Shown here piece by piece: positions 1 to 64,000 of a stretch of 64,000 nucleotides of DNA (positions are counted from its first letter, which is position 1; each line of letters opens with the position of its first letter). The translations under genes and the position numbers were made by a program. Origin of the DNA: Fimbriiglobus sp. Its GTDB lineage: Bacteria; Planctomycetota; Planctomycetia; Gemmatales; Gemmataceae. The stretch covers positions 11-64,010 of the forward strand of contig JALOQR010000001.1 in assembly GCA_025459365.1 (NCBI GenBank). The letters run 5' to 3'. Under the pieces are notes generated by a model. It was not told where the DNA came from, ran no database searches, and was given only the letters and a program-made list of their open reading frames with translations.

Positions 1-30
1 CCGGACATGGAGAATCTCACCCCAGAAACT

Positions 31-91
31 GGAACCGGGAACGGAGTGACCGGGTGATTGGGTCGCACCCGGTCACTCCGTTCCCGGTTCC
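31..91 (-). terminator. 26-bp perfect inverted repeat 15 nt downstream of the FHA gene stop
   Basis: ggaaccgggaacggagtgaccgggtg (31-56) and cacccggtcactccgttcccggttcc (66-91) are exact reverse complements around a 9-nt loop. There is no U-run, so it could be a REP-like element rather than an intrinsic terminator. Confidence 0.45.
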
Positions 92-105
92 ACCGCGGCC
101 CGCGG

Positions 106-498
106 TCACTTCTTCGGCTTCTTTTGTAGCCCGGCCCGCTCCAGAAGCGACTGCCCAAACACGTTCTCGGCCTTCTCTTCGGCCTCGTCCAGGGGGGCAC
201 CCTCCGGGGCGATGTAGTCGATGATAAACTTGTGTCCGGCAATGCCAATTTCGTCGCCCGGCTTGAGGGTGCGAGAGAGCATCCGCACTCCGTTCACCTT
301 GGTGCCGTTGCTGCTGCCCATGTCCCGCACGGTCCACAATCCATTGCGGAGGCTGAACTCGCAATGAATGCCCGAAACGTTGGTAAACGCCAGGCAAATG
401 TCGCATGACTCCCGCCGGCCGACGGTCATCACCTCTTGCATCAACGGGATCGGATCGCCGCCGCCGACGGGAACCAACCGCCCGAACACATCAGCCAT
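106..498 (-). CDS. FHA domain-containing protein (130 aa)
   Basis: Typical FHA core: TVGRRESCDICL...VSGIHCEF...WTVRDMGSSNGTKVNG...L..GDEIGIAGHKF. Confidence 0.85.
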   Translation of the reverse strand: MADVFGRLVPVGGGDPIPLMQEVMTVGRRESCDICLAFTNVSGIHCEFSLRNGLWTVRDMGSSNGTKVNGVRMLSRTLKPGDEIGIAGHKFIIDYIAPEGAPLDEAEEKAENVFGQSLLERAGLQKKPKK

Positions 499-698
499 GT
501 CGTCCGCCCCTGGGGAGAAGACCGGCGGCCGGGTGAGAGGTGGCCGGGCCGGGCAAGAAACATCGCCCCCAGTATAGCCGACGGATGTCTTCCATGAGCG
601 AACATGAGGGAGAATGTGGGCAGAAATGGAAAGTGGGTAGCCAGGCGACAGTTATGCCACCTGACAACCCACGAGTGTCTCTTTCTCAATCCAGCTAG

Positions 699-1016
699 TT
701 ACCGCACACGGGGGCCATACTGGTTTTGGGGGAAGTAGGGGTTGGTATACCCGCCGGCCGGTGTGCCAGGGCCACCAGGGCCGAAATCGGCACCAGGCGG
801 GGGGGCCGGCATCTGGAAGTGGTCGTTGTATGGCCAGTACAGGTACCAGGGGGCCGCCTGGAAGGCCGGGAGCGGTTGCTTCAGGAAGAACCGCTGGAGG
901 GGTTTGCCAGAGTGGGTCGGCACGTTCACCGGGTTGGCGTAACCGACGGCGAGCGCCGAATCAGCAGTGACTAGTAGGCCGACGACGGCGGCCAACGCGA
1001 CGAGAACCTTTTTCAT
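699..1016 (-). CDS. Small secreted Pro/Gly/aromatic-rich protein (105 aa)
   Basis: Clear signal peptide MKKVLVALAAVVGLLVTADSALA. The mature part is rich in P, G, Y and W (PWYLYWPYNDHFQMPAPPPG). I recognise no family. Confidence 0.6.
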   Translation of the reverse strand: MKKVLVALAAVVGLLVTADSALAVGYANPVNVPTHSGKPLQRFFLKQPLPAFQAAPWYLYWPYNDHFQMPAPPPGADFGPGGPGTPAGGYTNPYFPQNQYGPRVR

Positions 1017-1194
1017 GGCTCGGTCCTTTCGTGTCCTTGAAAGTTTGGTGGCGCTCCCTCTGAGTGCTCACCGAGGCAGATGTAGTATGCCCGATGGATG
1101 CAAGGCAGGTCGGGCGGATGGAGTGCTGGTGGGGGGAAAAGTGGCGCGGGGGGCGGCGAAATCTGTCGTGCCGTCACACCCGCGCCACACCGGA

Positions 1195-1692
1195 TCACTT
1201 CGCGCAGTCTGCTGATGGGGTGGCACACCCACTCCCACAGGGCTGGCACCGATGACCGACGTTTCGCAGAGTGGCGAGGGCATAGTTCCCGCACTCTCGC
1301 TTATGCAACAGGCCGCTCAGGTGGCCACCAACGCCACACCCACCGCCACACCCGCCACGCCCGCACCACCCACACGACGGAGTCCCACCGCCCCCGCGAC
1401 GTGCCGGACCGGTATACCGCAGGTCCGACGTCCACGGTCCGTAAGGGGTGAACGGATAGTACCCCTCGTAGGGGCCGTAGTTCACCAGTGGGCCATCTTG
1501 CAGCCAGGTACCGAACAACGACAGGCAGAACCCGTTGCACCCGAACGGCCCGCGGAACGGGCTGCCCGACCAGGCATTCGGCCGACCCGCAGCGAATGGG
1601 CCGCAGCTCGCACACCCCTGAGCCTTGACCGGTTCAGCCATTGCCAACACTACCGGCAGAGCGAGCAGCCCCGCCCACAACATCCGTCGCAT
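1195..1692 (-). CDS. Small secreted Cys/Gly-rich protein (165 aa)
   Basis: The 342-aa ORF was trimmed to the internal ATG at 1692, which gives a signal peptide MRRMLWAGLLALPVVLAMAEPVKA. The mature part has an aromatic/Pro segment (GPYEGYYPFTPYGPW) and a C/G-rich tail (CGWCGRGGCGGGCG). Confidence 0.5.
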   Translation of the reverse strand: MRRMLWAGLLALPVVLAMAEPVKAQGCASCGPFAAGRPNAWSGSPFRGPFGCNGFCLSLFGTWLQDGPLVNYGPYEGYYPFTPYGPWTSDLRYTGPARRGGGGTPSCGWCGRGGCGGGCGVGGHLSGLLHKRECGNYALATLRNVGHRCQPCGSGCATPSADCAK

Positions 1693-1853
1693 GGGGAAAA
1701 TCCGTTTCTGGAGGAGTGCCCGACCGTGGCCGACTCCCGGCGCATTCCTGGGTCGAGGCGCACAGGAAGTGTGCGCGATGAAGTGGACCGACGAGGGGCA
1801 CAGTGTCCCCAGACCTGGGCGTCGGACGGGTCGGTAGTCGCGCCAGCGGGCGC

Positions 1854-2759
1854 TCAGTGCGCTGTTTCGCCAACCGTCGCCTCGCACACCGCCCGGAATT
1901 CTTCTGCGGTCGCCCCGATCGCTCCGACCGGCCGACCGGCCGGGCCATGACAGTCGCTCCCGCCGGTCGTCAACAACCCGAGGTGCTTTGCCCAGGTCGT
2001 CAGGCAGATGGTGCGGCTCGCCGTCGCCGCCGGGAACTTTGTTTCGATCCCACACAAACCGGCCTCTTTCATCTGGGCGATGTCCGATTCGCTCAAGTCG
2101 GCCGACGGATGAGCCAACACCGACACACCGCCGGCCGATCGGATCCGTTCGCATGTCTCGCCGAGGGGAATTTTCAATTTCGGAATCACCTTGGCCGACA
2201 GCGGGGCGACGAACCGGCCCCACGCCTCCCCGTGGCTGCGGGCAAGGCCAACCCGATACACAAGCTGCGCGACGTGCCGCCGACCGAGGCTGGCGGTGGA
2301 GCTTTCGAGAGCAGACACCAGGCCGTCGTCGAGCGGGTGCGTCTGACGAATGTGAGTGATGAAGTCGCGGAAACGCTCACGCCGGCGGAGGCACAATTCC
2401 GCGAGGCGATCTTGCAAACCCACCCCCTGCTCGCTTTTTCCCCGAGAGAGCGGACCGAGGGGTGAAGTCCCCGCGAACAACCCCAGCACATGCACCTCAC
2501 CCCCGTTCCACTCCGCGGTCACTTCCACACCCGGAATCACCCGTACTCCATCCACGGCCATCTCCGGCACCCCGGCGAACGTGTCGTGGTCGGTGATCGC
2601 CACCGCATCGAGTCGGGCGAGACGGGCGAAGGCCACCACCTGGGACGTGGTGAACGCACCATCTGAAGCGGTGGTATGGGTGTGCAGATCGGCGGCGACG
2701 CGGCGGGTCAGGGCGGCGGCCTGCTGGCAAAGGGCAGTGAAGGGGTCGCCTTTGGGCAT
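1854..2759 (-). CDS. PHP-domain metal-dependent phosphoesterase (TrpH/YciV-like)
   Basis: DLHTHTTASDG...AITDHDT...GVEVT...HVLGLF...LAHP...GGSDCHG motifs. Start trimmed to the ATG at 2759 (MPKGDPF). Confidence 0.8.
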   Translation of the reverse strand: MPKGDPFTALCQQAAALTRRVAADLHTHTTASDGAFTTSQVVAFARLARLDAVAITDHDTFAGVPEMAVDGVRVIPGVEVTAEWNGGEVHVLGLFAGTSPLGPLSRGKSEQGVGLQDRLAELCLRRRERFRDFITHIRQTHPLDDGLVSALESSTASLGRRHVAQLVYRVGLARSHGEAWGRFVAPLSAKVIPKLKIPLGETCERIRSAGGVSVLAHPSADLSESDIAQMKEAGLCGIETKFPAATASRTICLTTWAKHLGLLTTGGSDCHGPAGRPVGAIGATAEEFRAVCEATVGETAH

Positions 2760-2800
2760 TGTGCGATGGGTTGAGGGTCGAGCACCAATCGTGCAACAGG

Positions 2801-3271
2801 TTACGCTACCGGTGGTGGTGATTGAGTCGTCTCGGGCGCAGGGGCCGCCGAACTCGGGGCGGCGTCCTTTCGCCGCTGGGCCACCTTGTCCAGAATGCCG
2901 TTGACGAACCCCGGCGAATCCACCGTACCGAACCGGCGGGCCAGTTCGACGGCTTCGTTGATGAGCACCGGCACCGGTTCGGCGGTGTGCAACAGTTCGT
3001 AGGCGCACAACCGAAGTACGTTGCGATCAGACGGCAGCATGCGGATGAGGCGCCAGTTCTCGGCGGTGGCGGTAAGCACGGCGTCGATGGCGTCGCGGTG
3101 GGCCTTCACCCCGGCGAACAGTTCAAGGCAGAACGCGGCGCTCTTCGGGTCCCACGGGATCCGCTCCGCGGCGAACGCCTTCACCGCCAAGTCCGACATC
3201 GGCTTGCGGTTCTGGTCGAGTTGGAACAGCAGTTGGAGAGCGACTTCGCGGGCACGGGAGCGGCGGAACAT
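2801..3271 (-). CDS. nusB: Transcription antitermination factor NusB
   Basis: RSRAREVALQLLFQLD...NVLRLCAYELLH...PVLINEAVELARRFG...GFVNGILDKV is the canonical NusB signature. Start trimmed to the ATG at 3271. Confidence 0.9.
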   Translation of the reverse strand: MFRRSRAREVALQLLFQLDQNRKPMSDLAVKAFAAERIPWDPKSAAFCLELFAGVKAHRDAIDAVLTATAENWRLIRMLPSDRNVLRLCAYELLHTAEPVPVLINEAVELARRFGTVDSPGFVNGILDKVAQRRKDAAPSSAAPAPETTQSPPPVA

Positions 3272-3787
3272 CGAACACGAACCTCGGTGCGGTAGGGATA
3301 TCCTAGCGGAAACGTGACAGAACCGCACGCGACCGGACAGGTGGTAGAATGGGACAAATTTGCCGGGAATAACGTTGCACACCACGCAACGAGCCGCTAT
3401 TTTGACTCTCAGTTGGTGCCGGATGCCTGGCGGGATTTCCCGCCACCCACCGGTTCGGTGGTTATCCGGCCAGGACACCAGCGTGGGGTCGGCAATCGGT
3501 GCCGGCTTTCGGAAGGCGGGGAGTGAGTGCGTCAGGGAGGGCGCACCAACCCCGCAACCATCTTCCCACAGGGTGGCGGGGGTCGCAACAGCGAGTCCCG
3601 CCCCTTCACCGAGGTCGAGCATGCGATCCGCCGTATCCCCCCACAATGGGGTTGGGCCTTCCTACCTCCTCCGCGGCTCGCGTTCCCGTCGGCGGTGTGG
3701 CCACCAGACTTAACCGCCGCCACGGTGACTCCCGCGGATCAACCCGGCATCTTCGCTGGGTGCCTTTATCCGCTCGCGGAGTCGCCG

Positions 3788-4234
3788 ATGAACGATTCCC
3801 CACGCCGCCAAGCGATCACCCTCACCCTCACCCTGTTGGTGTTCGCCTACCGCGAACTCCAACGCCTTCGGGCGGTCGCGGACACCCGCGACGCGACGGC
3901 GCACGCGGCCGGCAGTGTGCTAAAAGACGAAGTGCGGGAGGACGCCAGGCGGGTCGTCGAGTTGCTCGAGGAGTGGAAGGACGCGATGGTCGGGTTGGGG
4001 GTCGGGCCGCTGTCGGCGGACCTGAACGCGGTGCACCCGTGGCCGGAAGCGTCGGTGTGGTCCGCTCACCGCCTCCGCGCCCGCCCCCTCCAGGCACGGG
4101 TGCAGTCGCTGGTTGGGAAGACGCGAAATGTGACCGCCGAGTTGTCGCACCTGACCACCCGGATCGGCAACATCCTTCACACGCTGGACCTTACAGACCC
4201 TACAAGCCTGATCAGCGAAATGGTCGGAACCTAG
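3788..4234 (+). CDS. Hypothetical protein (148 aa, predicted helical)
   Basis: Only the part after the ATG at 3788 (MNDSPRRQAITL...) has protein-like composition. The upstream part of the ORF is Arg/Pro/Gly noise. No family recognised. Confidence 0.35.
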   Translation: MNDSPRRQAITLTLTLLVFAYRELQRLRAVADTRDATAHAAGSVLKDEVREDARRVVELLEEWKDAMVGLGVGPLSADLNAVHPWPEASVWSAHRLRARPLQARVQSLVGKTRNVTAELSHLTTRIGNILHTLDLTDPTSLISEMVGT

Positions 4235-4329
4235 TTCCGCGTAGCCCGGCCGGGAGTCGGGGAATGGTCGCAACGGACGCCGCCCTTCCCCGATAAGATG
4301 GTGAGGGCAACGATTTTGCTCCTTCAGGC

Positions 4330-4716
4330 GTGCCGCTGGCAGGGAGCATTCCGATGGTCAAGTCTACCGCCAAGTTGATCGACCAGCTCGAAGCCGACCG
4401 CGAAGCCCGGCAAGCCCGTGGGGAGTTCCTGTTCGAGGGCGCCGGGGAGGTGCTCGCCGAACTGCGTGAGAAACGCGGGTGGTCGCTCGCCAAGGTGGGC
4501 GACGCGCTCGGCGTCGCCGCCTCGACTGTCATGCGGTATGAAAAGAACGAAATGCCCCTTTCGGACTACGCCGTCACCCGCTTCGCCGAGGTGTACGAGG
4601 TGGACGCTGAGAGGCTGATGATCGAGTGCATGGAGCGGGTGCTGCCGGGGATGAAGGATTCGGCCTTCGGCAAGCTCCTGGAGAAGGTGATCGAGTCCGG
4701 CTCCGGCAACTCCTGA
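4330..4716 (+). CDS. XRE-family helix-turn-helix transcriptional regulator
   Basis: LAELREKRGWSLAKVGDALGVAASTVMRYEKNEMPLS is a Cro/C1-type HTH. The start is uncertain (GTG at 4330 or the internal ATG MVKST). Confidence 0.7.
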   Translation: MPLAGSIPMVKSTAKLIDQLEADREARQARGEFLFEGAGEVLAELREKRGWSLAKVGDALGVAASTVMRYEKNEMPLSDYAVTRFAEVYEVDAERLMIECMERVLPGMKDSAFGKLLEKVIESGSGNS

Positions 4717-4725
4717 TCCCAACCC

Positions 4726-5163
4726 GTGCGAACACCTCTTCTTCTGGTTGACCCGTGCGGCGGGTGCGGGAAGTGCTGCCGCGGCATCGGCCTGCCGCCG
4801 TTCGAAGCCGCCAACCCCGCGTTCGGCCCGCAGAGGGTCGTCACCCGCGGTATGACCGCTTCGCAGATCGACACCGCCGCGTTCGACACCGAACTCTTCC
4901 TCGCCATGCCCGACGAGCTACGCCTCGCCCACGCCGAGTTGTTGCTGAACCTCACTGTCGACCCGTCCGGAACTGCGTGCGTCTGGTACGACGCCGAGGC
5001 GGATCGGTGCAAGCACTACGACTGGCGGCCCGGCACCTGTCGGCTCTTCACACCGGGCAGCGACGAGTGCGTGAAACTCCGGGCCGACCCGGACGCCGTG
5101 CTGGTGTGGCAAGACGACAACTCACCGGAACGGTGGCGGAACCCACGAAAGAAAGCGGAATGA
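4726..5163 (+). CDS. YkgJ-family cysteine-cluster protein (UPF0153-like)
   Basis: N-terminal CGGCGKCC cluster plus C-terminal CKHY...PGTCRLF...C, typical of the CxxCxxCC family. Starts 10 nt after the XRE gene. Confidence 0.65.
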   Translation: MRTPLLLVDPCGGCGKCCRGIGLPPFEAANPAFGPQRVVTRGMTASQIDTAAFDTELFLAMPDELRLAHAELLLNLTVDPSGTACVWYDAEADRCKHYDWRPGTCRLFTPGSDECVKLRADPDAVLVWQDDNSPERWRNPRKKAE

Positions 5164-5172
5164 GAGTAAGCG

Positions 5173-5895
5173 TCACTCGCCCCGCGTGTTCGCCTCCGGC
5201 ACCCACCCGACCACCCCGCCGGGTAGTTCCACCTGCACCCACCCGCCGCGGCGGAGTCGCTCGTTCACCTCGGCTCCGCGGGGTAGGTCGCCGTCCAGCC
5301 GCGGTGGGTAGGTGTCGCCGTTCCCCTTGCGGAGGACAGTTGGGCGGGTGAGCACCAGCACGTTCGGCTCGGCTGCGGCTTCGCGGTTCAATAGCCATGC
5401 CGCGACTCCCGCCGACGTCAGCAGCACCAACCCCACGCTGGCCACAACGACCGCCCACCCATCCCGCGTGGTGAGCCGCCGGGCCACGCCAACGACGACC
5501 AGCAGCACCCCGACCGCCGCCGCGAAGAACACGTCCCACCCGCTGAGTCGCGTTCGCCACCCAGCCGCACGTGGGGGGCGGGTGTTGGTCGGATATGGCA
5601 CCTCGTTCCGCAGCGTTTCGAGTTGGCGGAGCAATTCGACATCCGACGGCGTTGTTCGCAAGCCCGAGCGGGCGGCGAGGATCGCGCCGGGCAGGTCGCC
5701 GGCGAGGGCGTGGGCGCGGCTGCGGTTGGTGGCGAGAGCGGCGGAACGGTTCCCGGCCTCCCACTCGGCGTCGTACCCTTTGGCCGCTTCGATGAAGTGC
5801 GGGCGGGCGGTCTTGGCGTCGTTGCTCACCTCTACCCCGCGGGCGAAGGCGGCGTCTGGCTGGGCGAGAGTGAAAAGCAGGGTGAGCGGGAGCAT
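5173..5895 (-). CDS. TPR plus SH3b-like membrane protein (BatE-like architecture)
   Basis: Signal-like MLPLTLLFTLAQPDAAFA, a TPR-like helical region, two hydrophobic helices, and a C-terminal SH3b-like segment (GDTYPPRLDGDLPRGAEVNERLRRGGWVQVELPGGVVGWV). An alternative upstream start exists at 6000. Confidence 0.55.
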   Translation of the reverse strand: MLPLTLLFTLAQPDAAFARGVEVSNDAKTARPHFIEAAKGYDAEWEAGNRSAALATNRSRAHALAGDLPGAILAARSGLRTTPSDVELLRQLETLRNEVPYPTNTRPPRAAGWRTRLSGWDVFFAAAVGVLLVVVGVARRLTTRDGWAVVVASVGLVLLTSAGVAAWLLNREAAAEPNVLVLTRPTVLRKGNGDTYPPRLDGDLPRGAEVNERLRRGGWVQVELPGGVVGWVPEANTRGE

Positions 5896-6070
5896 GACGG
5901 TTATGGTAACCCGGCGTGCGGCGAACGGGATGGTTCGCCGCACTTCTCTCAACCAATGTGTGAGCGTCGCGGGACGATATCTGAGTCGCACACCGGCCAA
6001 CGATGGGCGGCGATTTCACCCAACTTTTCCCGAATTCGTGTCCACATTGGGTTGCGTTCGGCAATCTGTT

Positions 6071-6118
6071 GGGGGGGTGTCTGCCACACTGCCACCTGCC
6101 ACACACATACCCCCCCCC
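6071..6118 (+). repeat. Repeat family A, copy 1 (three CTGCCAC heptamers plus CACACATA plus C-run)
   Basis: gggggggtgtCTGCCACACTGCCACCTGCCACACACATAccccccccc. The 36-nt core is identical to the reverse complement of 35132-35175 and differs by 1 nt from 43717-43754. Confidence 0.85.
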
Positions 6119-6338
6119 GTGACTGGTCGCACCATCCGCCGCAGGAAACTGGGTGTAAACACAATCTGGCACAGCACTTCGGTTGCAAGGCCAGCCAGGT
6201 TCGGGTCTACTCTCCGCTGACGGTGCGAACGACCGCCGGAAGGCCAAGCCGCCGGAGAAGAGGTAGCCCCCGGCGGGTGGGTCGCCCCTCGCTCGCGCGT
6301 CGGGCCAGAGCATTTTCAGTCGGTTCCTTGGGCGGGGC

Positions 6339-6474
6339 GGTGTGGGGTCCGCCCTTCAGGGCGTGGTCCGCACCGCACGCCCTGAAGGGCGGACCCCAAC
6401 ACCCCGCTGCCCTCCTGTTTACCGTCCTGCTTGTCGGTCCGCACCGCGCGCCCTGAAGGGCGGACCCCAACACC
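6339..6474. repeat. Repeat family B (CCCTTCAGGGCG hairpin repeats), 1.5 units
   Basis: ggggtccgcccttcagggcg (6344-6363) pairs perfectly with cgccctgaagggcggacccc (6378-6397). A second right arm lies at 6449-6474. Same family as the array at 41871-42123. Confidence 0.8.
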
Positions 6475-6497
6475 GCAAGGGACTCGCTGAAACTGCT

Positions 6498-8186
6498 CTA
6501 ACCCACCCACCGGAGGACGCCCATCGCGTCGGCGAAGCCGAGTTCGCCCACCAGCGCCGGCCGCTTATACTGCTCCGGCGAGCCGCCCGACCGGGCCAGC
6601 CGGTCGGCGTCGAACTTCGCCCACCGCCCGGCCGGGATGACCGCCGCCTTCAACATCCCCAGCCGCCCGCCCTGCCGCTTCGCCTCGTACTCCGTGTTCT
6701 GCCGTTGCAACTCCGCATCGAACGCCGTCAGGAACGCCTCGACCCCGTCCGCCGCGTCCGGCTCCTCCACGAACACCGCGTAGAACGGTTTCGCGTCGTC
6801 CCACACCGGGGCCACGCCGTAGGCGGTCGGGTGGAAGTCGGTCGCGTCCGCTGCCCGCTCCATCGCCTGCGTGACGTGGTACTCGCTCAGCTTCTCGCCG
6901 GTCAGGTTGCTGAACCGCTGCCCCTTCCCCAGGAACTCGACGAGCGGGGTGCGGCCGACGAACCCGGTCACCCGCACCAGGTCCGAGATGTGGTAGCGGT
7001 ACAGGCCGGCGGCGGTGGTCGGCACCAGGAAGTAGTGCCCGCCGAAGGTGAGTTCGTGCGCGCCCAGTACGGTCGGCTGTGGGGAGTCGATCTCCCCTTC
7101 GGGGATGAACTCGAAGTAGTGCCCCCAGATGTCGAGCACGCCGCTCGGGGTGCCGTTCTCGAAGGGGATGGTGAACCGCCCCTCGCTGGCGATCAGGCCG
7201 AGGTCGCGCACTGGCACGTCGCCGTAGTACTTGGGCAACTGCCGGAGGTACGGCCCCATGCTTCCGCCCGTCCAGGTGCCCACCAGGGTGGTGTCGTCGG
7301 GCCACACGTCGCGCGGGAATAGCCGGCCCATCGGCTCGGCGACGGCCGCCAGCCGGCGGGCCGCCTTCGGGTTCGGCCGCCACCGCCCGGCCAGAGACGC
7401 CCGGACGGCGTCGGGGAGGTCGAGGGTGGCGTTGAGCGTCCCGTCGTGCAGGTCGCGGAGCAACCGCTCCCGCTGGGAATCGAGGGTACGGGCGAGGGTG
7501 AGCAGGGTGCTCGGGTTGGCGGCGGTGAAGAGCGCCACCGGCTTGCCGATCGCGGCCCGCACGGCGACGTAGTACCGGGCGAGCGGGTCGGTGATCTTCC
7601 CGATTTCTGGCGGAACGACGTACTGCCGGCGGGCGATGCGGCGTTGCACGAGGGCGGTGTACCCGCTCAGGTTGCCGCACGGAATGCCGGCGGGGGTGCG
7701 GAACTCGTCTGGGTCGCCGCCCATCTGGATGATCGGCCGCAGGGCGAGGTCGCGCGGGCGGTGATCGCGGTACGCCCGCAGCCCCCACATGCCCCACGCC
7801 CGCTTGTAGTCGGCCAGGTAGCGGTCGGTGATCGGGATGAACTTGCGAGCGGCGGTGGTGCCGCTGGTGAGGGCAAACAACCGGACGGTGTCGTCGGCGA
7901 GCAGCGCGGAGGTTTCGCCAGCCTTCACCCGCTCGATGTACGGGGCGAGGCGTTCATACGGGGCGACGGGCACCTGACGGCGGTAGTCCTCCACGGTGCG
8001 GATCGACGCGAACCCGTGATCCCTACCGAACGCCGTATCAGCCTGGCGGCGAACGATGTTCAGGAGCAGTTCGGCTTGCACCGGCTCCGGATTCTCGCAA
8101 CTCCGCAGGAAGCGGCGGATGCGGGCGTGCAGTGGCAGCACCGCCACGCGAGCTGCCCGAACCATCAAGTATCGCAGGAGAGACAT
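6498..8186 (-). CDS. GH3 auxin-responsive-promoter family protein (acyl acid amido synthetase-like, 562 aa)
   Basis: FALTSGTTAARKFIP (adenylating P-loop-like motif of GH3), length and overall pattern. Start trimmed to the ATG at 8186 (MSLLRYLM). Confidence 0.8.
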   Translation of the reverse strand: MSLLRYLMVRAARVAVLPLHARIRRFLRSCENPEPVQAELLLNIVRRQADTAFGRDHGFASIRTVEDYRRQVPVAPYERLAPYIERVKAGETSALLADDTVRLFALTSGTTAARKFIPITDRYLADYKRAWGMWGLRAYRDHRPRDLALRPIIQMGGDPDEFRTPAGIPCGNLSGYTALVQRRIARRQYVVPPEIGKITDPLARYYVAVRAAIGKPVALFTAANPSTLLTLARTLDSQRERLLRDLHDGTLNATLDLPDAVRASLAGRWRPNPKAARRLAAVAEPMGRLFPRDVWPDDTTLVGTWTGGSMGPYLRQLPKYYGDVPVRDLGLIASEGRFTIPFENGTPSGVLDIWGHYFEFIPEGEIDSPQPTVLGAHELTFGGHYFLVPTTAAGLYRYHISDLVRVTGFVGRTPLVEFLGKGQRFSNLTGEKLSEYHVTQAMERAADATDFHPTAYGVAPVWDDAKPFYAVFVEEPDAADGVEAFLTAFDAELQRQNTEYEAKRQGGRLGMLKAAVIPAGRWAKFDADRLARSGGSPEQYKRPALVGELGFADAMGVLRWVG

Positions 8187-8205
8187 GGGGGGATTGTAAG
8201 CAGCG

Positions 8206-8568
8206 TTAATCCATCTCGTGCCGCCGGTGCGTGGAGATCGGCCTCCACAGGAAGAACACCAACCCACCGACGAGCACCCCCGTCACGGCGGTCAGCAGTA
8301 CTGGAGCCCAGGTGAAACACAGTTCGGTACGAGCGAGCTTGCCGGGATCGTCCATCTTTTGTCGGCTGTCGCCCTCGGCCATTGTCACACCGAACACCGA
8401 GTAACGATAGGCAACACCTCCCCGCGGCCCCCCCTCGGTCCAGTACAGGAATTCCGAGTGGGCGCAGACAAGAAGGAACACACTCACGGCGGAGGCGAAA
8501 CCGCATACCGCAGCACAGGCCCCGCGGAGCAGGCGGCAACGTCTGGTGGATGAAGGCCCGTCGCTCAC
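8206..8568 (-). CDS. Small membrane protein (120 aa, two predicted TM helices)
   Basis: Hydrophobic stretches AAVCGFASAVSVFLLVCA and WAPVLLTAVTGVLVGGLVFFLW. No family recognised. Confidence 0.45.
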   Translation of the reverse strand: MSDGPSSTRRCRLLRGACAAVCGFASAVSVFLLVCAHSEFLYWTEGGPRGGVAYRYSVFGVTMAEGDSRQKMDDPGKLARTELCFTWAPVLLTAVTGVLVGGLVFFLWRPISTHRRHEMD

Positions 8569-8577
8569 GTGACACCC

Positions 8578-9621
8578 TCACGCCGTGGCCATGACCAGGG
8601 TATACCCGCGGTTCTCCACGCTCTCGACCCCGCCGAAGATGTCCACGATCTCCGGGATGGTTTGCACCGGCATTTTCGTCACGAAGTAGAACCGCCCGCC
8701 GGGGCGGAGCACCTCGCGGGCAGTGTGAATGAACAGCCGGCCGACTTCGCTGTTGGCGAAGTACGGCGGGTTGGCCAGCACCACGTCGAACCCACCGACG
8801 GGTAGGTCGGTCATGTTCGCCGTGAGCACGAACTCGGCGCCGGCCACTCCGTTCGCGGCGGCGTTCAGCTCGGCCAGTTTCACCGCCCGGGCGCTGCTGT
8901 CCACAAACGTCACCCGCCCGTTCGGTGCCACCCGCGGCCACGCCAGGCAACCGACGACCCCGACCCCGCAGCCCATGTCGAGCACCTTGTCGCCGGGGCG
9001 GAGGTCGGCCACCTCCAGCATGGCCCGCGAGCCGTCGTCCATCCGCCCGTAGCTGAACGTACCCGGCCAGCTCTCGAAGCTCATGCTTGCCCCATCGCCC
9101 ACTCGGGCGTGGTAGGTCATGCGGTGGCGGCGGCGGGCCTGCGGCGGATCGGCGGGGTCGCGGGTGCTCCAGAAGGCGGTGCCGTGCCCCTTCGCCGTAA
9201 AGGGAGACTCGCTGCACTTACCGAAGGTCTTTTTGTGGACCTTGTGAAAAGTGGTGTCGCGGTCGTACTCGCTGAGGGTGATGAACCGCCCGCCGGGGGC
9301 GACGCAGTGATACCCCTGCTCCACCATGTCGAGCTTCAGTTCGTAGTCCGCCTGCATCGACGCCGGGAAAATGACGGTGTTGAACTTCGCCGGCAGATCC
9401 CACAGGTCAGGCCCGACGACCACCTCGGCGGTGAGCTTCTCCTGGGCGAGTTTCTCGCGAAGGCGGTCGGCCTGGAACACGTCGAACTGGAACAGAGTTG
9501 TCTCGGCTCCCTTCAGAGCCGACACCAGTTCCGTGACCGGCCACACCGGGCCGAGGGCGACGAGCACCGGCGGAGCAACGCGGTCGGCGACGACAGGGAA
9601 CAGATCGAGGAGGTGTTTCAT
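8578..9621 (-). CDS. Class I SAM-dependent methyltransferase, RsmC/RlmG-like (rRNA guanine-N2)
   Basis: VLDMGCGVGVVG (motif I) and FDVVLANPPYF (NPPY-type N-methyltransferase motif). The two-lobed 347-aa architecture matches RsmC. Confidence 0.75.
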   Translation of the reverse strand: MKHLLDLFPVVADRVAPPVLVALGPVWPVTELVSALKGAETTLFQFDVFQADRLREKLAQEKLTAEVVVGPDLWDLPAKFNTVIFPASMQADYELKLDMVEQGYHCVAPGGRFITLSEYDRDTTFHKVHKKTFGKCSESPFTAKGHGTAFWSTRDPADPPQARRRHRMTYHARVGDGASMSFESWPGTFSYGRMDDGSRAMLEVADLRPGDKVLDMGCGVGVVGCLAWPRVAPNGRVTFVDSSARAVKLAELNAAANGVAGAEFVLTANMTDLPVGGFDVVLANPPYFANSEVGRLFIHTAREVLRPGGRFYFVTKMPVQTIPEIVDIFGGVESVENRGYTLVMATA

Positions 9622-9663
9622 ACGGGTAGTCTACTGTCCGGCGGTCGGTAGAATCGTCCGCTC

Positions 9664-10428
9664 ATGAACGACCGCGGCCGAACTCTGCCACTTTCCCTCC
9701 CCCGCCGGTGGGTGGGCGACATGCTGCACTTCGCCCAGAAGGTGCCGACGTTCGCCGTCGAGCGGGCCGTCCGCATCCCGAAACTGGTGGAGGCCCGTGC
9801 GGCGGCGACCAACCCGCCAGGGTGGCACGCGATCATCACCAAGGCGCTCGGCGTGGTGTCGATGAGCGTGCCGGAGTTGCGGCAAGCGTACCTGCCCTAC
9901 CCGTGGCCGCGGCTGTACGAAGCACCATTTAGCGTGGCGAGCGTGGTGTTCGAGCGGGAGGTGAACGGCGAACCGGTGCCGTGCTTCGCCCCGCTGCACC
10001 ACCCCGAGCGGCTCCCCCTCGGAGACATCCAGCGGAAGGTGCGAGCGTGGAAGGCCGACCCGCTCGACTCGCACGGAGCGCTGCGTCGGCTCGTGCGGAA
10101 TGCCCGGCCGCCAACCCCGGTGCGGCGGTTCCTGTGGTCGGCCGGGCTGTACTGGAACGGGAACTTCCGGGCGCGGAACTTCGGCACCTTCGCGGTGAAC
10201 TCGGTGCGGGCGATCGGCCTGCGGGTGCTGTCGTTCCGCTCCCCGCTCACCTCCGTGTGGTACTACGGAGCGATCTCGCCAGCCGGCGAGATGGAGATGG
10301 CGATGGCCCTCGATCACCGGGTGTTCGACGGGCGGACGGTGGACCGGGCGTACACCGCGCTGGAGCGGGTGCTGAACGAACAGATGGCGGCGGAGGTGCG
10401 GGGCGACGGGCCGGCCCCTACAGGGTGA
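9664..10428 (+). CDS. Stand-alone 2-oxoacid dehydrogenase acyltransferase (E2/CAT-type) catalytic-domain-like protein
   Basis: ALDHRVFDGRTV matches the DHRxxDG catalytic motif of the E2/chloramphenicol acetyltransferase fold. No lipoyl or subunit-binding domains. Confidence 0.55.
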   Translation: MNDRGRTLPLSLPRRWVGDMLHFAQKVPTFAVERAVRIPKLVEARAAATNPPGWHAIITKALGVVSMSVPELRQAYLPYPWPRLYEAPFSVASVVFEREVNGEPVPCFAPLHHPERLPLGDIQRKVRAWKADPLDSHGALRRLVRNARPPTPVRRFLWSAGLYWNGNFRARNFGTFAVNSVRAIGLRVLSFRSPLTSVWYYGAISPAGEMEMAMALDHRVFDGRTVDRAYTALERVLNEQMAAEVRGDGPAPTG

Positions 10429-10906
10429 GTTGCAGGTAGATCACGTCGAGCCACTTCCCGAACTTGAACCCGACCTCGCGGAAGTGGCCGACTGGCTCGA
10501 AACCGTGCCGGCGGTGCAGTTCCAGGCTCGCCGATTGATCGGCACTCACCCCGCCGATGATGACGTGGTGCCCGGCTTCCTTCGCCAGACGAATCAACTC
10601 GGTGAGCATCTCCGATGCAAGCCCGCGGCGGTGCCAGTCGTGCCGGACATACACCGACCACTCGACCGTCTTCGCGTATCCACACCGCTTGTTCCACGTC
10701 GAGAGCGACGCCCACGCCACTACCTCGCCGCCGGCGTCGGCCACGATCACCGGGTGTGCGGCCGTGCGACCAGCGAACCAGGCTTCCCGCTCGGCGAGCG
10801 TTTCCGGTTCGGTGGCGTAGGTACAGGTGGAGGTGAGAACGTAGTGGTTGTAGATGGCGGAGATGGCGGGCAGGTCGGCGGCGGTGGCGTGGCGGAGGTG
10901 GTGCAT
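10418..10906 (-). CDS. GNAT N-acetyltransferase, phosphinothricin acetyltransferase-like
   Basis: LPAISAIYNHYVLTSTCTYATEPE...WF...VYVRHDWHRRGLASEML...GFEPVGHFREVGFKFGKWLDV is typical of PAT/YwnH-type GNATs. Start trimmed to the ATG at 10906. The 3' ends overlap the convergent gene by 11 nt. Confidence 0.8.
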   Translation of the reverse strand: MHHLRHATAADLPAISAIYNHYVLTSTCTYATEPETLAEREAWFAGRTAAHPVIVADAGGEVVAWASLSTWNKRCGYAKTVEWSVYVRHDWHRRGLASEMLTELIRLAKEAGHHVIIGGVSADQSASLELHRRHGFEPVGHFREVGFKFGKWLDVIYLQLTL

Positions 10907-11003
10907 GAGGCTGTTGTAGGGCCGACGACCCCCGCGGTCGGTCGCTCCATCAGAGCGACCGGCCACGTCGAATGTGTGGTTTTGCGGAGCGGTGGGCGTC
11001 CGC

Positions 11004-11720
11004 TCACTCCTTCAGCAACTCAGCCACTTTCTCTTTCAGGGCGGCGAAGCTCTCGTCGAATTCCTTCATCCCCTGTTCCAGTACCTGTTCATCTCCCTCG
11101 CGGGATGACGGCTTACCGAGGTAACGCCCGCGGACCCAGCCCCGCTTGTCCACCACCGTCAGGCCGAGGTAGTGGTCGTACATCCGGCCCACGGGGGCGT
11201 CTTCCTTCTTGGTCACCCGTACCTTGAATCCGCGATCGCACAACAACCGGATGAACCGCTCCGACCCGTGCAGGAACAGCCAGCGGGGGTCGTCGGGGGT
11301 GTCGGTGAACTTGTTGGCGTATTTTCGCAGTTCGCCGGGTGTGTCGTGGTCGGGGTCGATGGTGAACGTCACCAGGCGGAAGTCGTCGCGGTCGGTCAGG
11401 TTCATCTCTTTGCGGAACCGGGCCATCGTGGAACTGACCTGCGGGCAGAACTCGCAGCGGGTGAAAGCGAACGACGCCACCCACACTTTGCCGGCCAGGG
11501 TGTCGTTGTCCACCGTGCTGCCGAGGCGCTCGGTGAGCACGAACGGCGGGGCGGAGTCGAGGGCCGGCGGGATGACCTTCGCCTCCGGGTCCTTCGGCTC
11601 CGGCCGGCGAACGGGGGTGAAGATGGCGGCGAAGAGGGCCACCACGCCGAGGCCGATGAACAGATACACCACCCACGAAGGCGGAGCGCGGAAGCCAGAC
11701 TGTGTGGTGGGGCTGGACAT
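11004..11720 (-). CDS. SCO1/SenC-family copper chaperone (thioredoxin fold)
   Basis: N-terminal TM anchor, CxxxC motif (FAFTRCEFCPQ), conserved H in DHY. Last gene of the oxidase cluster. Confidence 0.85.
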   Translation of the reverse strand: MSSPTTQSGFRAPPSWVVYLFIGLGVVALFAAIFTPVRRPEPKDPEAKVIPPALDSAPPFVLTERLGSTVDNDTLAGKVWVASFAFTRCEFCPQVSSTMARFRKEMNLTDRDDFRLVTFTIDPDHDTPGELRKYANKFTDTPDDPRWLFLHGSERFIRLLCDRGFKVRVTKKEDAPVGRMYDHYLGLTVVDKRGWVRGRYLGKPSSREGDEQVLEQGMKEFDESFAALKEKVAELLKE

Positions 11721-11729
11721 GAGGGAACC

Positions 11730-12683
11730 TTACCCGGCGAGATATCGTGGCGCGACACCGGCGGCGACGAACAGCGCCATCACCGCGAGCAGATACACCA
11801 GCGACCCCCGCAAGACGGTACGAGCCGTCGGCGTGGTGCGGGTGCGAGCGAAGCGAAGGCAGCGAGCCAGGAACCACAGGGCGACCGGCAGCGACCCAGC
11901 CAGGTACACCCACCGCCACGCCCCCTCGAAGAGCAACCCCGGCAGCACCGTCACGGGCACCAGCAGAAGGGCCGTGGCGAAGGTGGCCCAGCCGGTGATG
12001 CGGGCGTCGGCGTGATCGACGTTCGGCAGCATCTTCATACCCCCGCGGGCGTAGTCCTCGCGGTGCATGTAGGCGATGCTGTAGAAGTGCGGGAGTTGCC
12101 ACACGAAGAGGATGGCGAAGAGCGCCCAGCCGGGGGCGTCCATCCCGCCGGTCGCCCCGCACCAGCCGATGACCGGCGGCAGGGCACCGGGGATCGCCCC
12201 GACGACCGTGTTCCAACTGGTGAGCCGCTTGAGCGGGGTGTACACGCCGACGTACAGAATGGCGGTGGCAGCCGCGGCGATGGCGGCAGCGGGAGTTGGC
12301 AGCGCGTACCACAGATAGCCGACGCCGAGCAGCCCGAGGGTGAGGCCGAACACCAGAGCTTCGAGATGGTGCAAGCGCCCGGCAACGAGTGGGCGGTTGG
12401 CCGTGCGGCGCATCTTGGCATCGGCCCGGCGTTCGAGCCAGTGGTTCAAGGCACTGCCGCCAGCCGCCACCACCGCCGCCCCGACCAGGGTGTGCAGCAG
12501 CGGTTGCACCATTGCCAGCCCCGGCGTCGCCCCAAGCAGGAAACCAACGCCGACAGTCACCAGCGCCATGGCGGCGATCTTCGGCTTGGTCAACTCGGCG
12601 TAATCGGCGAGCCGAGCCTTCAACGACACGAGGGCGGCTTCGTCCGTGGCAACGGGTTCGGCGACGGTGTTCATGACGGCCAT
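11730..12683 (-). CDS. ctaB: Protohaem IX farnesyltransferase (haem O synthase)
   Basis: UbiA-type polytopic protein with ELTKPKI...ALNHWLERRADAKMRRTANRPL...YTPLKR motifs. Confidence 0.9.
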   Translation of the reverse strand: MAVMNTVAEPVATDEAALVSLKARLADYAELTKPKIAAMALVTVGVGFLLGATPGLAMVQPLLHTLVGAAVVAAGGSALNHWLERRADAKMRRTANRPLVAGRLHHLEALVFGLTLGLLGVGYLWYALPTPAAAIAAAATAILYVGVYTPLKRLTSWNTVVGAIPGALPPVIGWCGATGGMDAPGWALFAILFVWQLPHFYSIAYMHREDYARGGMKMLPNVDHADARITGWATFATALLLVPVTVLPGLLFEGAWRWVYLAGSLPVALWFLARCLRFARTRTTPTARTVLRGSLVYLLAVMALFVAAGVAPRYLAG

Positions 12684-12700
12684 TGTAGGAGGTCCCGCGA

Positions 12701-13933
12701 TTAGCGCGCCGCGACCGCGAAGGAGTGGGTTTTGGTTTCGACCGCTCCCTCACGGGCACGGCTCGTCGAGTCAACACCGGCCGTCGGGGTCCGCAGCACG
12801 CGGAAAGCCACCACCGCCGCCGACGCCAGGAGAGCCGCCCCGACCAACTGGTGAGCGGTGCGAATGAGGACCACCGAGGTCGTCAGTGTCCGCTCCATCG
12901 GCGGCACACCAGCCTCCAGGCCGGTGGCGGCAAACTTACCCATCCACGCTTCGACCCCGAGCAGCAGTTGCACCGCGAGCATGCCCACCATGTGATACAC
13001 GGCGAACCCGAGCGGCCGGCGTACACCGGGTGTCATCGCCACTTTCACCGCCATCCACACGATCAGGCCCGCCACCACGAACGCCGTGAGGATGTGCAAC
13101 CGCTGGGCGAGGGCCGTCGGGTTGTGCCGCACCCACACTGCCCACACCAGTTGCACGAAGATCGCGGCCACGAGCGCCACGCTGAGCAAACTCAGCCCAC
13201 CGCGGTCGGCGTCGGCCAACTCCTTGACCGCCCGCCGCGGCCCGGCGAGCATCGGCAGCAGCACCATCGTGGCGAACACGACCTGGGCGAAGATGCCGTG
13301 CAACTGCGAGAACTCGACCCCGATCGTGTCCTTGATGCCGATCTGGCTATTCAGGAACACGCGCAACCCACCGAGCAGCCCCTGAACCATGACCCCGAGC
13401 AGCACCAGAGTGCAGACAAACCGCACCCACTTCGCCGGGTCGCGGCGGGTGAGTTGCCACACACCCAGCCCGACCGTCACCACCGCCATCGTCAGCGAAG
13501 CCACGATCGACGGCCACGGCCAGGTGAACGACCCTGTCTCCTGCCGCGTCCGGTCTGCCGCCATCATCTGCCCATGAAACCATCCATAGACGCCAAGCAA
13601 CAGGAAGACCGCGACCACCGCCGGAAGGCGGGACTTCTTGTTCGGCCCGCTCAGCCATGCGGCGAACGCCAACACGGCCGCCAGCCCGCCGACCACCCAC
13701 CCGGCCGCCCGGTGCGAGTGCTCCAGCAGAAAACCGGTGCGGGTTTCGAGGTCGATCTTGCTCCCGTTGACGATCAGGTACCACGGCTCGGTCGGCCAGG
13801 CGGGGTCGTCCATACCGGCCCGCCGGCTGGTGGTCAGCCCACCCAGTGCGAGCAAGATCACGGTGAACAGCACCAGCGCAACCGCCAGCCAACGGACGAC
13901 AGGCGAGATCGGGGCGGGGTGATCGGTCGTCAT
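12701..13933 (-). CDS. ctaA: COX15/CtaA-family haem A synthase
   Basis: Polytopic membrane protein with conserved His in helices (LEHSHRAAG, LHGIFAQVVF, RTAHQLVGA). ATGA overlap with the upstream cytochrome c gene. Confidence 0.8.
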   Translation of the reverse strand: MTTDHPAPISPVVRWLAVALVLFTVILLALGGLTTSRRAGMDDPAWPTEPWYLIVNGSKIDLETRTGFLLEHSHRAAGWVVGGLAAVLAFAAWLSGPNKKSRLPAVVAVFLLLGVYGWFHGQMMAADRTRQETGSFTWPWPSIVASLTMAVVTVGLGVWQLTRRDPAKWVRFVCTLVLLGVMVQGLLGGLRVFLNSQIGIKDTIGVEFSQLHGIFAQVVFATMVLLPMLAGPRRAVKELADADRGGLSLLSVALVAAIFVQLVWAVWVRHNPTALAQRLHILTAFVVAGLIVWMAVKVAMTPGVRRPLGFAVYHMVGMLAVQLLLGVEAWMGKFAATGLEAGVPPMERTLTTSVVLIRTAHQLVGAALLASAAVVAFRVLRTPTAGVDSTSRAREGAVETKTHSFAVAAR

Positions 13934-15126
13934 TTGGGGTACACCTCCCGTCGCACGTCGTCGGGCAACCGTTCGGCGAACGGCAACTCGCGGACGAAGT
14001 GAACCAGATCAGCGAGGTCCTGGTCGTTCAGCCCGGCCGGGGCAGCGGGCATGCCGGCAGCGGCAATGCCATACTTCAACTGCCGGACGAAATCTTCAGG
14101 CGTCCTGGCCCAGTGGCGTTCTTTGTCGGTCAGGTTGCGGACCTCGTTCGGCACGCCCCACACGTCGTAGCGGTAGGTCGGCGTGCGCCCGTAGTTGGTG
14201 TGGCAACTGGTACACGCGCCCTGGGCCGACGTAAACAACTTTTGCCCGCGGCGAACCGACTCGGCATACTCCGGGGTCACAGCCTCCGGGCGGGGTTGCA
14301 CGGCGTGGGTCAGCGGCACCTCGGCGTCGGCATCGGTCCACTTCTTCAGCACCGCCGCTAGCCGCTTCTTCGCCTCGGCCTCGATGTCCGACGGTGCCTC
14401 GTCTGGGTCGGCCAAAGCCTTGATCAACTCCACCTCCACCTCACCGCGGATGCTCAGGAACACCGTATATCCGGCGAGCCGACGGACCTGAGCGTCGGGC
14501 AACCCGGTGGCCTGCATGGTCGTGCCGGGCACTCCGAGCTTGATGGCGGTCATCACATCGGCAAACCGCGGTCGGCCGGTCCCCACCCCCGCCCCCGTCG
14601 CCAGCTTGAACTTCCCGCTGCGGAAGTCTCGTGGGTGAGGGAAGGAGTAGAGGCCACTGACACCGCGACCGTTGCCAGTTGACCCGTGGCAGTTCGAGCA
14701 CGACTGGCGATAGTGATTCACCACGCTGGCGAGGTCCTGCGGCCTGAGGGCAAATCGGTCGGCGGTGGCAGGGTCGATGCCGGCTACGGTCGGAGCAGCG
14801 GGTTTGCCAAACAAGGACTCGACGACACTGGCTAACCGCGTCTTCTGGTCGTCAGGCAACTGGTCTGGTCGGGCGATCACGCCGCCGAGCGTCGGGAGTT
14901 GAGTGATGTATTCGTCGAGCTTTTCGGCGACTTTGTGGCGGTCGGCCGGGTGGGTGGGCGGCAGAGCCACAACGACAGGATCGGTGCGAGCGGCGTACTT
15001 CAACTCGTGGGCGGCGGGGGTGTCGGCATTATCTCCACCGCCGACGAACACCGGAATGGTCGCGACCGCTGCGAGCAGCACCATGAGGGGGATGATGACG
15101 ATCAGCAAGAGGCGGGTGGGAGGCAT
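13930..15126 (-). CDS. Membrane-anchored dihaem c-type cytochrome
   Basis: N-terminal TM helix and two CxxCH motifs (CSNCH, CTSCH). Confidence 0.85.
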   Translation of the reverse strand: MPPTRLLLIVIIPLMVLLAAVATIPVFVGGGDNADTPAAHELKYAARTDPVVVALPPTHPADRHKVAEKLDEYITQLPTLGGVIARPDQLPDDQKTRLASVVESLFGKPAAPTVAGIDPATADRFALRPQDLASVVNHYRQSCSNCHGSTGNGRGVSGLYSFPHPRDFRSGKFKLATGAGVGTGRPRFADVMTAIKLGVPGTTMQATGLPDAQVRRLAGYTVFLSIRGEVEVELIKALADPDEAPSDIEAEAKKRLAAVLKKWTDADAEVPLTHAVQPRPEAVTPEYAESVRRGQKLFTSAQGACTSCHTNYGRTPTYRYDVWGVPNEVRNLTDKERHWARTPEDFVRQLKYGIAAAGMPAAPAGLNDQDLADLVHFVRELPFAERLPDDVRREVYPK

Positions 15127-15136
15127 CGGAGTTCGG

Positions 15137-15205
15137 GGCGAGCCGGCGGTGGGAGCCGCCGGGTGGTGAGGAGGTCACCCGGCGGCTCCTGCCGCTCGGC
15201 TCGCC
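15137..15205 (-). repeat. Long imperfect intercistronic hairpin (about 29-bp arms) between cox subunit IV and the cytochrome c gene
   Basis: ggcgagccggcggtgggagccgccgggtg / loop / cacccggcggctcctgccgctcggctcgcc, with only a few mismatches. Confidence 0.5.
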
Positions 15206-15214
15206 GATCCGCAC

Positions 15215-15559
15215 TCACAGCACGCCGAGGTGCCGGGTGAGGTAGTCGGTGAGGGTGAACAGGAACTGCAACCCGGTGAAGAACAGGGCCGAGGCGACGC
15301 ACAGCCAGGTCAGCTTGTCGGACTGCTTGAGGTCCATGAAGAAGTAGGCGAGAACGCCGGCCTGGACGGAGGCACAACCGAGGCTGGCGACAACCTTGAG
15401 CGGACCAAGATCAGAAAAACCGATGAACAGGGCCAGCAGGGCCAACCCCGCCAGGACGGCGAACACGGTGAAGGTGCTGCCCCGCGTCGGCAGGGTGTGG
15501 ATGTGCTGCTCCACCGCGTGCATTTCGCCGGCGCCGTGCGAGTGAGAGTGTGCGGCCAA
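15215..15559 (-). CDS. Cytochrome c oxidase subunit IV (prokaryotic COX4 family)
   Basis: 114 aa, three TM helices, His-rich N-terminus. Sits immediately downstream of subunit III. Confidence 0.7.
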   Translation of the reverse strand: MAAHSHSHGAGEMHAVEQHIHTLPTRGSTFTVFAVLAGLALLALFIGFSDLGPLKVVASLGCASVQAGVLAYFFMDLKQSDKLTWLCVASALFFTGLQFLFTLTDYLTRHLGVL

Positions 15560-15676
15560 GGGTTAGGCTCCGCGTCGGTCGGGGGTGGTCACCGGCGGGG
15601 GTCGCCGGCTCTCGCCGGCTCGCCCGCCATACAACTCTGCTCTTTCTCCCACCAGGGGAGAGAGAGGCGATCAACG

Positions 15677-16543
15677 TTAGTGTCCGCCGCCGAGGCCGAT
15701 GGCCATCTGGAACTGCTCCATCGCCTGGGTGGCGGTGTGCGGCCCGGCCAGGTAGAGCAGCGGCAGTAGGAACATCCAGACCATGTCGACGAAGTGCCAG
15801 TACAGGCTCATCGTCTCGATGTACACATATCGGGCGGAGTAGTCGAAGAACCCAGTCGCGGTGAGCACCATCTGCCACACCAGCAGGCCGAGGCCGACGA
15901 CCATGTGCAACACGTGCAGGCCGGTCATGCTGTAGTAAAACATGAAGAACAGCTGCACGCGGTACGGCTCATAGTCTTCGCCCGGCTTACCCTTGTACAC
16001 CTTCGAATGGGAGAGGGCGTACTTCAGGTTCTCGTTGAAGGCGTTTTCTGGAGTCTCGGGCAGAGTCGGATTGACCGCCCGCTCCTTCTCGTAGGCTTCC
16101 TTGGCGTGCGGGGTGAGGTAGCCGAACACCCCAGGTACCAGCCCTTCCTGGTAATCGATGTGGTACTCGCGAGCCTTCAGCCCGAGGAAGAGGGTGCCGA
16201 GCACGGTGGTGAGCAGCAGGTTCCGCATCAGGCCTTTGCGGTCGCTCTCGTAGCAACTGCGAATGGCCAGCGTGATGGTGAGAGAGCTGGCCAGCAGCAG
16301 GAAGGTGTTGACGCTGGCAATGCCGACGTTCAGAGCGGCGCTGCCTGCCTCGAAGTCCTTCGGGAACCAGATGCGGTACACGGTGTAGGCGCAGAACGCC
16401 CCGCCGAAGAACAGCACCTCGGTGACGAGGAACAGCCACATGCCCAGGCGAACGCTCGCCTGCTGCTGGGCCATGTTGTTGAAGTGGTGGGCCACCGGGC
16501 CTACCATGCCCGCCGCCGGGGCGGTCGCGGTGCTAGCTGCCAC
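15677..16543 (-). CDS. ctaE: Cytochrome c oxidase subunit III
   Basis: LGMWLFLVTEVLFFGGAF...FYYSMTGLHVLHMVVG...YWHFVDMVWMFL, the canonical subunit III signature. Confidence 0.9.
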   Translation of the reverse strand: MAASTATAPAAGMVGPVAHHFNNMAQQQASVRLGMWLFLVTEVLFFGGAFCAYTVYRIWFPKDFEAGSAALNVGIASVNTFLLLASSLTITLAIRSCYESDRKGLMRNLLLTTVLGTLFLGLKAREYHIDYQEGLVPGVFGYLTPHAKEAYEKERAVNPTLPETPENAFNENLKYALSHSKVYKGKPGEDYEPYRVQLFFMFYYSMTGLHVLHMVVGLGLLVWQMVLTATGFFDYSARYVYIETMSLYWHFVDMVWMFLLPLLYLAGPHTATQAMEQFQMAIGLGGGH

Positions 16544-18314
16544 TGGTCACCCCCTGCTTGGCGGCCCCGTTCGTGTGGACGCCGTTCGTGTGCCCGTTCA
16601 TCTTGTCAACGATGCTCAGCCCGTCTGGCACCCCGTACTCGTACGGCCCGAAGTACACGGTGGGGGTCGCCGGGAAGTTGTGCGCGTCGGGCGGGCTGGG
16701 CACCATCCACTCCAGGCCAGTCGCCTTGTACGGGTTGTTGCCGGCCCGCTTGCCGAAGAACAGGCTGGCCGTCAGGTAGAACACCGGCATGGCGTACCCG
16801 ATGCCCTGGATGTACGCGGCGGCGGTGCTCATCACGTTGTACAGTTGGTATTCGTCCGGGTAGTTCGGGTAGCGGCGGGGCATGCCCATGTAGCCGACCA
16901 CGAACTGCGGAAGGAAGGTCAGGGCGAACCCAACGAGCATGACGATGGCCGCCAGACGGCTCCAGAAGTCGGAGTACATCCGCCCGGTCATCTTCGGCCA
17001 CCAGAAGTGCAACCCAGCCTGCCAGGCGAACATCATCCCGCCCACCATCGTGTAGTGGAAGTGGGCGATGACGAAGTAGGTGTCGTGCAAGTGGATGTCT
17101 GTGCCCATCGTCCCGAGGAACAGGCCGGTCAGCCCGCCGATGGTGAAGAGCACAATAAACCCGATGGCGAAGATCATCGGCGCCTGATAGCTAATCACAC
17201 CGCCGTACAGGGTGGCCGTCCAGTTGAACACCTTGATGGCGCTCGGTACGGCGACCAGCATGGTCAGGAAGGCGAACACCATCGCCAGGTAGTATCCCTG
17301 GCCGGCGAGGAACATGTGGTGGCCCCACACGAGGAAGCCGACCACCGCGATACCGACGCTGCTCCACGCCACGGCGGCGTAACCGAAGATGTTCTTGCGG
17401 CTGAAACAGGTGAGCACTTCGTTGATGACGCCCATCCCCGGCAGAATCATGATGTACACGGCCGGGTGGCTGTAGAACCAGAACATGTGCTGGAACAGGA
17501 GCGGATCGCCGCCCAGTTTGGGATCGAAGATCCCGACGCCGAACAACTTCTCGACCGCCGTCATCACCACCGTCACGGCCAGCACCGGAGTGCCGAGCAA
17601 CTGGATGACGCTGGTGGCGTACATGGCCCACACGAAGAGCGGCAACCGCCCCCAGGTCATGCCGGGGCACCGCATCTTGTGAATGGTGGCAATGATGTTG
17701 ATGCCGGTGAGAATGCTACTGAACCCGGTGATGAAGATCCCCAGGCCGGCATAAAGCACGTTGGTGTGGCTGTACTTGGTGCTGTACGGCGGGTAGAGAG
17801 TCCACCCGGTGTCCAGCCCGCCCACGAGCAGTTGGTACATGAAGAAGAGAGCGCCGAACGCCCACACATAGAAGCTGGCGAGGTTCAGCTTGGGGAAGGC
17901 CATGTCCTTCGCCCCAATCATGAGCGGCACCAAGTAGTTCCCCAGCACCCCCGGAATGACCGGGATGAGGAACAGGAACAACATGATGGTGCCGTGGGCG
18001 GTGAACGCCTTGTTGTACTGGTCGAGTTCAAGGATCGCCCCCGTGGGGGTGATCAGGTTGGTCCGCACCAGGCCAACGGCGATCGCACCGGCAACGAAGA
18101 ACAGCGACACCCCGACCAAGTACATCAGGCCGATGCGCTTGTGATCGACGGTGAAGATCCAGCCGAGGAGGCTGGTGTCGTGGTTGAGGTAGTGCTTGCG
18201 GGTCCGGTCCTCAGCCGGTGTCGGCTCGGGCAGCGGGATCGCTTGCGGGGTGTAATCCAACTTGGGCGGATCGACCGGGGCACCGGTCGGTGAGTGCGGG
18301 GTCGCGGTGGCCAT
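16533..18314 (-). CDS. ctaD: Cytochrome c oxidase subunit I (haem-copper oxidase)
   Basis: WFYSHPAVYIMILPGMG, VWGHHMF, HDTYFVIAHFHY. 593 aa. Confidence 0.95.
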   Translation of the reverse strand: MATATPHSPTGAPVDPPKLDYTPQAIPLPEPTPAEDRTRKHYLNHDTSLLGWIFTVDHKRIGLMYLVGVSLFFVAGAIAVGLVRTNLITPTGAILELDQYNKAFTAHGTIMLFLFLIPVIPGVLGNYLVPLMIGAKDMAFPKLNLASFYVWAFGALFFMYQLLVGGLDTGWTLYPPYSTKYSHTNVLYAGLGIFITGFSSILTGINIIATIHKMRCPGMTWGRLPLFVWAMYATSVIQLLGTPVLAVTVVMTAVEKLFGVGIFDPKLGGDPLLFQHMFWFYSHPAVYIMILPGMGVINEVLTCFSRKNIFGYAAVAWSSVGIAVVGFLVWGHHMFLAGQGYYLAMVFAFLTMLVAVPSAIKVFNWTATLYGGVISYQAPMIFAIGFIVLFTIGGLTGLFLGTMGTDIHLHDTYFVIAHFHYTMVGGMMFAWQAGLHFWWPKMTGRMYSDFWSRLAAIVMLVGFALTFLPQFVVGYMGMPRRYPNYPDEYQLYNVMSTAAAYIQGIGYAMPVFYLTASLFFGKRAGNNPYKATGLEWMVPSPPDAHNFPATPTVYFGPYEYGVPDGLSIVDKMNGHTNGVHTNGAAKQGVTSGS

Positions 18315-19477
18315 TACTTATCCCCCTCCTTCTTCATCGGTTGTTCGGGCTTGGGGTTCGGCTCGCCCTGGCTGGCCTTCGGAGCACCGCCAATGGGCGT
18401 GGGTGTCCGCTCAACGCGGTTGGGCAGATCGCCGGGCTTGAGCGAACGGATGTAGGCGGTCAGGTTGTTGATGTCTTCCTCGGTGGCGAGGCCAGAGTGG
18501 TAGGCGGGCATGATCGCCTTCCAGCCACTCCGTACCTGAAGGGCGGGGTTACGGATCGCGTTGCGAATGTAATCGCGGTCCCCCAGCACCGTGCGGCCGT
18601 CGTTCAGTTCCCGCTTGCTCATCCACAGGTTTTCCAGGCTCGGCGCTTTCGGCGGGGTGGGGTCGTCGGCCGCCTGGGTGAAGTGACAGCCATTGCATTG
18701 CAGTTTGCGGAACAGGATCATCCCCTGCCAGGCTGGCGAGCCGTCGAGTGGGCCTTTGGGCATCTGACCACCAGCCCAGGTCCGCTGAGCCTGGGCGGTG
18801 CGGTACAGCCCGTCCTTGTATTGTTGGAAATCTTCCGGCGAGAGCACGTTCACCTTGCCGACCATCTGCGAGTGGCCCATGCCACAGTACTGATCGCAGA
18901 ACAGGTGGTACTGCCCGACGAGGGTCGGCTTGTACCAGGCCGCCGTGTACCGGCCGGGAACCACGTCGAACTTGCTCCGGAAGGCCGGCACACCGAAGTC
19001 GTGGATCACGTCTTCGCTGGTGCCGGTCACTTTCACCGCGACCCCCTGGCACAGGGTGATCTCGTTGATGTGCCGCCGGCCATCCGGGTCCTGGACTTTC
19101 CACATCCACTGTTTGCCGACCACCATGTATTCCTGTTCGGCCGCTTCTTTCGGGATGCTGATCGCCTTATCCCACACGCGGGCGCCGTACACGAAGAACG
19201 ACAGGAAGAACAGCAGCGGGCTGAGGGTCCAGATGACCTCGAGCTTGTTCGACCCGAGGATGCGGAGCGGCTTGGTGTGCGTGTCCGACTTGGCGAACCG
19301 GAAGCAACAGTAGGTGAGCAGAGCATACACCGCCAAGCCGCCGATCGACGTAACGACCACCATGTACCAGAACAGGCTGTCGTAGGAGAGCACCATGCTC
19401 TCGATCGATGCATCCGAGAACGCGAACTCGGACGCCTGCGGGGGCAGGAACGGCGGCGTGTCCATCACTGCGTACAT
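18314..19477 (-). CDS. ctaC: Cytochrome c oxidase subunit II with fused C-terminal cytochrome c domain (caa3 type)
   Basis: CuA site HLFCDQYCGMGHSQM, C-terminal CNGCH haem c motif, two N-terminal TM helices. Confidence 0.9.
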   Translation of the reverse strand: MYAVMDTPPFLPPQASEFAFSDASIESMVLSYDSLFWYMVVVTSIGGLAVYALLTYCCFRFAKSDTHTKPLRILGSNKLEVIWTLSPLLFFLSFFVYGARVWDKAISIPKEAAEQEYMVVGKQWMWKVQDPDGRRHINEITLCQGVAVKVTGTSEDVIHDFGVPAFRSKFDVVPGRYTAAWYKPTLVGQYHLFCDQYCGMGHSQMVGKVNVLSPEDFQQYKDGLYRTAQAQRTWAGGQMPKGPLDGSPAWQGMILFRKLQCNGCHFTQAADDPTPPKAPSLENLWMSKRELNDGRTVLGDRDYIRNAIRNPALQVRSGWKAIMPAYHSGLATEEDINNLTAYIRSLKPGDLPNRVERTPTPIGGAPKASQGEPNPKPEQPMKKEGDK

Positions 19478-19513
19478 GTCAACAACCCCGTGGGGATAGC
19501 TCTCGTGTCTGGT

Positions 19514-20488
19514 TTACTCGCCCGCCGCTGGCCCGCGGCCAGTGATCCGCTCGGCCCTTGCTCGCATCCACGCCCGCCCAACCAGGGCCAGGGCAAACGC
19601 CACCACCGGCACACTCGACCATGCCATCACCCGCATGGCGGTGCGATACCAACCTTCGGGTTGGTCGTCTCCGAGAAAGCAGTCGAGGCTCTTCCGCCCA
19701 TCGGAGCTACCTTTCTCACCGCGCCCGGCCGTGCGGATCTGCTCGGCGAGTTGTCGTTCGTTGATCACCAGGAGTCCGGTGTCGTAACTGCTAACTCGCC
19801 CGGTGGGGGTGAGTACGAGCATGGCACCGGGGTGTTGGATCTCCTGGGCGACCTTATCTGGGGCGACCTCGGTTTGTTTCTTCACGTTCAGCCGCACGAA
19901 CTTGAACCCGATGGCGTCGGTCACCTCGGTGATGGTCTCGTGGGCTTTGCCGGCCGTTTTTCCCTGGTTGGTGGGGTTGGCGCTGAGGAACCACACTCCG
20001 GGGACGTCTCGCCCGCGGCCGTCGTAGTCGCGGTGGAATTCGGTGCGTCGCACGTCGGCGACTTGCGGGTGTTCGAAGCTGTCAATGCTCATGAACACGA
20101 TGTTGAAGTCCTGTCCGGCCACGAGCGGGGGTTTCATTTCCCGCATGGCCCGCATGCCGTCGAGCAGGCTCACGACAGTTTGGCTGCACAGTTTCGGGCA
20201 GCGGAAGTAGATCGGCACGAAGATCGTCGGTTTCCCACCAACGACTTCCCGCAGGCTGACGGAATGCCCGGCGTGGTCGTAAAACGTCCCGTCGAGGGGA
20301 ATGGCCTCGCCGAGCAGTTTTTCCCGCACCTCCTGAGGAATATCGAGCTTCTCCAGAGTATCTGGCGAGGGCGGCGGTGGGCGGGTGGCCATGCCATACG
20401 AACCGACGTTCTGCCCGAGCGCGATCCCGGTGGCGCAGCACACCACCAGGGCCGCGAGCAGCCGGGCAAGGGTGTGATGCGGTAGCAT
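19514..20488 (-). CDS. SCO1/SenC-family copper chaperone (second copy)
   Basis: Signal/anchor sequence and CxxxC motif (YFRCPKLCSQ). Directly upstream of ctaC. Confidence 0.8.
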   Translation of the reverse strand: MLPHHTLARLLAALVVCCATGIALGQNVGSYGMATRPPPPSPDTLEKLDIPQEVREKLLGEAIPLDGTFYDHAGHSVSLREVVGGKPTIFVPIYFRCPKLCSQTVVSLLDGMRAMREMKPPLVAGQDFNIVFMSIDSFEHPQVADVRRTEFHRDYDGRGRDVPGVWFLSANPTNQGKTAGKAHETITEVTDAIGFKFVRLNVKKQTEVAPDKVAQEIQHPGAMLVLTPTGRVSSYDTGLLVINERQLAEQIRTAGRGEKGSSDGRKSLDCFLGDDQPEGWYRTAMRVMAWSSVPVVAFALALVGRAWMRARAERITGRGPAAGE

Positions 20489-20559
20489 GGGGATCTCCGG
20501 GTTTGGCGAGCCGGGGCTGTGTCAATCAGGTTGGTGCAGCCGACCGGTCCCTCGTCGGT

Positions 20560-21429
20560 TTAGTGCTTGTGCTCGTCTTTTTTCTCAACCGCGGCTGGGG
20601 CAGGGCCGGTCACGCCTCCGGCGGAGAATTTCGGCTTGCCCAGGGTGCCGGGTAGTGCTTTGGCGGGTTCCTTGGCCACCTTCAGCGTGTCTTTCCACTT
20701 GGAGTCGTGGGTGACGAGGTGGATCATCTCCTCGATGGGAACGATCGCCAGTTTGCCTTCCTGCCCCTTGACCCAACTCGCTTCTTCGAGGAGTTTGCCG
20801 CCGAGCCAGGGATCGCGGAAGTTCGCGGGCCGCAGGTCTTCGGGATAGATCTCGGGAGAGTTGTTCTTTCCCGTGGGAGCAAACGAGCGGAGGAAGGGCG
20901 GATCCTTGACGGTATTCCCGTAGGCGTCTTTCCGCTCAAGGTTCAGTTGGCGGCTGTATTCCAGTTGCGGCTGAGGGACTGGCGGCAAGGTCTGCTCGCC
21001 GGGGGTGGATTTCTCCACTGGCTCGGCCGTCCAGTTGCGGATACGGGTGGTGCGGTCGTTCCACTCCTTCACGCGAGTCAGGTTCTCTTTGCGTACTCGC
21101 TCGATCTCGGCCGGGTCGGTCGAGTCGGTGGTCAACTCAGCGAGTTGCTGCGATTCGCGTCCGTTGACGAACAGGAACGCGCCCTGCACCAGCAGGTAGG
21201 TGACCACCAGCATAATTGCAACGACGACCGGGACGTAGATGATAGTCCGGGCGTCGAACTGGTCCGGTTCGTGGCCGACCGAGACCGATTTCTGATCGGC
21301 ACCCGGGACCTCCTCATGGTGCCCGGCTGATGCCCCGCTCATGGCCATCCACAATTGGGCCATGGGGTCGTTGCCGTGCCCGTGCCCGTGACTGTGGTCG
21401 CCGGTCGGAGAATTCGGAGTATCGGCCAT
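20560..21429 (-). CDS. Membrane-anchored protein of the ACIII/oxidase cluster (289 aa), His-rich N-terminus
   Basis: GDHSHGHGHG...AGHHEE then a single TM helix (IIYVPVVVAIMLVVTYLLVQGAFLF). It sits between actF and the SCO gene. I cannot assign it to ActG or ActH. Confidence 0.6.
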   Translation of the reverse strand: MADTPNSPTGDHSHGHGHGNDPMAQLWMAMSGASAGHHEEVPGADQKSVSVGHEPDQFDARTIIYVPVVVAIMLVVTYLLVQGAFLFVNGRESQQLAELTTDSTDPAEIERVRKENLTRVKEWNDRTTRIRNWTAEPVEKSTPGEQTLPPVPQPQLEYSRQLNLERKDAYGNTVKDPPFLRSFAPTGKNNSPEIYPEDLRPANFRDPWLGGKLLEEASWVKGQEGKLAIVPIEEMIHLVTHDSKWKDTLKVAKEPAKALPGTLGKPKFSAGGVTGPAPAAVEKKDEHKH

Positions 21430-21547
21430 GGTCGGTGTCCTCGATCCTGTCCCCCTCGCCCCTTGCGGGTGAGGGGTGAGGGGTGAGGGGGCGGGGGAAC
21501 AACCCCACGCCCCTGGCCCTCTCCCGCCGGGGAGAGGGGTACAAATC

Positions 21548-23044
21548 TCAGTGATGCCCCCACGAAGCGAGGAACTGACCCTCGCTGTTGGTCGGGAGGA
21601 TAGACCGTTTCTTCAACTGGCCAGCGAACACGAACGCCCAGATACCGCCGACCATGAGGATCGCCCCGAAGGCCATCGGCAAGTGGAGCCAAGTGCTCGG
21701 GTGCGGTACGCTCGGCATGATCCACCAGCAGACGTCGCACGCGCACACGGCCAGCAGCAGCAGGGCCATGAGCCGCATGCCTTTCGGGCTGGTCTTCACT
21801 TCGCGGAAGAGCAGCACGATGAACGGCAGCAGCCAGTGGAAGGCCATGAGGATGTAGGTCAGGTACACCCAGCCGGTGGAGTAGCCGACGTTGCCGCCAG
21901 GATTTTCAGCGCCACTACCGGTCAGCAGGGAGTCAGCGTTGTTCGCCCCCCGCTTGAGGTAGTAGGGGATCTCTTCCGGGAGGTTACCGGCCCAGATGAG
22001 CATGAACTGGCAGAAGCTGGCGTACGCCCACACCATACAGAAGCCGAGGGTGAGGCTGCCGATGTCGATGCGGAACTTGTCCTTGACCACGGCCGTCAGG
22101 TCGGGGCGGTTCGGCGAGTCGGGGCGGGTGTCGTTCGGCACCTTCGTGAGGGTGTAGAACAGCAGGGTGCTGAACGCGAAGGTGGTGAGGAACATGTTCA
22201 TCCCGAACACCACCGGGAACATGCTCGACGCCCACGTCGGTTCCACGCTCATCACCCAGTCGGTCACGAAGAACGTCAGGGTGATGACCACCACCGGAAT
22301 GCCCGGCCCGCTGATCACGTGTAGTTTGTAGCGTTCTGCCTCGGTGTCCGACACGTCCTCGGCCTTGCGGGCCTGACGCTGGAGCAGGAACGCCACCACC
22401 CCGATGATCGCGAAGTAGGCCACGTAGCGGATGGCGAATCCGTTTCGGTTCAGCCAGTCGTGGACCTTGTGCAACGACTCCTCAGCCGCGGCGGGCGGAA
22501 TGTGCTCGGCCGCGGCGACGGTGGCAATGTGTTCGATGTCTTTCGCGTCGTGGCCCAGGCCCTGCTTGATGTACTTCTGAACGTCCTTCTTCTGTTCGTC
22601 GTCGAGCGGGATTTGGTCAGTCGGGGCGTGCCAGACCGAGCGTGCCCACCAGAAGGGCGACTGTTCACCGCCCATGACGAACACACTGACGACCACCGGC
22701 ACGCCGAGAACGGCGAGCAGTGGCAGCGTGCGGATGCTCGCCTGGAAGATGCGGCGGAAGACAATCCCCCAGCTCGCCTGGGCGAGGTAGCCAATCATGC
22801 TCAGGAGCAGCGAGCCGAAGGGGAGGCTGCACCAGAACACGAACCCGCACAGGTAGGCGAGGAAGAAATCTCGCATGCCGTGTTTGGGGTCGGTGCCGAG
22901 GCCAACGAACCCGCCGATGAAGAAGACGGCGGCTCCGACAGCGAGGGCGGCGAGGCTGAGCACCCGCACCTTCGACACGTCCACCCTGGCGTCGGGGACG
23001 GTGACTTCGTGGTGGTGGTCGTGGTGGGTGGCGGTGGCGGCCAT
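21548..23044 (-). CDS. actF: Alternative complex III subunit ActF (NrfD-like membrane subunit)
   Basis: Polytopic 498-aa protein, paralogous in pattern to ActC. Start trimmed to the ATG at 23044 (MAATATHHDHHHEV), which overlaps the actE stop (TAATG). Confidence 0.8.
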   Translation of the reverse strand: MAATATHHDHHHEVTVPDARVDVSKVRVLSLAALAVGAAVFFIGGFVGLGTDPKHGMRDFFLAYLCGFVFWCSLPFGSLLLSMIGYLAQASWGIVFRRIFQASIRTLPLLAVLGVPVVVSVFVMGGEQSPFWWARSVWHAPTDQIPLDDEQKKDVQKYIKQGLGHDAKDIEHIATVAAAEHIPPAAAEESLHKVHDWLNRNGFAIRYVAYFAIIGVVAFLLQRQARKAEDVSDTEAERYKLHVISGPGIPVVVITLTFFVTDWVMSVEPTWASSMFPVVFGMNMFLTTFAFSTLLFYTLTKVPNDTRPDSPNRPDLTAVVKDKFRIDIGSLTLGFCMVWAYASFCQFMLIWAGNLPEEIPYYLKRGANNADSLLTGSGAENPGGNVGYSTGWVYLTYILMAFHWLLPFIVLLFREVKTSPKGMRLMALLLLAVCACDVCWWIMPSVPHPSTWLHLPMAFGAILMVGGIWAFVFAGQLKKRSILPTNSEGQFLASWGHH

Positions 23045-23982
23045 TAGTGCTTCCCCTCCCCGTTGGCGGCGGCCTTCTTTTCGCCCTTCGGGGCGTTCAG
23101 GTCGTCGATCAACTTCTTGTCGAGCTTGGCGGCATCGGCCGCCTGGCTGTGCTGGAGTACCCGCACGAAAGCGGCCACACGCCAGCGGTCGGCGGCGTCG
23201 GGTAGTTGCGTCTCGTGCGAGCCCATGCCGCCATAACCCCAGTAGATCACCTGGTAGATGTACCCAACGGGCACGTCCTTGAGCGGTACTTCGAGGCCGT
23301 ACTTGTAGAACCCGCGGCTGGTGCCGGCAGCGTTGCCGGTGAAGTCTTTGACGGGTTGCCCGTCTTTGTTCACCACTTGCCGCGACCAGTCCTTTTCCTT
23401 CCCAGCTGGATCGGTGTGGTACGACGGCGGACGGAGGAAGCCGCGCTCGGGGATCTTGCCGTTGCCCCAACCGGCCCCGCCGTGGCACTCGGCACAGACG
23501 GCGGTGTAGAGCACCTGGCCGCGCCGGAGGTCGGATTCCGTCATGGCGAACGGAACGGTATCGACGAAGTTGGCCGGATCGTTCGGCGAGCCGGGCTGAA
23601 GGGCTTGCGCGAGCAGTTCCTTGGCCGCCTCGGCCGAGAGGCTAGGCGGGAGCGGTTTACCATCGGCGCCGACGAGCGGCTTGCCGTCGGCACCCACCGG
23701 CGACTTCTGCTGTTCGCCCACCCACGCGGCAAAGTTGGCCGTGTGCTTGGGGGCATACCCCGCCGGGGTGAGCCAGGTATTGAGCGGGTCGTCGGACAGA
23801 GCCTGCCCGCGGTGGATGACCCCACTCTCCAGCGGCCGGGCCGACTGGCGGTTGGGGAACATATTCGACTCTTCGTAGGGCCGTGGAGCCGGCTGGGTGG
23901 CCATCTTCTGTTGGCACCCGGCGAGTCCGGCGACGACGGCAGCGAGGCCGGCAGTCTTGGCAAGCCACTTGATCGCAATCAT
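23044..23982 (-). CDS. actE: Alternative complex III subunit ActE (monohaem lipoprotein cytochrome c)
   Basis: Lipobox LAGC, single CAECH motif. ATGA overlap with the actD stop. Confidence 0.8.
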   Translation of the reverse strand: MIAIKWLAKTAGLAAVVAGLAGCQQKMATQPAPRPYEESNMFPNRQSARPLESGVIHRGQALSDDPLNTWLTPAGYAPKHTANFAAWVGEQQKSPVGADGKPLVGADGKPLPPSLSAEAAKELLAQALQPGSPNDPANFVDTVPFAMTESDLRRGQVLYTAVCAECHGGAGWGNGKIPERGFLRPPSYHTDPAGKEKDWSRQVVNKDGQPVKDFTGNAAGTSRGFYKYGLEVPLKDVPVGYIYQVIYWGYGGMGSHETQLPDAADRWRVAAFVRVLQHSQAADAAKLDKKLIDDLNAPKGEKKAAANGEGKH

Positions 23983-24533
23983 TCCGGCACCTCCGCCACA
24001 TCGTCCGGCTTGAGGGTGGTGAGGAACGCTTTCACCGCGGCCGGGTCGAACTTGGGATCGACGGCCTCGATGCACAAGAAGAAGCGATCCTTGCTGGCCC
24101 GACGGAAGCGATCCACGTTGAACACCGGGTGATACGGCTGGGGCAGGCCGCACAGGGCGAGCAGGCCGAACACCCCGCTCATGCAGGCGGTGAGCACCAG
24201 CAACGCCCAGGTGATCGGGATGAACTGCGGCCAACTCCAGAACGGCTTACCACCGATGTTCAGTGGGTAGTCGATCACGGTGATCCAGGTCTGCATCGTG
24301 AAGCCGAGAACAGCTCCGCAGACCCCACCGATGAACATCACGGCACCGATCTCGCTTCGCGGGAAGCCGAGGTGGTCGGCCACTTCGCCGAGGGGGTACG
24401 GGCTGTACCCGTCCAGGCGAGTGTACCCGGCGTCGACCGCCGCCTTGGTGGCGGCGATGAGTTCGTCGGCCGTCTTGAACTCGGCCATGACCCCGTACAA
24501 CGGCGGGGTGGCCGGCGTGTGGGCGTCGCTCAC
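23979..24533 (-). CDS. actD: Alternative complex III subunit ActD (DUF3341-like)
   Basis: YGVMAEFKTADELIAATKAAVDAGYTRLDGYSPYP followed by two TM helices. A GTG at 24533 overlaps the actC stop (GTGA); an alternative ATG lies at 24488. Confidence 0.75.
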   Translation of the reverse strand: MSDAHTPATPPLYGVMAEFKTADELIAATKAAVDAGYTRLDGYSPYPLGEVADHLGFPRSEIGAVMFIGGVCGAVLGFTMQTWITVIDYPLNIGGKPFWSWPQFIPITWALLVLTACMSGVFGLLALCGLPQPYHPVFNVDRFRRASKDRFFLCIEAVDPKFDPAAVKAFLTTLKPDDVAEVPE

Positions 24534-25969
24534 TTGGCGTTCTCCATGCACGAGTGGCCATCCCGCCCGCCCTGCTTGAACGGCAGGAATTCCCGCATCT
24601 CGGTGATCGAGATCATGGGCAGGAAGCGGACGAACAGACAGAACAGGGTGATGAACAGCCCGACGGATCCGATCATGAGCGAGTAGTCCCAGATCGTCGG
24701 GGCATACCGTCCCCAGGCTCCGGGGATCTGGTCGCGGGTAAGGGTGATGACAATCACGTAACGCTCGAACCACATCCCAATGTGGACCGACCCGCTGATG
24801 AGGAACACCATCCACTCGTTCATCCGCACCTTCCGCGACCAGAACAGTTGCGGGATGACGGAGTTGGTCAGGATGAGCGCCCAGTAGCTCCAGGCGTAGG
24901 GTCCGGCCCACATGCGCTGCCAGGTGGTGTGCCACTCGTAGGCGGAGTGGCTGTACCACGCCATCCACACTTCCAGGGCGTAGCCCCAGGTGACCAGCAG
25001 GCCCGTGACGAGCATCACCCGGGCACACAATTCCAGGTGCCGCAGGGTGATGACGTCCTTCATCCCGTACAGGTGACGCAGTGGGATCGCGAGCCACACC
25101 ACCATGGCGAACCCGCTATACACCGCCCCGGCCACGAAGAACGGCGGGAAGATGGTGGCGTGCCACAGAGGCACGATCGACACCGCGAAGTCGAACGACA
25201 CGATCGTGTGCACGCTGAACACGAGCGGAGTGCTCAGGCCGGCAAGCAACAGGTAGAGCTTCTCGTACCGCCGCCAGTGGAAGGCACTCCCGCGCCAGCC
25301 GAGGGAGAAGAAGCCGTACACCCAGCGTTGAAGTTTGTTCCTCGCCGAGTCTCGCAGAACGGCGAGGTCGGGGATGAGGCCGACGTACCAGAACAGCAGG
25401 CTCACGGTCAGGTAGGTACTCACCGCGAACACGTCCCACATCAGCGGGGAGCGTGGTTGTGGCCACATCGCCATGACGTTCGGGAACGGGAACAGCCAGT
25501 ACGCCAGCCAGACCCGGCCCATGTGAATGAGCGGGAAAATCCCGGCGCAGGCCACCGCAAAGAGTGTCATCGCCTCGGCGAACCGGTTGATACTGGTCCG
25601 CCACTTCTGGTGCATGAGAAGAAGGATGGCCGAGATGAGCGTCCCGGCGTGCCCGATGCCGATCCACCACACGAAGTTGACGATCGCCAACCCCCAGGCG
25701 ACGGGTTGGTTGATCCCCCACACCCCGACGCCCATGTAGAACAGCCACACCAACCCGATCGCCAGCCCCTGGAGGAGGCCGAAGCCGACCAGGAAGAAGA
25801 ACCACCACACTTTCGGCTGTGGTTTGGCCACCACCACATCGGCGATCTTGTCGCCGAGGGTGACGATATCGTGGTTAGCGTCGAGGAGTTCTTCCGGGTG
25901 CTTGTAGCTGCCGTCGATCGGCGGCTGCGGGCGGACCGGGTCTTCGACGAACGCGGTGCTCGTACTCAT
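24530..25969 (-). CDS. actC: Alternative complex III subunit ActC (NrfD/PsrC-like quinol-interacting membrane subunit)
   Basis: 479-aa polytopic protein with an NrfD-family pattern, immediately downstream of actB. Confidence 0.9.
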   Translation of the reverse strand: MSTSTAFVEDPVRPQPPIDGSYKHPEELLDANHDIVTLGDKIADVVVAKPQPKVWWFFFLVGFGLLQGLAIGLVWLFYMGVGVWGINQPVAWGLAIVNFVWWIGIGHAGTLISAILLLMHQKWRTSINRFAEAMTLFAVACAGIFPLIHMGRVWLAYWLFPFPNVMAMWPQPRSPLMWDVFAVSTYLTVSLLFWYVGLIPDLAVLRDSARNKLQRWVYGFFSLGWRGSAFHWRRYEKLYLLLAGLSTPLVFSVHTIVSFDFAVSIVPLWHATIFPPFFVAGAVYSGFAMVVWLAIPLRHLYGMKDVITLRHLELCARVMLVTGLLVTWGYALEVWMAWYSHSAYEWHTTWQRMWAGPYAWSYWALILTNSVIPQLFWSRKVRMNEWMVFLISGSVHIGMWFERYVIVITLTRDQIPGAWGRYAPTIWDYSLMIGSVGLFITLFCLFVRFLPMISITEMREFLPFKQGGRDGHSCMENAK

Positions 25970-25975
25970 TTCGGG

Positions 25976-28900
25976 TTACGCCCCCTTCCCGTCGTGGATC
26001 ACGGCTTCCAAATCCGGGTTCGGATTGCGGATGGCGGCGAGGTAGCTCGTCCGCGGCATAGTGTTTTGCTCGACCAACAGGCCGTAGGTGTGCGGTTCGG
26101 CCTTCCACTTCATGATCTCGGCCGCCGGGTCGTTCATGTCGCCGAACTTGATTGCCCCGGTCGGGCACGCCTGTTGGCAGGCCGTCACCACCTCGCCGTC
26201 GAGGATCTTCGGGCGGCCGTTCGTGTCCTTCGGCCGGGCCGGGTTGTTCCACTCCCGCTCGGCTTCGATCTCGGCGATACGAATCCGCTGGGTGCAGTAA
26301 GTACACTTTTCCATCACCCCACGGGTCCGGACGGTCACCTCGGGGTTGTTCAGCAGCTTGAGGCTGTCGGTGCTGTAGTCGGCGTACTGCAGGAAGTTGA
26401 ACCGCCGCACTTTGTACGGGCAGTTGTTCGAGCAGTACCGGGTGCCAACGCACCGGTTGTACACCATGTCGTTCAACCCGTCGGCGCTGTGGACGGTAGC
26501 CGCCACCGGGCAGACCACCTCGCACGGCGCCTTCTCGCAGTGCATGCAAGGCACTGGCTGGGTGTGGATCTTGATGTCCTCGGCACGCCGGATCTGTTTC
26601 TTGCGTTCCTCCTCCGGCACCTCGAACGCCCCGTACTCGTCGGACATCAACTTGCCCGGCGTCGGGATGGTGTAGTAGCGGTCGATGCGGATCCAGTGCA
26701 TGGCCCGCCCGCGGTGAACCTGTTCCTTGCCCACCACCGGAATGTTGTTCTCGGCCTGGCAGGCCAGGGTGCAGGCCCCGCACCCGATGCACTGGCCGAG
26801 GTCGATCGACATCGCCCATCGGCGGTAGGTCTTGTTCGCATCTTCGGCCTTCGCCCCAGGCAAGTGCGGTGTGACCTTGATCGGGTTCGGGTCGTAGAGG
26901 CTCAGCGGGATCACGCGTTTGTCGTGAACGTGCTCGTGCTCGTGATCGCCGTGTCCGTGGTCGTGGGCGTGTGGGTGTTTCAGCCCGAGCCGGGTCAGGT
27001 TCTCCGGGGTGCCGGGGAGGTTCGCCAGCAGGGCGTGCGTCTCGGCGGCGGCCACCGGGGGCACCTTGGCGAACTGGTCGTCGTTGACGAACTGATCCTT
27101 GCTCGCGTACCGGTACGGCCGGCGAGACTCCATCGCGGCGTGGGCACCAGCGATGGCCAGGAAGTGCCGCCCGTTCGTCCTCACCACGTCCACCTTGGCC
27201 GTGGTCAACCCGTCGGTGCCGCGGAGTTCGTAGGCATTGAACCCGACCCGATCGTTCTCCGGGGAAGCGACACGCCCACTGCGTGTGCGACCGTAACCGA
27301 GGTGCAGGGTCACGACATCGTCGGCGTGGGCCGGCAGCACGTGAACTGCCGCTTTCAGTTTGCGACCATTCACCGTCAACTCGACGATATCGGTCTCGGT
27401 CGCACCTCGTTCGCCGGAGCGGTAGGTGTTGAACGTGAAGCCGTGCTGCACTTTCAGCTTGTCGGCGGTTCGGGGCGACACCATCGCGGCGTTGTCCCAG
27501 CACAGGTTCGTGATCGGCTTGGGCAGTTCTTGCAGCCAGCCGTTGTTTGCCTGCTGGCCGTCGAACACAGCCGGATCGGGGCGGAACTGGATTTCCAGAT
27601 CCTTGATCGGCTTGACGCTGAACGCCGCGTCGTCGAGCAATTTGGCGTCGAACTTGACGTCGGCGACCACCGGCTTGAACGCGGTGCCGTCGAAGACGCC
27701 CTTCTTCAGCCCGGTTTCCCAGGTCTTCTCATCGAGCTTTTCATGGGTCTTGCGGACCTGGCCGAGGCTGTCGGCCGGGGTCTCTTCGAGAACCGCCGCG
27801 AGGAGTTCGATGAGCGTCTTGCCGCCGTACAGTGGCGCGATGAGCGGCTGGATGACCGACACGCTGCCGTCGTGCCCGCGGACGTCGCCCCAGCTCTCCA
27901 GATAGTGCGCCGCGTTCAGGTGCCAGTTACACTTGGCGGCCGTCTCGTCGTGATACAACCCGTGATGAAGTAGCACGGGTGAGGCGGTCTTGCGAACGGC
28001 CTCCAGTGCCTCGCCGAACTTCAGGTCGGCCGGAGCATCGTAAAGCGGGTTCACGCCGGACATCAGCAGGCAATCGACTTTGCCGGCCTTCATGTCGTCG
28101 GTCAACTGCTTGAAGGCGGCGAGATGATCGTCGGCCGGCCAACCTGCGAGGGTGTTGCGGGTGCCTGGTGCGGTTGGGTCTTTCACCGCTTCGAGTGGAT
28201 CGGTGAACTTCACCGTCTTGCCGATGGCGTCGATCGCCTTGTTGATGGCGAGAGCGAGCAGTTGGGTGGCGGGCGAGGTCTGCTCGCCGGCGATTACCAC
28301 CGCCTTGCCCTTGTTTTTGAGCAGGTCGGCGGCGAGCGGCTTGAGCCACTTCTTGGCCAGGTCGGGCAGGTCGCCGGGGGCGGTCACGCCCTCCACCTTC
28401 AACTCGGCGGCGAGGGCACGGGCGAAGCTTTCCAGTTCGCTCGGCTTGAGGGGTAGGCGGTGATCGGCGGCCACGCCCGCAGCACTCGGCATCGCCTCGA
28501 CCACGTACACCCGGTTGAGATTGCCGACGGCCGCGTTCAGAACCTCCTCTTCCTTCGGGTGCTTGCCGCTCTTGTGTTCGAGATCGTGGTGGGTACCGAC
28601 CGTGCTGACCGTACGACGTCCGCCGAATTCGAGGGCGTTTCGCACCGCCCCTGCTCCCTGCGTGAGGAAGTCGGCGTCGAGCGAGAGCACCACATCGGCC
28701 GCTTTCAGGTCGTACACCGGGTTGAGCGGTTTGCCGAACGCGGCCTTCGTCGCTTTCCGAAGGTTGTCGCGGGATACCGGCTCGTACTGCACCCACACCG
28801 CTTTCGGGTAGCGGGCCAGGAACCGCTCCATCAGGGCCTGAACGGTGGGCGAGGTGGTGGGAGCGGTGAGGAACCGCACGCCTTCGCCGCGATCAGCCGT

Positions 28901-29446
28901 CGGCTTGGTGTCGAACTTGGCCAGGGCAGCCCGGACGGCGGCGACGGTATCGTCGAAGGTGGCCGGGAGGCGAGCGTCGCCGCGGGTTGGCTTCGCCGAA
29001 CGATCAGGATCGTACAGGTCGAGCAGCGAGGCGAGGGCCGACAGGTTGATCTTGCCGAGGCTCGACGGATGATCCGGGTTGCCTTCGGCCTTGAGCGGGC
29101 GGCCTTCGGACTGCTTGACGATCAACCCGAGGCCGACCCCGCCGTGCTGGGGCATGGCGGTGGCGAAGAACAGCGGCACGCCCGGCCGGATGTGCTCCGG
29201 TTGCTTGACGTAGGGCACCACTTTCCGCTGGGAAGCGGGCTTGAACGACGGGTTGCACCCGGTGGCCAGGGCGATGCCGGCGGCCGAGAGGCTGAGGAAC
29301 GCCCGGCGAGACACCGGGTCGAGCCACTCGGCGGCGTCTTCGGGGAACTCGTCCCGCATCAGGTCGCGGAACTGCGGGCTGTTCATCCACGCCTCGACGC
29401 CCGGCAGCGGGTCGTTCGGCTTGGCGTTGGTGGGGTCAGCGGGCAT
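25976..29446 (-). CDS. actB: Alternative complex III subunit ActB (fused molybdopterin-oxidoreductase-like and 4Fe-4S domains)
   Basis: Tat-like SRRAFLSLSAAG. The 1156-aa C-terminal half carries ferredoxin clusters (CIGCGACTLAC, CMHCEKAPCEVVCP, CVGTRYCSNNCPY, CQQACPTGA). Confidence 0.9.
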   Translation of the reverse strand: MPADPTNAKPNDPLPGVEAWMNSPQFRDLMRDEFPEDAAEWLDPVSRRAFLSLSAAGIALATGCNPSFKPASQRKVVPYVKQPEHIRPGVPLFFATAMPQHGGVGLGLIVKQSEGRPLKAEGNPDHPSSLGKINLSALASLLDLYDPDRSAKPTRGDARLPATFDDTVAAVRAALAKFDTKPTADRGEGVRFLTAPTTSPTVQALMERFLARYPKAVWVQYEPVSRDNLRKATKAAFGKPLNPVYDLKAADVVLSLDADFLTQGAGAVRNALEFGGRRTVSTVGTHHDLEHKSGKHPKEEEVLNAAVGNLNRVYVVEAMPSAAGVAADHRLPLKPSELESFARALAAELKVEGVTAPGDLPDLAKKWLKPLAADLLKNKGKAVVIAGEQTSPATQLLALAINKAIDAIGKTVKFTDPLEAVKDPTAPGTRNTLAGWPADDHLAAFKQLTDDMKAGKVDCLLMSGVNPLYDAPADLKFGEALEAVRKTASPVLLHHGLYHDETAAKCNWHLNAAHYLESWGDVRGHDGSVSVIQPLIAPLYGGKTLIELLAAVLEETPADSLGQVRKTHEKLDEKTWETGLKKGVFDGTAFKPVVADVKFDAKLLDDAAFSVKPIKDLEIQFRPDPAVFDGQQANNGWLQELPKPITNLCWDNAAMVSPRTADKLKVQHGFTFNTYRSGERGATETDIVELTVNGRKLKAAVHVLPAHADDVVTLHLGYGRTRSGRVASPENDRVGFNAYELRGTDGLTTAKVDVVRTNGRHFLAIAGAHAAMESRRPYRYASKDQFVNDDQFAKVPPVAAAETHALLANLPGTPENLTRLGLKHPHAHDHGHGDHEHEHVHDKRVIPLSLYDPNPIKVTPHLPGAKAEDANKTYRRWAMSIDLGQCIGCGACTLACQAENNIPVVGKEQVHRGRAMHWIRIDRYYTIPTPGKLMSDEYGAFEVPEEERKKQIRRAEDIKIHTQPVPCMHCEKAPCEVVCPVAATVHSADGLNDMVYNRCVGTRYCSNNCPYKVRRFNFLQYADYSTDSLKLLNNPEVTVRTRGVMEKCTYCTQRIRIAEIEAEREWNNPARPKDTNGRPKILDGEVVTACQQACPTGAIKFGDMNDPAAEIMKWKAEPHTYGLLVEQNTMPRTSYLAAIRNPNPDLEAVIHDGKGA

Positions 29447-29556
29447 TCCTGGTCCTCTCCACTCTGGCGAGCGGGGGGCGTCAGCCCCCTGGTTGTTCGG
29501 TTCGGCGGTGGTGAGAGCAAACCGCGCCGGCGCGGTTTGCTCACCGGGGCGACGAC

Positions 29557-30294
29557 TTAGCGATGGCAGATGCTACAGTTCGTGAGCACTTGTGGCTCGC
29601 GGATCATGTGGGCCTTCTTGAGGGCCAGGCCCAACTCCGACTGGTTGCGGTATTCCTTCATCTTCGGGTGGCCATGTTCGTCGGTCACCACCTTGCCCTC
29701 GGCGTCGTATTCCGGCCCCTTGTACCCGGCAGCGGTGAAGCGCATGTTCTGCACCTCATCGAGCGGGCGAAGGTGCTTCTCGGGGGCACGGTGGCAGTCG
29801 AGGCACCACTCCATGTAGAGCGTCTTCGACTGGTACACCAGATTCATCTCGTCGATCTGCCCGTGGCACGACACGCACCCCACGCCTTTGTTCACGTGGA
29901 TGGAGTGGTTGAAGTAGGTGTAGTGCGGGACGTTGTGGATCTTCGTCCAGGCGATCGGGATACCGCGGCTGTAGCTGTCGCGAGCCGGGGCGAGAATGTC
30001 GGCTGCCTGCCAGATCTGCTGATGGCAGTTCATGCAGGTTTTGGTGGGCGGGAAGCCGGCGTTGGCCGAGTCGTACACCGCCGTGTGGCAGTACTTGCAA
30101 TCGATGCCAAGCTGACCAACGTGGTGTTTGTGGCTGAACGCGATCGGTTGCTCGGTCACCTCGCGGGCGCCGGTCACATAGTCCGACCGCACCAGGGCCG
30201 CGAGCGTCACCCCACCGCCGGCAGCCAGCAGTGGAATGGCCAGCAGGCTGACGCGGGCCACCACGTTCATGCTCTTCGGGAACACTTGGGCCAT
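29557..30294 (-). CDS. actA: Alternative complex III subunit ActA (pentahaem cytochrome c)
   Basis: Five CxxCH motifs (CKYCH, CMNCH, CVSCH, CLDCH, CSICH) after an N-terminal anchor. Start trimmed to the ATG at 30294 (MAQVFPKSMNVVARVS). Confidence 0.85.
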   Translation of the reverse strand: MAQVFPKSMNVVARVSLLAIPLLAAGGGVTLAALVRSDYVTGAREVTEQPIAFSHKHHVGQLGIDCKYCHTAVYDSANAGFPPTKTCMNCHQQIWQAADILAPARDSYSRGIPIAWTKIHNVPHYTYFNHSIHVNKGVGCVSCHGQIDEMNLVYQSKTLYMEWCLDCHRAPEKHLRPLDEVQNMRFTAAGYKGPEYDAEGKVVTDEHGHPKMKEYRNQSELGLALKKAHMIREPQVLTNCSICHR

Positions 30295-30399
30295 AGCAGC
30301 CTCGTTCGGCGAGCGGAGGGCATCAGCCCCCAGGTGAATCAACTCATTGGAAAGTGGTCGCTGGGGGCCAACGCCCTCCAGTCGCCACATCGAGATCAC

Positions 30400-30744
30400 T
30401 TAGAACGGCCACCACACCGCCAGGATCGGCGGCGGAGACTCTTCAAACGCCAGTTGCACAAATCGGTACGACCCCACAGCGGCACCGGCTCCACTCACAC
30501 CAAAGAGCAGGCCGAGCCAGGCCAGGTGTTCGCCATCTTTACCCGCGCGCCAGCCCATCGCGATGCTGATGAGGGCGAACAGGGTGGCGACGCTCGCCAC
30601 GCACAGCCCAAACGGGTACCACCAGAATGTCAGTGTGCCCCAGATCCCCAGGACGAACGACGAGGTGGCAAAGCCCCGCTTGGTCGTACTCTTGAGCGGA
30701 GTGAGTTTCGGCGGGGTGGCCGGAGTGGCCGGTGCGTCAGCCAT
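30400..30744 (-). CDS. Small membrane protein (114 aa, DUF4190-like pattern, tentative), first ORF of the ACIII operon
   Basis: Three hydrophobic helices (SSFVLGIWGTLTFWWYPFGLCVASVATLFALISIAMGW...). Ends just upstream of actA. Confidence 0.5.
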   Translation of the reverse strand: MADAPATPATPPKLTPLKSTTKRGFATSSFVLGIWGTLTFWWYPFGLCVASVATLFALISIAMGWRAGKDGEHLAWLGLLFGVSGAGAAVGSYRFVQLAFEESPPPILAVWWPF

Positions 30745-30825
30745 GAGTCAGCGCCTGCCGTCGGGAAGGGTGAAGCCACCCAGCAACCATCTCGGGTGGC
30801 CTATCGGTGCATCCGTTGTAGTGGT

Positions 30826-30837
30826 GATCGCGCGATC
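30826..30837. promoter_or_regulatory. 12-bp perfect palindrome GATCGCGCGATC about 85 nt upstream of the first ACIII-operon ORF
   Basis: Exact palindrome in a relatively low-GC 300-nt intergenic region. Candidate operator only. Confidence 0.2.
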
Positions 30838-31046
30838 GGGTAGCGGGCTCTGCAAAAACCGAACCATACCCACCGCACTTCCTTTCATAGCGGAAACCGC
30901 CTGAAATCGAAGGGGAACAACGCCCACGGCAGGGAAAACTGTGGCACTATTTCGGTACACATTCCCGATTCCTTCCCGAACCTGAGAATGCCGTCTCGGG
31001 TGAGTCTCACGGATGAGATTTTCGGACGTCTTCCGCCTCCCGGCTG

Positions 31047-32318
31047 TCACTTCCGCCCAATGCAGTACAGGTGCGTATAAGTGCGGATGAGCAGCACGTC
31101 CCCGACCGCCGCCGGCGACGCCTGACATCCGGCGTCGAGCTTGTTGGTGGCGATGCGGTTGAACCCTTTCGGGTCGGCGGCGATCACCTCCACCTTCCCT
31201 TCCATCTTCCCGCCGTCCCGCTTCCCCTCCGTGCAGCAGATCAGGTTGCCCTCCACCAGAATCGGCGAGGCCGAGCACTTGTCGGCGAGCCGTTCCTTCC
31301 ACTTTTCCTTGCCCGTCTTCGCGTCGACGCAGTACAAAGTGCCGTCGTCGTTCACGGCATACAGGTGATCGCCGACCACCACCGGCGAGGGGCGGGTGGG
31401 GCCATCTTTCATCTTCCACGCCACGTTCTTGTCGGTCACGTCGCCGCGACCTGGCCGCACCGCCACGAGCGTCTTCGTGTGCCCGGCGGTCAGGTACACC
31501 AACCCGTGTGCGAACACCGGGCGGCTGGCCTCGTTCATCCCCCCGTGGTACACCGTCCACAGTTCGTCCCCCGTCTTCGGGTCGTAGGCAATGGTCGCCT
31601 CGGCGGCCGACGACACCACCTGCGGTTGGCCGTCCACCTCGATCACCTGCGGAGTGCTGAACGCCTTCTTCAGGTCGCCGTTATCGGTCTTCCACTTGAT
31701 CGCCCGATCCTTCTTCCACCGCACTTCGCCGGTCTTCTTGTCCAGGCAGGCGAAGTACTGTTTGTCGTACCCGTCGAACGTGAGGAACAGCGAATCTCCC
31801 CACACCACCGGGCTGCTGGCCGGGCCGCGGAAGTGATCCACGAGCAGGTCGGTCTTCTCCCAGATCTTCTTGCCGGTCTTCAGGTCGAGGCATGCGGTGC
31901 CGTAGGCGCCGAAGTGAAAATACCCGCGGCCATCTTCGAGGAACGGGGTCGGCGAGGCGAACGAGTTGTATTGCTTGATGGCCGGCGGCTTGGCCACGGT
32001 GAACAGTTTCAGGTCGTGCTCCACCTTGCCCGTCTTCAGGTTCACGCAGACCGCGAATAACTCCTCACCCGTCTCCTTCGCCGTCGTCACCCACACCTGA
32101 TCGCCCCACACCACCGGGCTACTCCAGCCCTTGTCGTGGATGGCCGTCTTCCATCGCACGTTCTCGGCCTCGGAGAAGGTGGTGGGGATGCCCTTGGCGG
32201 TGGACACACCATCGCCGGTCGGCCCGCGGAAGGCGGGCCAGGTCGGGTCGGCGGCAGCCAGCGGAGCGGCAATCAGCAGGAGTGGGAGCACGGATCGCAT
32301 GGGAGAAGATCCCGGCAA
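31047..32318 (-). CDS. Secreted PQQ-like (BamB/PQQ_2-type) beta-propeller repeat protein
   Basis: Signal peptide, then repeated blades of type SSPVVWGD.V...G.L.A.D..TG...W. Confidence 0.8.
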   Translation of the reverse strand: MPGSSPMRSVLPLLLIAAPLAAADPTWPAFRGPTGDGVSTAKGIPTTFSEAENVRWKTAIHDKGWSSPVVWGDQVWVTTAKETGEELFAVCVNLKTGKVEHDLKLFTVAKPPAIKQYNSFASPTPFLEDGRGYFHFGAYGTACLDLKTGKKIWEKTDLLVDHFRGPASSPVVWGDSLFLTFDGYDKQYFACLDKKTGEVRWKKDRAIKWKTDNGDLKKAFSTPQVIEVDGQPQVVSSAAEATIAYDPKTGDELWTVYHGGMNEASRPVFAHGLVYLTAGHTKTLVAVRPGRGDVTDKNVAWKMKDGPTRPSPVVVGDHLYAVNDDGTLYCVDAKTGKEKWKERLADKCSASPILVEGNLICCTEGKRDGGKMEGKVEVIAADPKGFNRIATNKLDAGCQASPAAVGDVLLIRTYTHLYCIGRK

Positions 32319-32457
32319 GGTGGGACAGGCAGTGTAGCGAAACCGGCCCGACGATCAGATTTTCCCGGCCCACGTCTTGACATGGTCTACTCCGTGCTTA
32401 CCATTCGCAGTGCTGTTATAAATCGTGATACCAAACTCATCCCCAGGAGCCTGGAGT

Positions 32458-33531
32458 ATGCGATCGTCAGTCCGCCGCTCTGGTTTCACTCTGATCGAAC
32501 TGCTGGTGGTGATCGCCATCATCGCCATCCTCATTGGCCTGCTCCTCCCCGCCGTGCAGAAGGTGCGCGAAGCCGCCGCCCGGATGAGCAGCCAGAACAA
32601 CCTGAAGCAACTCGGCCTTGCCCTGCACAACTATGAAAGCGCCCTCGGCCGCCTGCCCGGCATGGCCGCCGCCAGCGGGGCGAACGGCAACTCCTTCGGC
32701 TGGTCGGTCCACGCCCAACTGCTGCCGTACATCGAGCAAGAGAACCTCGGCCGCGGCCTCGACTTCAACCAACCGCTGTTCGTCGGCACCTTCCCCACCC
32801 CGAGCTTCCAGTTGAACCCTCTGGTTCAGCCAATCGCCGCCACCCCGGTGAAGACGTTCCTCTGCCCGGCGGATGGGCAAAGCCCGCTCATCACCACGAA
32901 CAGTGGCGGTGCTACCCATGCCGCCACGAACTACGTCGTCTGCCTCGGGTCGGGCCTCGGCGGGCCGGGGGCCACTTCGCCCAACGGCATCGACACCCGC
33001 TTCCCGTCCGACGGCATGTTCCACTACGGCCCCGGCTACCGCCTGACCGACATCACCGACGGCACCAGCAATACTCTGTTCATGAGCCAGTGCCTGATCG
33101 GGCTGAACATGACGCTGACGAAGTCGGCGGCGGAGTTGACCCCGAACGAACGGGGACGCGTGACCGGAAACGTGCCCGGTCGCGGACTGTACACCGGCAG
33201 CACCGGAGCCAACCCTGGCTTCGGGCCGAGCACCCCCATCGTGGCCTCCGACGTTAGCCTCGTCACCAGCTGGCGGGGCACCCGCGGCGGGTCGTGGGTC
33301 TGGGGCAACGCCACCGCCAACGGATTCACCACCGCTCTCCCGCCGAACTCCCCCACCCCGGACCTGACCGCGCACGGCATGGGCTGGCTCAGCGCCCGCA
33401 GCAACTTCGCCGGAGGTGTGTGCGTGTGCCTCGGCGACGGCTCGGTGCGGTTCATCCGCAACGCCATCAACCTGAACACGTGGCGGGGCATGGCCACCCG
33501 GGCCGGCGGCGAGGTGCTCAACGACTTCTAG
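32458..33531 (+). CDS. DUF1559 protein with prepilin-type N-terminal cleavage/methylation domain
   Basis: [55 protein letters not shown] plus a C-terminal LGDGSVRFI motif. Hallmark planctomycetal family. Confidence 0.9.
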
Positions 33532-33557
33532 ACCGAACCCGTTCACCTGAATCTCCA

Positions 33558-33620
33558 TGTCGTCGCCGCGAGCATGCAAGCGGGCCACCTCGGCCTGCTC
33601 GCATGCTCGCGGCGACGACA
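33558..33620 (+). terminator. 20-bp perfect stem hairpin downstream of the DUF1559 gene
   Basis: tgtcgtcgccgcgagcatgc (33558-33577) / 23-nt loop / gcatgctcgcggcgacgaca (33601-33620). No U-run. Confidence 0.45.
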
Positions 33621-33662
33621 CGCACTCCGTACTCCCACCCTCCGTCCAAGAGATCGTTTCCC

Positions 33663-35024
33663 ATGCTCCCCTTGCTCCTCGCTTCCGCCCTGGCAGCCAA
33701 CCCCGGCACCGACTCCTGGGCCGGTTTTCGCAACGACGGCTCCGGCCGCACCGCTGCTACCAACCTGCCGGTGAAGTGGTCGCCCACCGAGTTGGTTGCG
33801 TGGCGGGTAGAAACCCCCGGCTACGGCCAGTCGTCGCCGGTTGTGTGGAAGGGAAACGTCTACCTCACCAGCGTCGAGGGCGAGCAGAAGGAGAAGCTCC
33901 ACGTTTGCTGCTTCGCCGCTGCCGACGGGAAGAAACTCTGGGCGAAGACGTTCGACGCCACCCAGAAGGGGAAGAACAACCCGATGATGAGCCGGGCCGC
34001 CGGCACCCCAGTGGCCGACGCGGCGGGCGTCTATGCCTTGTTCGAGAGCGGCGACCTGATCGCGCTCGACCACGCCGGGCAGGTCCGCTGGCAGAGGCAT
34101 TTCGCCAAGGAGTTCGGCGAGTTGAAGAACAACCACGGCCTTGGCAGCAGCCCCGCGCAAACCGAATCGGCGGTAGTGGTCCTGCTCGACCACCAGGGGC
34201 CGAGCAAGTTGTTGGCAGTGGACAAGAGCACGGGCAAAGACGCCTGGGCGGTCGATCGCACCGCCCGATCGAGCTGGACAAGCCCGGTCGTGGTGAGCGG
34301 CACGGTGGTCGTCAGTAGTGGCGGCACCGTGACGGGGTACGCGGCGGCCGACGGCAAGCAGTTGTGGGAACTGGCCGGGCTGATCGGCAACAGCATTCCA
34401 TCGGCGGCGGTGACGGCCGACGGGGTGGTCGTGGCGGCCGGCGAGAACCGCCAGAAACCCGACGCCGACGGCACCAGCAAGTCGAACTGCAAGATCACCC
34501 TCGGCGGGAAGGACGGCTATTCGGTGGCGTGGCGGGCGAAGAAGTTGGCCGCCGGCACCGCCAGCCCGGTCGTCCACGCTGGGCACGTTTACTTCACCGA
34601 CAAGAGCGGTTTCGTGATCTGCCTCGACGAAAAGACCGGCGAGGAGAAATACCGCGAGCGGCTCGATAATCAGCAATGGGCCACGCCGATCGCCGCCGGC
34701 GAACACGTCTTCTTCTTCGGGAAGGACGGCATCACGACCGTGCTGAAGGCCGGCGACACGTTCGAGAAGGTGGCGAGCAACAAGGTGTGGAGCGACGCCG
34801 ACGCGGCCAAGCGGAAGGAGGAGGCGAAGAAGAAGGCCGAGGCGACGTTGCCGAAGCCGCCGGAGGGGGGCCGCGGGCCGGGCGGCGGGCCGCCGTTGCC
34901 GAAGGAGGAACTGGAAGCGACGCGGTACTCGGCCGTGGGCGATGTGGTCTACGGGGCGGCGGCGGTGGACGGGGCGTTCTTCGTGCGAACGGGCACGGAG
35001 TTGATCTGCATCCGGGCGAAGTGA
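33663..35024 (+). CDS. Secreted PQQ-like beta-propeller repeat protein (453 aa)
   Basis: Start trimmed to the ATG at 33663 (MLPLLLASALAANPG). Blades of type SSPVVW.GNVY....G.L.C....DGK.LW. A K/E- and P/G-rich insert sits near the C-terminus. Confidence 0.8.
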   Translation: MLPLLLASALAANPGTDSWAGFRNDGSGRTAATNLPVKWSPTELVAWRVETPGYGQSSPVVWKGNVYLTSVEGEQKEKLHVCCFAAADGKKLWAKTFDATQKGKNNPMMSRAAGTPVADAAGVYALFESGDLIALDHAGQVRWQRHFAKEFGELKNNHGLGSSPAQTESAVVVLLDHQGPSKLLAVDKSTGKDAWAVDRTARSSWTSPVVVSGTVVVSSGGTVTGYAAADGKQLWELAGLIGNSIPSAAVTADGVVVAAGENRQKPDADGTSKSNCKITLGGKDGYSVAWRAKKLAAGTASPVVHAGHVYFTDKSGFVICLDEKTGEEKYRERLDNQQWATPIAAGEHVFFFGKDGITTVLKAGDTFEKVASNKVWSDADAAKRKEEAKKKAEATLPKPPEGGRGPGGGPPLPKEELEATRYSAVGDVVYGAAAVDGAFFVRTGTELICIRAK

Positions 35025-35131
35025 GGTGGTCCGCCTCTCGGCCGGCGCGAGAGGGGCCTGGCGGAGAGCAAACTGTTGCCCCGCCTCCCCTTACTGGAGA
35101 GGGTCGGACGGAGCGACACTCCAGACGGGGA

Positions 35132-35175
35132 GGGGGGGTATGTGTGTGGCAGGTGGCAGTGTGGCAGAGGGGGGG
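35132..35175 (-). repeat. Repeat family A, copy 2 (inverted orientation)
   Basis: The reverse complement reads cccccccTCTGCCACACTGCCACCTGCCACACACATAccccccc, with a core identical to copy 1. Confidence 0.85.
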
Positions 35176-35192
35176 TACATTGCGGAGCCGTA

Positions 35193-35330
35193 CCGGCGGT
35201 GCAACGCCTCCCCCGATCACCAAGATTTATTCGACGTCCGAACGTCTGGGACAAGGCCGAACCTCCTGCGGAGCAAGTGGTTCGGGTGAGGGGCTTGGTG
35301 CTCCCCGGATGCGATCAGGTCACTCACCCT
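35193..35330. repeat. Repeat family C, copy 1
   Basis: The 71-nt core 35255-35325 (ggccgaacctcctgcggagcaagtggttcggg...ccccggatgcgatcaggtcactc) matches 58914-58984 at 59 of 71 positions in an ungapped hand alignment. The upstream flank also shows weaker similarity. Confidence 0.7.
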
Positions 35331-35355
35331 TCTCGCGTTGGGAGAAAAGAACCCA

Positions 35356-37041
35356 TCACTTGTTCACCGGCGGGGCCGGCGGGGTGCCGAACAGATCGCG
35401 GTTCACCTCCGCCTGGAGTTTCTCCGCACGGGCGGCATCTGTCAGGTAGAACACGTTGTCGATCACCACCGGCTTGAGGCCGTGCATGTCGCCGACAATC
35501 TTCAGCGCGGTGAGCAGCCGAACGTCGTTGAAGTTGGCCGTGACGGTCGTCTTGTCCACGTCGGGGAGGGCTTTCGCGTTCAGCACGATGTTCGCCCCGG
35601 TCCGCTCTTGCAGATCTTCGACCACCTCGGCCAGCGGCTTGTTCTTGTAGCGGACCGTGACAGGCTCGCCGTACATGTCTTCGAGCAACTGGCCCGGCGT
35701 CACCAACTGCTGGCCCGGCTCCCCGTTTTGGCCGGAGTTGGGGATGGTGGCCGGCTTGTACTCCGGCACGATGAGAATGGAGTTCCCCTTGATGCGGTAC
35801 GACAGCAGGTGCATCTGCCCCTCACTGCTGCCGCCTCGCACCTGGGCAAGCAACTCCCGCAACGCGTCCTCGATCGGCACCCGCTTCAACCCGGTCGCCC
35901 GGATGGGTCTGCTGTAAATGCCCTGCTGGAGATCCTCGTACTCCGCATCCCCTTCCCCCCACCCCCGCCGGCGGAAACTCGCGGTGTCGAGCCGGATGTT
36001 CAGCCCGTGTTCCGCCTCCAGCCTGTCGAACACATCCCCCAACTTCAGCCCGTCCCCGGAGATCGACACCTCGGCCTTCAGTACCTTCTGCACGTCGTCG
36101 GCGGTCTTCAGACTCACCGCCTTTGCCTCCGGCTTCTCGTCCTCGGCTGGCAGTTTCTTCTCGTCGGCAGCTTTCTTCGCCTCCGCCGGCTTCTTCTCCT
36201 GGGCAGCGACATACATGCCCACGCCCCCGCCGCCGACCACGGTCGTGCTGAACGCCAGCACCACCAGCCATTTCAGGTTGTTCGCCATCGGTCGTACCCC
36301 GTTCGCGGTGTGAAGAAGGTGTTCGGCCCCGACCGTCGGTACGCCGGCGGCGTAGTCGAGGGCCACGGTGATCACGCTGGTTGCCAGGACGGCGGCACGG
36401 GTCGATGCAGCGGCCGTTTCGGAAGTCAGCAGATTTTCGACCGCCAACAATGCTGCCGCCGCGATGCCCCGGCGGATCAGCCGTTCCCGCAGTTTCTGCT
36501 TTGCCGTGCTGAGCCGCGAATCAACGGTCCCTTTCGGGATGCCGAGCAACCCGGCCGCCTCCGTGTTCGTTCGCCCTTCCACGAGGCACAGCACGGCCAC
36601 CGACCGGAACCGCGCCGGCAGAGCAAGCAACTCCTCGTCGATCACTGCTCTCATGTCGTTTTCAATGGGCGGCGGCATCATTACGGCGGGGTCGGTGGTG
36701 AGCGGTTCTGGCTTGCAGCGATGCACCCGACCGGCGAGTTTGCGGGCGGAGAGCCATGCCACCCGGTAGAGCCACCCGCCGAGGGCGTTCGGATCGGCGA
36801 TTTTCCCGGCGTCGCGGGCCAGGGCCATGAACGCGACCTGGTGGGCGTCTTCGGCGTCCGGCATATTGCCAAGTACCCGCCGGCAAACTGCGAGCACCAT
36901 CGCCCCATGCCGCCGGGCAATCTCCGCAAACGCTTCCGCCTCGTGGGTTTGCACGAACCGGCGGAGCAGGTCGGCATCAGACCCGGCGTCAGCCGGCGGG
37001 CGGAGTCGGCCAAACAGACCACCGAGGCTAAGGGTTGTCAT
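35356..37041 (-). CDS. ECF-type sigma-70 factor fused in frame to a TM helix and an extracytoplasmic region with two STN/secretin-N0-like modules (561 aa)
   Basis: Region 2 (DAEDAHQVAFMALAR, WLYRVAW) and region 4 HTH (LPARFRSVAVLCLVEGRTNTEAAGLLGIPKGTVDSRLSTAKQKLR), then the hydrophobic helix LKWLVVLAFSTTVVGGGGVGMYVAA, then two modules of type L.DV...L....G.NI.LD......V......V....AL..... . Start trimmed to the ATG at 37041. Confidence 0.8.
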   Translation of the reverse strand: MTTLSLGGLFGRLRPPADAGSDADLLRRFVQTHEAEAFAEIARRHGAMVLAVCRRVLGNMPDAEDAHQVAFMALARDAGKIADPNALGGWLYRVAWLSARKLAGRVHRCKPEPLTTDPAVMMPPPIENDMRAVIDEELLALPARFRSVAVLCLVEGRTNTEAAGLLGIPKGTVDSRLSTAKQKLRERLIRRGIAAAALLAVENLLTSETAAASTRAAVLATSVITVALDYAAGVPTVGAEHLLHTANGVRPMANNLKWLVVLAFSTTVVGGGGVGMYVAAQEKKPAEAKKAADEKKLPAEDEKPEAKAVSLKTADDVQKVLKAEVSISGDGLKLGDVFDRLEAEHGLNIRLDTASFRRRGWGEGDAEYEDLQQGIYSRPIRATGLKRVPIEDALRELLAQVRGGSSEGQMHLLSYRIKGNSILIVPEYKPATIPNSGQNGEPGQQLVTPGQLLEDMYGEPVTVRYKNKPLAEVVEDLQERTGANIVLNAKALPDVDKTTVTANFNDVRLLTALKIVGDMHGLKPVVIDNVFYLTDAARAEKLQAEVNRDLFGTPPAPPVNK

Positions 37042-37299
37042 GAGCCGGTTCCGAGCAGGTTCACGGGAATAGTTCCGGGTCGGAGGCGGATACTTCGGAT
37101 TTTTTCGCCGGTTGCGGGCACTATTCAGTGGGATGCTGGGTACTACAGAGGGGGGTGAGGCGTCGGTATTCTGAACCGGCAACGCCTGTCGCCGGGTGAT
37201 ACGCCCCCTCGTGGGGGGCCTGCCCACGAACCCGACAACGCCCATCGGCTCGCGGCGTTGGTCCGGGTGGGTGACGGAACACCACAACCAAGAAGGGCT

Positions 37300-40200
37300 A
37301 TGCTCAACCGTCCGCCATGCCAGTGCGGGTTCGTCTCCGTCAGCCCCGAGGCCGATAGCTCGGCGGTCTGCGGCGGGTGCGGGCGTCCGTTGGGTGCGAT
37401 GAGCGACGACGGCGGGGCGAACACCCACCCCTTTCTCATCGACCGTTCAGCCGAATCCATCGAGTCCGCCGAGCCGGTTGATCCGGCAGGCCCCACCACT
37501 CCTGCGCCAGCCGAGCACGTCGTCAAGCTCCGGCGGCGAACGCCTCCCCCACCGCCCGACGTACCCGGCTACGAGATCCTTGGCGAACTCGGCCGCGGGG
37601 GTATGGGGGTGGTGTACAAGGCCCGCGAGGTGTCGCTCAACCGCATCGTCGCCCTGAAGATGATCCTCACCGGTGTCCATGCGTCGGATACCGAGCGGGC
37701 AAGGTTCCGGCGCGAAGCGGAGGCAGTGGCCGCCCTGCGGCACCCTGGTATTGTGCAGATTTTCCACGTCGGCGAGCACGCCGGCCAGCCGTACTTGGTG
37801 CTGGAGTACATCGATGGGGGAAACCTGGCCGAGCGCATCGGCGGGGGTGACCTGCTACCAGTGCGGGAAGCGGCGGCGGTCGTCGAACAACTTGCTCGGG
37901 CCATGCAATTCGCCCACGAGCAAGGAGTGATTCACCGCGACCTGAAGCCGGCGAACATCCTCCTGACACGGAAGGAAGGAAGCGGGTCGGGGTCGTCGGT
38001 GAATGGATCGAAGGGCGGGGCGGCATCGTGCGAGTTCAAGATTTCCGACTTCGGGCTGGCCAAGAAACTCGACGAAACAGTGGCTGCCGTCGGTGGTACC
38101 CGCACCGGGGCGGTCATGGGCACGCCGAGCTACATCTCGCCCGAACAGGCCGGCGGCAAAGCGAACCAGGTGACTCCACGATCCGACGTGTACTCGCTCG
38201 GGGCCATCCTGTACGAGATTCTCACCGACCGCCCGCCATTCAAGGCCGACACCCCGCTCGAAACAGTGTTGCAGGTGATCCACGACGACCCCGTTCCGCC
38301 GGGCCAACTCCGCCCCAAACTGCCGAAAGACCTGGAAACGATCTGCCTGAAGTGCCTGGCGAAAGACCCTGCCAAACGGTACTCCACCGCCGCCGCCCTG
38401 GCCGACGACCTCGGCCGGTTCCTCCGCGGCGAGCCGATCCACGCCCGCCCGGTGTCGGCCGTCGCCCGCGGGTGGAAGTGGGTGCGCCGCCATCCCGCCA
38501 TCACCGCCTTCGCCACCACTGCCGCCGTTGCCGTACTCGCCGTGCTCACCGTGCTGGCCGTCTCCAACGCTCGACTGGCCGACGCCAACCGCCAGAAGGC
38601 CGAGGAGGCAAGCGTTGCCCGTGAGCAGGAAGCCATTGCCACCATTGCCAAGCGAGACGCAGAGACCCTGGCGGGCGAGCGGCAGCGAGCGCTCGACCAA
38701 CTGGCCGCCGAGGCCGAGCGAAACCGACGAAGCGTGTATGCCCTTCAACTCGCCCAGGTGGCCAACACCGTCAGCCGCGACCCGGCCACCGCTGCCCGCC
38801 TGCTCGACGACCCAGTGAAATGCCCGCCCGACCTCCGCGAGTTCACCTGGCGATACCTTCGACGCTTGTGCAGCCGGGCCGAAACGGTGTACACCGCCCA
38901 CCGTCGGCCGGTGCTGGCCGTCGCCGTCTCTCCGGATGGCGCACTGATCGCCACCGGCGACGCAGCCGGCCAAATCCTGCTCTGGCATCCCCAGACCCGT
39001 ATCGCTTACGCCGTACTCGTCGGGCCGGCGCGGGCGGTCAACGGGTTGGCCTTCGCTCCGGATGGCACCGCCGTGGCCGCGGCCTGTGGCGATGGCAGTG
39101 TGCGAGTGTGGCGGCTCGATCCCGAGTTACTCGATGCCGTCCGCCAGTCGGCCCGCTTGCTGCCCGATGCTCAGGCCGAGTTGAACCGCCTGCTACCGGC
39201 CGCAGCCCGCAGCATCGCGCCGGCCGTCGCCCCGACGGTAACGCTGCGTGCGTTCGGTCGTGAGGGGCGATGCGTGGCATTCAGCAGCGACGGCCGACTG
39301 CTGGCCGCCGGTGGGGCCGACCACGAACGGGCGGCTGGCCAGCCTGATGGTGCGGCCAAGGTCTGGCGGATGGCCGACCTGTGGCCCAATCCAGCCGACG
39401 CGGCGCTCAGCGGGTTCGCCGGACTGGCGGCCGAGCAGATCACCCGCAACCGGAACGGCATCCGGGCGTTGAAGGAGGTGAAAGATCACCTCCAGCCGGT
39501 GTGCAGCGTTGCCTTCTCGCCGGATGGTCGCACTCTCGCCACCGGTAGTGAAGACCGCGGCGTGATCCTGTCTCAACTCAACTCCGACAAGCGGGAGGAA
39601 CTGCGGCTGCACGGCGGGCCGGTGTCGGCCCTGGCTTTCACCCGCGACGGAACCACCCTGGCGACGGCCGACAACGGTGAGAACCCGGTGATCGTGGTGT
39701 GGGACTTGGGAAAGAAGCGGGCAACCGAGCGGAGGAAACTGATCGGCCACACGGGGGCGGTGTGCGGGTTAGCGTTTAGTGGCGACGGACGCACGCTGGC
39801 GACAGTGGCCGCCCTGCCCGACCCAACAGTACGAGTATGGGACGTGGACACCGGCACCGAGGCCGCCCGCCTGTACGGGCACCGCGGCACCGTTCACGCC
39901 GTCGGCTGGCTACCCGACCGCCGCACCCTGGTGACCGCCTCCGACGACACCACCGTGCGCGTGTGGGGCACCACTGCCCGCACCAACGACACCGCCGTCC
40001 CGTTCGGCGACGAATCCGCGAAGGTGCTCGCCGCCGCTCTGACCCCCGCCGGCACCACCCTGGCCACCATCGACGCCCGCAGCGACGTGCGTCTCTGGGC
40101 AGTAGACAAACTGTTCGCCGGCCGCGATGCCGAACTGCCCGTGTTCCTCACCAGCGGCAAGCCGGCCGACAACCGCGAGTGGCGAGTGAATGGGCTGGCA

Positions 40201-41025
40201 CTGTCGGCCGATGGCTCAGCGGTGGCGGTCGCCGCGGCAGACGGCGTGCGGGTGTGGGACCTCTCCGCCGGCCGGCGTGTGTTCGGGGCGGCGGTGCTCA
40301 CCGTGTCACCGAAGGGGTTCGCCCCCGGCCTGGAGGTGCGGGCGGTGCAGTTCACCCCGGATGGCTCGCAGTTGGTCGGGCTGACCGCCACCGGGGTGCG
40401 GGTGTGGGATGCAACGACTGGCGAGGACGAAACACCGGAGGCGTGGAAAGCGATCCGCCCGCCCGAGGCGGGTGGGGCGGTCGCCGTCGGCCCGGATGGG
40501 AAGACGGTGGCGGTGTCGGCGCTCGGGCCGAACCACGAGCCGGGATTGGTGCTGGCCGACGCCGACGGGGTGGGGTTTGCCCGCACCCCCGCCCAGGTGA
40601 CCACCCTCGACTTCTCTCCGGACGGCGAACAACTGGCGGTCGGCGTCTGGCGGCATCCCGGCCGGGTGCTGCACCTCACCCGCGACGCCGGGGGGTGGGA
40701 GGCTACGGCCCTGTGCGAGACGGCCGAACCGTTCTCCGCCCTGCGGTTCTGCCGCGAGGGAAAAACATTGCTCGGCGTGCGGGCGAACCGTGAACTGGTG
40801 CTGGTGGATGCCGCGACCGGGGTGGAGCGGGCGGTACTCTCCGGCCACGCCGACCGGATTGTGGGAGCCGGGTTCAGCCCGCGAGACCAGGCACTGGTGA
40901 CGGTCGGCCGCGACGGAGCGGTGAAGCGGTGGAACGCCGACCCGAATTCGCGGGTGATGCTGTGGGAAACCCGCCCGCCGCGGACGGCACCAACCCCGGC
41001 CGCCCCGCCCGCCGTTGTGCGGTAG
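37300..41025 (+). CDS. Ser/Thr protein kinase with N-terminal Cys4 zinc-ribbon-like motif, one TM helix and C-terminal WD40 repeats (1241 aa)
   Basis: CQCG...CGGCG; GRGGMGVVYKA, HRDLKPANIL, DFGLAK, SPEQA kinase motifs; TM helix ITAFATTAAVAVLAVLTVLAV; many WD40-like units (H...V..VAFSPDG..LAT...D..V.VW). Confidence 0.9.
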   Translation: MLNRPPCQCGFVSVSPEADSSAVCGGCGRPLGAMSDDGGANTHPFLIDRSAESIESAEPVDPAGPTTPAPAEHVVKLRRRTPPPPPDVPGYEILGELGRGGMGVVYKAREVSLNRIVALKMILTGVHASDTERARFRREAEAVAALRHPGIVQIFHVGEHAGQPYLVLEYIDGGNLAERIGGGDLLPVREAAAVVEQLARAMQFAHEQGVIHRDLKPANILLTRKEGSGSGSSVNGSKGGAASCEFKISDFGLAKKLDETVAAVGGTRTGAVMGTPSYISPEQAGGKANQVTPRSDVYSLGAILYEILTDRPPFKADTPLETVLQVIHDDPVPPGQLRPKLPKDLETICLKCLAKDPAKRYSTAAALADDLGRFLRGEPIHARPVSAVARGWKWVRRHPAITAFATTAAVAVLAVLTVLAVSNARLADANRQKAEEASVAREQEAIATIAKRDAETLAGERQRALDQLAAEAERNRRSVYALQLAQVANTVSRDPATAARLLDDPVKCPPDLREFTWRYLRRLCSRAETVYTAHRRPVLAVAVSPDGALIATGDAAGQILLWHPQTRIAYAVLVGPARAVNGLAFAPDGTAVAAACGDGSVRVWRLDPELLDAVRQSARLLPDAQAELNRLLPAAARSIAPAVAPTVTLRAFGREGRCVAFSSDGRLLAAGGADHERAAGQPDGAAKVWRMADLWPNPADAALSGFAGLAAEQITRNRNGIRALKEVKDHLQPVCSVAFSPDGRTLATGSEDRGVILSQLNSDKREELRLHGGPVSALAFTRDGTTLATADNGENPVIVVWDLGKKRATERRKLIGHTGAVCGLAFSGDGRTLATVAALPDPTVRVWDVDTGTEAARLYGHRGTVHAVGWLPDRRTLVTASDDTTVRVWGTTARTNDTAVPFGDESAKVLAAALTPAGTTLATIDARSDVRLWAVDKLFAGRDAELPVFLTSGKPADNREWRVNGLALSADGSAVAVAAADGVRVWDLSAGRRVFGAAVLTVSPKGFAPGLEVRAVQFTPDGSQLVGLTATGVRVWDATTGEDETPEAWKAIRPPEAGGAVAVGPDGKTVAVSALGPNHEPGLVLADADGVGFARTPAQVTTLDFSPDGEQLAVGVWRHPGRVLHLTRDAGGWEATALCETAEPFSALRFCREGKTLLGVRANRELVLVDAATGVERAVLSGHADRIVGAGFSPRDQALVTVGRDGAVKRWNADPNSRVMLWETRPPRTAPTPAAPPAVVR

Positions 41026-41079
41026 GTTGGGTCGGTCGCAGGCTGCACAGGATCACTCACTTCGCTTGACGGCTCGCAC

Positions 41080-41805
41080 CTACATCAGCCGCCGTGCTTG
41101 CTTCGCGGCCGCTTCGTTCAGGAAGGCGAACAGCGGCCCGGCCATCTGGTCGAAGTACTCCCAGGTGTGCCCACCGGCGGCGGTCGTCAGGTCGGCCGTG
41201 TGCGGAATCCCCACCGCGGTCAGTTTCTCGTGCAGGCGGTCGTTCCCGCGATACCATTCCTGATCCGCCGGGTCGCAGCCGAACCAGACGTGCGGCGGGT
41301 ACTTGTTCGGGTTCACCTGCAACACGGCCGTGTCCTGTCGGCACGCCTCGCGAGTGCGGTACAGATCATCGATGGGCGTGCCTCGCCCCCACCACTCGTG
41401 GTAGTCGAACGCCCCGGCCACGCTACCGACCACCGGAAACAGATCGGGGTACTTCAACCCAAGCCGCACCGCCCCCTGCCCGCCCATGCTGATGCCGGCT
41501 GCCGCGACGACCCCCGGCCAGCGTTCTCGCATCCACGGCAGCACATTGACGAGCAGATGCCGCTCGGGGGTGAATTGTTCATCGAACTCTGGGCAGATGC
41601 GGTCGGCCCACCAACCGCGAGCGCCGAATGGCTCGCAGCAGGCTACACCGTGCCGGGCGAGTTGCTCGGTGTAGGCGGTGTTTGTCGAGATGCTCTCCAT
41701 CCCGACCGGATGAAGAAACAGGAGCGAGAACCGCCGCGGGCCGGGCGGGTCGAACAGGTGCGCCGGCTTGCCGGCGATGGTGACCGCGGACCAGTTCGGG
41801 AGCAT
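41080..41805 (-). CDS. Esterase-family alpha/beta hydrolase (putative esterase, PF00756-like)
   Basis: GISMGG nucleophile elbow and the overall pattern of esterase D / S-formylglutathione hydrolase-like proteins. Start trimmed to the ATG at 41805. Confidence 0.75.
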   Translation of the reverse strand: MLPNWSAVTIAGKPAHLFDPPGPRRFSLLFLHPVGMESISTNTAYTEQLARHGVACCEPFGARGWWADRICPEFDEQFTPERHLLVNVLPWMRERWPGVVAAAGISMGGQGAVRLGLKYPDLFPVVGSVAGAFDYHEWWGRGTPIDDLYRTREACRQDTAVLQVNPNKYPPHVWFGCDPADQEWYRGNDRLHEKLTAVGIPHTADLTTAAGGHTWEYFDQMAGPLFAFLNEAAAKQARRLM

Positions 41806-41870
41806 GGGTGAGGTCCTGGCGAGCAGACCGGGTGAGCGGGCTGGTGAGTATCCTTGTCTTTGGCCGGTAG

Positions 41871-42123
41871 GGTGTTGGGGTAACCCTTCAGGGCAGGCTG
41901 TGCTGGACACGCCCTGAAGGGCGTACCCCAACGCGGTGTTGGAGTCCGCCCTTCAGGGCGTGCCTTGTGGACCACGCTCAAGACCGAACTCCAACACCAC
42001 GTTGGGATAACCCTTCAGGGCGTGCCTTGTGGACCACGCCAAAGGCCGGACCCCAACGCGGTGTTGGAGTCCGCCCTTCAGGGCGTGCCTTGTGGACCAC
42101 GCTCAAGGCCGGACCCCAACACC
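41871..42123. repeat. Repeat family B: four tandem 60-65-nt hairpin-forming units
   Basis: Units begin GGTGTTGG(G/A)GT..CCCTTCAGGGC(G/A) and end ..CCCCAAC(G/A)C. Each unit is internally self-complementary. The units abut directly, with no unique spacers. Confidence 0.85.
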
Positions 42124-42153
42124 GCAACCACCCCAAAACCACCCGTAACGGCT

Positions 42154-43617
42154 CTACCGCCCACCGCTCGGCTTGAGAGCGTCCAAATCCAGCCGGTAGA
42201 GGATCTGGTTGTACTCATACCGCGGAGTCTGGTCGGGGTTGCCGCTGAAGGTGTTGGTGTACGTCCCCTCGAAGAAGATCACCCGCCCGCCGTCGCGGTC
42301 GAAACGCGGGTGGTGGACCGGGTTGTAGAAGTCTTTGCGGTCATGCGTGACCACCTTCGTCGCCGTCCCCCACGGGCCGGTCGGGGCGTCCGCCTCGGCG
42401 TACCACACTTCGCCCAGGAACGACTCCTTCCCGCCGATCTGGTTGGCGATCATGACCCACTTCTTGCGGTACGCGTTCCAGTTGACGCTCCCACGGTGCA
42501 TAACCAGTGCTTCGCCCTTCGCGTCCTTCAACTGCACGCGGGCTTTGTCGGCCGCGAGCGACTTGGCCTGAATCAGTTTGGCTTCGTCTTCGGGAATTAA
42601 TGGCCGGGCGTTCTTCCGCCACTCGTACCGTGCCCGGCCATTCTCATCGCGGTCGATCTCGGGCTTCGCCACCGTGCTGCCGGGCTTCAGACAGGTGAAC
42701 GCCTCGTACTGCGTCAGATCCGTGAACGCCGCCTCGGTAGCTGGCACCCGCACCAGCGGGAATGGGTTGCCGAAATACAGGTAGCCTTCGTGCGTGAACG
42801 TGTGCCCGGTCGGCAGGATCGGTGTGTCAAGCGGCACCCCGGCATGGTGAACGAACTCCCTCTTGGCGTCGTCGAACACCACCAGCCCGCGAGCATGAAC
42901 AGCTATCTTCGTATCGACCTTGGCGTATTCGCCCCAGAGCCGTTCCTTGCCATCCTTGCTGGGCAACGCCACGAGGCATTCCACCCACGTCGGCCCTTTT
43001 CCCGGCATGTTCGCAGCACCCTTCACGAAACCCTTGCCATCGTCGAGGTAATCGAAGCGGAACGGCTTCGCCGGATCGAGGTCGGCGGCGGTGGTGGCGG
43101 CCGTCATGTGGAAGTTGCCGAGCGGGTACTTCGCCGCGGTGGTGTCGCCCCACATCCAGAACAGTTTGCCACGGTAGGGGGTCATGAACACACTGTCGCA
43201 CCCGAGCAGTTGGGCGTTCGTCCCCGGCTTATCGAACGGCACCTCGCGGCCGGCCTTCACGCTCTCGGCATACACTCCGTCGCCGGTCAGCCGGTGCAAC
43301 CGCTCGGCGATATTCCGGCGGGTCACCTTCACCTTCGCCGTCTCGCCGGGTTTGGGGGTGAGCCGCACCCCACGGAAGCCGAACCCGTCCTTCGGCACCT
43401 CGTACCCATGCGACGACACGCCGAAGTACACCTCCACCCCCATCAGGCTCGGCTCATCGAACGCCACAACCCCTGCGTTGTCCGTCACGTACCGCAGGTG
43501 GTTGGTGGTGCGGAACTCAACCAGCGGGACGGGCCGACCACTGTCGGCGTCGGTCACTTCAATGGCGAAGGGTTTCACCGGGGCAGCGAGCAGCAACGAG
43601 AGTAGCAGTGGTGTCAC
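42154..43617 (-). CDS. Secreted hypothetical protein (487 aa), N-terminal beta-sandwich-like region
   Basis: Signal-like MTPLLLSLLLAAPVKP. Coding-like composition throughout. No family confidently recognised. Confidence 0.65.
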   Translation of the reverse strand: MTPLLLSLLLAAPVKPFAIEVTDADSGRPVPLVEFRTTNHLRYVTDNAGVVAFDEPSLMGVEVYFGVSSHGYEVPKDGFGFRGVRLTPKPGETAKVKVTRRNIAERLHRLTGDGVYAESVKAGREVPFDKPGTNAQLLGCDSVFMTPYRGKLFWMWGDTTAAKYPLGNFHMTAATTAADLDPAKPFRFDYLDDGKGFVKGAANMPGKGPTWVECLVALPSKDGKERLWGEYAKVDTKIAVHARGLVVFDDAKREFVHHAGVPLDTPILPTGHTFTHEGYLYFGNPFPLVRVPATEAAFTDLTQYEAFTCLKPGSTVAKPEIDRDENGRARYEWRKNARPLIPEDEAKLIQAKSLAADKARVQLKDAKGEALVMHRGSVNWNAYRKKWVMIANQIGGKESFLGEVWYAEADAPTGPWGTATKVVTHDRKDFYNPVHHPRFDRDGGRVIFFEGTYTNTFSGNPDQTPRYEYNQILYRLDLDALKPSGGR

Positions 43618-43716
43618 GAGAGGATACCGGCGGGGCGGGGAGGGTGGGCACCGCAGGCTCGATTGTACGCCGAGTTGCTCGCCAACAGTGTTGCGGGCCA
43701 GTACTCAAAAGGAACG

Positions 43717-43754
43717 CTCTGCCACACTGCCACCTGCCACGCACATACCCCCCC
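43717..43754 (+). repeat. Repeat family A, copy 3
   Basis: ctCTGCCACACTGCCACCTGCCACGCACATAccccccc, one substitution relative to copies 1 and 2. A degenerate CTGCCACTCTGCCAC lies at about 43808-43822. Confidence 0.85.
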
Positions 43755-43933
43755 GACCACCAGCACCCGAGAAGTGGCGAAAACCAGCCATTTTCTTCAC
43801 TCAGCCGCTCTGCCACTCTGCCACCGACCCCGGACAGCGGGCGGTGTGCAATAAGTGTGCCAACGGCTGGCAAACGACGGCGGCCCGCCGGAGGAACCGG
43901 CGAGCCGCGGGTGTTGCATTCGAGGGGCATCGG

Positions 43934-45520
43934 TCAGCGGGGCAGGCCCGCCGGCATCCGTGGGGCGTCGGGCACCCCGGCCGCAGACGGTGGCACCACC
44001 GTCGGGTAGCCGCTCGGCGGCGGCGGCGGCGACGGCGGGGTCGCCCATCCACCCACCGGCGAAGTCGGGTCGAAGTTGGTCGGCGGCAGTGCCGGCGTGT
44101 AGGGTCCACCCACCCCACTCGGCGTCGTGGGTAGCGATGGGATCGGCCCGCCCACCACAGGAGCCACGGGGGGGATGCCAGTCGGCACGGCCGTCGTCGG
44201 CAGCGTCGGCGGGACCACGGCGGGTGTGGTCGTCGGGAAGGTCGCCGTTGTCGCGGGCGGTGGGGCCATTGCCCCGTGTTGAATGCGGCCCTGGGGTTGG
44301 GTCTGTAGTTGGGTCTGGGGTTGGGTCTGGGACCGTTCCGACGCCGGCACGAACCTCTGCGACGCCGGCACGAACTTCTGCGATGCCGGCACATACCCCG
44401 TCGATTGCACCTGCTGACCCTGCGGCGGGTACTGCCACTGGTTCGCCGACCCTGCCGGGGTGGTCGCCTGCACCGGCTGGATCGAGCCGTCCGGCTTCTT
44501 CCCCCACCCCGGCGGCACACTCTCACCGGGCGGTAGAGTGAACGCGGTGGTGGTGATGGTCTGCCCGTTCGGCCCACGGCTCACCGCCTGCGGGCGGTCG
44601 GGGCTGAAGGTCATGGGCGGGGGCAGGTCGGGCAGGCCAATCGGCGGCGTGGGGGGAGCGATGGGTGGCGGGGCCGGGGGTAGCACCGGAGCGACCGGCC
44701 CGCCGGGCACAACCGGGGCCGTAGCGGCAGCCGGCATGGTGGCCGGAGCCAGAACAGGTGTCGGCTTGGGGCCGGTGGCCAAGGCTGCCCCCGGCACCGC
44801 CTGCGGGGTGGTGATGGGGGCACCTAGCCCACCCTTGGCGAGGTCGCGGGCAACGTTCGGCATCCCCTTCATCTCGATTGGGGCCGTCGGCTTGCCCACA
44901 GACTTATCGAGCCACACACTCGGCTGGCTGCCGGGTGGGGTGAAGTCGAGCAGCACCGTCTGCGACGGGCCGTACAGGATCGGTTCCTTGCTCGCATCGG
45001 CATACGGCTTGAGCTGAGTGTTGATGCGGACCTGGGTGACGTCCTTCCAGTGCGTCGGGTACGGCAGGAAGAGGGCGTAGCAGTTGCCGAACCGCTCATC
45101 GCTTGTCCGCATCTTCTTCAAGGTGGTCGCGTCGAAGTGGAACACCTCGGTGACCATCGGCGGCTGGCCCGGCAACCGTGGGGTCATGTCTTCCATCGAC
45201 ACGTACAGATCGCCGGCAGCATCGGTGAAACTGCCGTCGCTGGCCAGGACGAACATCTGCCCGAGGATGCCTGCCCCGAGGACGTTATCCCGGCTCGGAT
45301 CGGGCAAGTACTGCACCTGCGGAGTGAACGCCGGTGTGATCTGGGCGGCTGGCTTACGTGGGAACAGGCGAAGGGGCAGGTGATCCCGCCAGCGAGCGGT
45401 GTGTGTGCCAGCACAACCGATGCCGACGGCCGTCATCAGACACGCGGCAATCAGGCCGCCCCACCGGACCCGCCCCGCCCCCCCCAGGGCACGAGCGACC
45501 CGCGACCGAATCCATTCCAT
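43934..45520 (-). CDS. Lipoprotein with a globular N-terminal region and a long Pro-rich C-terminal region (528 aa)
   Basis: Lipobox-like AVGIGC after a basic N-terminus. About 200 aa are globular, then about 300 aa are P/T/Q/V-rich with micro-repeats. Sits 157 nt downstream of the secretin gene on the same strand. Confidence 0.7.
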   Translation of the reverse strand: MEWIRSRVARALGGAGRVRWGGLIAACLMTAVGIGCAGTHTARWRDHLPLRLFPRKPAAQITPAFTPQVQYLPDPSRDNVLGAGILGQMFVLASDGSFTDAAGDLYVSMEDMTPRLPGQPPMVTEVFHFDATTLKKMRTSDERFGNCYALFLPYPTHWKDVTQVRINTQLKPYADASKEPILYGPSQTVLLDFTPPGSQPSVWLDKSVGKPTAPIEMKGMPNVARDLAKGGLGAPITTPQAVPGAALATGPKPTPVLAPATMPAAATAPVVPGGPVAPVLPPAPPPIAPPTPPIGLPDLPPPMTFSPDRPQAVSRGPNGQTITTTAFTLPPGESVPPGWGKKPDGSIQPVQATTPAGSANQWQYPPQGQQVQSTGYVPASQKFVPASQRFVPASERSQTQPQTQLQTQPQGRIQHGAMAPPPATTATFPTTTPAVVPPTLPTTAVPTGIPPVAPVVGGPIPSLPTTPSGVGGPYTPALPPTNFDPTSPVGGWATPPSPPPPPSGYPTVVPPSAAGVPDAPRMPAGLPR

Positions 45521-45677
45521 TGCACGGCCCTCCTGGCCTGTCAGCTGATTGAGCGAGGTTCAACCGACGGGAGGGCGGGTTCCCCCGAACCCGCGTCTCC
45601 CAAAACCTTTGGAGCCGACCCCGCCAGGGGGTCGGGTGTGGCATTTGTCCGGCGACTCGCGTCGCCGGATCTCACGG

Positions 45678-48600
45678 TCACTTCACCCACGGTTGCTGCG
45701 GAGCGGCCGGCGGCGGCTGTTGCGGCTGTTGCGGTGGCAACACCGGCTGTTGCTGCTGGAAGGCGGCCGGGTTGACTGGCGCCGTCGGCTGGGCCGGGGT
45801 GGTCGCCGGCACGCCCGGCACGTTCGCCGGCGGTTGGTACTGCTGCGGAGCCGGTGCCGGAGCCGGAGTCGCCGATGCCGACCCGTTGCCGAATGCCGGC
45901 GGCGGGGCGTACAGGTCCGGTGCCGGGCCGACCACGCCGCCAGGTCCGGCGGGCCAACCGGTCGTCGGTGGGTAGAGCGGCTGAACCGGGTTGCTCGGCG
46001 GGAGCACGGTGGTGGCTGGGTTGCTGAACGGAGCGGCGAACCCACTGCGACTGATCGGCAGGTAGTTCGGAGCCGGGCCGACGATGTTGTCGACGTTGCA
46101 GTACGGGTCGCCGAGTTTGCCGCGGAGGACGTCCGGGTTCACCCCGCTCACGTTGGCCGCTTCCTTGATGGCCCAGCTCATCTTGCGGGCTTCGTCGGCG
46201 AAGATCCGCCGCATGTCGGCCGGCGTCCGCATGACCCGCGGGGTCATGATGAAGATGACCTCCCGCCGCTGTTGCTGCTGGGTGCGGTAGCGGAACGCCG
46301 CCCCTACCCACGGCAGGTCGCCAAGTACGGGGATCTTGTTCTCGGCCTTCTGATCGCTCCTGCGAATGAGTCCGCCGAGCACCACCGTTTCGCCGTCGGC
46401 CGCCAGCACCGTCGTCTCCACCGTCTGGGTGTTGATGGCCGAGGCGAACACCCCAGGGGCAACGGCGACGTTGGTCGGAGCGGCGTCGGACACCTGCGGC
46501 TCGACCCGCATGAGCACCGAGTTATCCGGCCCAATCCGCGGGGTCACCCGTAGCACGATGCCGATGTCGGCGTACTCGATGCTCTGCTGCACTACACCGA
46601 GGGTGGCGTTGGTGCCGGTGATGAGTGGGAAGCGCTGACCGACCTGGAAGAACCCGGTCTGGTTGTCGGTGAGCATCAAGCTGGGGCGGGAGAGCACATC
46701 CACCCGGCCCTGGGCCTTGAGCGCCCGAATGAGCAGGCTGAACGAGTCGGACGCGGCCGACAGCACCAGCCCGCCCACCCCCGCACCGAGCGTGCTGGCC
46801 CGCCCCACCCCGAGGTTGCCCAGCCCCTGGAACCCGACGAGCCCGGGGGTGACGTTCGTCCCCAGCGGTGGCGTGGCGGTGGTGTTGAAGTTGTATCCCG
46901 GCGTGCCCGACGTGGTGCCAGTCGCCCCGCCGCGGCGGAACAGCACGTCCGACTGCAAGCCGACCTCCACCCCGAACTCCTGCCCGTTCGTCAGGTTCAC
47001 CTCGGCGATGAGCACGTCCACATACACCTGCGGTGGGGCGGCATCGACCGCCTGCAGCAGCCGCAGAATTTCCGGCATCATCTGCGGGGTGGCCGAGATG
47101 AGCAACTGGTTGGTGATCGGTTCCGGGGTGATCTGCACCTGCCGCAGGGCGAGAGGTACGGCCGCGCCCGGCTGGGAGGCCGTGAGCACCCCCGTCACCT
47201 GAGTGTTGATGAACGTCTGGAGGGCGTTGGCCACGTCGGCGGCCGCCGCGTTACGGAGTTTCACCACTTCGGTGGCGTACTGCTGGGTATTCGCCTCTTC
47301 CAACTTGGTGACGATCGCCCGCACCAGGTCGAGGTCGTTCTGACTACCCGCGACGATGACCGAGTTCGTCCGCTGGTCGGCGGTCACTCGCAGGTTGATG
47401 AGCTGCGCCCCGTCGGACGGGTTGCCGCTGAGCGTGAGCAGTGGGCGGGCGGCGGTGGTCGCCGTGCCCGTGCCTAGCCCACCGAGGCCGCCCAGCCCGC
47501 CGAGGCCACCCCCACCGAGGCCGCCGACCCCGGCGTTCGAGGCGAACAGTTGCAGCACCAGGTTCTGCACCAGCACCGCGTCGGCCTTCCGAAGCTGGAA
47601 CACCTGCACATAGCTCTTGGCCGCCGCCACGCCGTCCAACTCGTTGACGAGCGCCTCCACTAGCCCCATCGTCCGTTCGGGTGCGGTGATGATGAGGGCG
47701 TTGATCCGCGGGTCGGACGTGATGTGGACGTCTTCCAGCAGGCCAGACTCGAACACACCCTTGGCGGTGTTGAACTTCAACGCGGTCGTCTTGGTGGTGA
47801 CGCCGGCCGTGCGAGTGAGGGTGTTCAGCCCCCCCGCCCCGCCGAGGCCGCCGGCCCCACCGAAACCACCGGCCCCACCGAAACCGCCGGCTCCACCGAA
47901 CTGTCCGCCACCGCCGGTGCCGAACTGTCCGCCGCCGAGTTGCCCACCGAGGCCACCCGCGCCGATGCTCCCACTCTGAGTGTTGCTCAGGCCCTGCACG
48001 AAGATGTTCGATGTGATCGTCTGGTTGATCACCTGCGCCAGGTCGTCGGAGAAGGCGTTGCGGAGCTTGAACACCTTCACCGTGTTCACCGGCCCTTGCC
48101 CGCCCACGTCGGCGTCGAGCAGTTTGATCAGCCGGGCGATATCGGCCTGGTCGGCCGGGCTGGCCTGCACCAGCACGGCGTTGTTCGACGAGTCGGCCGT
48201 CACCCGGATCTTATCCGAGGTGTCGCCGGGGAAACGGTCGCGGAACAGGTTCAGGATCTGCTGCTGCACGATGCTGGCCGAGGCGTACTTCAGCACGTAC
48301 TGAACGGGCTGGAGAGCTTCCGCCGTACCCAGATCGAACCGCGTGATCTGTTCCTTGACGAAGGCGAGGCTCGACTGTGGCACCGCCAGCAGGATCGAGT
48401 TGAGCCGCGGCAGGGGGTACAGGATGATGTTTCCGATCGTCCCGCCCTGGCCCGCGAACCCGCCGCCACCACCGAACCCACCACCACCGAACCCACCGCC
48501 ACCAAACCCACCCGGCCGTTGTTGGGCCTGCGGGAAGGTGAACGATCCCGGACCCACCTGCAACCGCGAGTAGAGCAGTTGCAGTTCCGCCACCACCACG

Positions 48601-51600
48601 CCCGCGTCCGCCTTGGTCAGCGGTACGATCTCCACCGCCACCTGGATGTCCTTACCGAGGGTGCGTGAGATGATGTTGATGAGGGTCTTGAGCGCTTCCA
48701 GATCCTCTTTCGTCTTCACCCGCAGAGTGAGGGTGCCAAGGGCATCGTTGGCGATGACCGTGGCGTCGTCCGGCGGTTTCTGGAACTGCAGGACCGACGT
48801 ACCGGGCTGCCCTGGGGCCGGCGGGGTTCCCGTTCCGGGCTGAGCCGGTGTGGTCGGCGGCTGCACGGCCTGGACCTGCACGACCGTCGGCGGCAGTGCG
48901 GCCGGCGGGGTGTTGAAGTCCATCCGCGAGAAGGTCACCGTGGTCGGCGGGGTGAATGCCCGTTGCGGGACATTGCTGACCCGCGGGCCAGTGGTGCTGA
49001 TCGGGTAATCATACCCCGGCAGGAGATCGACCTCGGGGTCGAACAGCAGGGGGGCCGAAGGGGCATCCATGCCCAGGTAGTCAAAAGGGCGCTGCCCTCC
49101 TCCGCCGTCTGGGTATATGGCGCTGATGCTCTGGTCGCTCCGCTGGTTACGGCCACCGCCGCGGGTGCCACCGCCGCCCATGCCGCCACCGCGGGTGCCG
49201 CCACCACCCATGCCGCCGCCGCGGGTGCCACCACCACCCATGCCGCCACCGCCGAACCCACGGCCGCCGCCTGGAGCGATCCCGCCGCCGCCCATGCCGC
49301 CGCCGCCGAACCCGCCCATGCCACCGCCGCCGAGCCCACCGGGGAAGCCGGTGCCCCCGCCCAAACCACCGCGGGTGCCGCCGAATCCACCCTGCCCGCC
49401 CATGCCGCCGAACCCACCCATGCCACCCTGGCCGAACCCACCGCCGAGGGTGGTGGTGGTCGGTGCCTTGCCCTGGATGGCCTCGATGAGTTGCTGCACC
49501 TGGCTCGGGGCGATGCCCGTCACCTGGATCACTTCCGTGATCATTTCGCTGGCTTTGGTGTCCTTATCCAGGTCTTCGCACAGTTGCCGGATGTCCTGGT
49601 ACAGCGCCTCGTTGCAGTCGACGATCACCTGGTTGGTGGGGATGTCGTAATCGACGTTCAACGCCGACGGGGTGCTGGCCTGGGGTTGCTGCGGCACGAA
49701 CGGGTTGAACGGCTGAGCGCCGCCGCCGCCCCCGCGACGGCCACCGGTCATGTAGTTGGCGTACACGTTCCGGATGGTCACCACCATGTCCGACGCTTTC
49801 GCGTGCTGGAGGGGAATTCGCCACCGCTGCGACACCCCGCCTTCGGCCTCCCCGCTGTCGATGGCCTTCTTCAGCAGGTCCTTGATGGTCAGCACGTCGA
49901 TCTCGCTGGCCTTCACGATGATCAGCGAGTTGCTGCTCTTTTCGGCGACCACCTTCACCCGCCCGGCTTTCGGGTCGGTCGGTGCCGCCGAGCTGTTCAG
50001 CCCGAGGAGCGATAGCGGGTTGAGCATCGCCCCGAGGCCGCCCCCACGGCCACCGCCACCGCCGCCACCGCCTTGCTGCGGCTGGGCCGGGGCGTTGAAC
50101 ACGTCGTTAATCACCTTGGCCGCTTCTTCCGCCGAGATGTTCTTCAGCCGGATCACCTCGAACCGCTCGGTCGCCTTGTCTCCGCGGGTGTACAGCGACA
50201 TCAGTTCGTAGGCGAGCTGTACGTCCTTCGGGTTGTCGCCGGTGATGACTAGCTTGTTCCCGATGACCGTGATGGTCACGTCGGCCGGCTTGGCCGGATC
50301 GACGAGTTGCGCCCGGACCTGTCGGATGTTCCCCGGCATTTCAGCGCTCATCCGGCTACCAGACGGCGGCGGGCCGCCGGGAGTGCCCCTCGGCTCTTCC
50401 TTCTTCGGCTTGGGCGGCGGGGCGTTCGGGTTCACCACGTCGAACTTCTTGCCCATCTTCGCGGCCATCTCGGCGATGGCCTCCGCCAGCGCTGCCGAGT
50501 TCCCCTGGTTGATGGTCAGGGTGCGGAGTTTCTCGGTGCCCAGGGCGGTGCCGGGGGTCGCCCCGTCGAGCGCCTTCACCAGTTCGACCGCCGCCGCCAC
50601 CTGTTCGGTCGTACCGCGGACCACCAGCCCCGGTTCGCCGTCCACCTTCGGGTCGGCCGTCAAGCCAGCGCCGATGTTCTTCACGATCGTGGCAGCCAGG
50701 GCGGTGAGTGCATCCCCGCTCACGTTCGTGGCGAGGACCCGCGTTTCCAGGGTGCTCTTCGTCTCCGGCGTCTTCAGGAACTTGCTGATCTCGACGTGGT
50801 CCGCGGTGTAGGCGTACACCATGACCTGATCCGTACCCTTGGCCATGGCCGACACGTTCGACCCGAGGTACTCCGGCTTGGCCAGCAGTTGCTTCGCCAA
50901 TGCTTCGGCGGTGCCGCTCACCACCGGGTACGAGTTCCACATCAGTTCGCCAGGGGCGGGGCGGGGCCTGTCGCCTTTGTCGATGTCCTTGAGCAGGTCT
51001 TTGCTGGCGAGGATCTTGTCGGCCGGGCCGGTGATGAACAGCGAGTTCTGCCCGTCGTCGACGGCGATGTTGACGGCCCGGAACCGTTTGGTGTCGGCGG
51101 GTCGTGGGGCACGGGGATCTTGCGGGGGCTGTTGCCCCCACCCGCCGCCACCCCAACCGCCCCCCCAACCGCCGGGCGGGGCCGTTGCGGCGCTGCCGGT
51201 GTTGACGTCGGTGTTTCCGTCCTTGAGCAGGCTACGCAACTGGCTGGCCACGTCGCTGGCCCGCTTGAACTGGCACTTGTAGGAGAGCTGGTCGTTCTTG
51301 TTCTTGACGATCTGGTCGATCACGTGCAGCACCGACCGCACGTTGTCGGCCTTGTCGATGAGCAGCAGTTGATCGGTGCCGAAGGTGTTCACCTGACCGA
51401 ACGGCGACAGGCTTTTCTTCACCTGCGGGAGCACTTCTTCCGCGTTCAGCGTCACGAGCGGAACGTACACCTGCACCACTTCCGTCTTGCCACGGGAGGG
51501 GAGGTCTTCGAGCCGCACGTTCGGCACGTGGATGCGGGGAATCGGCTCGCTCGCCGGTACGGTGGCGAACGATTCCGTCTTCCGGAGGATGACGTAGTTA

Positions 51601-51974
51601 TCCTTTTCCAGCACTTCGTTCAGCAGGTCGATGAGCTGGCCGAGGGTGTACTTCTTGTTCGGCCGCAGCGTGATGGTGCCGGTGGGGGTGTCCTTGCTCA
51701 GGTAGAGCAGGCCACTCTCTTTCTCCAGCCACTCGAACACCTGCTTCCATTCCGTCTTGTCGAACTTGGCTTCGTACAGCTTCTCGCCCGGCTTGGGAGC
51801 ATCCGTCTTGGGGCCGTCGGCCTTGACCACCGGCGGGGTGGTCGGCGGCGGAACGGCGGGCGTTTGTGCGGTGACCGACCCACCGAGGCCAGCGGCCAGC
51901 ACCGCCGGCAGCCACCGACGGAGAGTCCGCCACGACTTGTGCGTGCGAACAGAATCCGTGTGTTGCGGAGCCAT
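45678..51974 (-). CDS. Giant secretin-family outer-membrane channel protein (2098 aa) with about 12-13 Secretin_N-like modules and glycine-rich inserts
   Basis: Signal peptide. C-terminal secretin domain (VLSRPSLMLTDNQTGFFQVGQRFP...VETTVLAADGETVVLGGLI...IPVLGDLPWVGAAFRY). Many upstream modules of type V..L..A.A..V...L..LF....[V/I]TAD.RTN.[V/L]IV.[A/G]......[I/L]..L[I/V]..LD. Confidence 0.9.
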   Translation of the reverse strand: MAPQHTDSVRTHKSWRTLRRWLPAVLAAGLGGSVTAQTPAVPPPTTPPVVKADGPKTDAPKPGEKLYEAKFDKTEWKQVFEWLEKESGLLYLSKDTPTGTITLRPNKKYTLGQLIDLLNEVLEKDNYVILRKTESFATVPASEPIPRIHVPNVRLEDLPSRGKTEVVQVYVPLVTLNAEEVLPQVKKSLSPFGQVNTFGTDQLLLIDKADNVRSVLHVIDQIVKNKNDQLSYKCQFKRASDVASQLRSLLKDGNTDVNTGSAATAPPGGWGGGWGGGGWGQQPPQDPRAPRPADTKRFRAVNIAVDDGQNSLFITGPADKILASKDLLKDIDKGDRPRPAPGELMWNSYPVVSGTAEALAKQLLAKPEYLGSNVSAMAKGTDQVMVYAYTADHVEISKFLKTPETKSTLETRVLATNVSGDALTALAATIVKNIGAGLTADPKVDGEPGLVVRGTTEQVAAAVELVKALDGATPGTALGTEKLRTLTINQGNSAALAEAIAEMAAKMGKKFDVVNPNAPPPKPKKEEPRGTPGGPPPSGSRMSAEMPGNIRQVRAQLVDPAKPADVTITVIGNKLVITGDNPKDVQLAYELMSLYTRGDKATERFEVIRLKNISAEEAAKVINDVFNAPAQPQQGGGGGGGGRGGGLGAMLNPLSLLGLNSSAAPTDPKAGRVKVVAEKSSNSLIIVKASEIDVLTIKDLLKKAIDSGEAEGGVSQRWRIPLQHAKASDMVVTIRNVYANYMTGGRRGGGGGAQPFNPFVPQQPQASTPSALNVDYDIPTNQVIVDCNEALYQDIRQLCEDLDKDTKASEMITEVIQVTGIAPSQVQQLIEAIQGKAPTTTTLGGGFGQGGMGGFGGMGGQGGFGGTRGGLGGGTGFPGGLGGGGMGGFGGGGMGGGGIAPGGGRGFGGGGMGGGGTRGGGMGGGGTRGGGMGGGGTRGGGRNQRSDQSISAIYPDGGGGQRPFDYLGMDAPSAPLLFDPEVDLLPGYDYPISTTGPRVSNVPQRAFTPPTTVTFSRMDFNTPPAALPPTVVQVQAVQPPTTPAQPGTGTPPAPGQPGTSVLQFQKPPDDATVIANDALGTLTLRVKTKEDLEALKTLINIISRTLGKDIQVAVEIVPLTKADAGVVVAELQLLYSRLQVGPGSFTFPQAQQRPGGFGGGGFGGGGFGGGGGFAGQGGTIGNIILYPLPRLNSILLAVPQSSLAFVKEQITRFDLGTAEALQPVQYVLKYASASIVQQQILNLFRDRFPGDTSDKIRVTADSSNNAVLVQASPADQADIARLIKLLDADVGGQGPVNTVKVFKLRNAFSDDLAQVINQTITSNIFVQGLSNTQSGSIGAGGLGGQLGGGQFGTGGGGQFGGAGGFGGAGGFGGAGGLGGAGGLNTLTRTAGVTTKTTALKFNTAKGVFESGLLEDVHITSDPRINALIITAPERTMGLVEALVNELDGVAAAKSYVQVFQLRKADAVLVQNLVLQLFASNAGVGGLGGGGLGGLGGLGGLGTGTATTAARPLLTLSGNPSDGAQLINLRVTADQRTNSVIVAGSQNDLDLVRAIVTKLEEANTQQYATEVVKLRNAAAADVANALQTFINTQVTGVLTASQPGAAVPLALRQVQITPEPITNQLLISATPQMMPEILRLLQAVDAAPPQVYVDVLIAEVNLTNGQEFGVEVGLQSDVLFRRGGATGTTSGTPGYNFNTTATPPLGTNVTPGLVGFQGLGNLGVGRASTLGAGVGGLVLSAASDSFSLLIRALKAQGRVDVLSRPSLMLTDNQTGFFQVGQRFPLITGTNATLGVVQQSIEYADIGIVLRVTPRIGPDNSVLMRVEPQVSDAAPTNVAVAPGVFASAINTQTVETTVLAADGETVVLGGLIRRSDQKAENKIPVLGDLPWVGAAFRYRTQQQQRREVIFIMTPRVMRTPADMRRIFADEARKMSWAIKEAANVSGVNPDVLRGKLGDPYCNVDNIVGPAPNYLPISRSGFAAPFSNPATTVLPPSNPVQPLYPPTTGWPAGPGGVVGPAPDLYAPPPAFGNGSASATPAPAPAPQQYQPPANVPGVPATTPAQPTAPVNPAAFQQQQPVLPPQQPQQPPPAAPQQPWVK
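49152..49448 (-). repeat. Coding low-complexity tract: about 100 aa of GGFG/GGMG/GLGG, including three tandem 30-nt units (GMGGGGTRGG)
   Basis: Secretin residues 843-941. The 30-nt units at 49155-49244 each end in cat on the plus strand (Met codon on the minus strand). Confidence 0.9.
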
Positions 51975-52181
51975 ATGTTCCCCCCAGAGCGGACCGCGGT
52001 CGTAGTGAAGGACGCCCCCGGATCGGTTCCCCGATCCACGTCCAACGACCGACGGTTCGTGATGATCCCCGTAGTCGCGGCGTCAATACCAACAGCGTAC
52101 ACCCCACGCAACCGTTCTTGGGGGCCACTTCGCCGGTTTTAATGTCGCCCTCATCCGCCGGGCTTGCCTGGATTGCCGGTA

Positions 52182-52221
52182 CTCACATCACAGGCGTGAA
52201 GCACCACGCCTGTGATGTGAG
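52182..52221 (-). terminator. 17-bp perfect hairpin 34 nt downstream of the histidine kinase stop
   Basis: ctcacatcacaggcgtg / aagcac / cacgcctgtgatgtgag. Lies between the kinase and secretin genes. No U-run. Confidence 0.5.
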
Positions 52222-52254
52222 TGTGTTTTGCGTTCCTCGGTGAAGGTCGTTCCC

Positions 52255-55200
52255 CTACCGCTTCGCCGTGCGGCGGATCAGTTCGAGCAGGGCGTCGAGG
52301 TGGTTTAGGTCGCCCTTCTCCAGAATCCGGGCCACGCGGCCGTTGAGTCGGTCGAAGTCGGCGGAGGTGAGTTCCTTCGCCGTCAGCACCACCACCGGCA
52401 CACGGTGGCCGGGGTACCGCCGGTTCAGCTCGTCCAGGAAGCCGAACCCATCGAGCACCGGCATCATCAGGTCGAGCAGCACCAGGCCCGGCTTGTGTTC
52501 GTCGAAGGCCGCCAGCCCCTGTTCGCCGTTCGTCGCTTCGCGGATCGCCCATCCTTCTTTTTCCAGGTGCCGGCGGATGATCTCGCGGTTCTGCGGATCG
52601 TCGTCGATCACCAGCACGCCATCGGAGCGGCCAACGAGATACCGCCGCAGGATGGCCCCGAGTCGCTGCCAGTCGATCGGCTTGGTGAGGTACTCGGTGG
52701 CCCCGAGGGCGAACCCACGGCCGCGGTCGTCGACGATGGTGAGCATCACCACGGGGATGTCGGCGGTGGCCGGGTCGCCTTTGAGTTGACCGAGGACGGT
52801 CCAGCCGTCGGCACCGGGCATGGTCACATCGAGGGTGATGAGGCACGGCCGTTCATCGCGGGCCAGTTTCAGCCCGTCGTCGCCGGTGCCGGCGAGCAGC
52901 ACGCGGAAGCCTTCCTTACCGAGGAAGCGCTGCATCAGTTCGCGCACCATCGGGTCGTCGTCCACCACGAGCACGGTGCGGCCATCGGCGGGCTGAGGAG
53001 GCGGGGTGTCGGCGGCGGGCAGGGCAGCCGGTGGGGGAGACGGCGGGCGAGTCTGGGCGACGGCCTCCACCACCGCCGGCAGGGTCACGACGAACTCGGT
53101 GCCGACCCCCTCCTGACTGGTGACGCGGATCGGCTGGCCGCCCATGAGGTCGTTGAAGCTCTGGGTAATGGCCAGACCGAGGCCCGTACCGCCAGCCCCG
53201 CGAGTGGTGCCGCTATCGGCCTGGTAGAACCGCTGGAACAGCCGGCCGACTTGCTCGGGAGTCATGCCGCGGCCAGTGTCCGACACGGTGAACCGGACCC
53301 AGTCGCGGCCCGACTCGGTGAACCGCCGCACCCGCAGATCGACCCGCCCGGCCTGGGTGAACTTGAAGGCGTTGGAGAGCAGGTTCAGGAGCATCTGCCG
53401 CACGCGGCGGCCGTCGGCGGTCATCTGACCCAGATCGGGCGGTGCATCAACGACGAACTCGTTGGCGTTCTTCGCCGCCAGCGGGCCGACGAGCGTTTTC
53501 ACGTCGCCCACCAGTTCGACGAGCGGGATCGTCCCGATCGAAAGCTCCATCTTCCCGGCCGAGATTTTGGCCATGTCGAGGATGTCGTTGATCAGGTCGA
53601 GCAGGTGCTTGGCAGCGGACAGAATCTTGTTCAGGTCGGGTTCAATCGCCTCGGCTCCGAGGTCGGCCGCCTCTTCCTTCAGGGCTTCGGTGAACCCGAT
53701 GATGATGTGCAGCGGTTGCCGGAGTTCGTGGCTCATGGTGGCGACGAACGTATCCTTTGCCCGCACCGCCGCTTCGGCCTGCCGCAGGGCCACCTCCAGC
53801 TTGGCGTTCGCCTCTTCCAACTCGGCCGTCCGCTGCTTCACCCGCGTGTCGAGGTCTTCGTTCAACTTGCGGATGCGGTCTTCGGCTTCTCGCCGCTGAG
53901 TGATGTCGCGCAGGACGCACACCATCACGACCCGGTCACGCAGGGGCACCGGCTTCAGGTTCATTTCCAGCCAGAAGTCGGAACCATCGGGCCGCATGCC
54001 CTGCACGGCTTCCAGAGTGCGGCTACCCGATGCCGCGCCGGCCACGGTGTCGCTCTCCTGGGCCGCTGGCAGATCGTTCGGATTTCGCAACAGGCTGGTG
54101 ACGGCCCGCCCGATCAGCCCTTCCGGAGTGGTGCCGAACATCCGCCCGGCGGCCTTGTTCGCCTCTTCGATCACTCCGCCGGAACTGGTGACGAGTACCC
54201 CCTCGCCGGCCGCTCGCAGGATGGTCTCGTAACGGGCGGCGCGATCGCGCAACTGGCGGTCGCGGTCTTGCACGTGGCCGACGAGCGACTGCAGGGTGCG
54301 GGCGAGTTCGCCGACTTCGTAGGGGCCGCCGAGGGGGAGTGGCTTCGGGTTCGGGTCGTCGGTGTCGAGCCGCGACGCCGCCCGTGCCAGCCGGTTGACC
54401 GAGTACGTCAGCGTCATCACCAGAGCGATGCCCAACACTCCCGACACCAACAACCCCGGCACCACCCACCGCAGAAACACATCGTGGAAGCGTTCGTCGA
54501 TGTCCTGGCGGAGTTCTTCGGTCGAAGCCGCCACCGCCAGCCAGCCTGGATCATCGACGTCGTTCAAATCCACCCGCAGTGGGGTGAGTTGCCCCTGGTA
54601 CGTCTGGCACTCCAGTGGGGTCGACCAGCGTACCGCCGCCCGCGGGTCGCCCGTCTCCGCCCGCCACCACGCCCCCACCACTTCGCACGCCGCCTTCAAG
54701 CCATCGGGCGTCGGGTGCGACACCTCGACATACCCAAACGCCGGGCTGGCCTCGCCCACCCGGAGCTTCGGGTCGGCGGCCATTGCCTCCCACATCCGCT
54801 GATTCAGCCGGAGTGCTGCTGCCGCCGCCTTCTCCTCCCCCAGTGCTTCGCGTAGTGTCCGGCTGAAGTAACCCTTTCGATACAGGCAGGCCAACTCCGC
54901 CGCCGGCACCGCCGTCAGGCGGGCACCGCCGGATTGCACCGCCTGCGCCATCCGCCGCCACTTCGCTTCGGGTTCCAGGGTGGTGTCGAACCATCCACGC
55001 CCCTCAAAGGAGGGGTATTTCCACTGCACCACCTCGGGCAGTGTGCGGGCTGGGTCGGCGGCTTTGGTCGGGTGGACCAGCACCCGACCGGCCGGATCGG
55101 TGACGATGTAGTAGTGCCGTGGCGAGATCCGCTGGCGGTTATTCACGTACCGGGTGAAGTCGAGGACCACCGCGACAATGTGATCCCCCCGCCGCTCGGA

Positions 55201-55962
55201 GGTCGCCAGGATCGCCCGGCCCGGCTCATTCCCGGCCGGTGGCTGAAAGTGCAACCCAGAGCGATTGAACTCCCGACCGAGCCGACGGCCCACGTCGGTC
55301 AGGCTGGCGACCAGCGCCGCACGCCGGCCCGGATCGGACGGCAACGGCGCCGACGACGCCTCGACCACCGCCTCGACCCCGTTGAAGCGAAAGGCGTACA
55401 CACCGACCGCCGTCCCGTGCAGGTACTTCCGCCGCGCTTCGAGGGGAGTATCGGGGTCGTCCCACACGCGATCGGCGGGCAGGTTCAGCCCGTCGGCGAC
55501 CCCCGTGACAACCTGAGCGAGAGACCGCACGGCCGGCTGATCGTTCACCCGTTTCCGCACATCGCGGGCGAAGTACGCCATATCTTCGCGGAACTCATTC
55601 ACCCGCAGGTTGGCCTCGTCGCTCAGGTCGATCGTCTCGTGATCGACGAGCACTTCGCGGCCGGAGTCGAGCAACCGCTGCGAGGTGAACAAGAGCGGGC
55701 CGAGAACGACGAACATGCCGAGCAAGGCGAACTGCACCCACAGCCGCCAGCGATGTGGGCGAAGTAGGCGATCGCGGAAAGTGGCGTTCGGCGGCAGAGG
55801 GGGAAGCACGGCGACGGCCCAGTGCGGACGCGGGATACCGTCAGGATAGGCCCGCCCACCGCCGTCGGTCTCAACATTATCAAGATGATCACCCTGCGCC
55901 CCATACCCCCCCGGCGGGATGGTCCCCGCCGCCGCGCCCCGCCGCCCGTGCGAACGTCCCAT
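52255..55962 (-). CDS. Hybrid sensor histidine kinase with large extracytoplasmic sensor, HAMP, PAS, HisKA, HATPase_c and two receiver domains
   Basis: H-box FVATMSHELRQPLH, N-box LLNLLSNAFKFT, G-boxes DTGRGM and GGTGLGLAI. Two REC domains (VLVVDDDP...TLDVTMPGADG and VLVIDDDP...LLDLMMPVLDG). Start set to the ATG at 55962 to avoid overlapping the divergent gene; the exact start is uncertain. Confidence 0.85.
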   Translation of the reverse strand: MGRSHGRRGAAAGTIPPGGYGAQGDHLDNVETDGGGRAYPDGIPRPHWAVAVLPPLPPNATFRDRLLRPHRWRLWVQFALLGMFVVLGPLLFTSQRLLDSGREVLVDHETIDLSDEANLRVNEFREDMAYFARDVRKRVNDQPAVRSLAQVVTGVADGLNLPADRVWDDPDTPLEARRKYLHGTAVGVYAFRFNGVEAVVEASSAPLPSDPGRRAALVASLTDVGRRLGREFNRSGLHFQPPAGNEPGRAILATSERRGDHIVAVVLDFTRYVNNRQRISPRHYYIVTDPAGRVLVHPTKAADPARTLPEVVQWKYPSFEGRGWFDTTLEPEAKWRRMAQAVQSGGARLTAVPAAELACLYRKGYFSRTLREALGEEKAAAAALRLNQRMWEAMAADPKLRVGEASPAFGYVEVSHPTPDGLKAACEVVGAWWRAETGDPRAAVRWSTPLECQTYQGQLTPLRVDLNDVDDPGWLAVAASTEELRQDIDERFHDVFLRWVVPGLLVSGVLGIALVMTLTYSVNRLARAASRLDTDDPNPKPLPLGGPYEVGELARTLQSLVGHVQDRDRQLRDRAARYETILRAAGEGVLVTSSGGVIEEANKAAGRMFGTTPEGLIGRAVTSLLRNPNDLPAAQESDTVAGAASGSRTLEAVQGMRPDGSDFWLEMNLKPVPLRDRVVMVCVLRDITQRREAEDRIRKLNEDLDTRVKQRTAELEEANAKLEVALRQAEAAVRAKDTFVATMSHELRQPLHIIIGFTEALKEEAADLGAEAIEPDLNKILSAAKHLLDLINDILDMAKISAGKMELSIGTIPLVELVGDVKTLVGPLAAKNANEFVVDAPPDLGQMTADGRRVRQMLLNLLSNAFKFTQAGRVDLRVRRFTESGRDWVRFTVSDTGRGMTPEQVGRLFQRFYQADSGTTRGAGGTGLGLAITQSFNDLMGGQPIRVTSQEGVGTEFVVTLPAVVEAVAQTRPPSPPPAALPAADTPPPQPADGRTVLVVDDDPMVRELMQRFLGKEGFRVLLAGTGDDGLKLARDERPCLITLDVTMPGADGWTVLGQLKGDPATADIPVVMLTIVDDRGRGFALGATEYLTKPIDWQRLGAILRRYLVGRSDGVLVIDDDPQNREIIRRHLEKEGWAIREATNGEQGLAAFDEHKPGLVLLDLMMPVLDGFGFLDELNRRYPGHRVPVVVLTAKELTSADFDRLNGRVARILEKGDLNHLDALLELIRRTAKR

Positions 55963-56152
55963 GCCGGCCAACGACTTGCGGCGAATCCCCGGAATCCGTG
56001 TCCAGTTCCGGCCGCGGACGGCAATTGGAAGGTACGCCCACTCCGGCCGCAGGCCGACGCGCGCACGTCCCCGTGAGCGCACGCCCAGTCTCCGGTTAAA
56101 ATCGTGCGCACGGCAAACAATTCGCTTGACACGATCGAATCCCGTCGGTCTA

Positions 56153-58261
56153 ATGTTCGACGGTAGCACGACCGTCGGCCACCGGATCCACTTCCCCCCA
56201 CGGGCACGGAACCACGACCATGAGCCTCAAAATTCGCCCCCCCATCGGACATTCGGCCGTTTGAGCCTGGAGCAGTTGGAGGCCCGCGAGGTGCCGGCCT
56301 TCTTCGCCGTCGGGTTGCTCAGCCCGGCCACCGGGGATGCGGGCGACAGTGCCGCCACCTTCACTGGCGGCATCGCCCTCAACCCGGCCCTCCCGACGCA
56401 CAACGACCGGGTGATCGTCGACGCCCCGAGCGCGACCGCCGCCATTCATGCCGCCCTGGTGAACACCGTCACCGCCACCGTCGGCGGGCAGTCGGTCGGG
56501 TACACCCCCGACGACGCCACCGTCGGCACCTCCCCCACCACCCACCGGCCGTTCATCATCACCCCCGGCACCGCCGCCGGGCAGTTCGTGCTGCGGCTGG
56601 AAGACCTGGCCGGCATGCCCGGCCAGACGCCCGACTGGGACTACAACGACCGCACCTGGGGGGTCGCCGTCGACCCGCTCTTCGACCCGCTGGTCGTCGC
56701 CCCGCCGAACCCGCCGGCCACCGGGGCCGATCCGGTCGACCCCGGCGCGGTGACGGTCGTCCCCGTCGACCCGGCCGCCCCGCCGGTGCCGCCGGTGCCC
56801 GCCACCCCGTCGCAGCCGGGGCCGTACCTGCCCCCGCCGACCGACCCGCCGCCGCCCACCGGCACCGTCCACGGGTGGGCGTGGAACGACGCGAACGCCG
56901 ACGGGGTGATGCAGTCGACCGAGGGGAAACTGAACGCGGTGGGGGTGTGGCTGTACGCGGCGGCGGGCGGGAGTTACGTCGCCCAGACGTGGACGAACGA
57001 CGCCGGCGAGTACCAGTTCACCGGCGTCGGGTTGGGCGACTACCGGGTGACGTTCAAGGCCCCGGCGCCGGCCGCGTTCACCCTCTACCGCCAAGGAACC
57101 AACCCGCAACTCGACAGCGACGTGGTGACGGCCACGACGAGCGGGTACGGGAACACCCCGGCGGTGAGCGTCACCGCCGCCAACCTGACACTGTGGGACA
57201 TCTCCGCCGGCTTCATCCTTGGAGCCGACCCGAAGCCGACGACGATCAAACTCTCCGTCGCCGGGCTGGACGACAAGGACAAGGGGAAAGCCCCCGGGAA
57301 GAAGGCCCACATCAACGACAACTTCGACGAGGGGCAGAAGACGATGCAGGCTTTGGTGAGCGACAACCTGCCCGACCCCGGCACCGGCGAACACCAGATC
57401 AAGGCCGGCGACCCCGACCTCGTGCCGGCCACCCTGAACATGACGTCGGGGGTGACGGACTGGTGGATGCTCGACTGGACCATCGGCCCCAACGTGAAGG
57501 TGTGGTACAAGGGGTGGGTCGGCCCCAACGCCGGCAAGTGGGTGGAGGCCAACGACATGGAGTTCGGGAAGATCGCCGTGCCCGCGACGATCGACCTCAT
57601 GGTCGAAGGGATGGACGTCGGGGCCGGGACGGTGAAGGTGGAGTTGGTGGTCAAGAAAGGCAATCCCGGGGTGGCCGACGAGGCCGCGTTCACCGTCTAC
57701 ACCGGCCTCCGACTGACCGGCACCAAGGCCGCCGACGCCGTGGGGCAGTTGGAAAACGCCACCGGCTGGACGCTCAACAAGAACGCCGCCGGCGACATCT
57801 GGCGGACCGGCGGGGCGCTGAACCCGGAGCAGTGGCGGAAGGACGCCCAAGCCGCCACGAAGCCGATCTTCGAAAATGAGAAGGTGACCTCCATCGCGGC
57901 CGAGAACAAGAAGGAGATTCAGATCGGTAATTGGGACCTGAAGGCACTTGACCCCAACGACATCTCGGTGTTCTACACCGCCGACGAGCGATGGGGGGCG
58001 GGTGCGATCACCCACGAGATTGTCGAGCAGTACCACGGCCAAGTGCTGGGTAAGAATTACAACCAGGCACACGCGGCTGCGATCGTCGTGGAGTCCAAGA
58101 TCGTCGCCGGCGGCGGCACTCGGACGGACACTCCCAAGCGGATTCCTGGCACAAACAAGATCGAGCTGACGCTAGAATTTCAAAACGGCATCATCGCCAC
58201 CCTGGTGCTCGACCTTGATCGCGCCGTCAACCCGACGAACGTAAACTTCCGTCGCCCCTGA
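56153..58261 (+). CDS. Surface/adhesin-like protein with N-terminal LSLEQLEAREVPA motif, DUF4114-like and SdrD-B-like domains
   Basis: RLEDLAGMPGQTPDWDYNDRTWGV fits the DUF4114 ..EDL....D.DYND signature. HGWAWNDANADGVMQSTEGKLNAVGVWLY...WTNDAGEYQFTGVGLGDYRV fits the SdrD B-like fold. A Pro-rich linker follows; about 430 C-terminal aa are unassigned. The start is uncertain (see findings). Confidence 0.7.
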   Translation: MFDGSTTVGHRIHFPPRARNHDHEPQNSPPHRTFGRLSLEQLEAREVPAFFAVGLLSPATGDAGDSAATFTGGIALNPALPTHNDRVIVDAPSATAAIHAALVNTVTATVGGQSVGYTPDDATVGTSPTTHRPFIITPGTAAGQFVLRLEDLAGMPGQTPDWDYNDRTWGVAVDPLFDPLVVAPPNPPATGADPVDPGAVTVVPVDPAAPPVPPVPATPSQPGPYLPPPTDPPPPTGTVHGWAWNDANADGVMQSTEGKLNAVGVWLYAAAGGSYVAQTWTNDAGEYQFTGVGLGDYRVTFKAPAPAAFTLYRQGTNPQLDSDVVTATTSGYGNTPAVSVTAANLTLWDISAGFILGADPKPTTIKLSVAGLDDKDKGKAPGKKAHINDNFDEGQKTMQALVSDNLPDPGTGEHQIKAGDPDLVPATLNMTSGVTDWWMLDWTIGPNVKVWYKGWVGPNAGKWVEANDMEFGKIAVPATIDLMVEGMDVGAGTVKVELVVKKGNPGVADEAAFTVYTGLRLTGTKAADAVGQLENATGWTLNKNAAGDIWRTGGALNPEQWRKDAQAATKPIFENEKVTSIAAENKKEIQIGNWDLKALDPNDISVFYTADERWGAGAITHEIVEQYHGQVLGKNYNQAHAAAIVVESKIVAGGGTRTDTPKRIPGTNKIELTLEFQNGIIATLVLDLDRAVNPTNVNFRRP

Positions 58262-58298
58262 CCCCCCGCACGCGGCGAACGTCGCCCGGAGATCAACC

Positions 58299-58820
58299 AT
58301 GCTCAGCTTCAGTTTCGTCCTCGCGCTGGCCCACCCCGCCCTGGCACTCGCGGAGGGGCCGATCGTGCGGGAGTTGGTGAAGACCTACCTCGCGGCCGAG
58401 AAGTATCCGGCCGTGTCCAAAACCGTCAAGGCGTGGGAGCGCCTGCCGAAGGGCGATCAGTTGCGGCTCGCCGAACTGCTGGTGCCGTCTCTCACCGACT
58501 GCGGGCGGGTATCGCTCAAGGACCCCGAGGACATGATTATCCTGTACCGGCTGGAGACGGGGGATCTACAGTATCAAGGACACGGGTTTGCGGTGAAACA
58601 GGACCTGTTCACCGTCGGTGGCCGGGCAGCGTGGGCGATCGAGAAGCTGCTCGGTGACGAGATGCCCGAGCTGAACGGCGGGTTGACGGGCGACGAGTGG
58701 GCCAGGCGGGCGGCCGACATCGCCAAGCGGGTGAAGGAGGCCGTCGAGCTGTTCGTTCCCGCGCCCGACGCCCCGGCGGTGAAAGCCAAGCCGCCGGAGA
58801 AGGCGGCGGACAAGAAGTAA
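58299..58820 (+). CDS. Small secreted protein (173 aa)
   Basis: Signal peptide MLSFSFVLALAHPALALA. Helical-looking mature part. 38 nt downstream of the adhesin-like gene. Confidence 0.6.
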   Translation: MLSFSFVLALAHPALALAEGPIVRELVKTYLAAEKYPAVSKTVKAWERLPKGDQLRLAELLVPSLTDCGRVSLKDPEDMIILYRLETGDLQYQGHGFAVKQDLFTVGGRAAWAIEKLLGDEMPELNGGLTGDEWARRAADIAKRVKEAVELFVPAPDAPAVKAKPPEKAADKK

Positions 58821-58850
58821 TCCCACCGACGAGGCGGGGGCGAACCGTAG

Positions 58851-58990
58851 CTGGTGGTGCGATGGTTGCCGCGACCACCGAACACACGTTTGACGCACAA
58901 CCGCCGAGGATGAGGTCGAACCTCCTACGGAGCAAGTAGTTCCGGTGAACGGCTCGGTTTTCCCCGGATGCTACCAGGTTACTCGCATCC
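58851..58990. repeat. Repeat family C, copy 2
   Basis: The core 58914-58984 (ggtcgaacctcctacggagcaagtagttccgg...ccccggatgctaccaggttactc) matches 35255-35325 at 59 of 71 positions. Confidence 0.7.
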
Positions 58991-59193
58991 CTGTCGATGC
59001 GTCGTGTGTGCGACTCCACTCCTCCCAATGACGCCTCACAGAGAATGGGCCACGTCCGCTTGTTGACCTGCCGATTCGGTAACAACGATCCCAGAGGAGG
59101 GTTCTTCGGAACGGTCCTCACTCATTTCACGGCTGGCGTGTGATGCCGGTTCGGGTAAATTGGGTCTGTCTCGTCACCCGGAGGCCGTGCGGC

Positions 59194-60237
59194 ATGACCC
59201 GGATCGCGTTCGCTACCCTGTTCGTCGTCGTTGCGTTCGCCATCGCCCAGCCGCCCGCCCGCCCGCCCGCCCCCAAGCCGTGGGCGAACAAACTCTTCCT
59301 CCCGGACATTCTCAAAGACCCTGGCCGCGAGGCCCCGGCTTATGTGGCGCACGACTTCGGCAGCGTGCCGGCGGGTACCGTCTCGACTCACACGTTCACC
59401 TTCACCAACATCTACGATGTGCCGCTTCAGGTGGTGGATGTGCGGCTGGAGTGCGGTTGTTTGAAGGCATTCCCGCCGAACCGGGTGCTCAAGCCGAACG
59501 AGTCGGCCGAGTTCACCGTCGCCATGAACGCCGCTCAGTTTAAGGGGGCGGTGACGAAAAAGATGCTGGTGACGGTCGGCCCGAGCTTTGTATCGACCGC
59601 CGAGTTGCGGTTTTCGGCGATCAGCCGCGAGGATGTGTCGTTGTCTGCACCGGGGCTGATCGACTTTGGCTTCGTGCCGCAGGGGCGAGCCGCCGAGAAG
59701 TCCGTCACCCTGCGTTACACCGGAAAGGTGAAAGACTGGAAGGTGGAGCCGGCCAACGCTCCAGGTGGGGCATTCACCCTGAATGTGAAGGAGACGAGCC
59801 GCGGGGAAGTGCTGGGCACGACGTACACCGTAACCGTCGGATTGAAGGACACCGCCCCGCCCGGCACCCTGAGCGATGCCGTGGTGCTGAAAACCAACGA
59901 CCCGGATACTCCCTCCGTGTCGGTGGCCATCACGGGGCGGGTGCAACCGCCGGTGCGGGTGGCCGGGGAAGGAGTCGTGGTGTTTCAAGATGTGGCCCCC
60001 GGCCGGGCGCAGGTGGGCAAGGTGCTGGTGTTGGCCGACGCCAAGTGCAAACTGACGGCCGCGGCCGACCAGGGAGATGGTGTGACGCTGGAGTTGTTCC
60101 CGGTGGCTGCCGATCGCCACTTCGTGACCGTTCGGTACGAGCCGAAGCCGGGGGCTGGCCCGCTGCGGAAGGAAGTGCGGTTGCAGACCGACCTGCCCGG
60201 CCAACCCGAGGTGAACTTCATCGTCGAGGTGCGGTAA
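59194..60237 (+). CDS. DUF1573 domain-containing protein (347 aa, several Ig-like modules)
   Basis: Signal peptide, then HDFGSVPAGTVSTHTFTFTNIYDVPLQVVDVRLECGCL, the DUF1573 hallmark (HDFG.V..G......F...N....PL.I..V...CGC). Confidence 0.8.
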   Translation: MTRIAFATLFVVVAFAIAQPPARPPAPKPWANKLFLPDILKDPGREAPAYVAHDFGSVPAGTVSTHTFTFTNIYDVPLQVVDVRLECGCLKAFPPNRVLKPNESAEFTVAMNAAQFKGAVTKKMLVTVGPSFVSTAELRFSAISREDVSLSAPGLIDFGFVPQGRAAEKSVTLRYTGKVKDWKVEPANAPGGAFTLNVKETSRGEVLGTTYTVTVGLKDTAPPGTLSDAVVLKTNDPDTPSVSVAITGRVQPPVRVAGEGVVVFQDVAPGRAQVGKVLVLADAKCKLTAAADQGDGVTLELFPVAADRHFVTVRYEPKPGAGPLRKEVRLQTDLPGQPEVNFIVEVR

Positions 60238-60327
60238 GCAGGTGAGCGAGCGGCGCGGTGCGGATGGCCGGTGAAGCCTCACCGGTGGAATCCTCACCGC
60301 GCCGCTCGCCGTTCCGGAGTTTCACTC

Positions 60328-61437
60328 ATGCCCGTGTCGGTGACTTGCCCATACTGCCGATCGGTGTTCACCCTCGCTGAGGTGCCTGCCGCCCGTCGTG
60401 CCCCTTGCCCGCACTGCGGCGAGAGCGCACCTGTAACCGACGCCGCCCCACCCACCGACGCCCCCGCCCCAACTGCCGATGCCCCTCCGCCCCCACCGCC
60501 GTTCGGGCTGGTCTTCCTGTCTCTTGGCCTTACTGCTGTCATCGTCGCGGGGTTCGCCCTCTGGTTCTATTTCCGCTCGGCTCCGCCGGTGGTCCCGCCG
60601 GCCCCACCGTTGCCACCGGTCACACTCCCTCCGCGGGCGGTCGGCGGGCTGAAGTACATCCCGAAGGATTCTCAGGTAGTGGCAGTGATGCAACCGGCGG
60701 CACTGGAGGAGTACACCCGCAGCAAGGGCCGCACCGCCGACGCCCTACTCACCGACTTCGGCCTCCCGGCCGACTTATTCGCCCAGTTCCGCGAAGCAGG
60801 CCTGCCGCCCTCGGCCATCCAGGCCATCACTCTCGGGGTGAACATCGACGACCTCAAACTGGTGCTGGTGCTCGGGCTGCGTGAGAGGCCGACGGACGAA
60901 GCGAGGTTTCGCGACAAGCTCAAGGCCCAGGGCCGCGACCCGGTGAGCGTCGAACTCGGCGGGGTGCCGTTTGTCATGGCCGAGCCGAACGAAAAAACAC
61001 TTGTGTTCGCCCTGAACGCCAAGCACCTGGCGCCCACACCCAGCGCCGGGTACGACGACCTCCGCCCGGCGGTGCGAGAGTCGATCGACAAGCTCAGTCC
61101 GTCGGCCCTGGGGTGGGTAGCGACCGATGTCAAGGACTGGGCGAAGCTGCCGCAACTGAAACTCCTCGGCGATCGGGTGCCGCCGGAGTGGGTGAAGCGG
61201 CTGGACGGGGTGAAAGCAGCCGCGGTGGGGCTGTCGCTCGAACCCGAATTGTGTCTGGGGGTGTCGGTGCGGATGAACGACTCCACGGTGGCCCGCGAAA
61301 CAGCCGACGCGATGCGGGGGCGTCTGGGTGAGGTGAATGGGACGGTGGTGCCGAACGGTGAGTGGGCCGATGGCAACGTGCTGCTGGAACCGCCGGCCGA
61401 GAAACTGCCCAAGCTGAAGGCGGCCTTGAAGCAGTGA
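60328..61437 (+). CDS. Zinc-ribbon membrane protein (369 aa)
   Basis: CPYC...CPHC at the N-terminus, Pro-rich linker, TM helix FGLVFLSLGLTAVIVAGFALWFYF, then a 270-aa extracytoplasmic domain of unknown family. Confidence 0.6.
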   Translation: MPVSVTCPYCRSVFTLAEVPAARRAPCPHCGESAPVTDAAPPTDAPAPTADAPPPPPPFGLVFLSLGLTAVIVAGFALWFYFRSAPPVVPPAPPLPPVTLPPRAVGGLKYIPKDSQVVAVMQPAALEEYTRSKGRTADALLTDFGLPADLFAQFREAGLPPSAIQAITLGVNIDDLKLVLVLGLRERPTDEARFRDKLKAQGRDPVSVELGGVPFVMAEPNEKTLVFALNAKHLAPTPSAGYDDLRPAVRESIDKLSPSALGWVATDVKDWAKLPQLKLLGDRVPPEWVKRLDGVKAAAVGLSLEPELCLGVSVRMNDSTVARETADAMRGRLGEVNGTVVPNGEWADGNVLLEPPAEKLPKLKAALKQ

Positions 61438-61526
61438 GCCCCTGAAACCGCGACCGGCCGTGAGCGGGTGGGTTGTGGCCCACTCGCTCACGACCAGTCG
61501 CGGTTCCAACGGTTGTGGCCGGCGTC

Positions 61527-63002
61527 TTACCCCAGCAGTGCCGTCACCGGTTCGCCCTTCACCAGTTCGCGAGGCTGGTTCAGGTGGTTGTACACGATGG
61601 TGTCGGGCTTGATGCCGACCGCGTGGTACAGGGTGGCGAGCAACTCGGTCGGGTGGACTGCCCCTTCCAGCGGGGCCGACCCCGTTTTGTCGCTCTTGCC
61701 GTGGACGTACCCCTTCTTCACCCCGCCGCCGGCGATCACCGCCGAGTAGCAGTAGGGCCAGTGGTCGCGGCCGTCGTCCGAGTTTTGGTTGCCACTGGTG
61801 CTGACCCCCCGCCGCGGGCTGCGGCCGAATTCGCCCACGGCGATCACGAGCGTGTCGTCGAGCATGCCGCGGTCGCTCAGGTCCGAAATCAGCGCCGAGA
61901 GACCCTTGTCGAGCATCGGGGCCGCCTGGTCCTTCATCCGCTTGCTCAGCCCGGTGTGAACGTCCCACGAGTGGTTGTCGGAGTTCGCTACCTTCGGCCA
62001 GTTCACTTCCACAAACCGGGTGCCGGCCTCGACCAAGCGGCGGGCGAGCAGGCAGCACTGGCCGAACGTGTTCTTGCCGTACTTTTCCCGCAGTTTGTCG
62101 TCTTCCTTTTTCAGGTCGAATGCCTCCTTCGCTCGCCCGCTCAGCACCAACCCGAGGGCCTTGCCGTAGTAGGAGTCGAGGTCGTATTTGCTCACCGCCG
62201 CGTCGATGTCGGTCATCCCTTTGGCCACGGTTTCGCGGAGGGTCGCGCGGCGTTCCATGCGGGAGGCACTCAATTCGTCGCGCAGCAGGAGGTCATCCAC
62301 CTTGATGCGGTCCATCTTCGCCATGTCCATGTCGTCGCCGGTCGGGTAGAGGAGGTATGGGTCGTAGGCCTTACCCAGGAACCCGGCGGTGCCCCCCTTG
62401 CCGACCACGTTGCTCTCCTGCAGCGGGCGGGGCATCATGACGAACGGCAGCATCGGCACTTCGGGCGGCTTGAACTTCACCACGTTCGAGCCGACGGTGG
62501 GGAAGTCTTTGGCGTTCGGCGGTTCGAGTTGGCCCGACGCCGACACCTTGTCGGTCGTGTACCCAGTGTGCATCTGGTAGATGGCGGCGGTATGGTTGAA
62601 CAGGCCGTTCGGGGTGTAGCTCATCGTGCGGATGAGGGTGGCCTTATCCATCACGTTGGCCAGGTTCGGCAGCAACTCGGTGAACTGCAGACCGGGCACC
62701 TTGGTCGGGATCGGCTTGAAGATGCTCTTGTTCGCCGCCGGCACGTCGTCCTTCGGGTCGAACAGGTCGAGGTGGCTCGGCCCGCCTTGCAGGTACAGCA
62801 GGATCACGCTCTTTGCCTTGCCGAACCCCTTCCCCTCGGAGGTGGTACCTTCCTTCGGGCTGTTCGCCCGGGCGGCACTTTGCAAGGCGAACAGTTGAGC
62901 CAGGCTGAGGCCGAACACGGCCGATCCGCCAATCCGCATCAGATCGCGGCGGGTGACGCCGTCGCAGGTGTCCTTCGACTCGAAACCGGGGATGGCGAGC
63001 AT
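61527..63002 (-). CDS. DUF1501 domain-containing protein (sulfatase-fold, Tat-exported)
   Basis: Tat motif [28 protein letters not shown], and the C-terminal GRDHW hallmark. Start trimmed to the ATG at 63002. Confidence 0.9.
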
Positions 63003-63505
63003 ATCAGACCGCTCCGGAGATGGACGTGGGGAAGGCAGGCGGGGGCCAACACAAGCAGTCATAGGAACTTAACCGGGCGGAGGAGGCGGTGCAACCGATT
63101 TCCAGAACCCACGGGAGCATTGTGTTCGGCCTGGCGTGAGCGTATCCACGATCCGTCACCAGTGGCCGCAAATGCGGGGTGGGGAAAAGCTGTCGGCAAG
63201 TGGCTTTCAAAGAATCTTGAAACATTCCGCTCGCTTTTTCCGGACGGGCTGTTATCATCCTTTCACGGCTGGGGCCAGAGACCCCGACCGCGACGAACGA
63301 AAGCGTCCCCTCTCACCGACTGTTCCCGCCTCGCCGCCTCCGAGTTCACCTCCGAGACCGTATCGCGACCGTGGAAACGTCTGACCGAGGAGCCGAAGCC
63401 GAAGCCCGTGGGTAGTGGACCTGCGGCGCGGTTCGTTCGTCCGCCCCCCGGCACCGGCCGGGGGCGGCACTCGCACGCGGTCAGACCGTGACCGCCAGGT
63501 GATTC

Positions 63506-63904
<399 letters not shown>

Positions 63905-63913
63905 CTCGAAACG

Positions 63914-63980
63914 TAGGGGCACCCCTTGTGGGTGCCCTTCGCCGTTCAGGGGCACCCCTTGTGGGTGCCCCTACTTTTTT
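63914..63980 (+). terminator. Tandem hairpins; the second is a canonical intrinsic terminator with a T6 run
   Basis: aggggcaccc / cttgt / gggtgcccct (63948-63972) followed by ac-tttttt. A near-identical hairpin lies at 63915-63939. Confidence 0.8.
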
Positions 63981-64000
63981 GGCCGTGGCCACGGTAGCCT

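Follow-up and report, generated by a model that had tools for sequence, protein, structure and literature searches.

The secretin-like reading frame of 2098 codons at nt 45678..51974 (minus strand, as are all features of this gene given below) raises the question of whether its product stands alone at the core of an envelope-spanning conduit not described before, as the initial annotation had proposed, or is an outsized component of a known machine. The window referred to throughout is the whole 64-kb stretch of DNA that was analysed. The frame opens with ATG, its GC3 of 0.86 is in line with the coding sequence of the window, and the orthologues have the same N-terminus (MAPQ..WRTLRRWLPAVLAAGLG), which indicates that the start codon is correct. 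An assembly artefact behind so repeat-rich a frame is unlikely, as the Gly tracts recur at equal positions in 49 independent orthologues and their DNA consists of short, imperfect repeats only. The Pfam domain count gives Secretin_N in 8 separate stretches (E 3e-76) and Secretin at aa 1751-1916 (E 1e-46). The GspD equivalog TIGR02517 (NCBIfam) is matched over aa 1439-1924 with 443 bits (cutoff 351); the PilQ, SctC and MshL models all stay under their cutoffs (PilQ subfamily, 200 versus 284), and the model of the Akkermansia T4P secretin Amuc_1098 is matched weakly. In the PDB the highest-ranking relatives by sequence are T2SS GspD/PulD throughout (E 5e-47 to 4e-28), with PilQ (1e-24), InvG (7e-13) and pIV (2e-11) ranking lower.

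The domain plan runs from a putative signal peptide through N0 and 13 domains of Secretin_N type (m1-m13) to the secretin barrel and a tail rich in P and Q, which bears out, by Pfam, hhalign and AlphaFold2 (AF2), the architecture first read from this single frame; of the proposed 12-13 N-modules the many-module stack stands, and the exact count is N0 plus 13, i.e. 14 periplasmic domains within the N-terminal 1650 residues. The signal-peptide-like region (aa 1-36, nt 51867..51974; a basic n-region, the hydrophobic LPAVLAAGLGGSV and TAQ) was recognized by reading the sequence and is conserved in orthologues. The AF2 model of aa 55-1110 (pLDDT 80-94 in ordered parts) contains N0 (β-α-β-α-β-β) and eight β-α-β-β-α domains, m1-m8, and its best Foldseek matches are PulD and the N0-N1-N2 structures of GspD/XcpQ. 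N0 itself (aa 64-141, nt 51552..51785; pLDDT about 90) matches the N0 of ETEC GspD (4jtm) with a TM of 0.81 normalised to the target. Profile-profile comparison with hhalign interlinks m2, m6, m7 and m9-m13 at 88-98% probability. Thus m2 (aa 228-334, nt 50973..51293, with insert I1), m6 (aa 602-707, nt 49854..50171, with I2) and m7 (aa 714-804, nt 49563..49835, with I3) are identified by hhalign and AF2 alike. The β-α-β-β-α fold is also predicted for m1 (aa 162-224, nt 51303..51491; pLDDT 85-93, weak by hhalign), m3 (aa 343-403, nt 50766..50948; hhalign 96% to m10) and m4 (aa 408-472, nt 50559..50753; hhalign 72-86%); m5 (aa 481-597, nt 50184..50534) is recognized from its AF2 fold only and goes undetected by hhalign. 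The eighth module, m8 (aa 810-1105, nt 48660..49547), is split by the 232-aa insert I4, with AF2 placing its β-α at aa 812-833, its β-β-α at aa 1062-1109, and disorder in between. Hhalign further delineates m9 (aa 1109-1215, nt 48330..48650, with I5; 90-98% to m2, m6, m7 and m10-m13), m10 (aa 1221-1291, nt 48102..48314), m11 (aa 1296-1448, nt 47631..48089, with I6) and m12 (aa 1453-1560, nt 47295..47618, with I7), the last inside the TIGR02517 match. The N3 equivalent adjoining the barrel is m13 (aa 1566-1646, nt 47037..47279), which holds the best-scoring Secretin_N stretch of the Pfam scan (1568-1649). It is followed by a canonical secretin barrel as the C-terminal domain (aa 1647-1925, nt 46200..47036; PF00263 at aa 1751-1916, PDB GspD alignments to aa 1924), and then by a poorly conserved tail (aa 1950-2098, nt 45681..46127; P 27%). 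The view that known secretins have 2-4 N-domains understated their diversity, as Thermus PilQ, 350 Å long, spans a wide periplasm with six N-rings (PMC5745081) and offers a precedent for the initial idea of a ring stack that bridges a wide periplasm.

Nine N-domains, rather than the seven counted at first, carry a disordered insert, all at one topological site between helix 1 and strand 2; in m1-m8 the AF2 models place every insert there with pLDDT < 50. Seven of the nine are Gly-rich, and the tracts quoted initially are indeed found at aa 268-280, 635-648, 744-752, 1155-1173, 1363-1379 and 1484-1501, the longest being a GGFG/GGMG tract of roughly 100 aa at 843-945. The insert of m5 (aa 515-562, nt 50289..50432; AF2 and composition) is Pro-rich, not Gly-rich, and I4 has a Pro-rich half. 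The Gly-rich series runs from I1 (aa 251-296, nt 51087..51224; GGWGGGWGGGGWG, pLDDT < 50, position conserved) through I2 (aa 627-669, nt 49968..50096; G8RGGGLG...NPLSLLG) and I3 (aa 741-770, nt 49665..49754; GGRRGGGGG..FNPF), both delimited from orthologues and AF2, to I4a and, as delimited from orthologues, I5 (aa 1139-1179, nt 48438..48560; GGFGGGGFGGGGFGGGGGF), I6 (aa 1326-1394, nt 47793..47999; GGLGG..GGFGGAGG) and I7 (aa 1479-1509, nt 47448..47540; GGLGGGGLGGLGGLGGLG). I4 is composite: I4a (aa 837-955, nt 49110..49466), a GGFG/GGMG/TRGGG tract, is 56% Gly and has Gly >= 30% in 98% of orthologues; I4b (aa 956-985, nt 49020..49109) is a linear motif, RPFDYxGMDAPSAPLLFDPE, inside the disordered insert, recognizable in 13/13 orthologues inspected (P0045 and P0047 being the most divergent); and I4c (aa 986-1068, nt 48771..49019) is Pro-rich and poorly conserved. 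Together the inserts amount to 540 residues per protomer (G 43%, Q 10%, F 6%, D+E+K 1.1%). Length and insert positions are both conserved in the 49 orthologues, which are 1950-2400 aa long at 30-69% identity and share the 13-domain plan, N0 plus 13 domains being invariant across all Gemmatales copies. The giant size and Gly tracts are specific to Gemmatales, whereas T2SS secretins of other Planctomycetota have 950-1400 aa and nearly all are without such tracts; some relatives carry about 40 N-domains, again without them.

The apparent orphanhood holds within the window, as first noted: in Pfam scans of the 64 kb GspE/F, PilMNOP, a pseudopilin operon and T3SS and Tad genes are all missing, a tblastn search that took a reference gsp operon as query revealed no gspE-M genes, and the sole related gene is a DUF1559/N_methyl gene at nt 32425-33531. 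Among the orthologue contexts examined, the three nearest (L001, L002 and L005) also have the secretin detached from gsp genes, and the genomes of the window, L001 and L002 are not among the best 120 GspK matches. The lack of partner genes in the window and the detached copies favour a conduit independent of T2SS, T4P and T3SS, but orthologues at other loci close gspE-F-G-H-I-J-K-L-M operons as their last large gene (L003, L004, L006 and L007), and with L088 these loci share the order GspE(MshEN+T2SSE)-GspF-GspG-minor pseudopilins-GspK(T2SSK)-L-like-M-like-secretin. Matches of the L-like and M-like proteins, to GspL/PilM and GspM, are weak; no GspC homologue was identified in these operons, and PilT and PilN/O/P are absent from them. 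Of 54 Planctomycetota genome loci that extend 5 kb or more beyond gspK, at least 39 have a secretin following gspK-L-M. The attached orthologues align colinearly to the window secretin over aa 14-1959 at 43-46% identity (the closest, L035, at 46%), above the 40% of a detached Urbifossiella copy. In a Gemmata MAG the reciprocal half of a detached secretin is seen, gspE-M genes that lead into pheS with the secretin missing. Moreover, N0, the customary docking module for an inner-membrane platform, is retained and conserved among the orthologues. A new kind of conduit was therefore rejected on the gsp operons, a setting of the orthologues that the initial annotation had itself named as fatal to its proposal, on the TIGR02517 score and on the PDB relatives, and its independence from known systems is scarcely credible. 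The gene probably encodes the outer-membrane secretin, a GspD orthologue, of a Gemmatales type II secretion system, an assignment made less certain by the unreliable discrimination of T2SS from T4P outside Proteobacteria (PMC4793230).

That same uncertainty leaves some room for the gsp-like machine to be a fibre-extruding, T4P-like apparatus that has its giant secretin as the outer portion of a crateriform structure, an unlikely reading; equally improbably, it would extrude the roughly 12-nm fibres, and perhaps take up macromolecules, instead of secreting proteins. Crateriform structures are outer-membrane complexes with a 'press-stud-like' link to the cytoplasmic membrane and pili-like fibres; the studies consulted do not report what they are composed of (PMC5394234; PMC12673574). 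Such a link would be supplied by a secretin tube seated on an inner-membrane platform, and the PilM-type matches of the L-like protein and the weak Amuc_1098 match point the same way. However, the secretin exceeds the GspD cutoff and falls short of that of PilQ, and the operons lack the Pil genes and encode GspK (T2SSK), a T2SS hallmark. Crateriform structures are present in Planctopirus-type lineages too, yet the secretins there have 1200-1400 aa and no Gly tracts, so neither giant size nor Gly tracts are needed for these structures, and a tie of the secretin to them is speculation. We regard it as very unlikely that the secretin is an outer-membrane nozzle through which exopolysaccharide or slime passes, alone or besides secreted proteins: myxobacteria and cyanobacteria do require T2SS secretins to secrete slime (Myxococcus GspD, cyanobacterial PilQ; PMC12475490), and at L001, the locus of the closest relative, the genes immediately upstream include a Wzz/tyrosine-kinase-type co-polymerase and a Glycos_transf_4 member, but this neighbourhood is not conserved in the window (where a hybrid histidine kinase is upstream), L002 or L005 (with unrelated genes), and what is conserved is the linkage with gsp genes.

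As a T2SS GspD, the protein would be exported by Sec and multimerize in the outer membrane, perhaps with the aid, in assembly or targeting, of a pilotin-like lipoprotein. A candidate pilotin or accessory protein is the conserved 528-aa lipoprotein encoded downstream (nt 43934..45520, minus strand; lipobox-like VGIGC, Pro-rich tail), a homologue of which always follows the secretin at the loci compared, in L001-L006 and, on the plus strand, in L007. It has no Pfam, NCBIfam or PDB sequence match; its conserved all-β domain (aa 40-215, nt 44876..45403, minus strand; 343 representative clusters) is a confidently predicted β-sandwich (AF2; pLDDT 88, pTM 0.79) for which Foldseek gave weak Ig-V-like matches only (E >= 1e-3) and no convincing PDB match. 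The 14 N-domains may form coaxial rings, one upon another, and so build up a periplasmic tube of roughly 50-75 nm, with N0 docking onto a GspL/M/E/F platform encoded elsewhere in the genome and the pseudopilus (GspG-K) pushing folded substrates through. Stacking, stoichiometry and insert orientation are here inferred, and one ring per domain with a length equal to periplasm width is a simple picture made doubtful by relatives, because some of these have about 40 N-domains.

The inserts would most likely reach into the vestibule at one level after another, as compliant seals against the entry of periplasmic contents into the long resting tube, and would yield to passing substrate by moving aside or threading between the rings. 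The claim that no described secretin gates in this manner was overstated, since periplasmic gates built from N-domain loops have already been described. The insert site corresponds to the variable N3 loop that in closed InvG was thought to account for the periplasmic constriction (PMC6155069), which makes a lumen-filling, FG-like Gly/aromatic meshwork plausible; a disordered N3 loop of pIV, whose place in the fold may differ, is directed to the pore centre (PMC8563730). The full predicted disorder of the inserts agrees with this. Their strict D/E/K depletion and G/Q/F enrichment are usual for cohesive low-complexity phases rather than defined interfaces. A less likely alternative is that the inserts point away from the lumen or are placed between the rings, where they would stabilize the long stack as glue between rings or protomers, as elastic elements or as peptidoglycan spacers. 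Solved GspDs are 15-mers, and in a 15-mer all 540 residues would bring the lumen to about 450-750 g/L (G-rich cores alone, 220-370 g/L), very crowded for a channel passing folded proteins, which argues that not all of them fit inside. The I4b motif points to a specific binding partner, not a bulk phase, the relatives with about 40 domains imply that long stacks need no Gly gate, and in needle-bound, open InvG the corresponding loop does not enter the lumen but leaves through the gap between N3 and N1, where it contributes contacts between protomers (PMC6155069). The 2098-aa secretin is probably an unusual and apparently undescribed variant of a known machine, the T2SS.

The secretin gene (45678..51974, reverse strand) is a single ATG-initiated reading frame encoding 2098 aa, exactly as the initial annotation had it, and its third-position GC content of 0.86 matches that of the real genes in this window of 65–70% GC. 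Pfam matches the secretin domain (PF00263) at aa 1751–1916 (E 1e-46), which places the protein in the secretin superfamily, and Secretin_N in eight separate stretches (E 3e-76). Behind a signal peptide, read by eye at the N-terminus, lie an N0 domain of β-α-β-α-β-β fold in the AF2 model (aa 64–141), 13 N-domains delimited by profile–profile comparison and AF2 (m1–m13, aa 162–1646), the secretin barrel assigned with Pfam (aa 1647–1925) and a tail that is P/Q-rich in composition. Gly makes up 13.5% of the whole protein, and Pro 27% of the tail beyond aa 1950. The protein was also aligned to 20 solved secretins. The architecture originally read from the sequence is borne out by Pfam, AF2, Foldseek and profile–profile comparison, and every Gly tract quoted at the time is found at its residues in the translated sequence.

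As MAFFT alignment of the modules of a single protein was uninformative, profiles built from sub-alignments of 49 orthologues were compared instead. The modules m2, m6, m7 and m9–m13 are linked at 88–98% probability, in agreement with the eight Pfam stretches, and m3 and m4 link at 72–96%; m1, m5 and m8 are weak by hhalign (probability ≤76%) and were accepted as N-domains because AF2 showed the fold. The AF2 model of aa 55–1110, computed with 48 orthologues (mean pLDDT 66, ordered parts 80–94), exhibits N0 followed by eight consecutive β-α-β-β-α domains, m1–m8. Foldseek against the PDB returned PulD (6hcg, E 1e-10), the N0-N1-N2 structures of ETEC GspD (3ezj) and XcpQ, and the GspD N0 domain 4jtm at a TM of 0.81. 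Single-module HMMs recover N0 plus 13 N-domains (13–14 matches) in every complete Gemmatales copy examined. A database search gave 58 relatives, ∼50 of them 1950–2400 aa long and 30–69% identical, from many independent assemblies that include the complete genome of Urbifossiella limnaea (CP036273). In the 49-sequence alignment, the folded modules are 40–77% identical to the window protein per 25-residue block, and the low-complexity segments lie at the same places. As the Gly tracts recur across orthologues and are encoded by only short, imperfect DNA repeats (period 9–30 nt, 65–100% matches), an assembly artefact is unlikely, and the orthologue alignment and DNA repeat check exclude a fused ORF.

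The window protein scores 443.3 bits against the NCBIfam GspD equivalog model TIGR02517, above the cutoff of 351.35. The models for PilQ (TIGR02515, 200 against a cutoff of 284), SctC (157 against 238) and MshL (139 against 250) all score under their own cutoffs, and these assignments were rejected for that reason. The best solved sequence relatives are all T2SS secretins, namely PulD (5e-47), E. coli and ETEC GspD, ExeD, EpsD and XcpQ, behind which rank PilQ (1e-24) and then InvG and pIV. The AMIN domain characteristic of T4P PilQ gave no Pfam match, and pilNOP genes are absent from the window and from the orthologue operons. The protein shares with GspD, PulD and XcpQ (TIGR02517; 6hcg, 5wq7, 5zdh, 3ezj) the barrel, an N0 followed by β-α-β-β-α Secretin_N domains of N1–N3 type, a variable disordered loop between N-domain helix 1 and strand 2, a lipoprotein partner gene close by and, in its orthologues, the last position in a gspE–M operon. 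In contrast to these, it measures 2098 aa rather than ∼650 aa, has 13 N-domains instead of 3 and inserts in nine of them (seven Gly-rich), and ends in a long, poorly conserved P/Q-rich tail in which an S-domain is not recognizable. Its gene is detached in the window genome, no GspC-like gene was recognized among the five operons examined (L003, L004, L006, L007 and L088), and its partner lipoprotein is a predicted β-sandwich lacking a convincing PDB match, known pilotin structures included.

Of all the sequence evidence for a T2SS identity, genomic context is decisive. At these five loci, the last large gene of the operon codes for the giant secretin, and the order of the products is GspE (MshEN+T2SSE), GspF, GspG, three minor pseudopilins (GspH/I/J-type), GspK (T2SSK), a 510–590-aa protein with weak GspL/PilM matches, a 370–560-aa protein with a weak GspM match, and the secretin. 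A GspK-profile scan of one genome per species yielded 80 loci, distributed over Gemmataceae, Fimbriiglobus, Gemmata, Zavarzinella, Pirellulaceae, Planctomycetaceae, Mariniblastus, Sedimentisphaerales, Phycisphaerae and Omnitrophota. A secretin follows gspK-L-M in at least 39 of the 54 loci that have ≥5 kb downstream; the figure is a lower bound because the ORF and HMM screen overlooked, probably through frameshifts or Ns, the secretin of Gemmata sp. IIL30 (L016), one more attached copy that was found by tblastn. Secretins attached to such operons are colinear with the window protein (46% identity over aa 14–1959 at L035, 44% at L025 and 43% at L003) and score higher than the detached Urbifossiella copy (40% identity); thus, attached and detached genes are orthologues. 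Four loci with Gemmataceae-type gsp genes (L013, L025, L029 and L040), the first three with secretins of 2000–2200 aa, come from MAGs titled Alcaligenaceae or Bacteroidales, and these titles are probably binning or labelling errors.

Within the window, Pfam analysis of 31 ORFs and tblastn with all eleven proteins of the L006 operon revealed no gsp genes besides the secretin and its downstream partner, in accord with the absence of partner genes recorded before. The three closest contexts examined are likewise detached (L001, at 67–69% identity, L005 and L002). The reciprocal half of the window's detached secretin is seen in the MAG of Gemmata sp. JTS-AC2 (L020; JBGSLF010000215.1, 4500–19000), where the genes downstream of gspE-F-G-H-I-J-K-L-M are pheS, an ECF sigma factor gene and a DUF1559 gene, and the operon region holds no secretin. 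The best 120 of 1229 GspK-profile matches include no sequence from the genome of Urbifossiella or from that of L001. We conclude from these comparisons that the window protein is an orthologue of the T2SS secretin GspD that in this lineage is apparently detached from its operon; GspD is the closest family, and sequence, fold and, in the orthologues only, context fit it. The colinear orthologues in gsp operons contradict the earlier view of an orphan, which had itself been made to depend on orthologues lying outside T2SS operons. The observations of the initial annotation therefore stand, whereas its interpretation holds only in part.

The other genes of the window include one for a 1304-aa hybrid histidine kinase (52255–56169, reverse strand; HAMP-PAS-HisKA-HATPase and two receiver domains), which shares the strand of the secretin gene at a distance of 280 bp upstream and is not kept beside the secretin orthologues. 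The sole pilin-like gene (32425–33531, forward strand) encodes a DUF1559 (SBP_bac_10) protein that bears a methylation motif at its N-terminus and belongs to an expanded planctomycetal pseudopilin-like family. A 690-aa protein (35356–37428, reverse strand) combines sigma-70 regions 2 and 4 of ECF type with a weak match to STN (secretin/TonB N-terminus) in its C-terminal part, and its ORF as called overlaps the start of a Ser/Thr-kinase-WD40 gene (37258–41025, forward strand). The reverse strand at 11000–30400 holds an ordinary respiratory cluster: genes for cytochrome c oxidase subunits I–III, SCO1 and haem O/A synthases, together with NrfD, 4Fe-4S and multihaem cytochrome genes similar to those of alternative complex III.

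Directly after the secretin lies a gene (43934–45520, reverse strand) for a 528-aa lipoprotein composed of a conserved all-β domain and a long Pro-rich tail. In each of the seven orthologue contexts examined, a homologue adjoins the secretin: it overlaps the secretin stop codon in L002, L003, L004 and L006, and in L007 a homologous ORF follows on the same strand. The window copy shares 47% identity with its L001 counterpart (E 2e-121) and 26% with the Urbifossiella one (E 2e-11). All copies compared have in common a domain of ∼130 residues (LPDP..G..GQMF...DERFG.CYALFLP), and all except Urbifossiella exhibit a lipobox-like G-C motif past a hydrophobic segment. A full HMMER scan of 1.84 billion representatives placed the domain in 343 clusters. 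Some of these clusters are proteins of 800–1500 aa (P0281, P0294, P0300 and P0319) that carry the domain in their C-terminal half or close to the C-terminus and have no Pfam secretin match. No family match was found in Pfam or NCBIfam, and no sequence match in the PDB. AF2 gives a confident all-β domain (pLDDT 88, pTM 0.79), for which Foldseek returned no match at E < 1e-3 and only weak immunoglobulin-V-like similarity (TM 0.3–0.45); the domain is accordingly described as a predicted β-sandwich, with no finer fold assigned. Its position and lipoprotein character make the protein a candidate pilotin or accessory factor.

The inserts of the secretin fall at one site in nine N-domains and total 540 aa, or 26% of the protein, in loops of 30–232 aa. 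Seven of the nine are Gly-rich, and the m5 insert and the second half of I4, the insert of m8, are Pro-rich. In the AF2 model, the inserts of m2, m5, m6, m7 and m8 all lie between helix 1 and strand 2 with pLDDT < 50. Over the 49 orthologues, the insert cores contain 43% G, 10% Q, 8% A, 6% P, 6% F, 5% T, 5% R and 4% L, with D (0.8%), E (0.2%) and K (0.1%) together at 1.1%. Position and composition are kept among orthologues, whereas sequence is not: the hydrophobic residue may be W, F, Y, L or M, some copies carry L, M or Q where others have F/W, and in some distant orthologues the loops are Q-rich instead. The 232-aa I4 contains a short linear motif, RPFDYxGMDAPSAPLLFDPE (aa 956–985; 49020–49109, reverse strand), that is recognizable in 13 of the 13 orthologues inspected and most divergent in the two most distant (P0045 and P0047); such conservation marks it as a candidate docking motif for some partner. 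At the end of most orthologues, past the variable P-rich tail, alignment of the orthologues (A3) shows a conserved KEGxxWxVFGR, which may be a terminal recognition signal; the window protein (45681–45700) and its closest relatives end in ..PWVK or ..WNK instead.

From what is established for secretins, the protein would be exported by Sec and multimerize (all solved GspD entries listed have 15 chains), with its N-domains stacked as rings and N0 docked to an inner-membrane platform. The closest analogue for such an elongated stack is the 757-aa PilQ of Thermus thermophilus (N0–N5), which likewise has extra N-domains, spans a wide periplasm and forms an additional periplasmic gate from N-domain loops (PMC5745081, PMC4463427). 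It differs in being a T4P/DNA-uptake secretin of six rings without low-complexity Gly inserts. Its six rings plus barrel measure 350 Å (PMC5745081), and the barrel plus N3 of pIV measures 96 Å (PMC8563730). From these lengths, 3–5 nm per ring and a tube of ∼49–75 nm may be estimated for the window protein.

Known loops of secretin N-domains suggest what the inserts may do. The variable N3 loop of InvG (residues 217–267), which occupies the same site as the inserts, is disordered in most structures, has been proposed to account for the periplasmic constriction of the closed state, and threads out between rings when the needle occupies the lumen (PMC6155069). pIV also has a disordered N3 loop, directed at the pore centre (PMC8563730). 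In view of this behaviour, we favour, by analogy, inserts that would face the lumen and act as displaceable seals, one level after another along an extended vestibule. In the T3SS secretin InvG, a single domain carries a single loop of ∼50 aa that is not Gly-rich; the window protein has nine along the stack. If lumenal, the G-rich cores alone would reach an estimated 220–370 g/L, a density comparable to that of FG hydrogels, whereas all inserts together would reach 450–750 g/L. The latter density is difficult to square with folded proteins moving through the channel, unless a large share of the inserts is expelled or sits outside the lumen. The same crowding argues for inserts that serve as glue or spacer between rings, and this alternative to lumenal seals therefore keeps substantial weight.

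The inserts resemble FG-nucleoporins of GLFG type in composition alone. The two have in common disorder, an abundance of G, Q and F and a near absence of D, E and K, but there is no homology, the inserts have no GLFG motif, and their aromatics are low (F 6%), vary and are lost in some lineages. The most far-reaching proposal would have the Gemmatales T2SS secretin, as a 50–75 nm periplasmic tube whose lumen is occupied at no fewer than seven levels by a disordered phase from 15 protomers, cohesive, uncharged and rich in Gly, Gln and Phe (an FG-nucleoporin-like plug), form the core of crateriform structures together with the β-sandwich lipoprotein; we regard this full combination as improbable. 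The simpler suggestion made at the outset, that the secretin is linked to crateriform structures, is possible but speculative. These outer-membrane complexes are connected to the cytoplasmic membrane and carry fibres (PMC5394234, PMC12673574), and their composition is not reported by Boedeker et al. (PMC5394234) or in a 2025 review (PMC12673574).

Comparison across lineages separates length in general from the features of Gemmatales. A classical GspD has ∼330 aa before the barrel. Gemmatales copies have 1540–1880 aa there and 2–8 Gly-rich tracts (≥50% G over 15 aa), and those of Pirellulales, Planctomycetales, Phycisphaerae, Sedimentisphaerales and Omnitrophota have 745–1035 aa and, with two minor exceptions, no such tracts. 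All planctomycetal T2SS secretins are therefore long, and, as judged from these sequences, the doubled length and the Gly loops are specific to Gemmatales. Four further proteins (P0050, P0051, P0054 and P0055) of 3200–3600 aa with ∼28–40 N-domain matches would be the longest secretins by far; P0050 (L088:10001–20635) terminates a gspE–M operon. They resemble the window protein in their related gsp operon type and N-domain multiplication and have no Gly-rich tracts (G 5–8%). Their existence indicates that N-domain multiplication is a wider trend, and renders uncertain a simple reading in which length equals periplasm width.

Secretins are among the best-studied bacterial channels. The longest solved secretin that we found is the 901-residue PilQ of 3jc8. 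Full-text searches brought up no account of giant secretins in planctomycetes, of the Gly loops or of the partner lipoprotein, and no secretin is mentioned in the main text of the Gemmata ‘nuclear pore-like’ proteomics paper. A 2016 survey listed very few T2SS outside Proteobacteria (PMC4793230), and planctomycetal T2SS are hardly treated in the searchable literature. The plan of N0 plus 13 N-domains, fixed across an order, is more than twice the longest characterized N-domain stack, the six rings of Thermus PilQ, and provides a natural setting in which to examine the adaptation of secretion machines to a periplasm that is wide and variable. Low-complexity loops at a known gate-associated site hint at a mode of gating or sealing that has yet to be studied in secretins, and the unannotated lipoprotein family, with its 343 representative clusters, is a candidate new class of pilotin. 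Genetic tools are available (PMC5394234, PMC11958385), and the secretin and lipoprotein pair is a concrete candidate component of the crateriform structures that is open to genetic tests.
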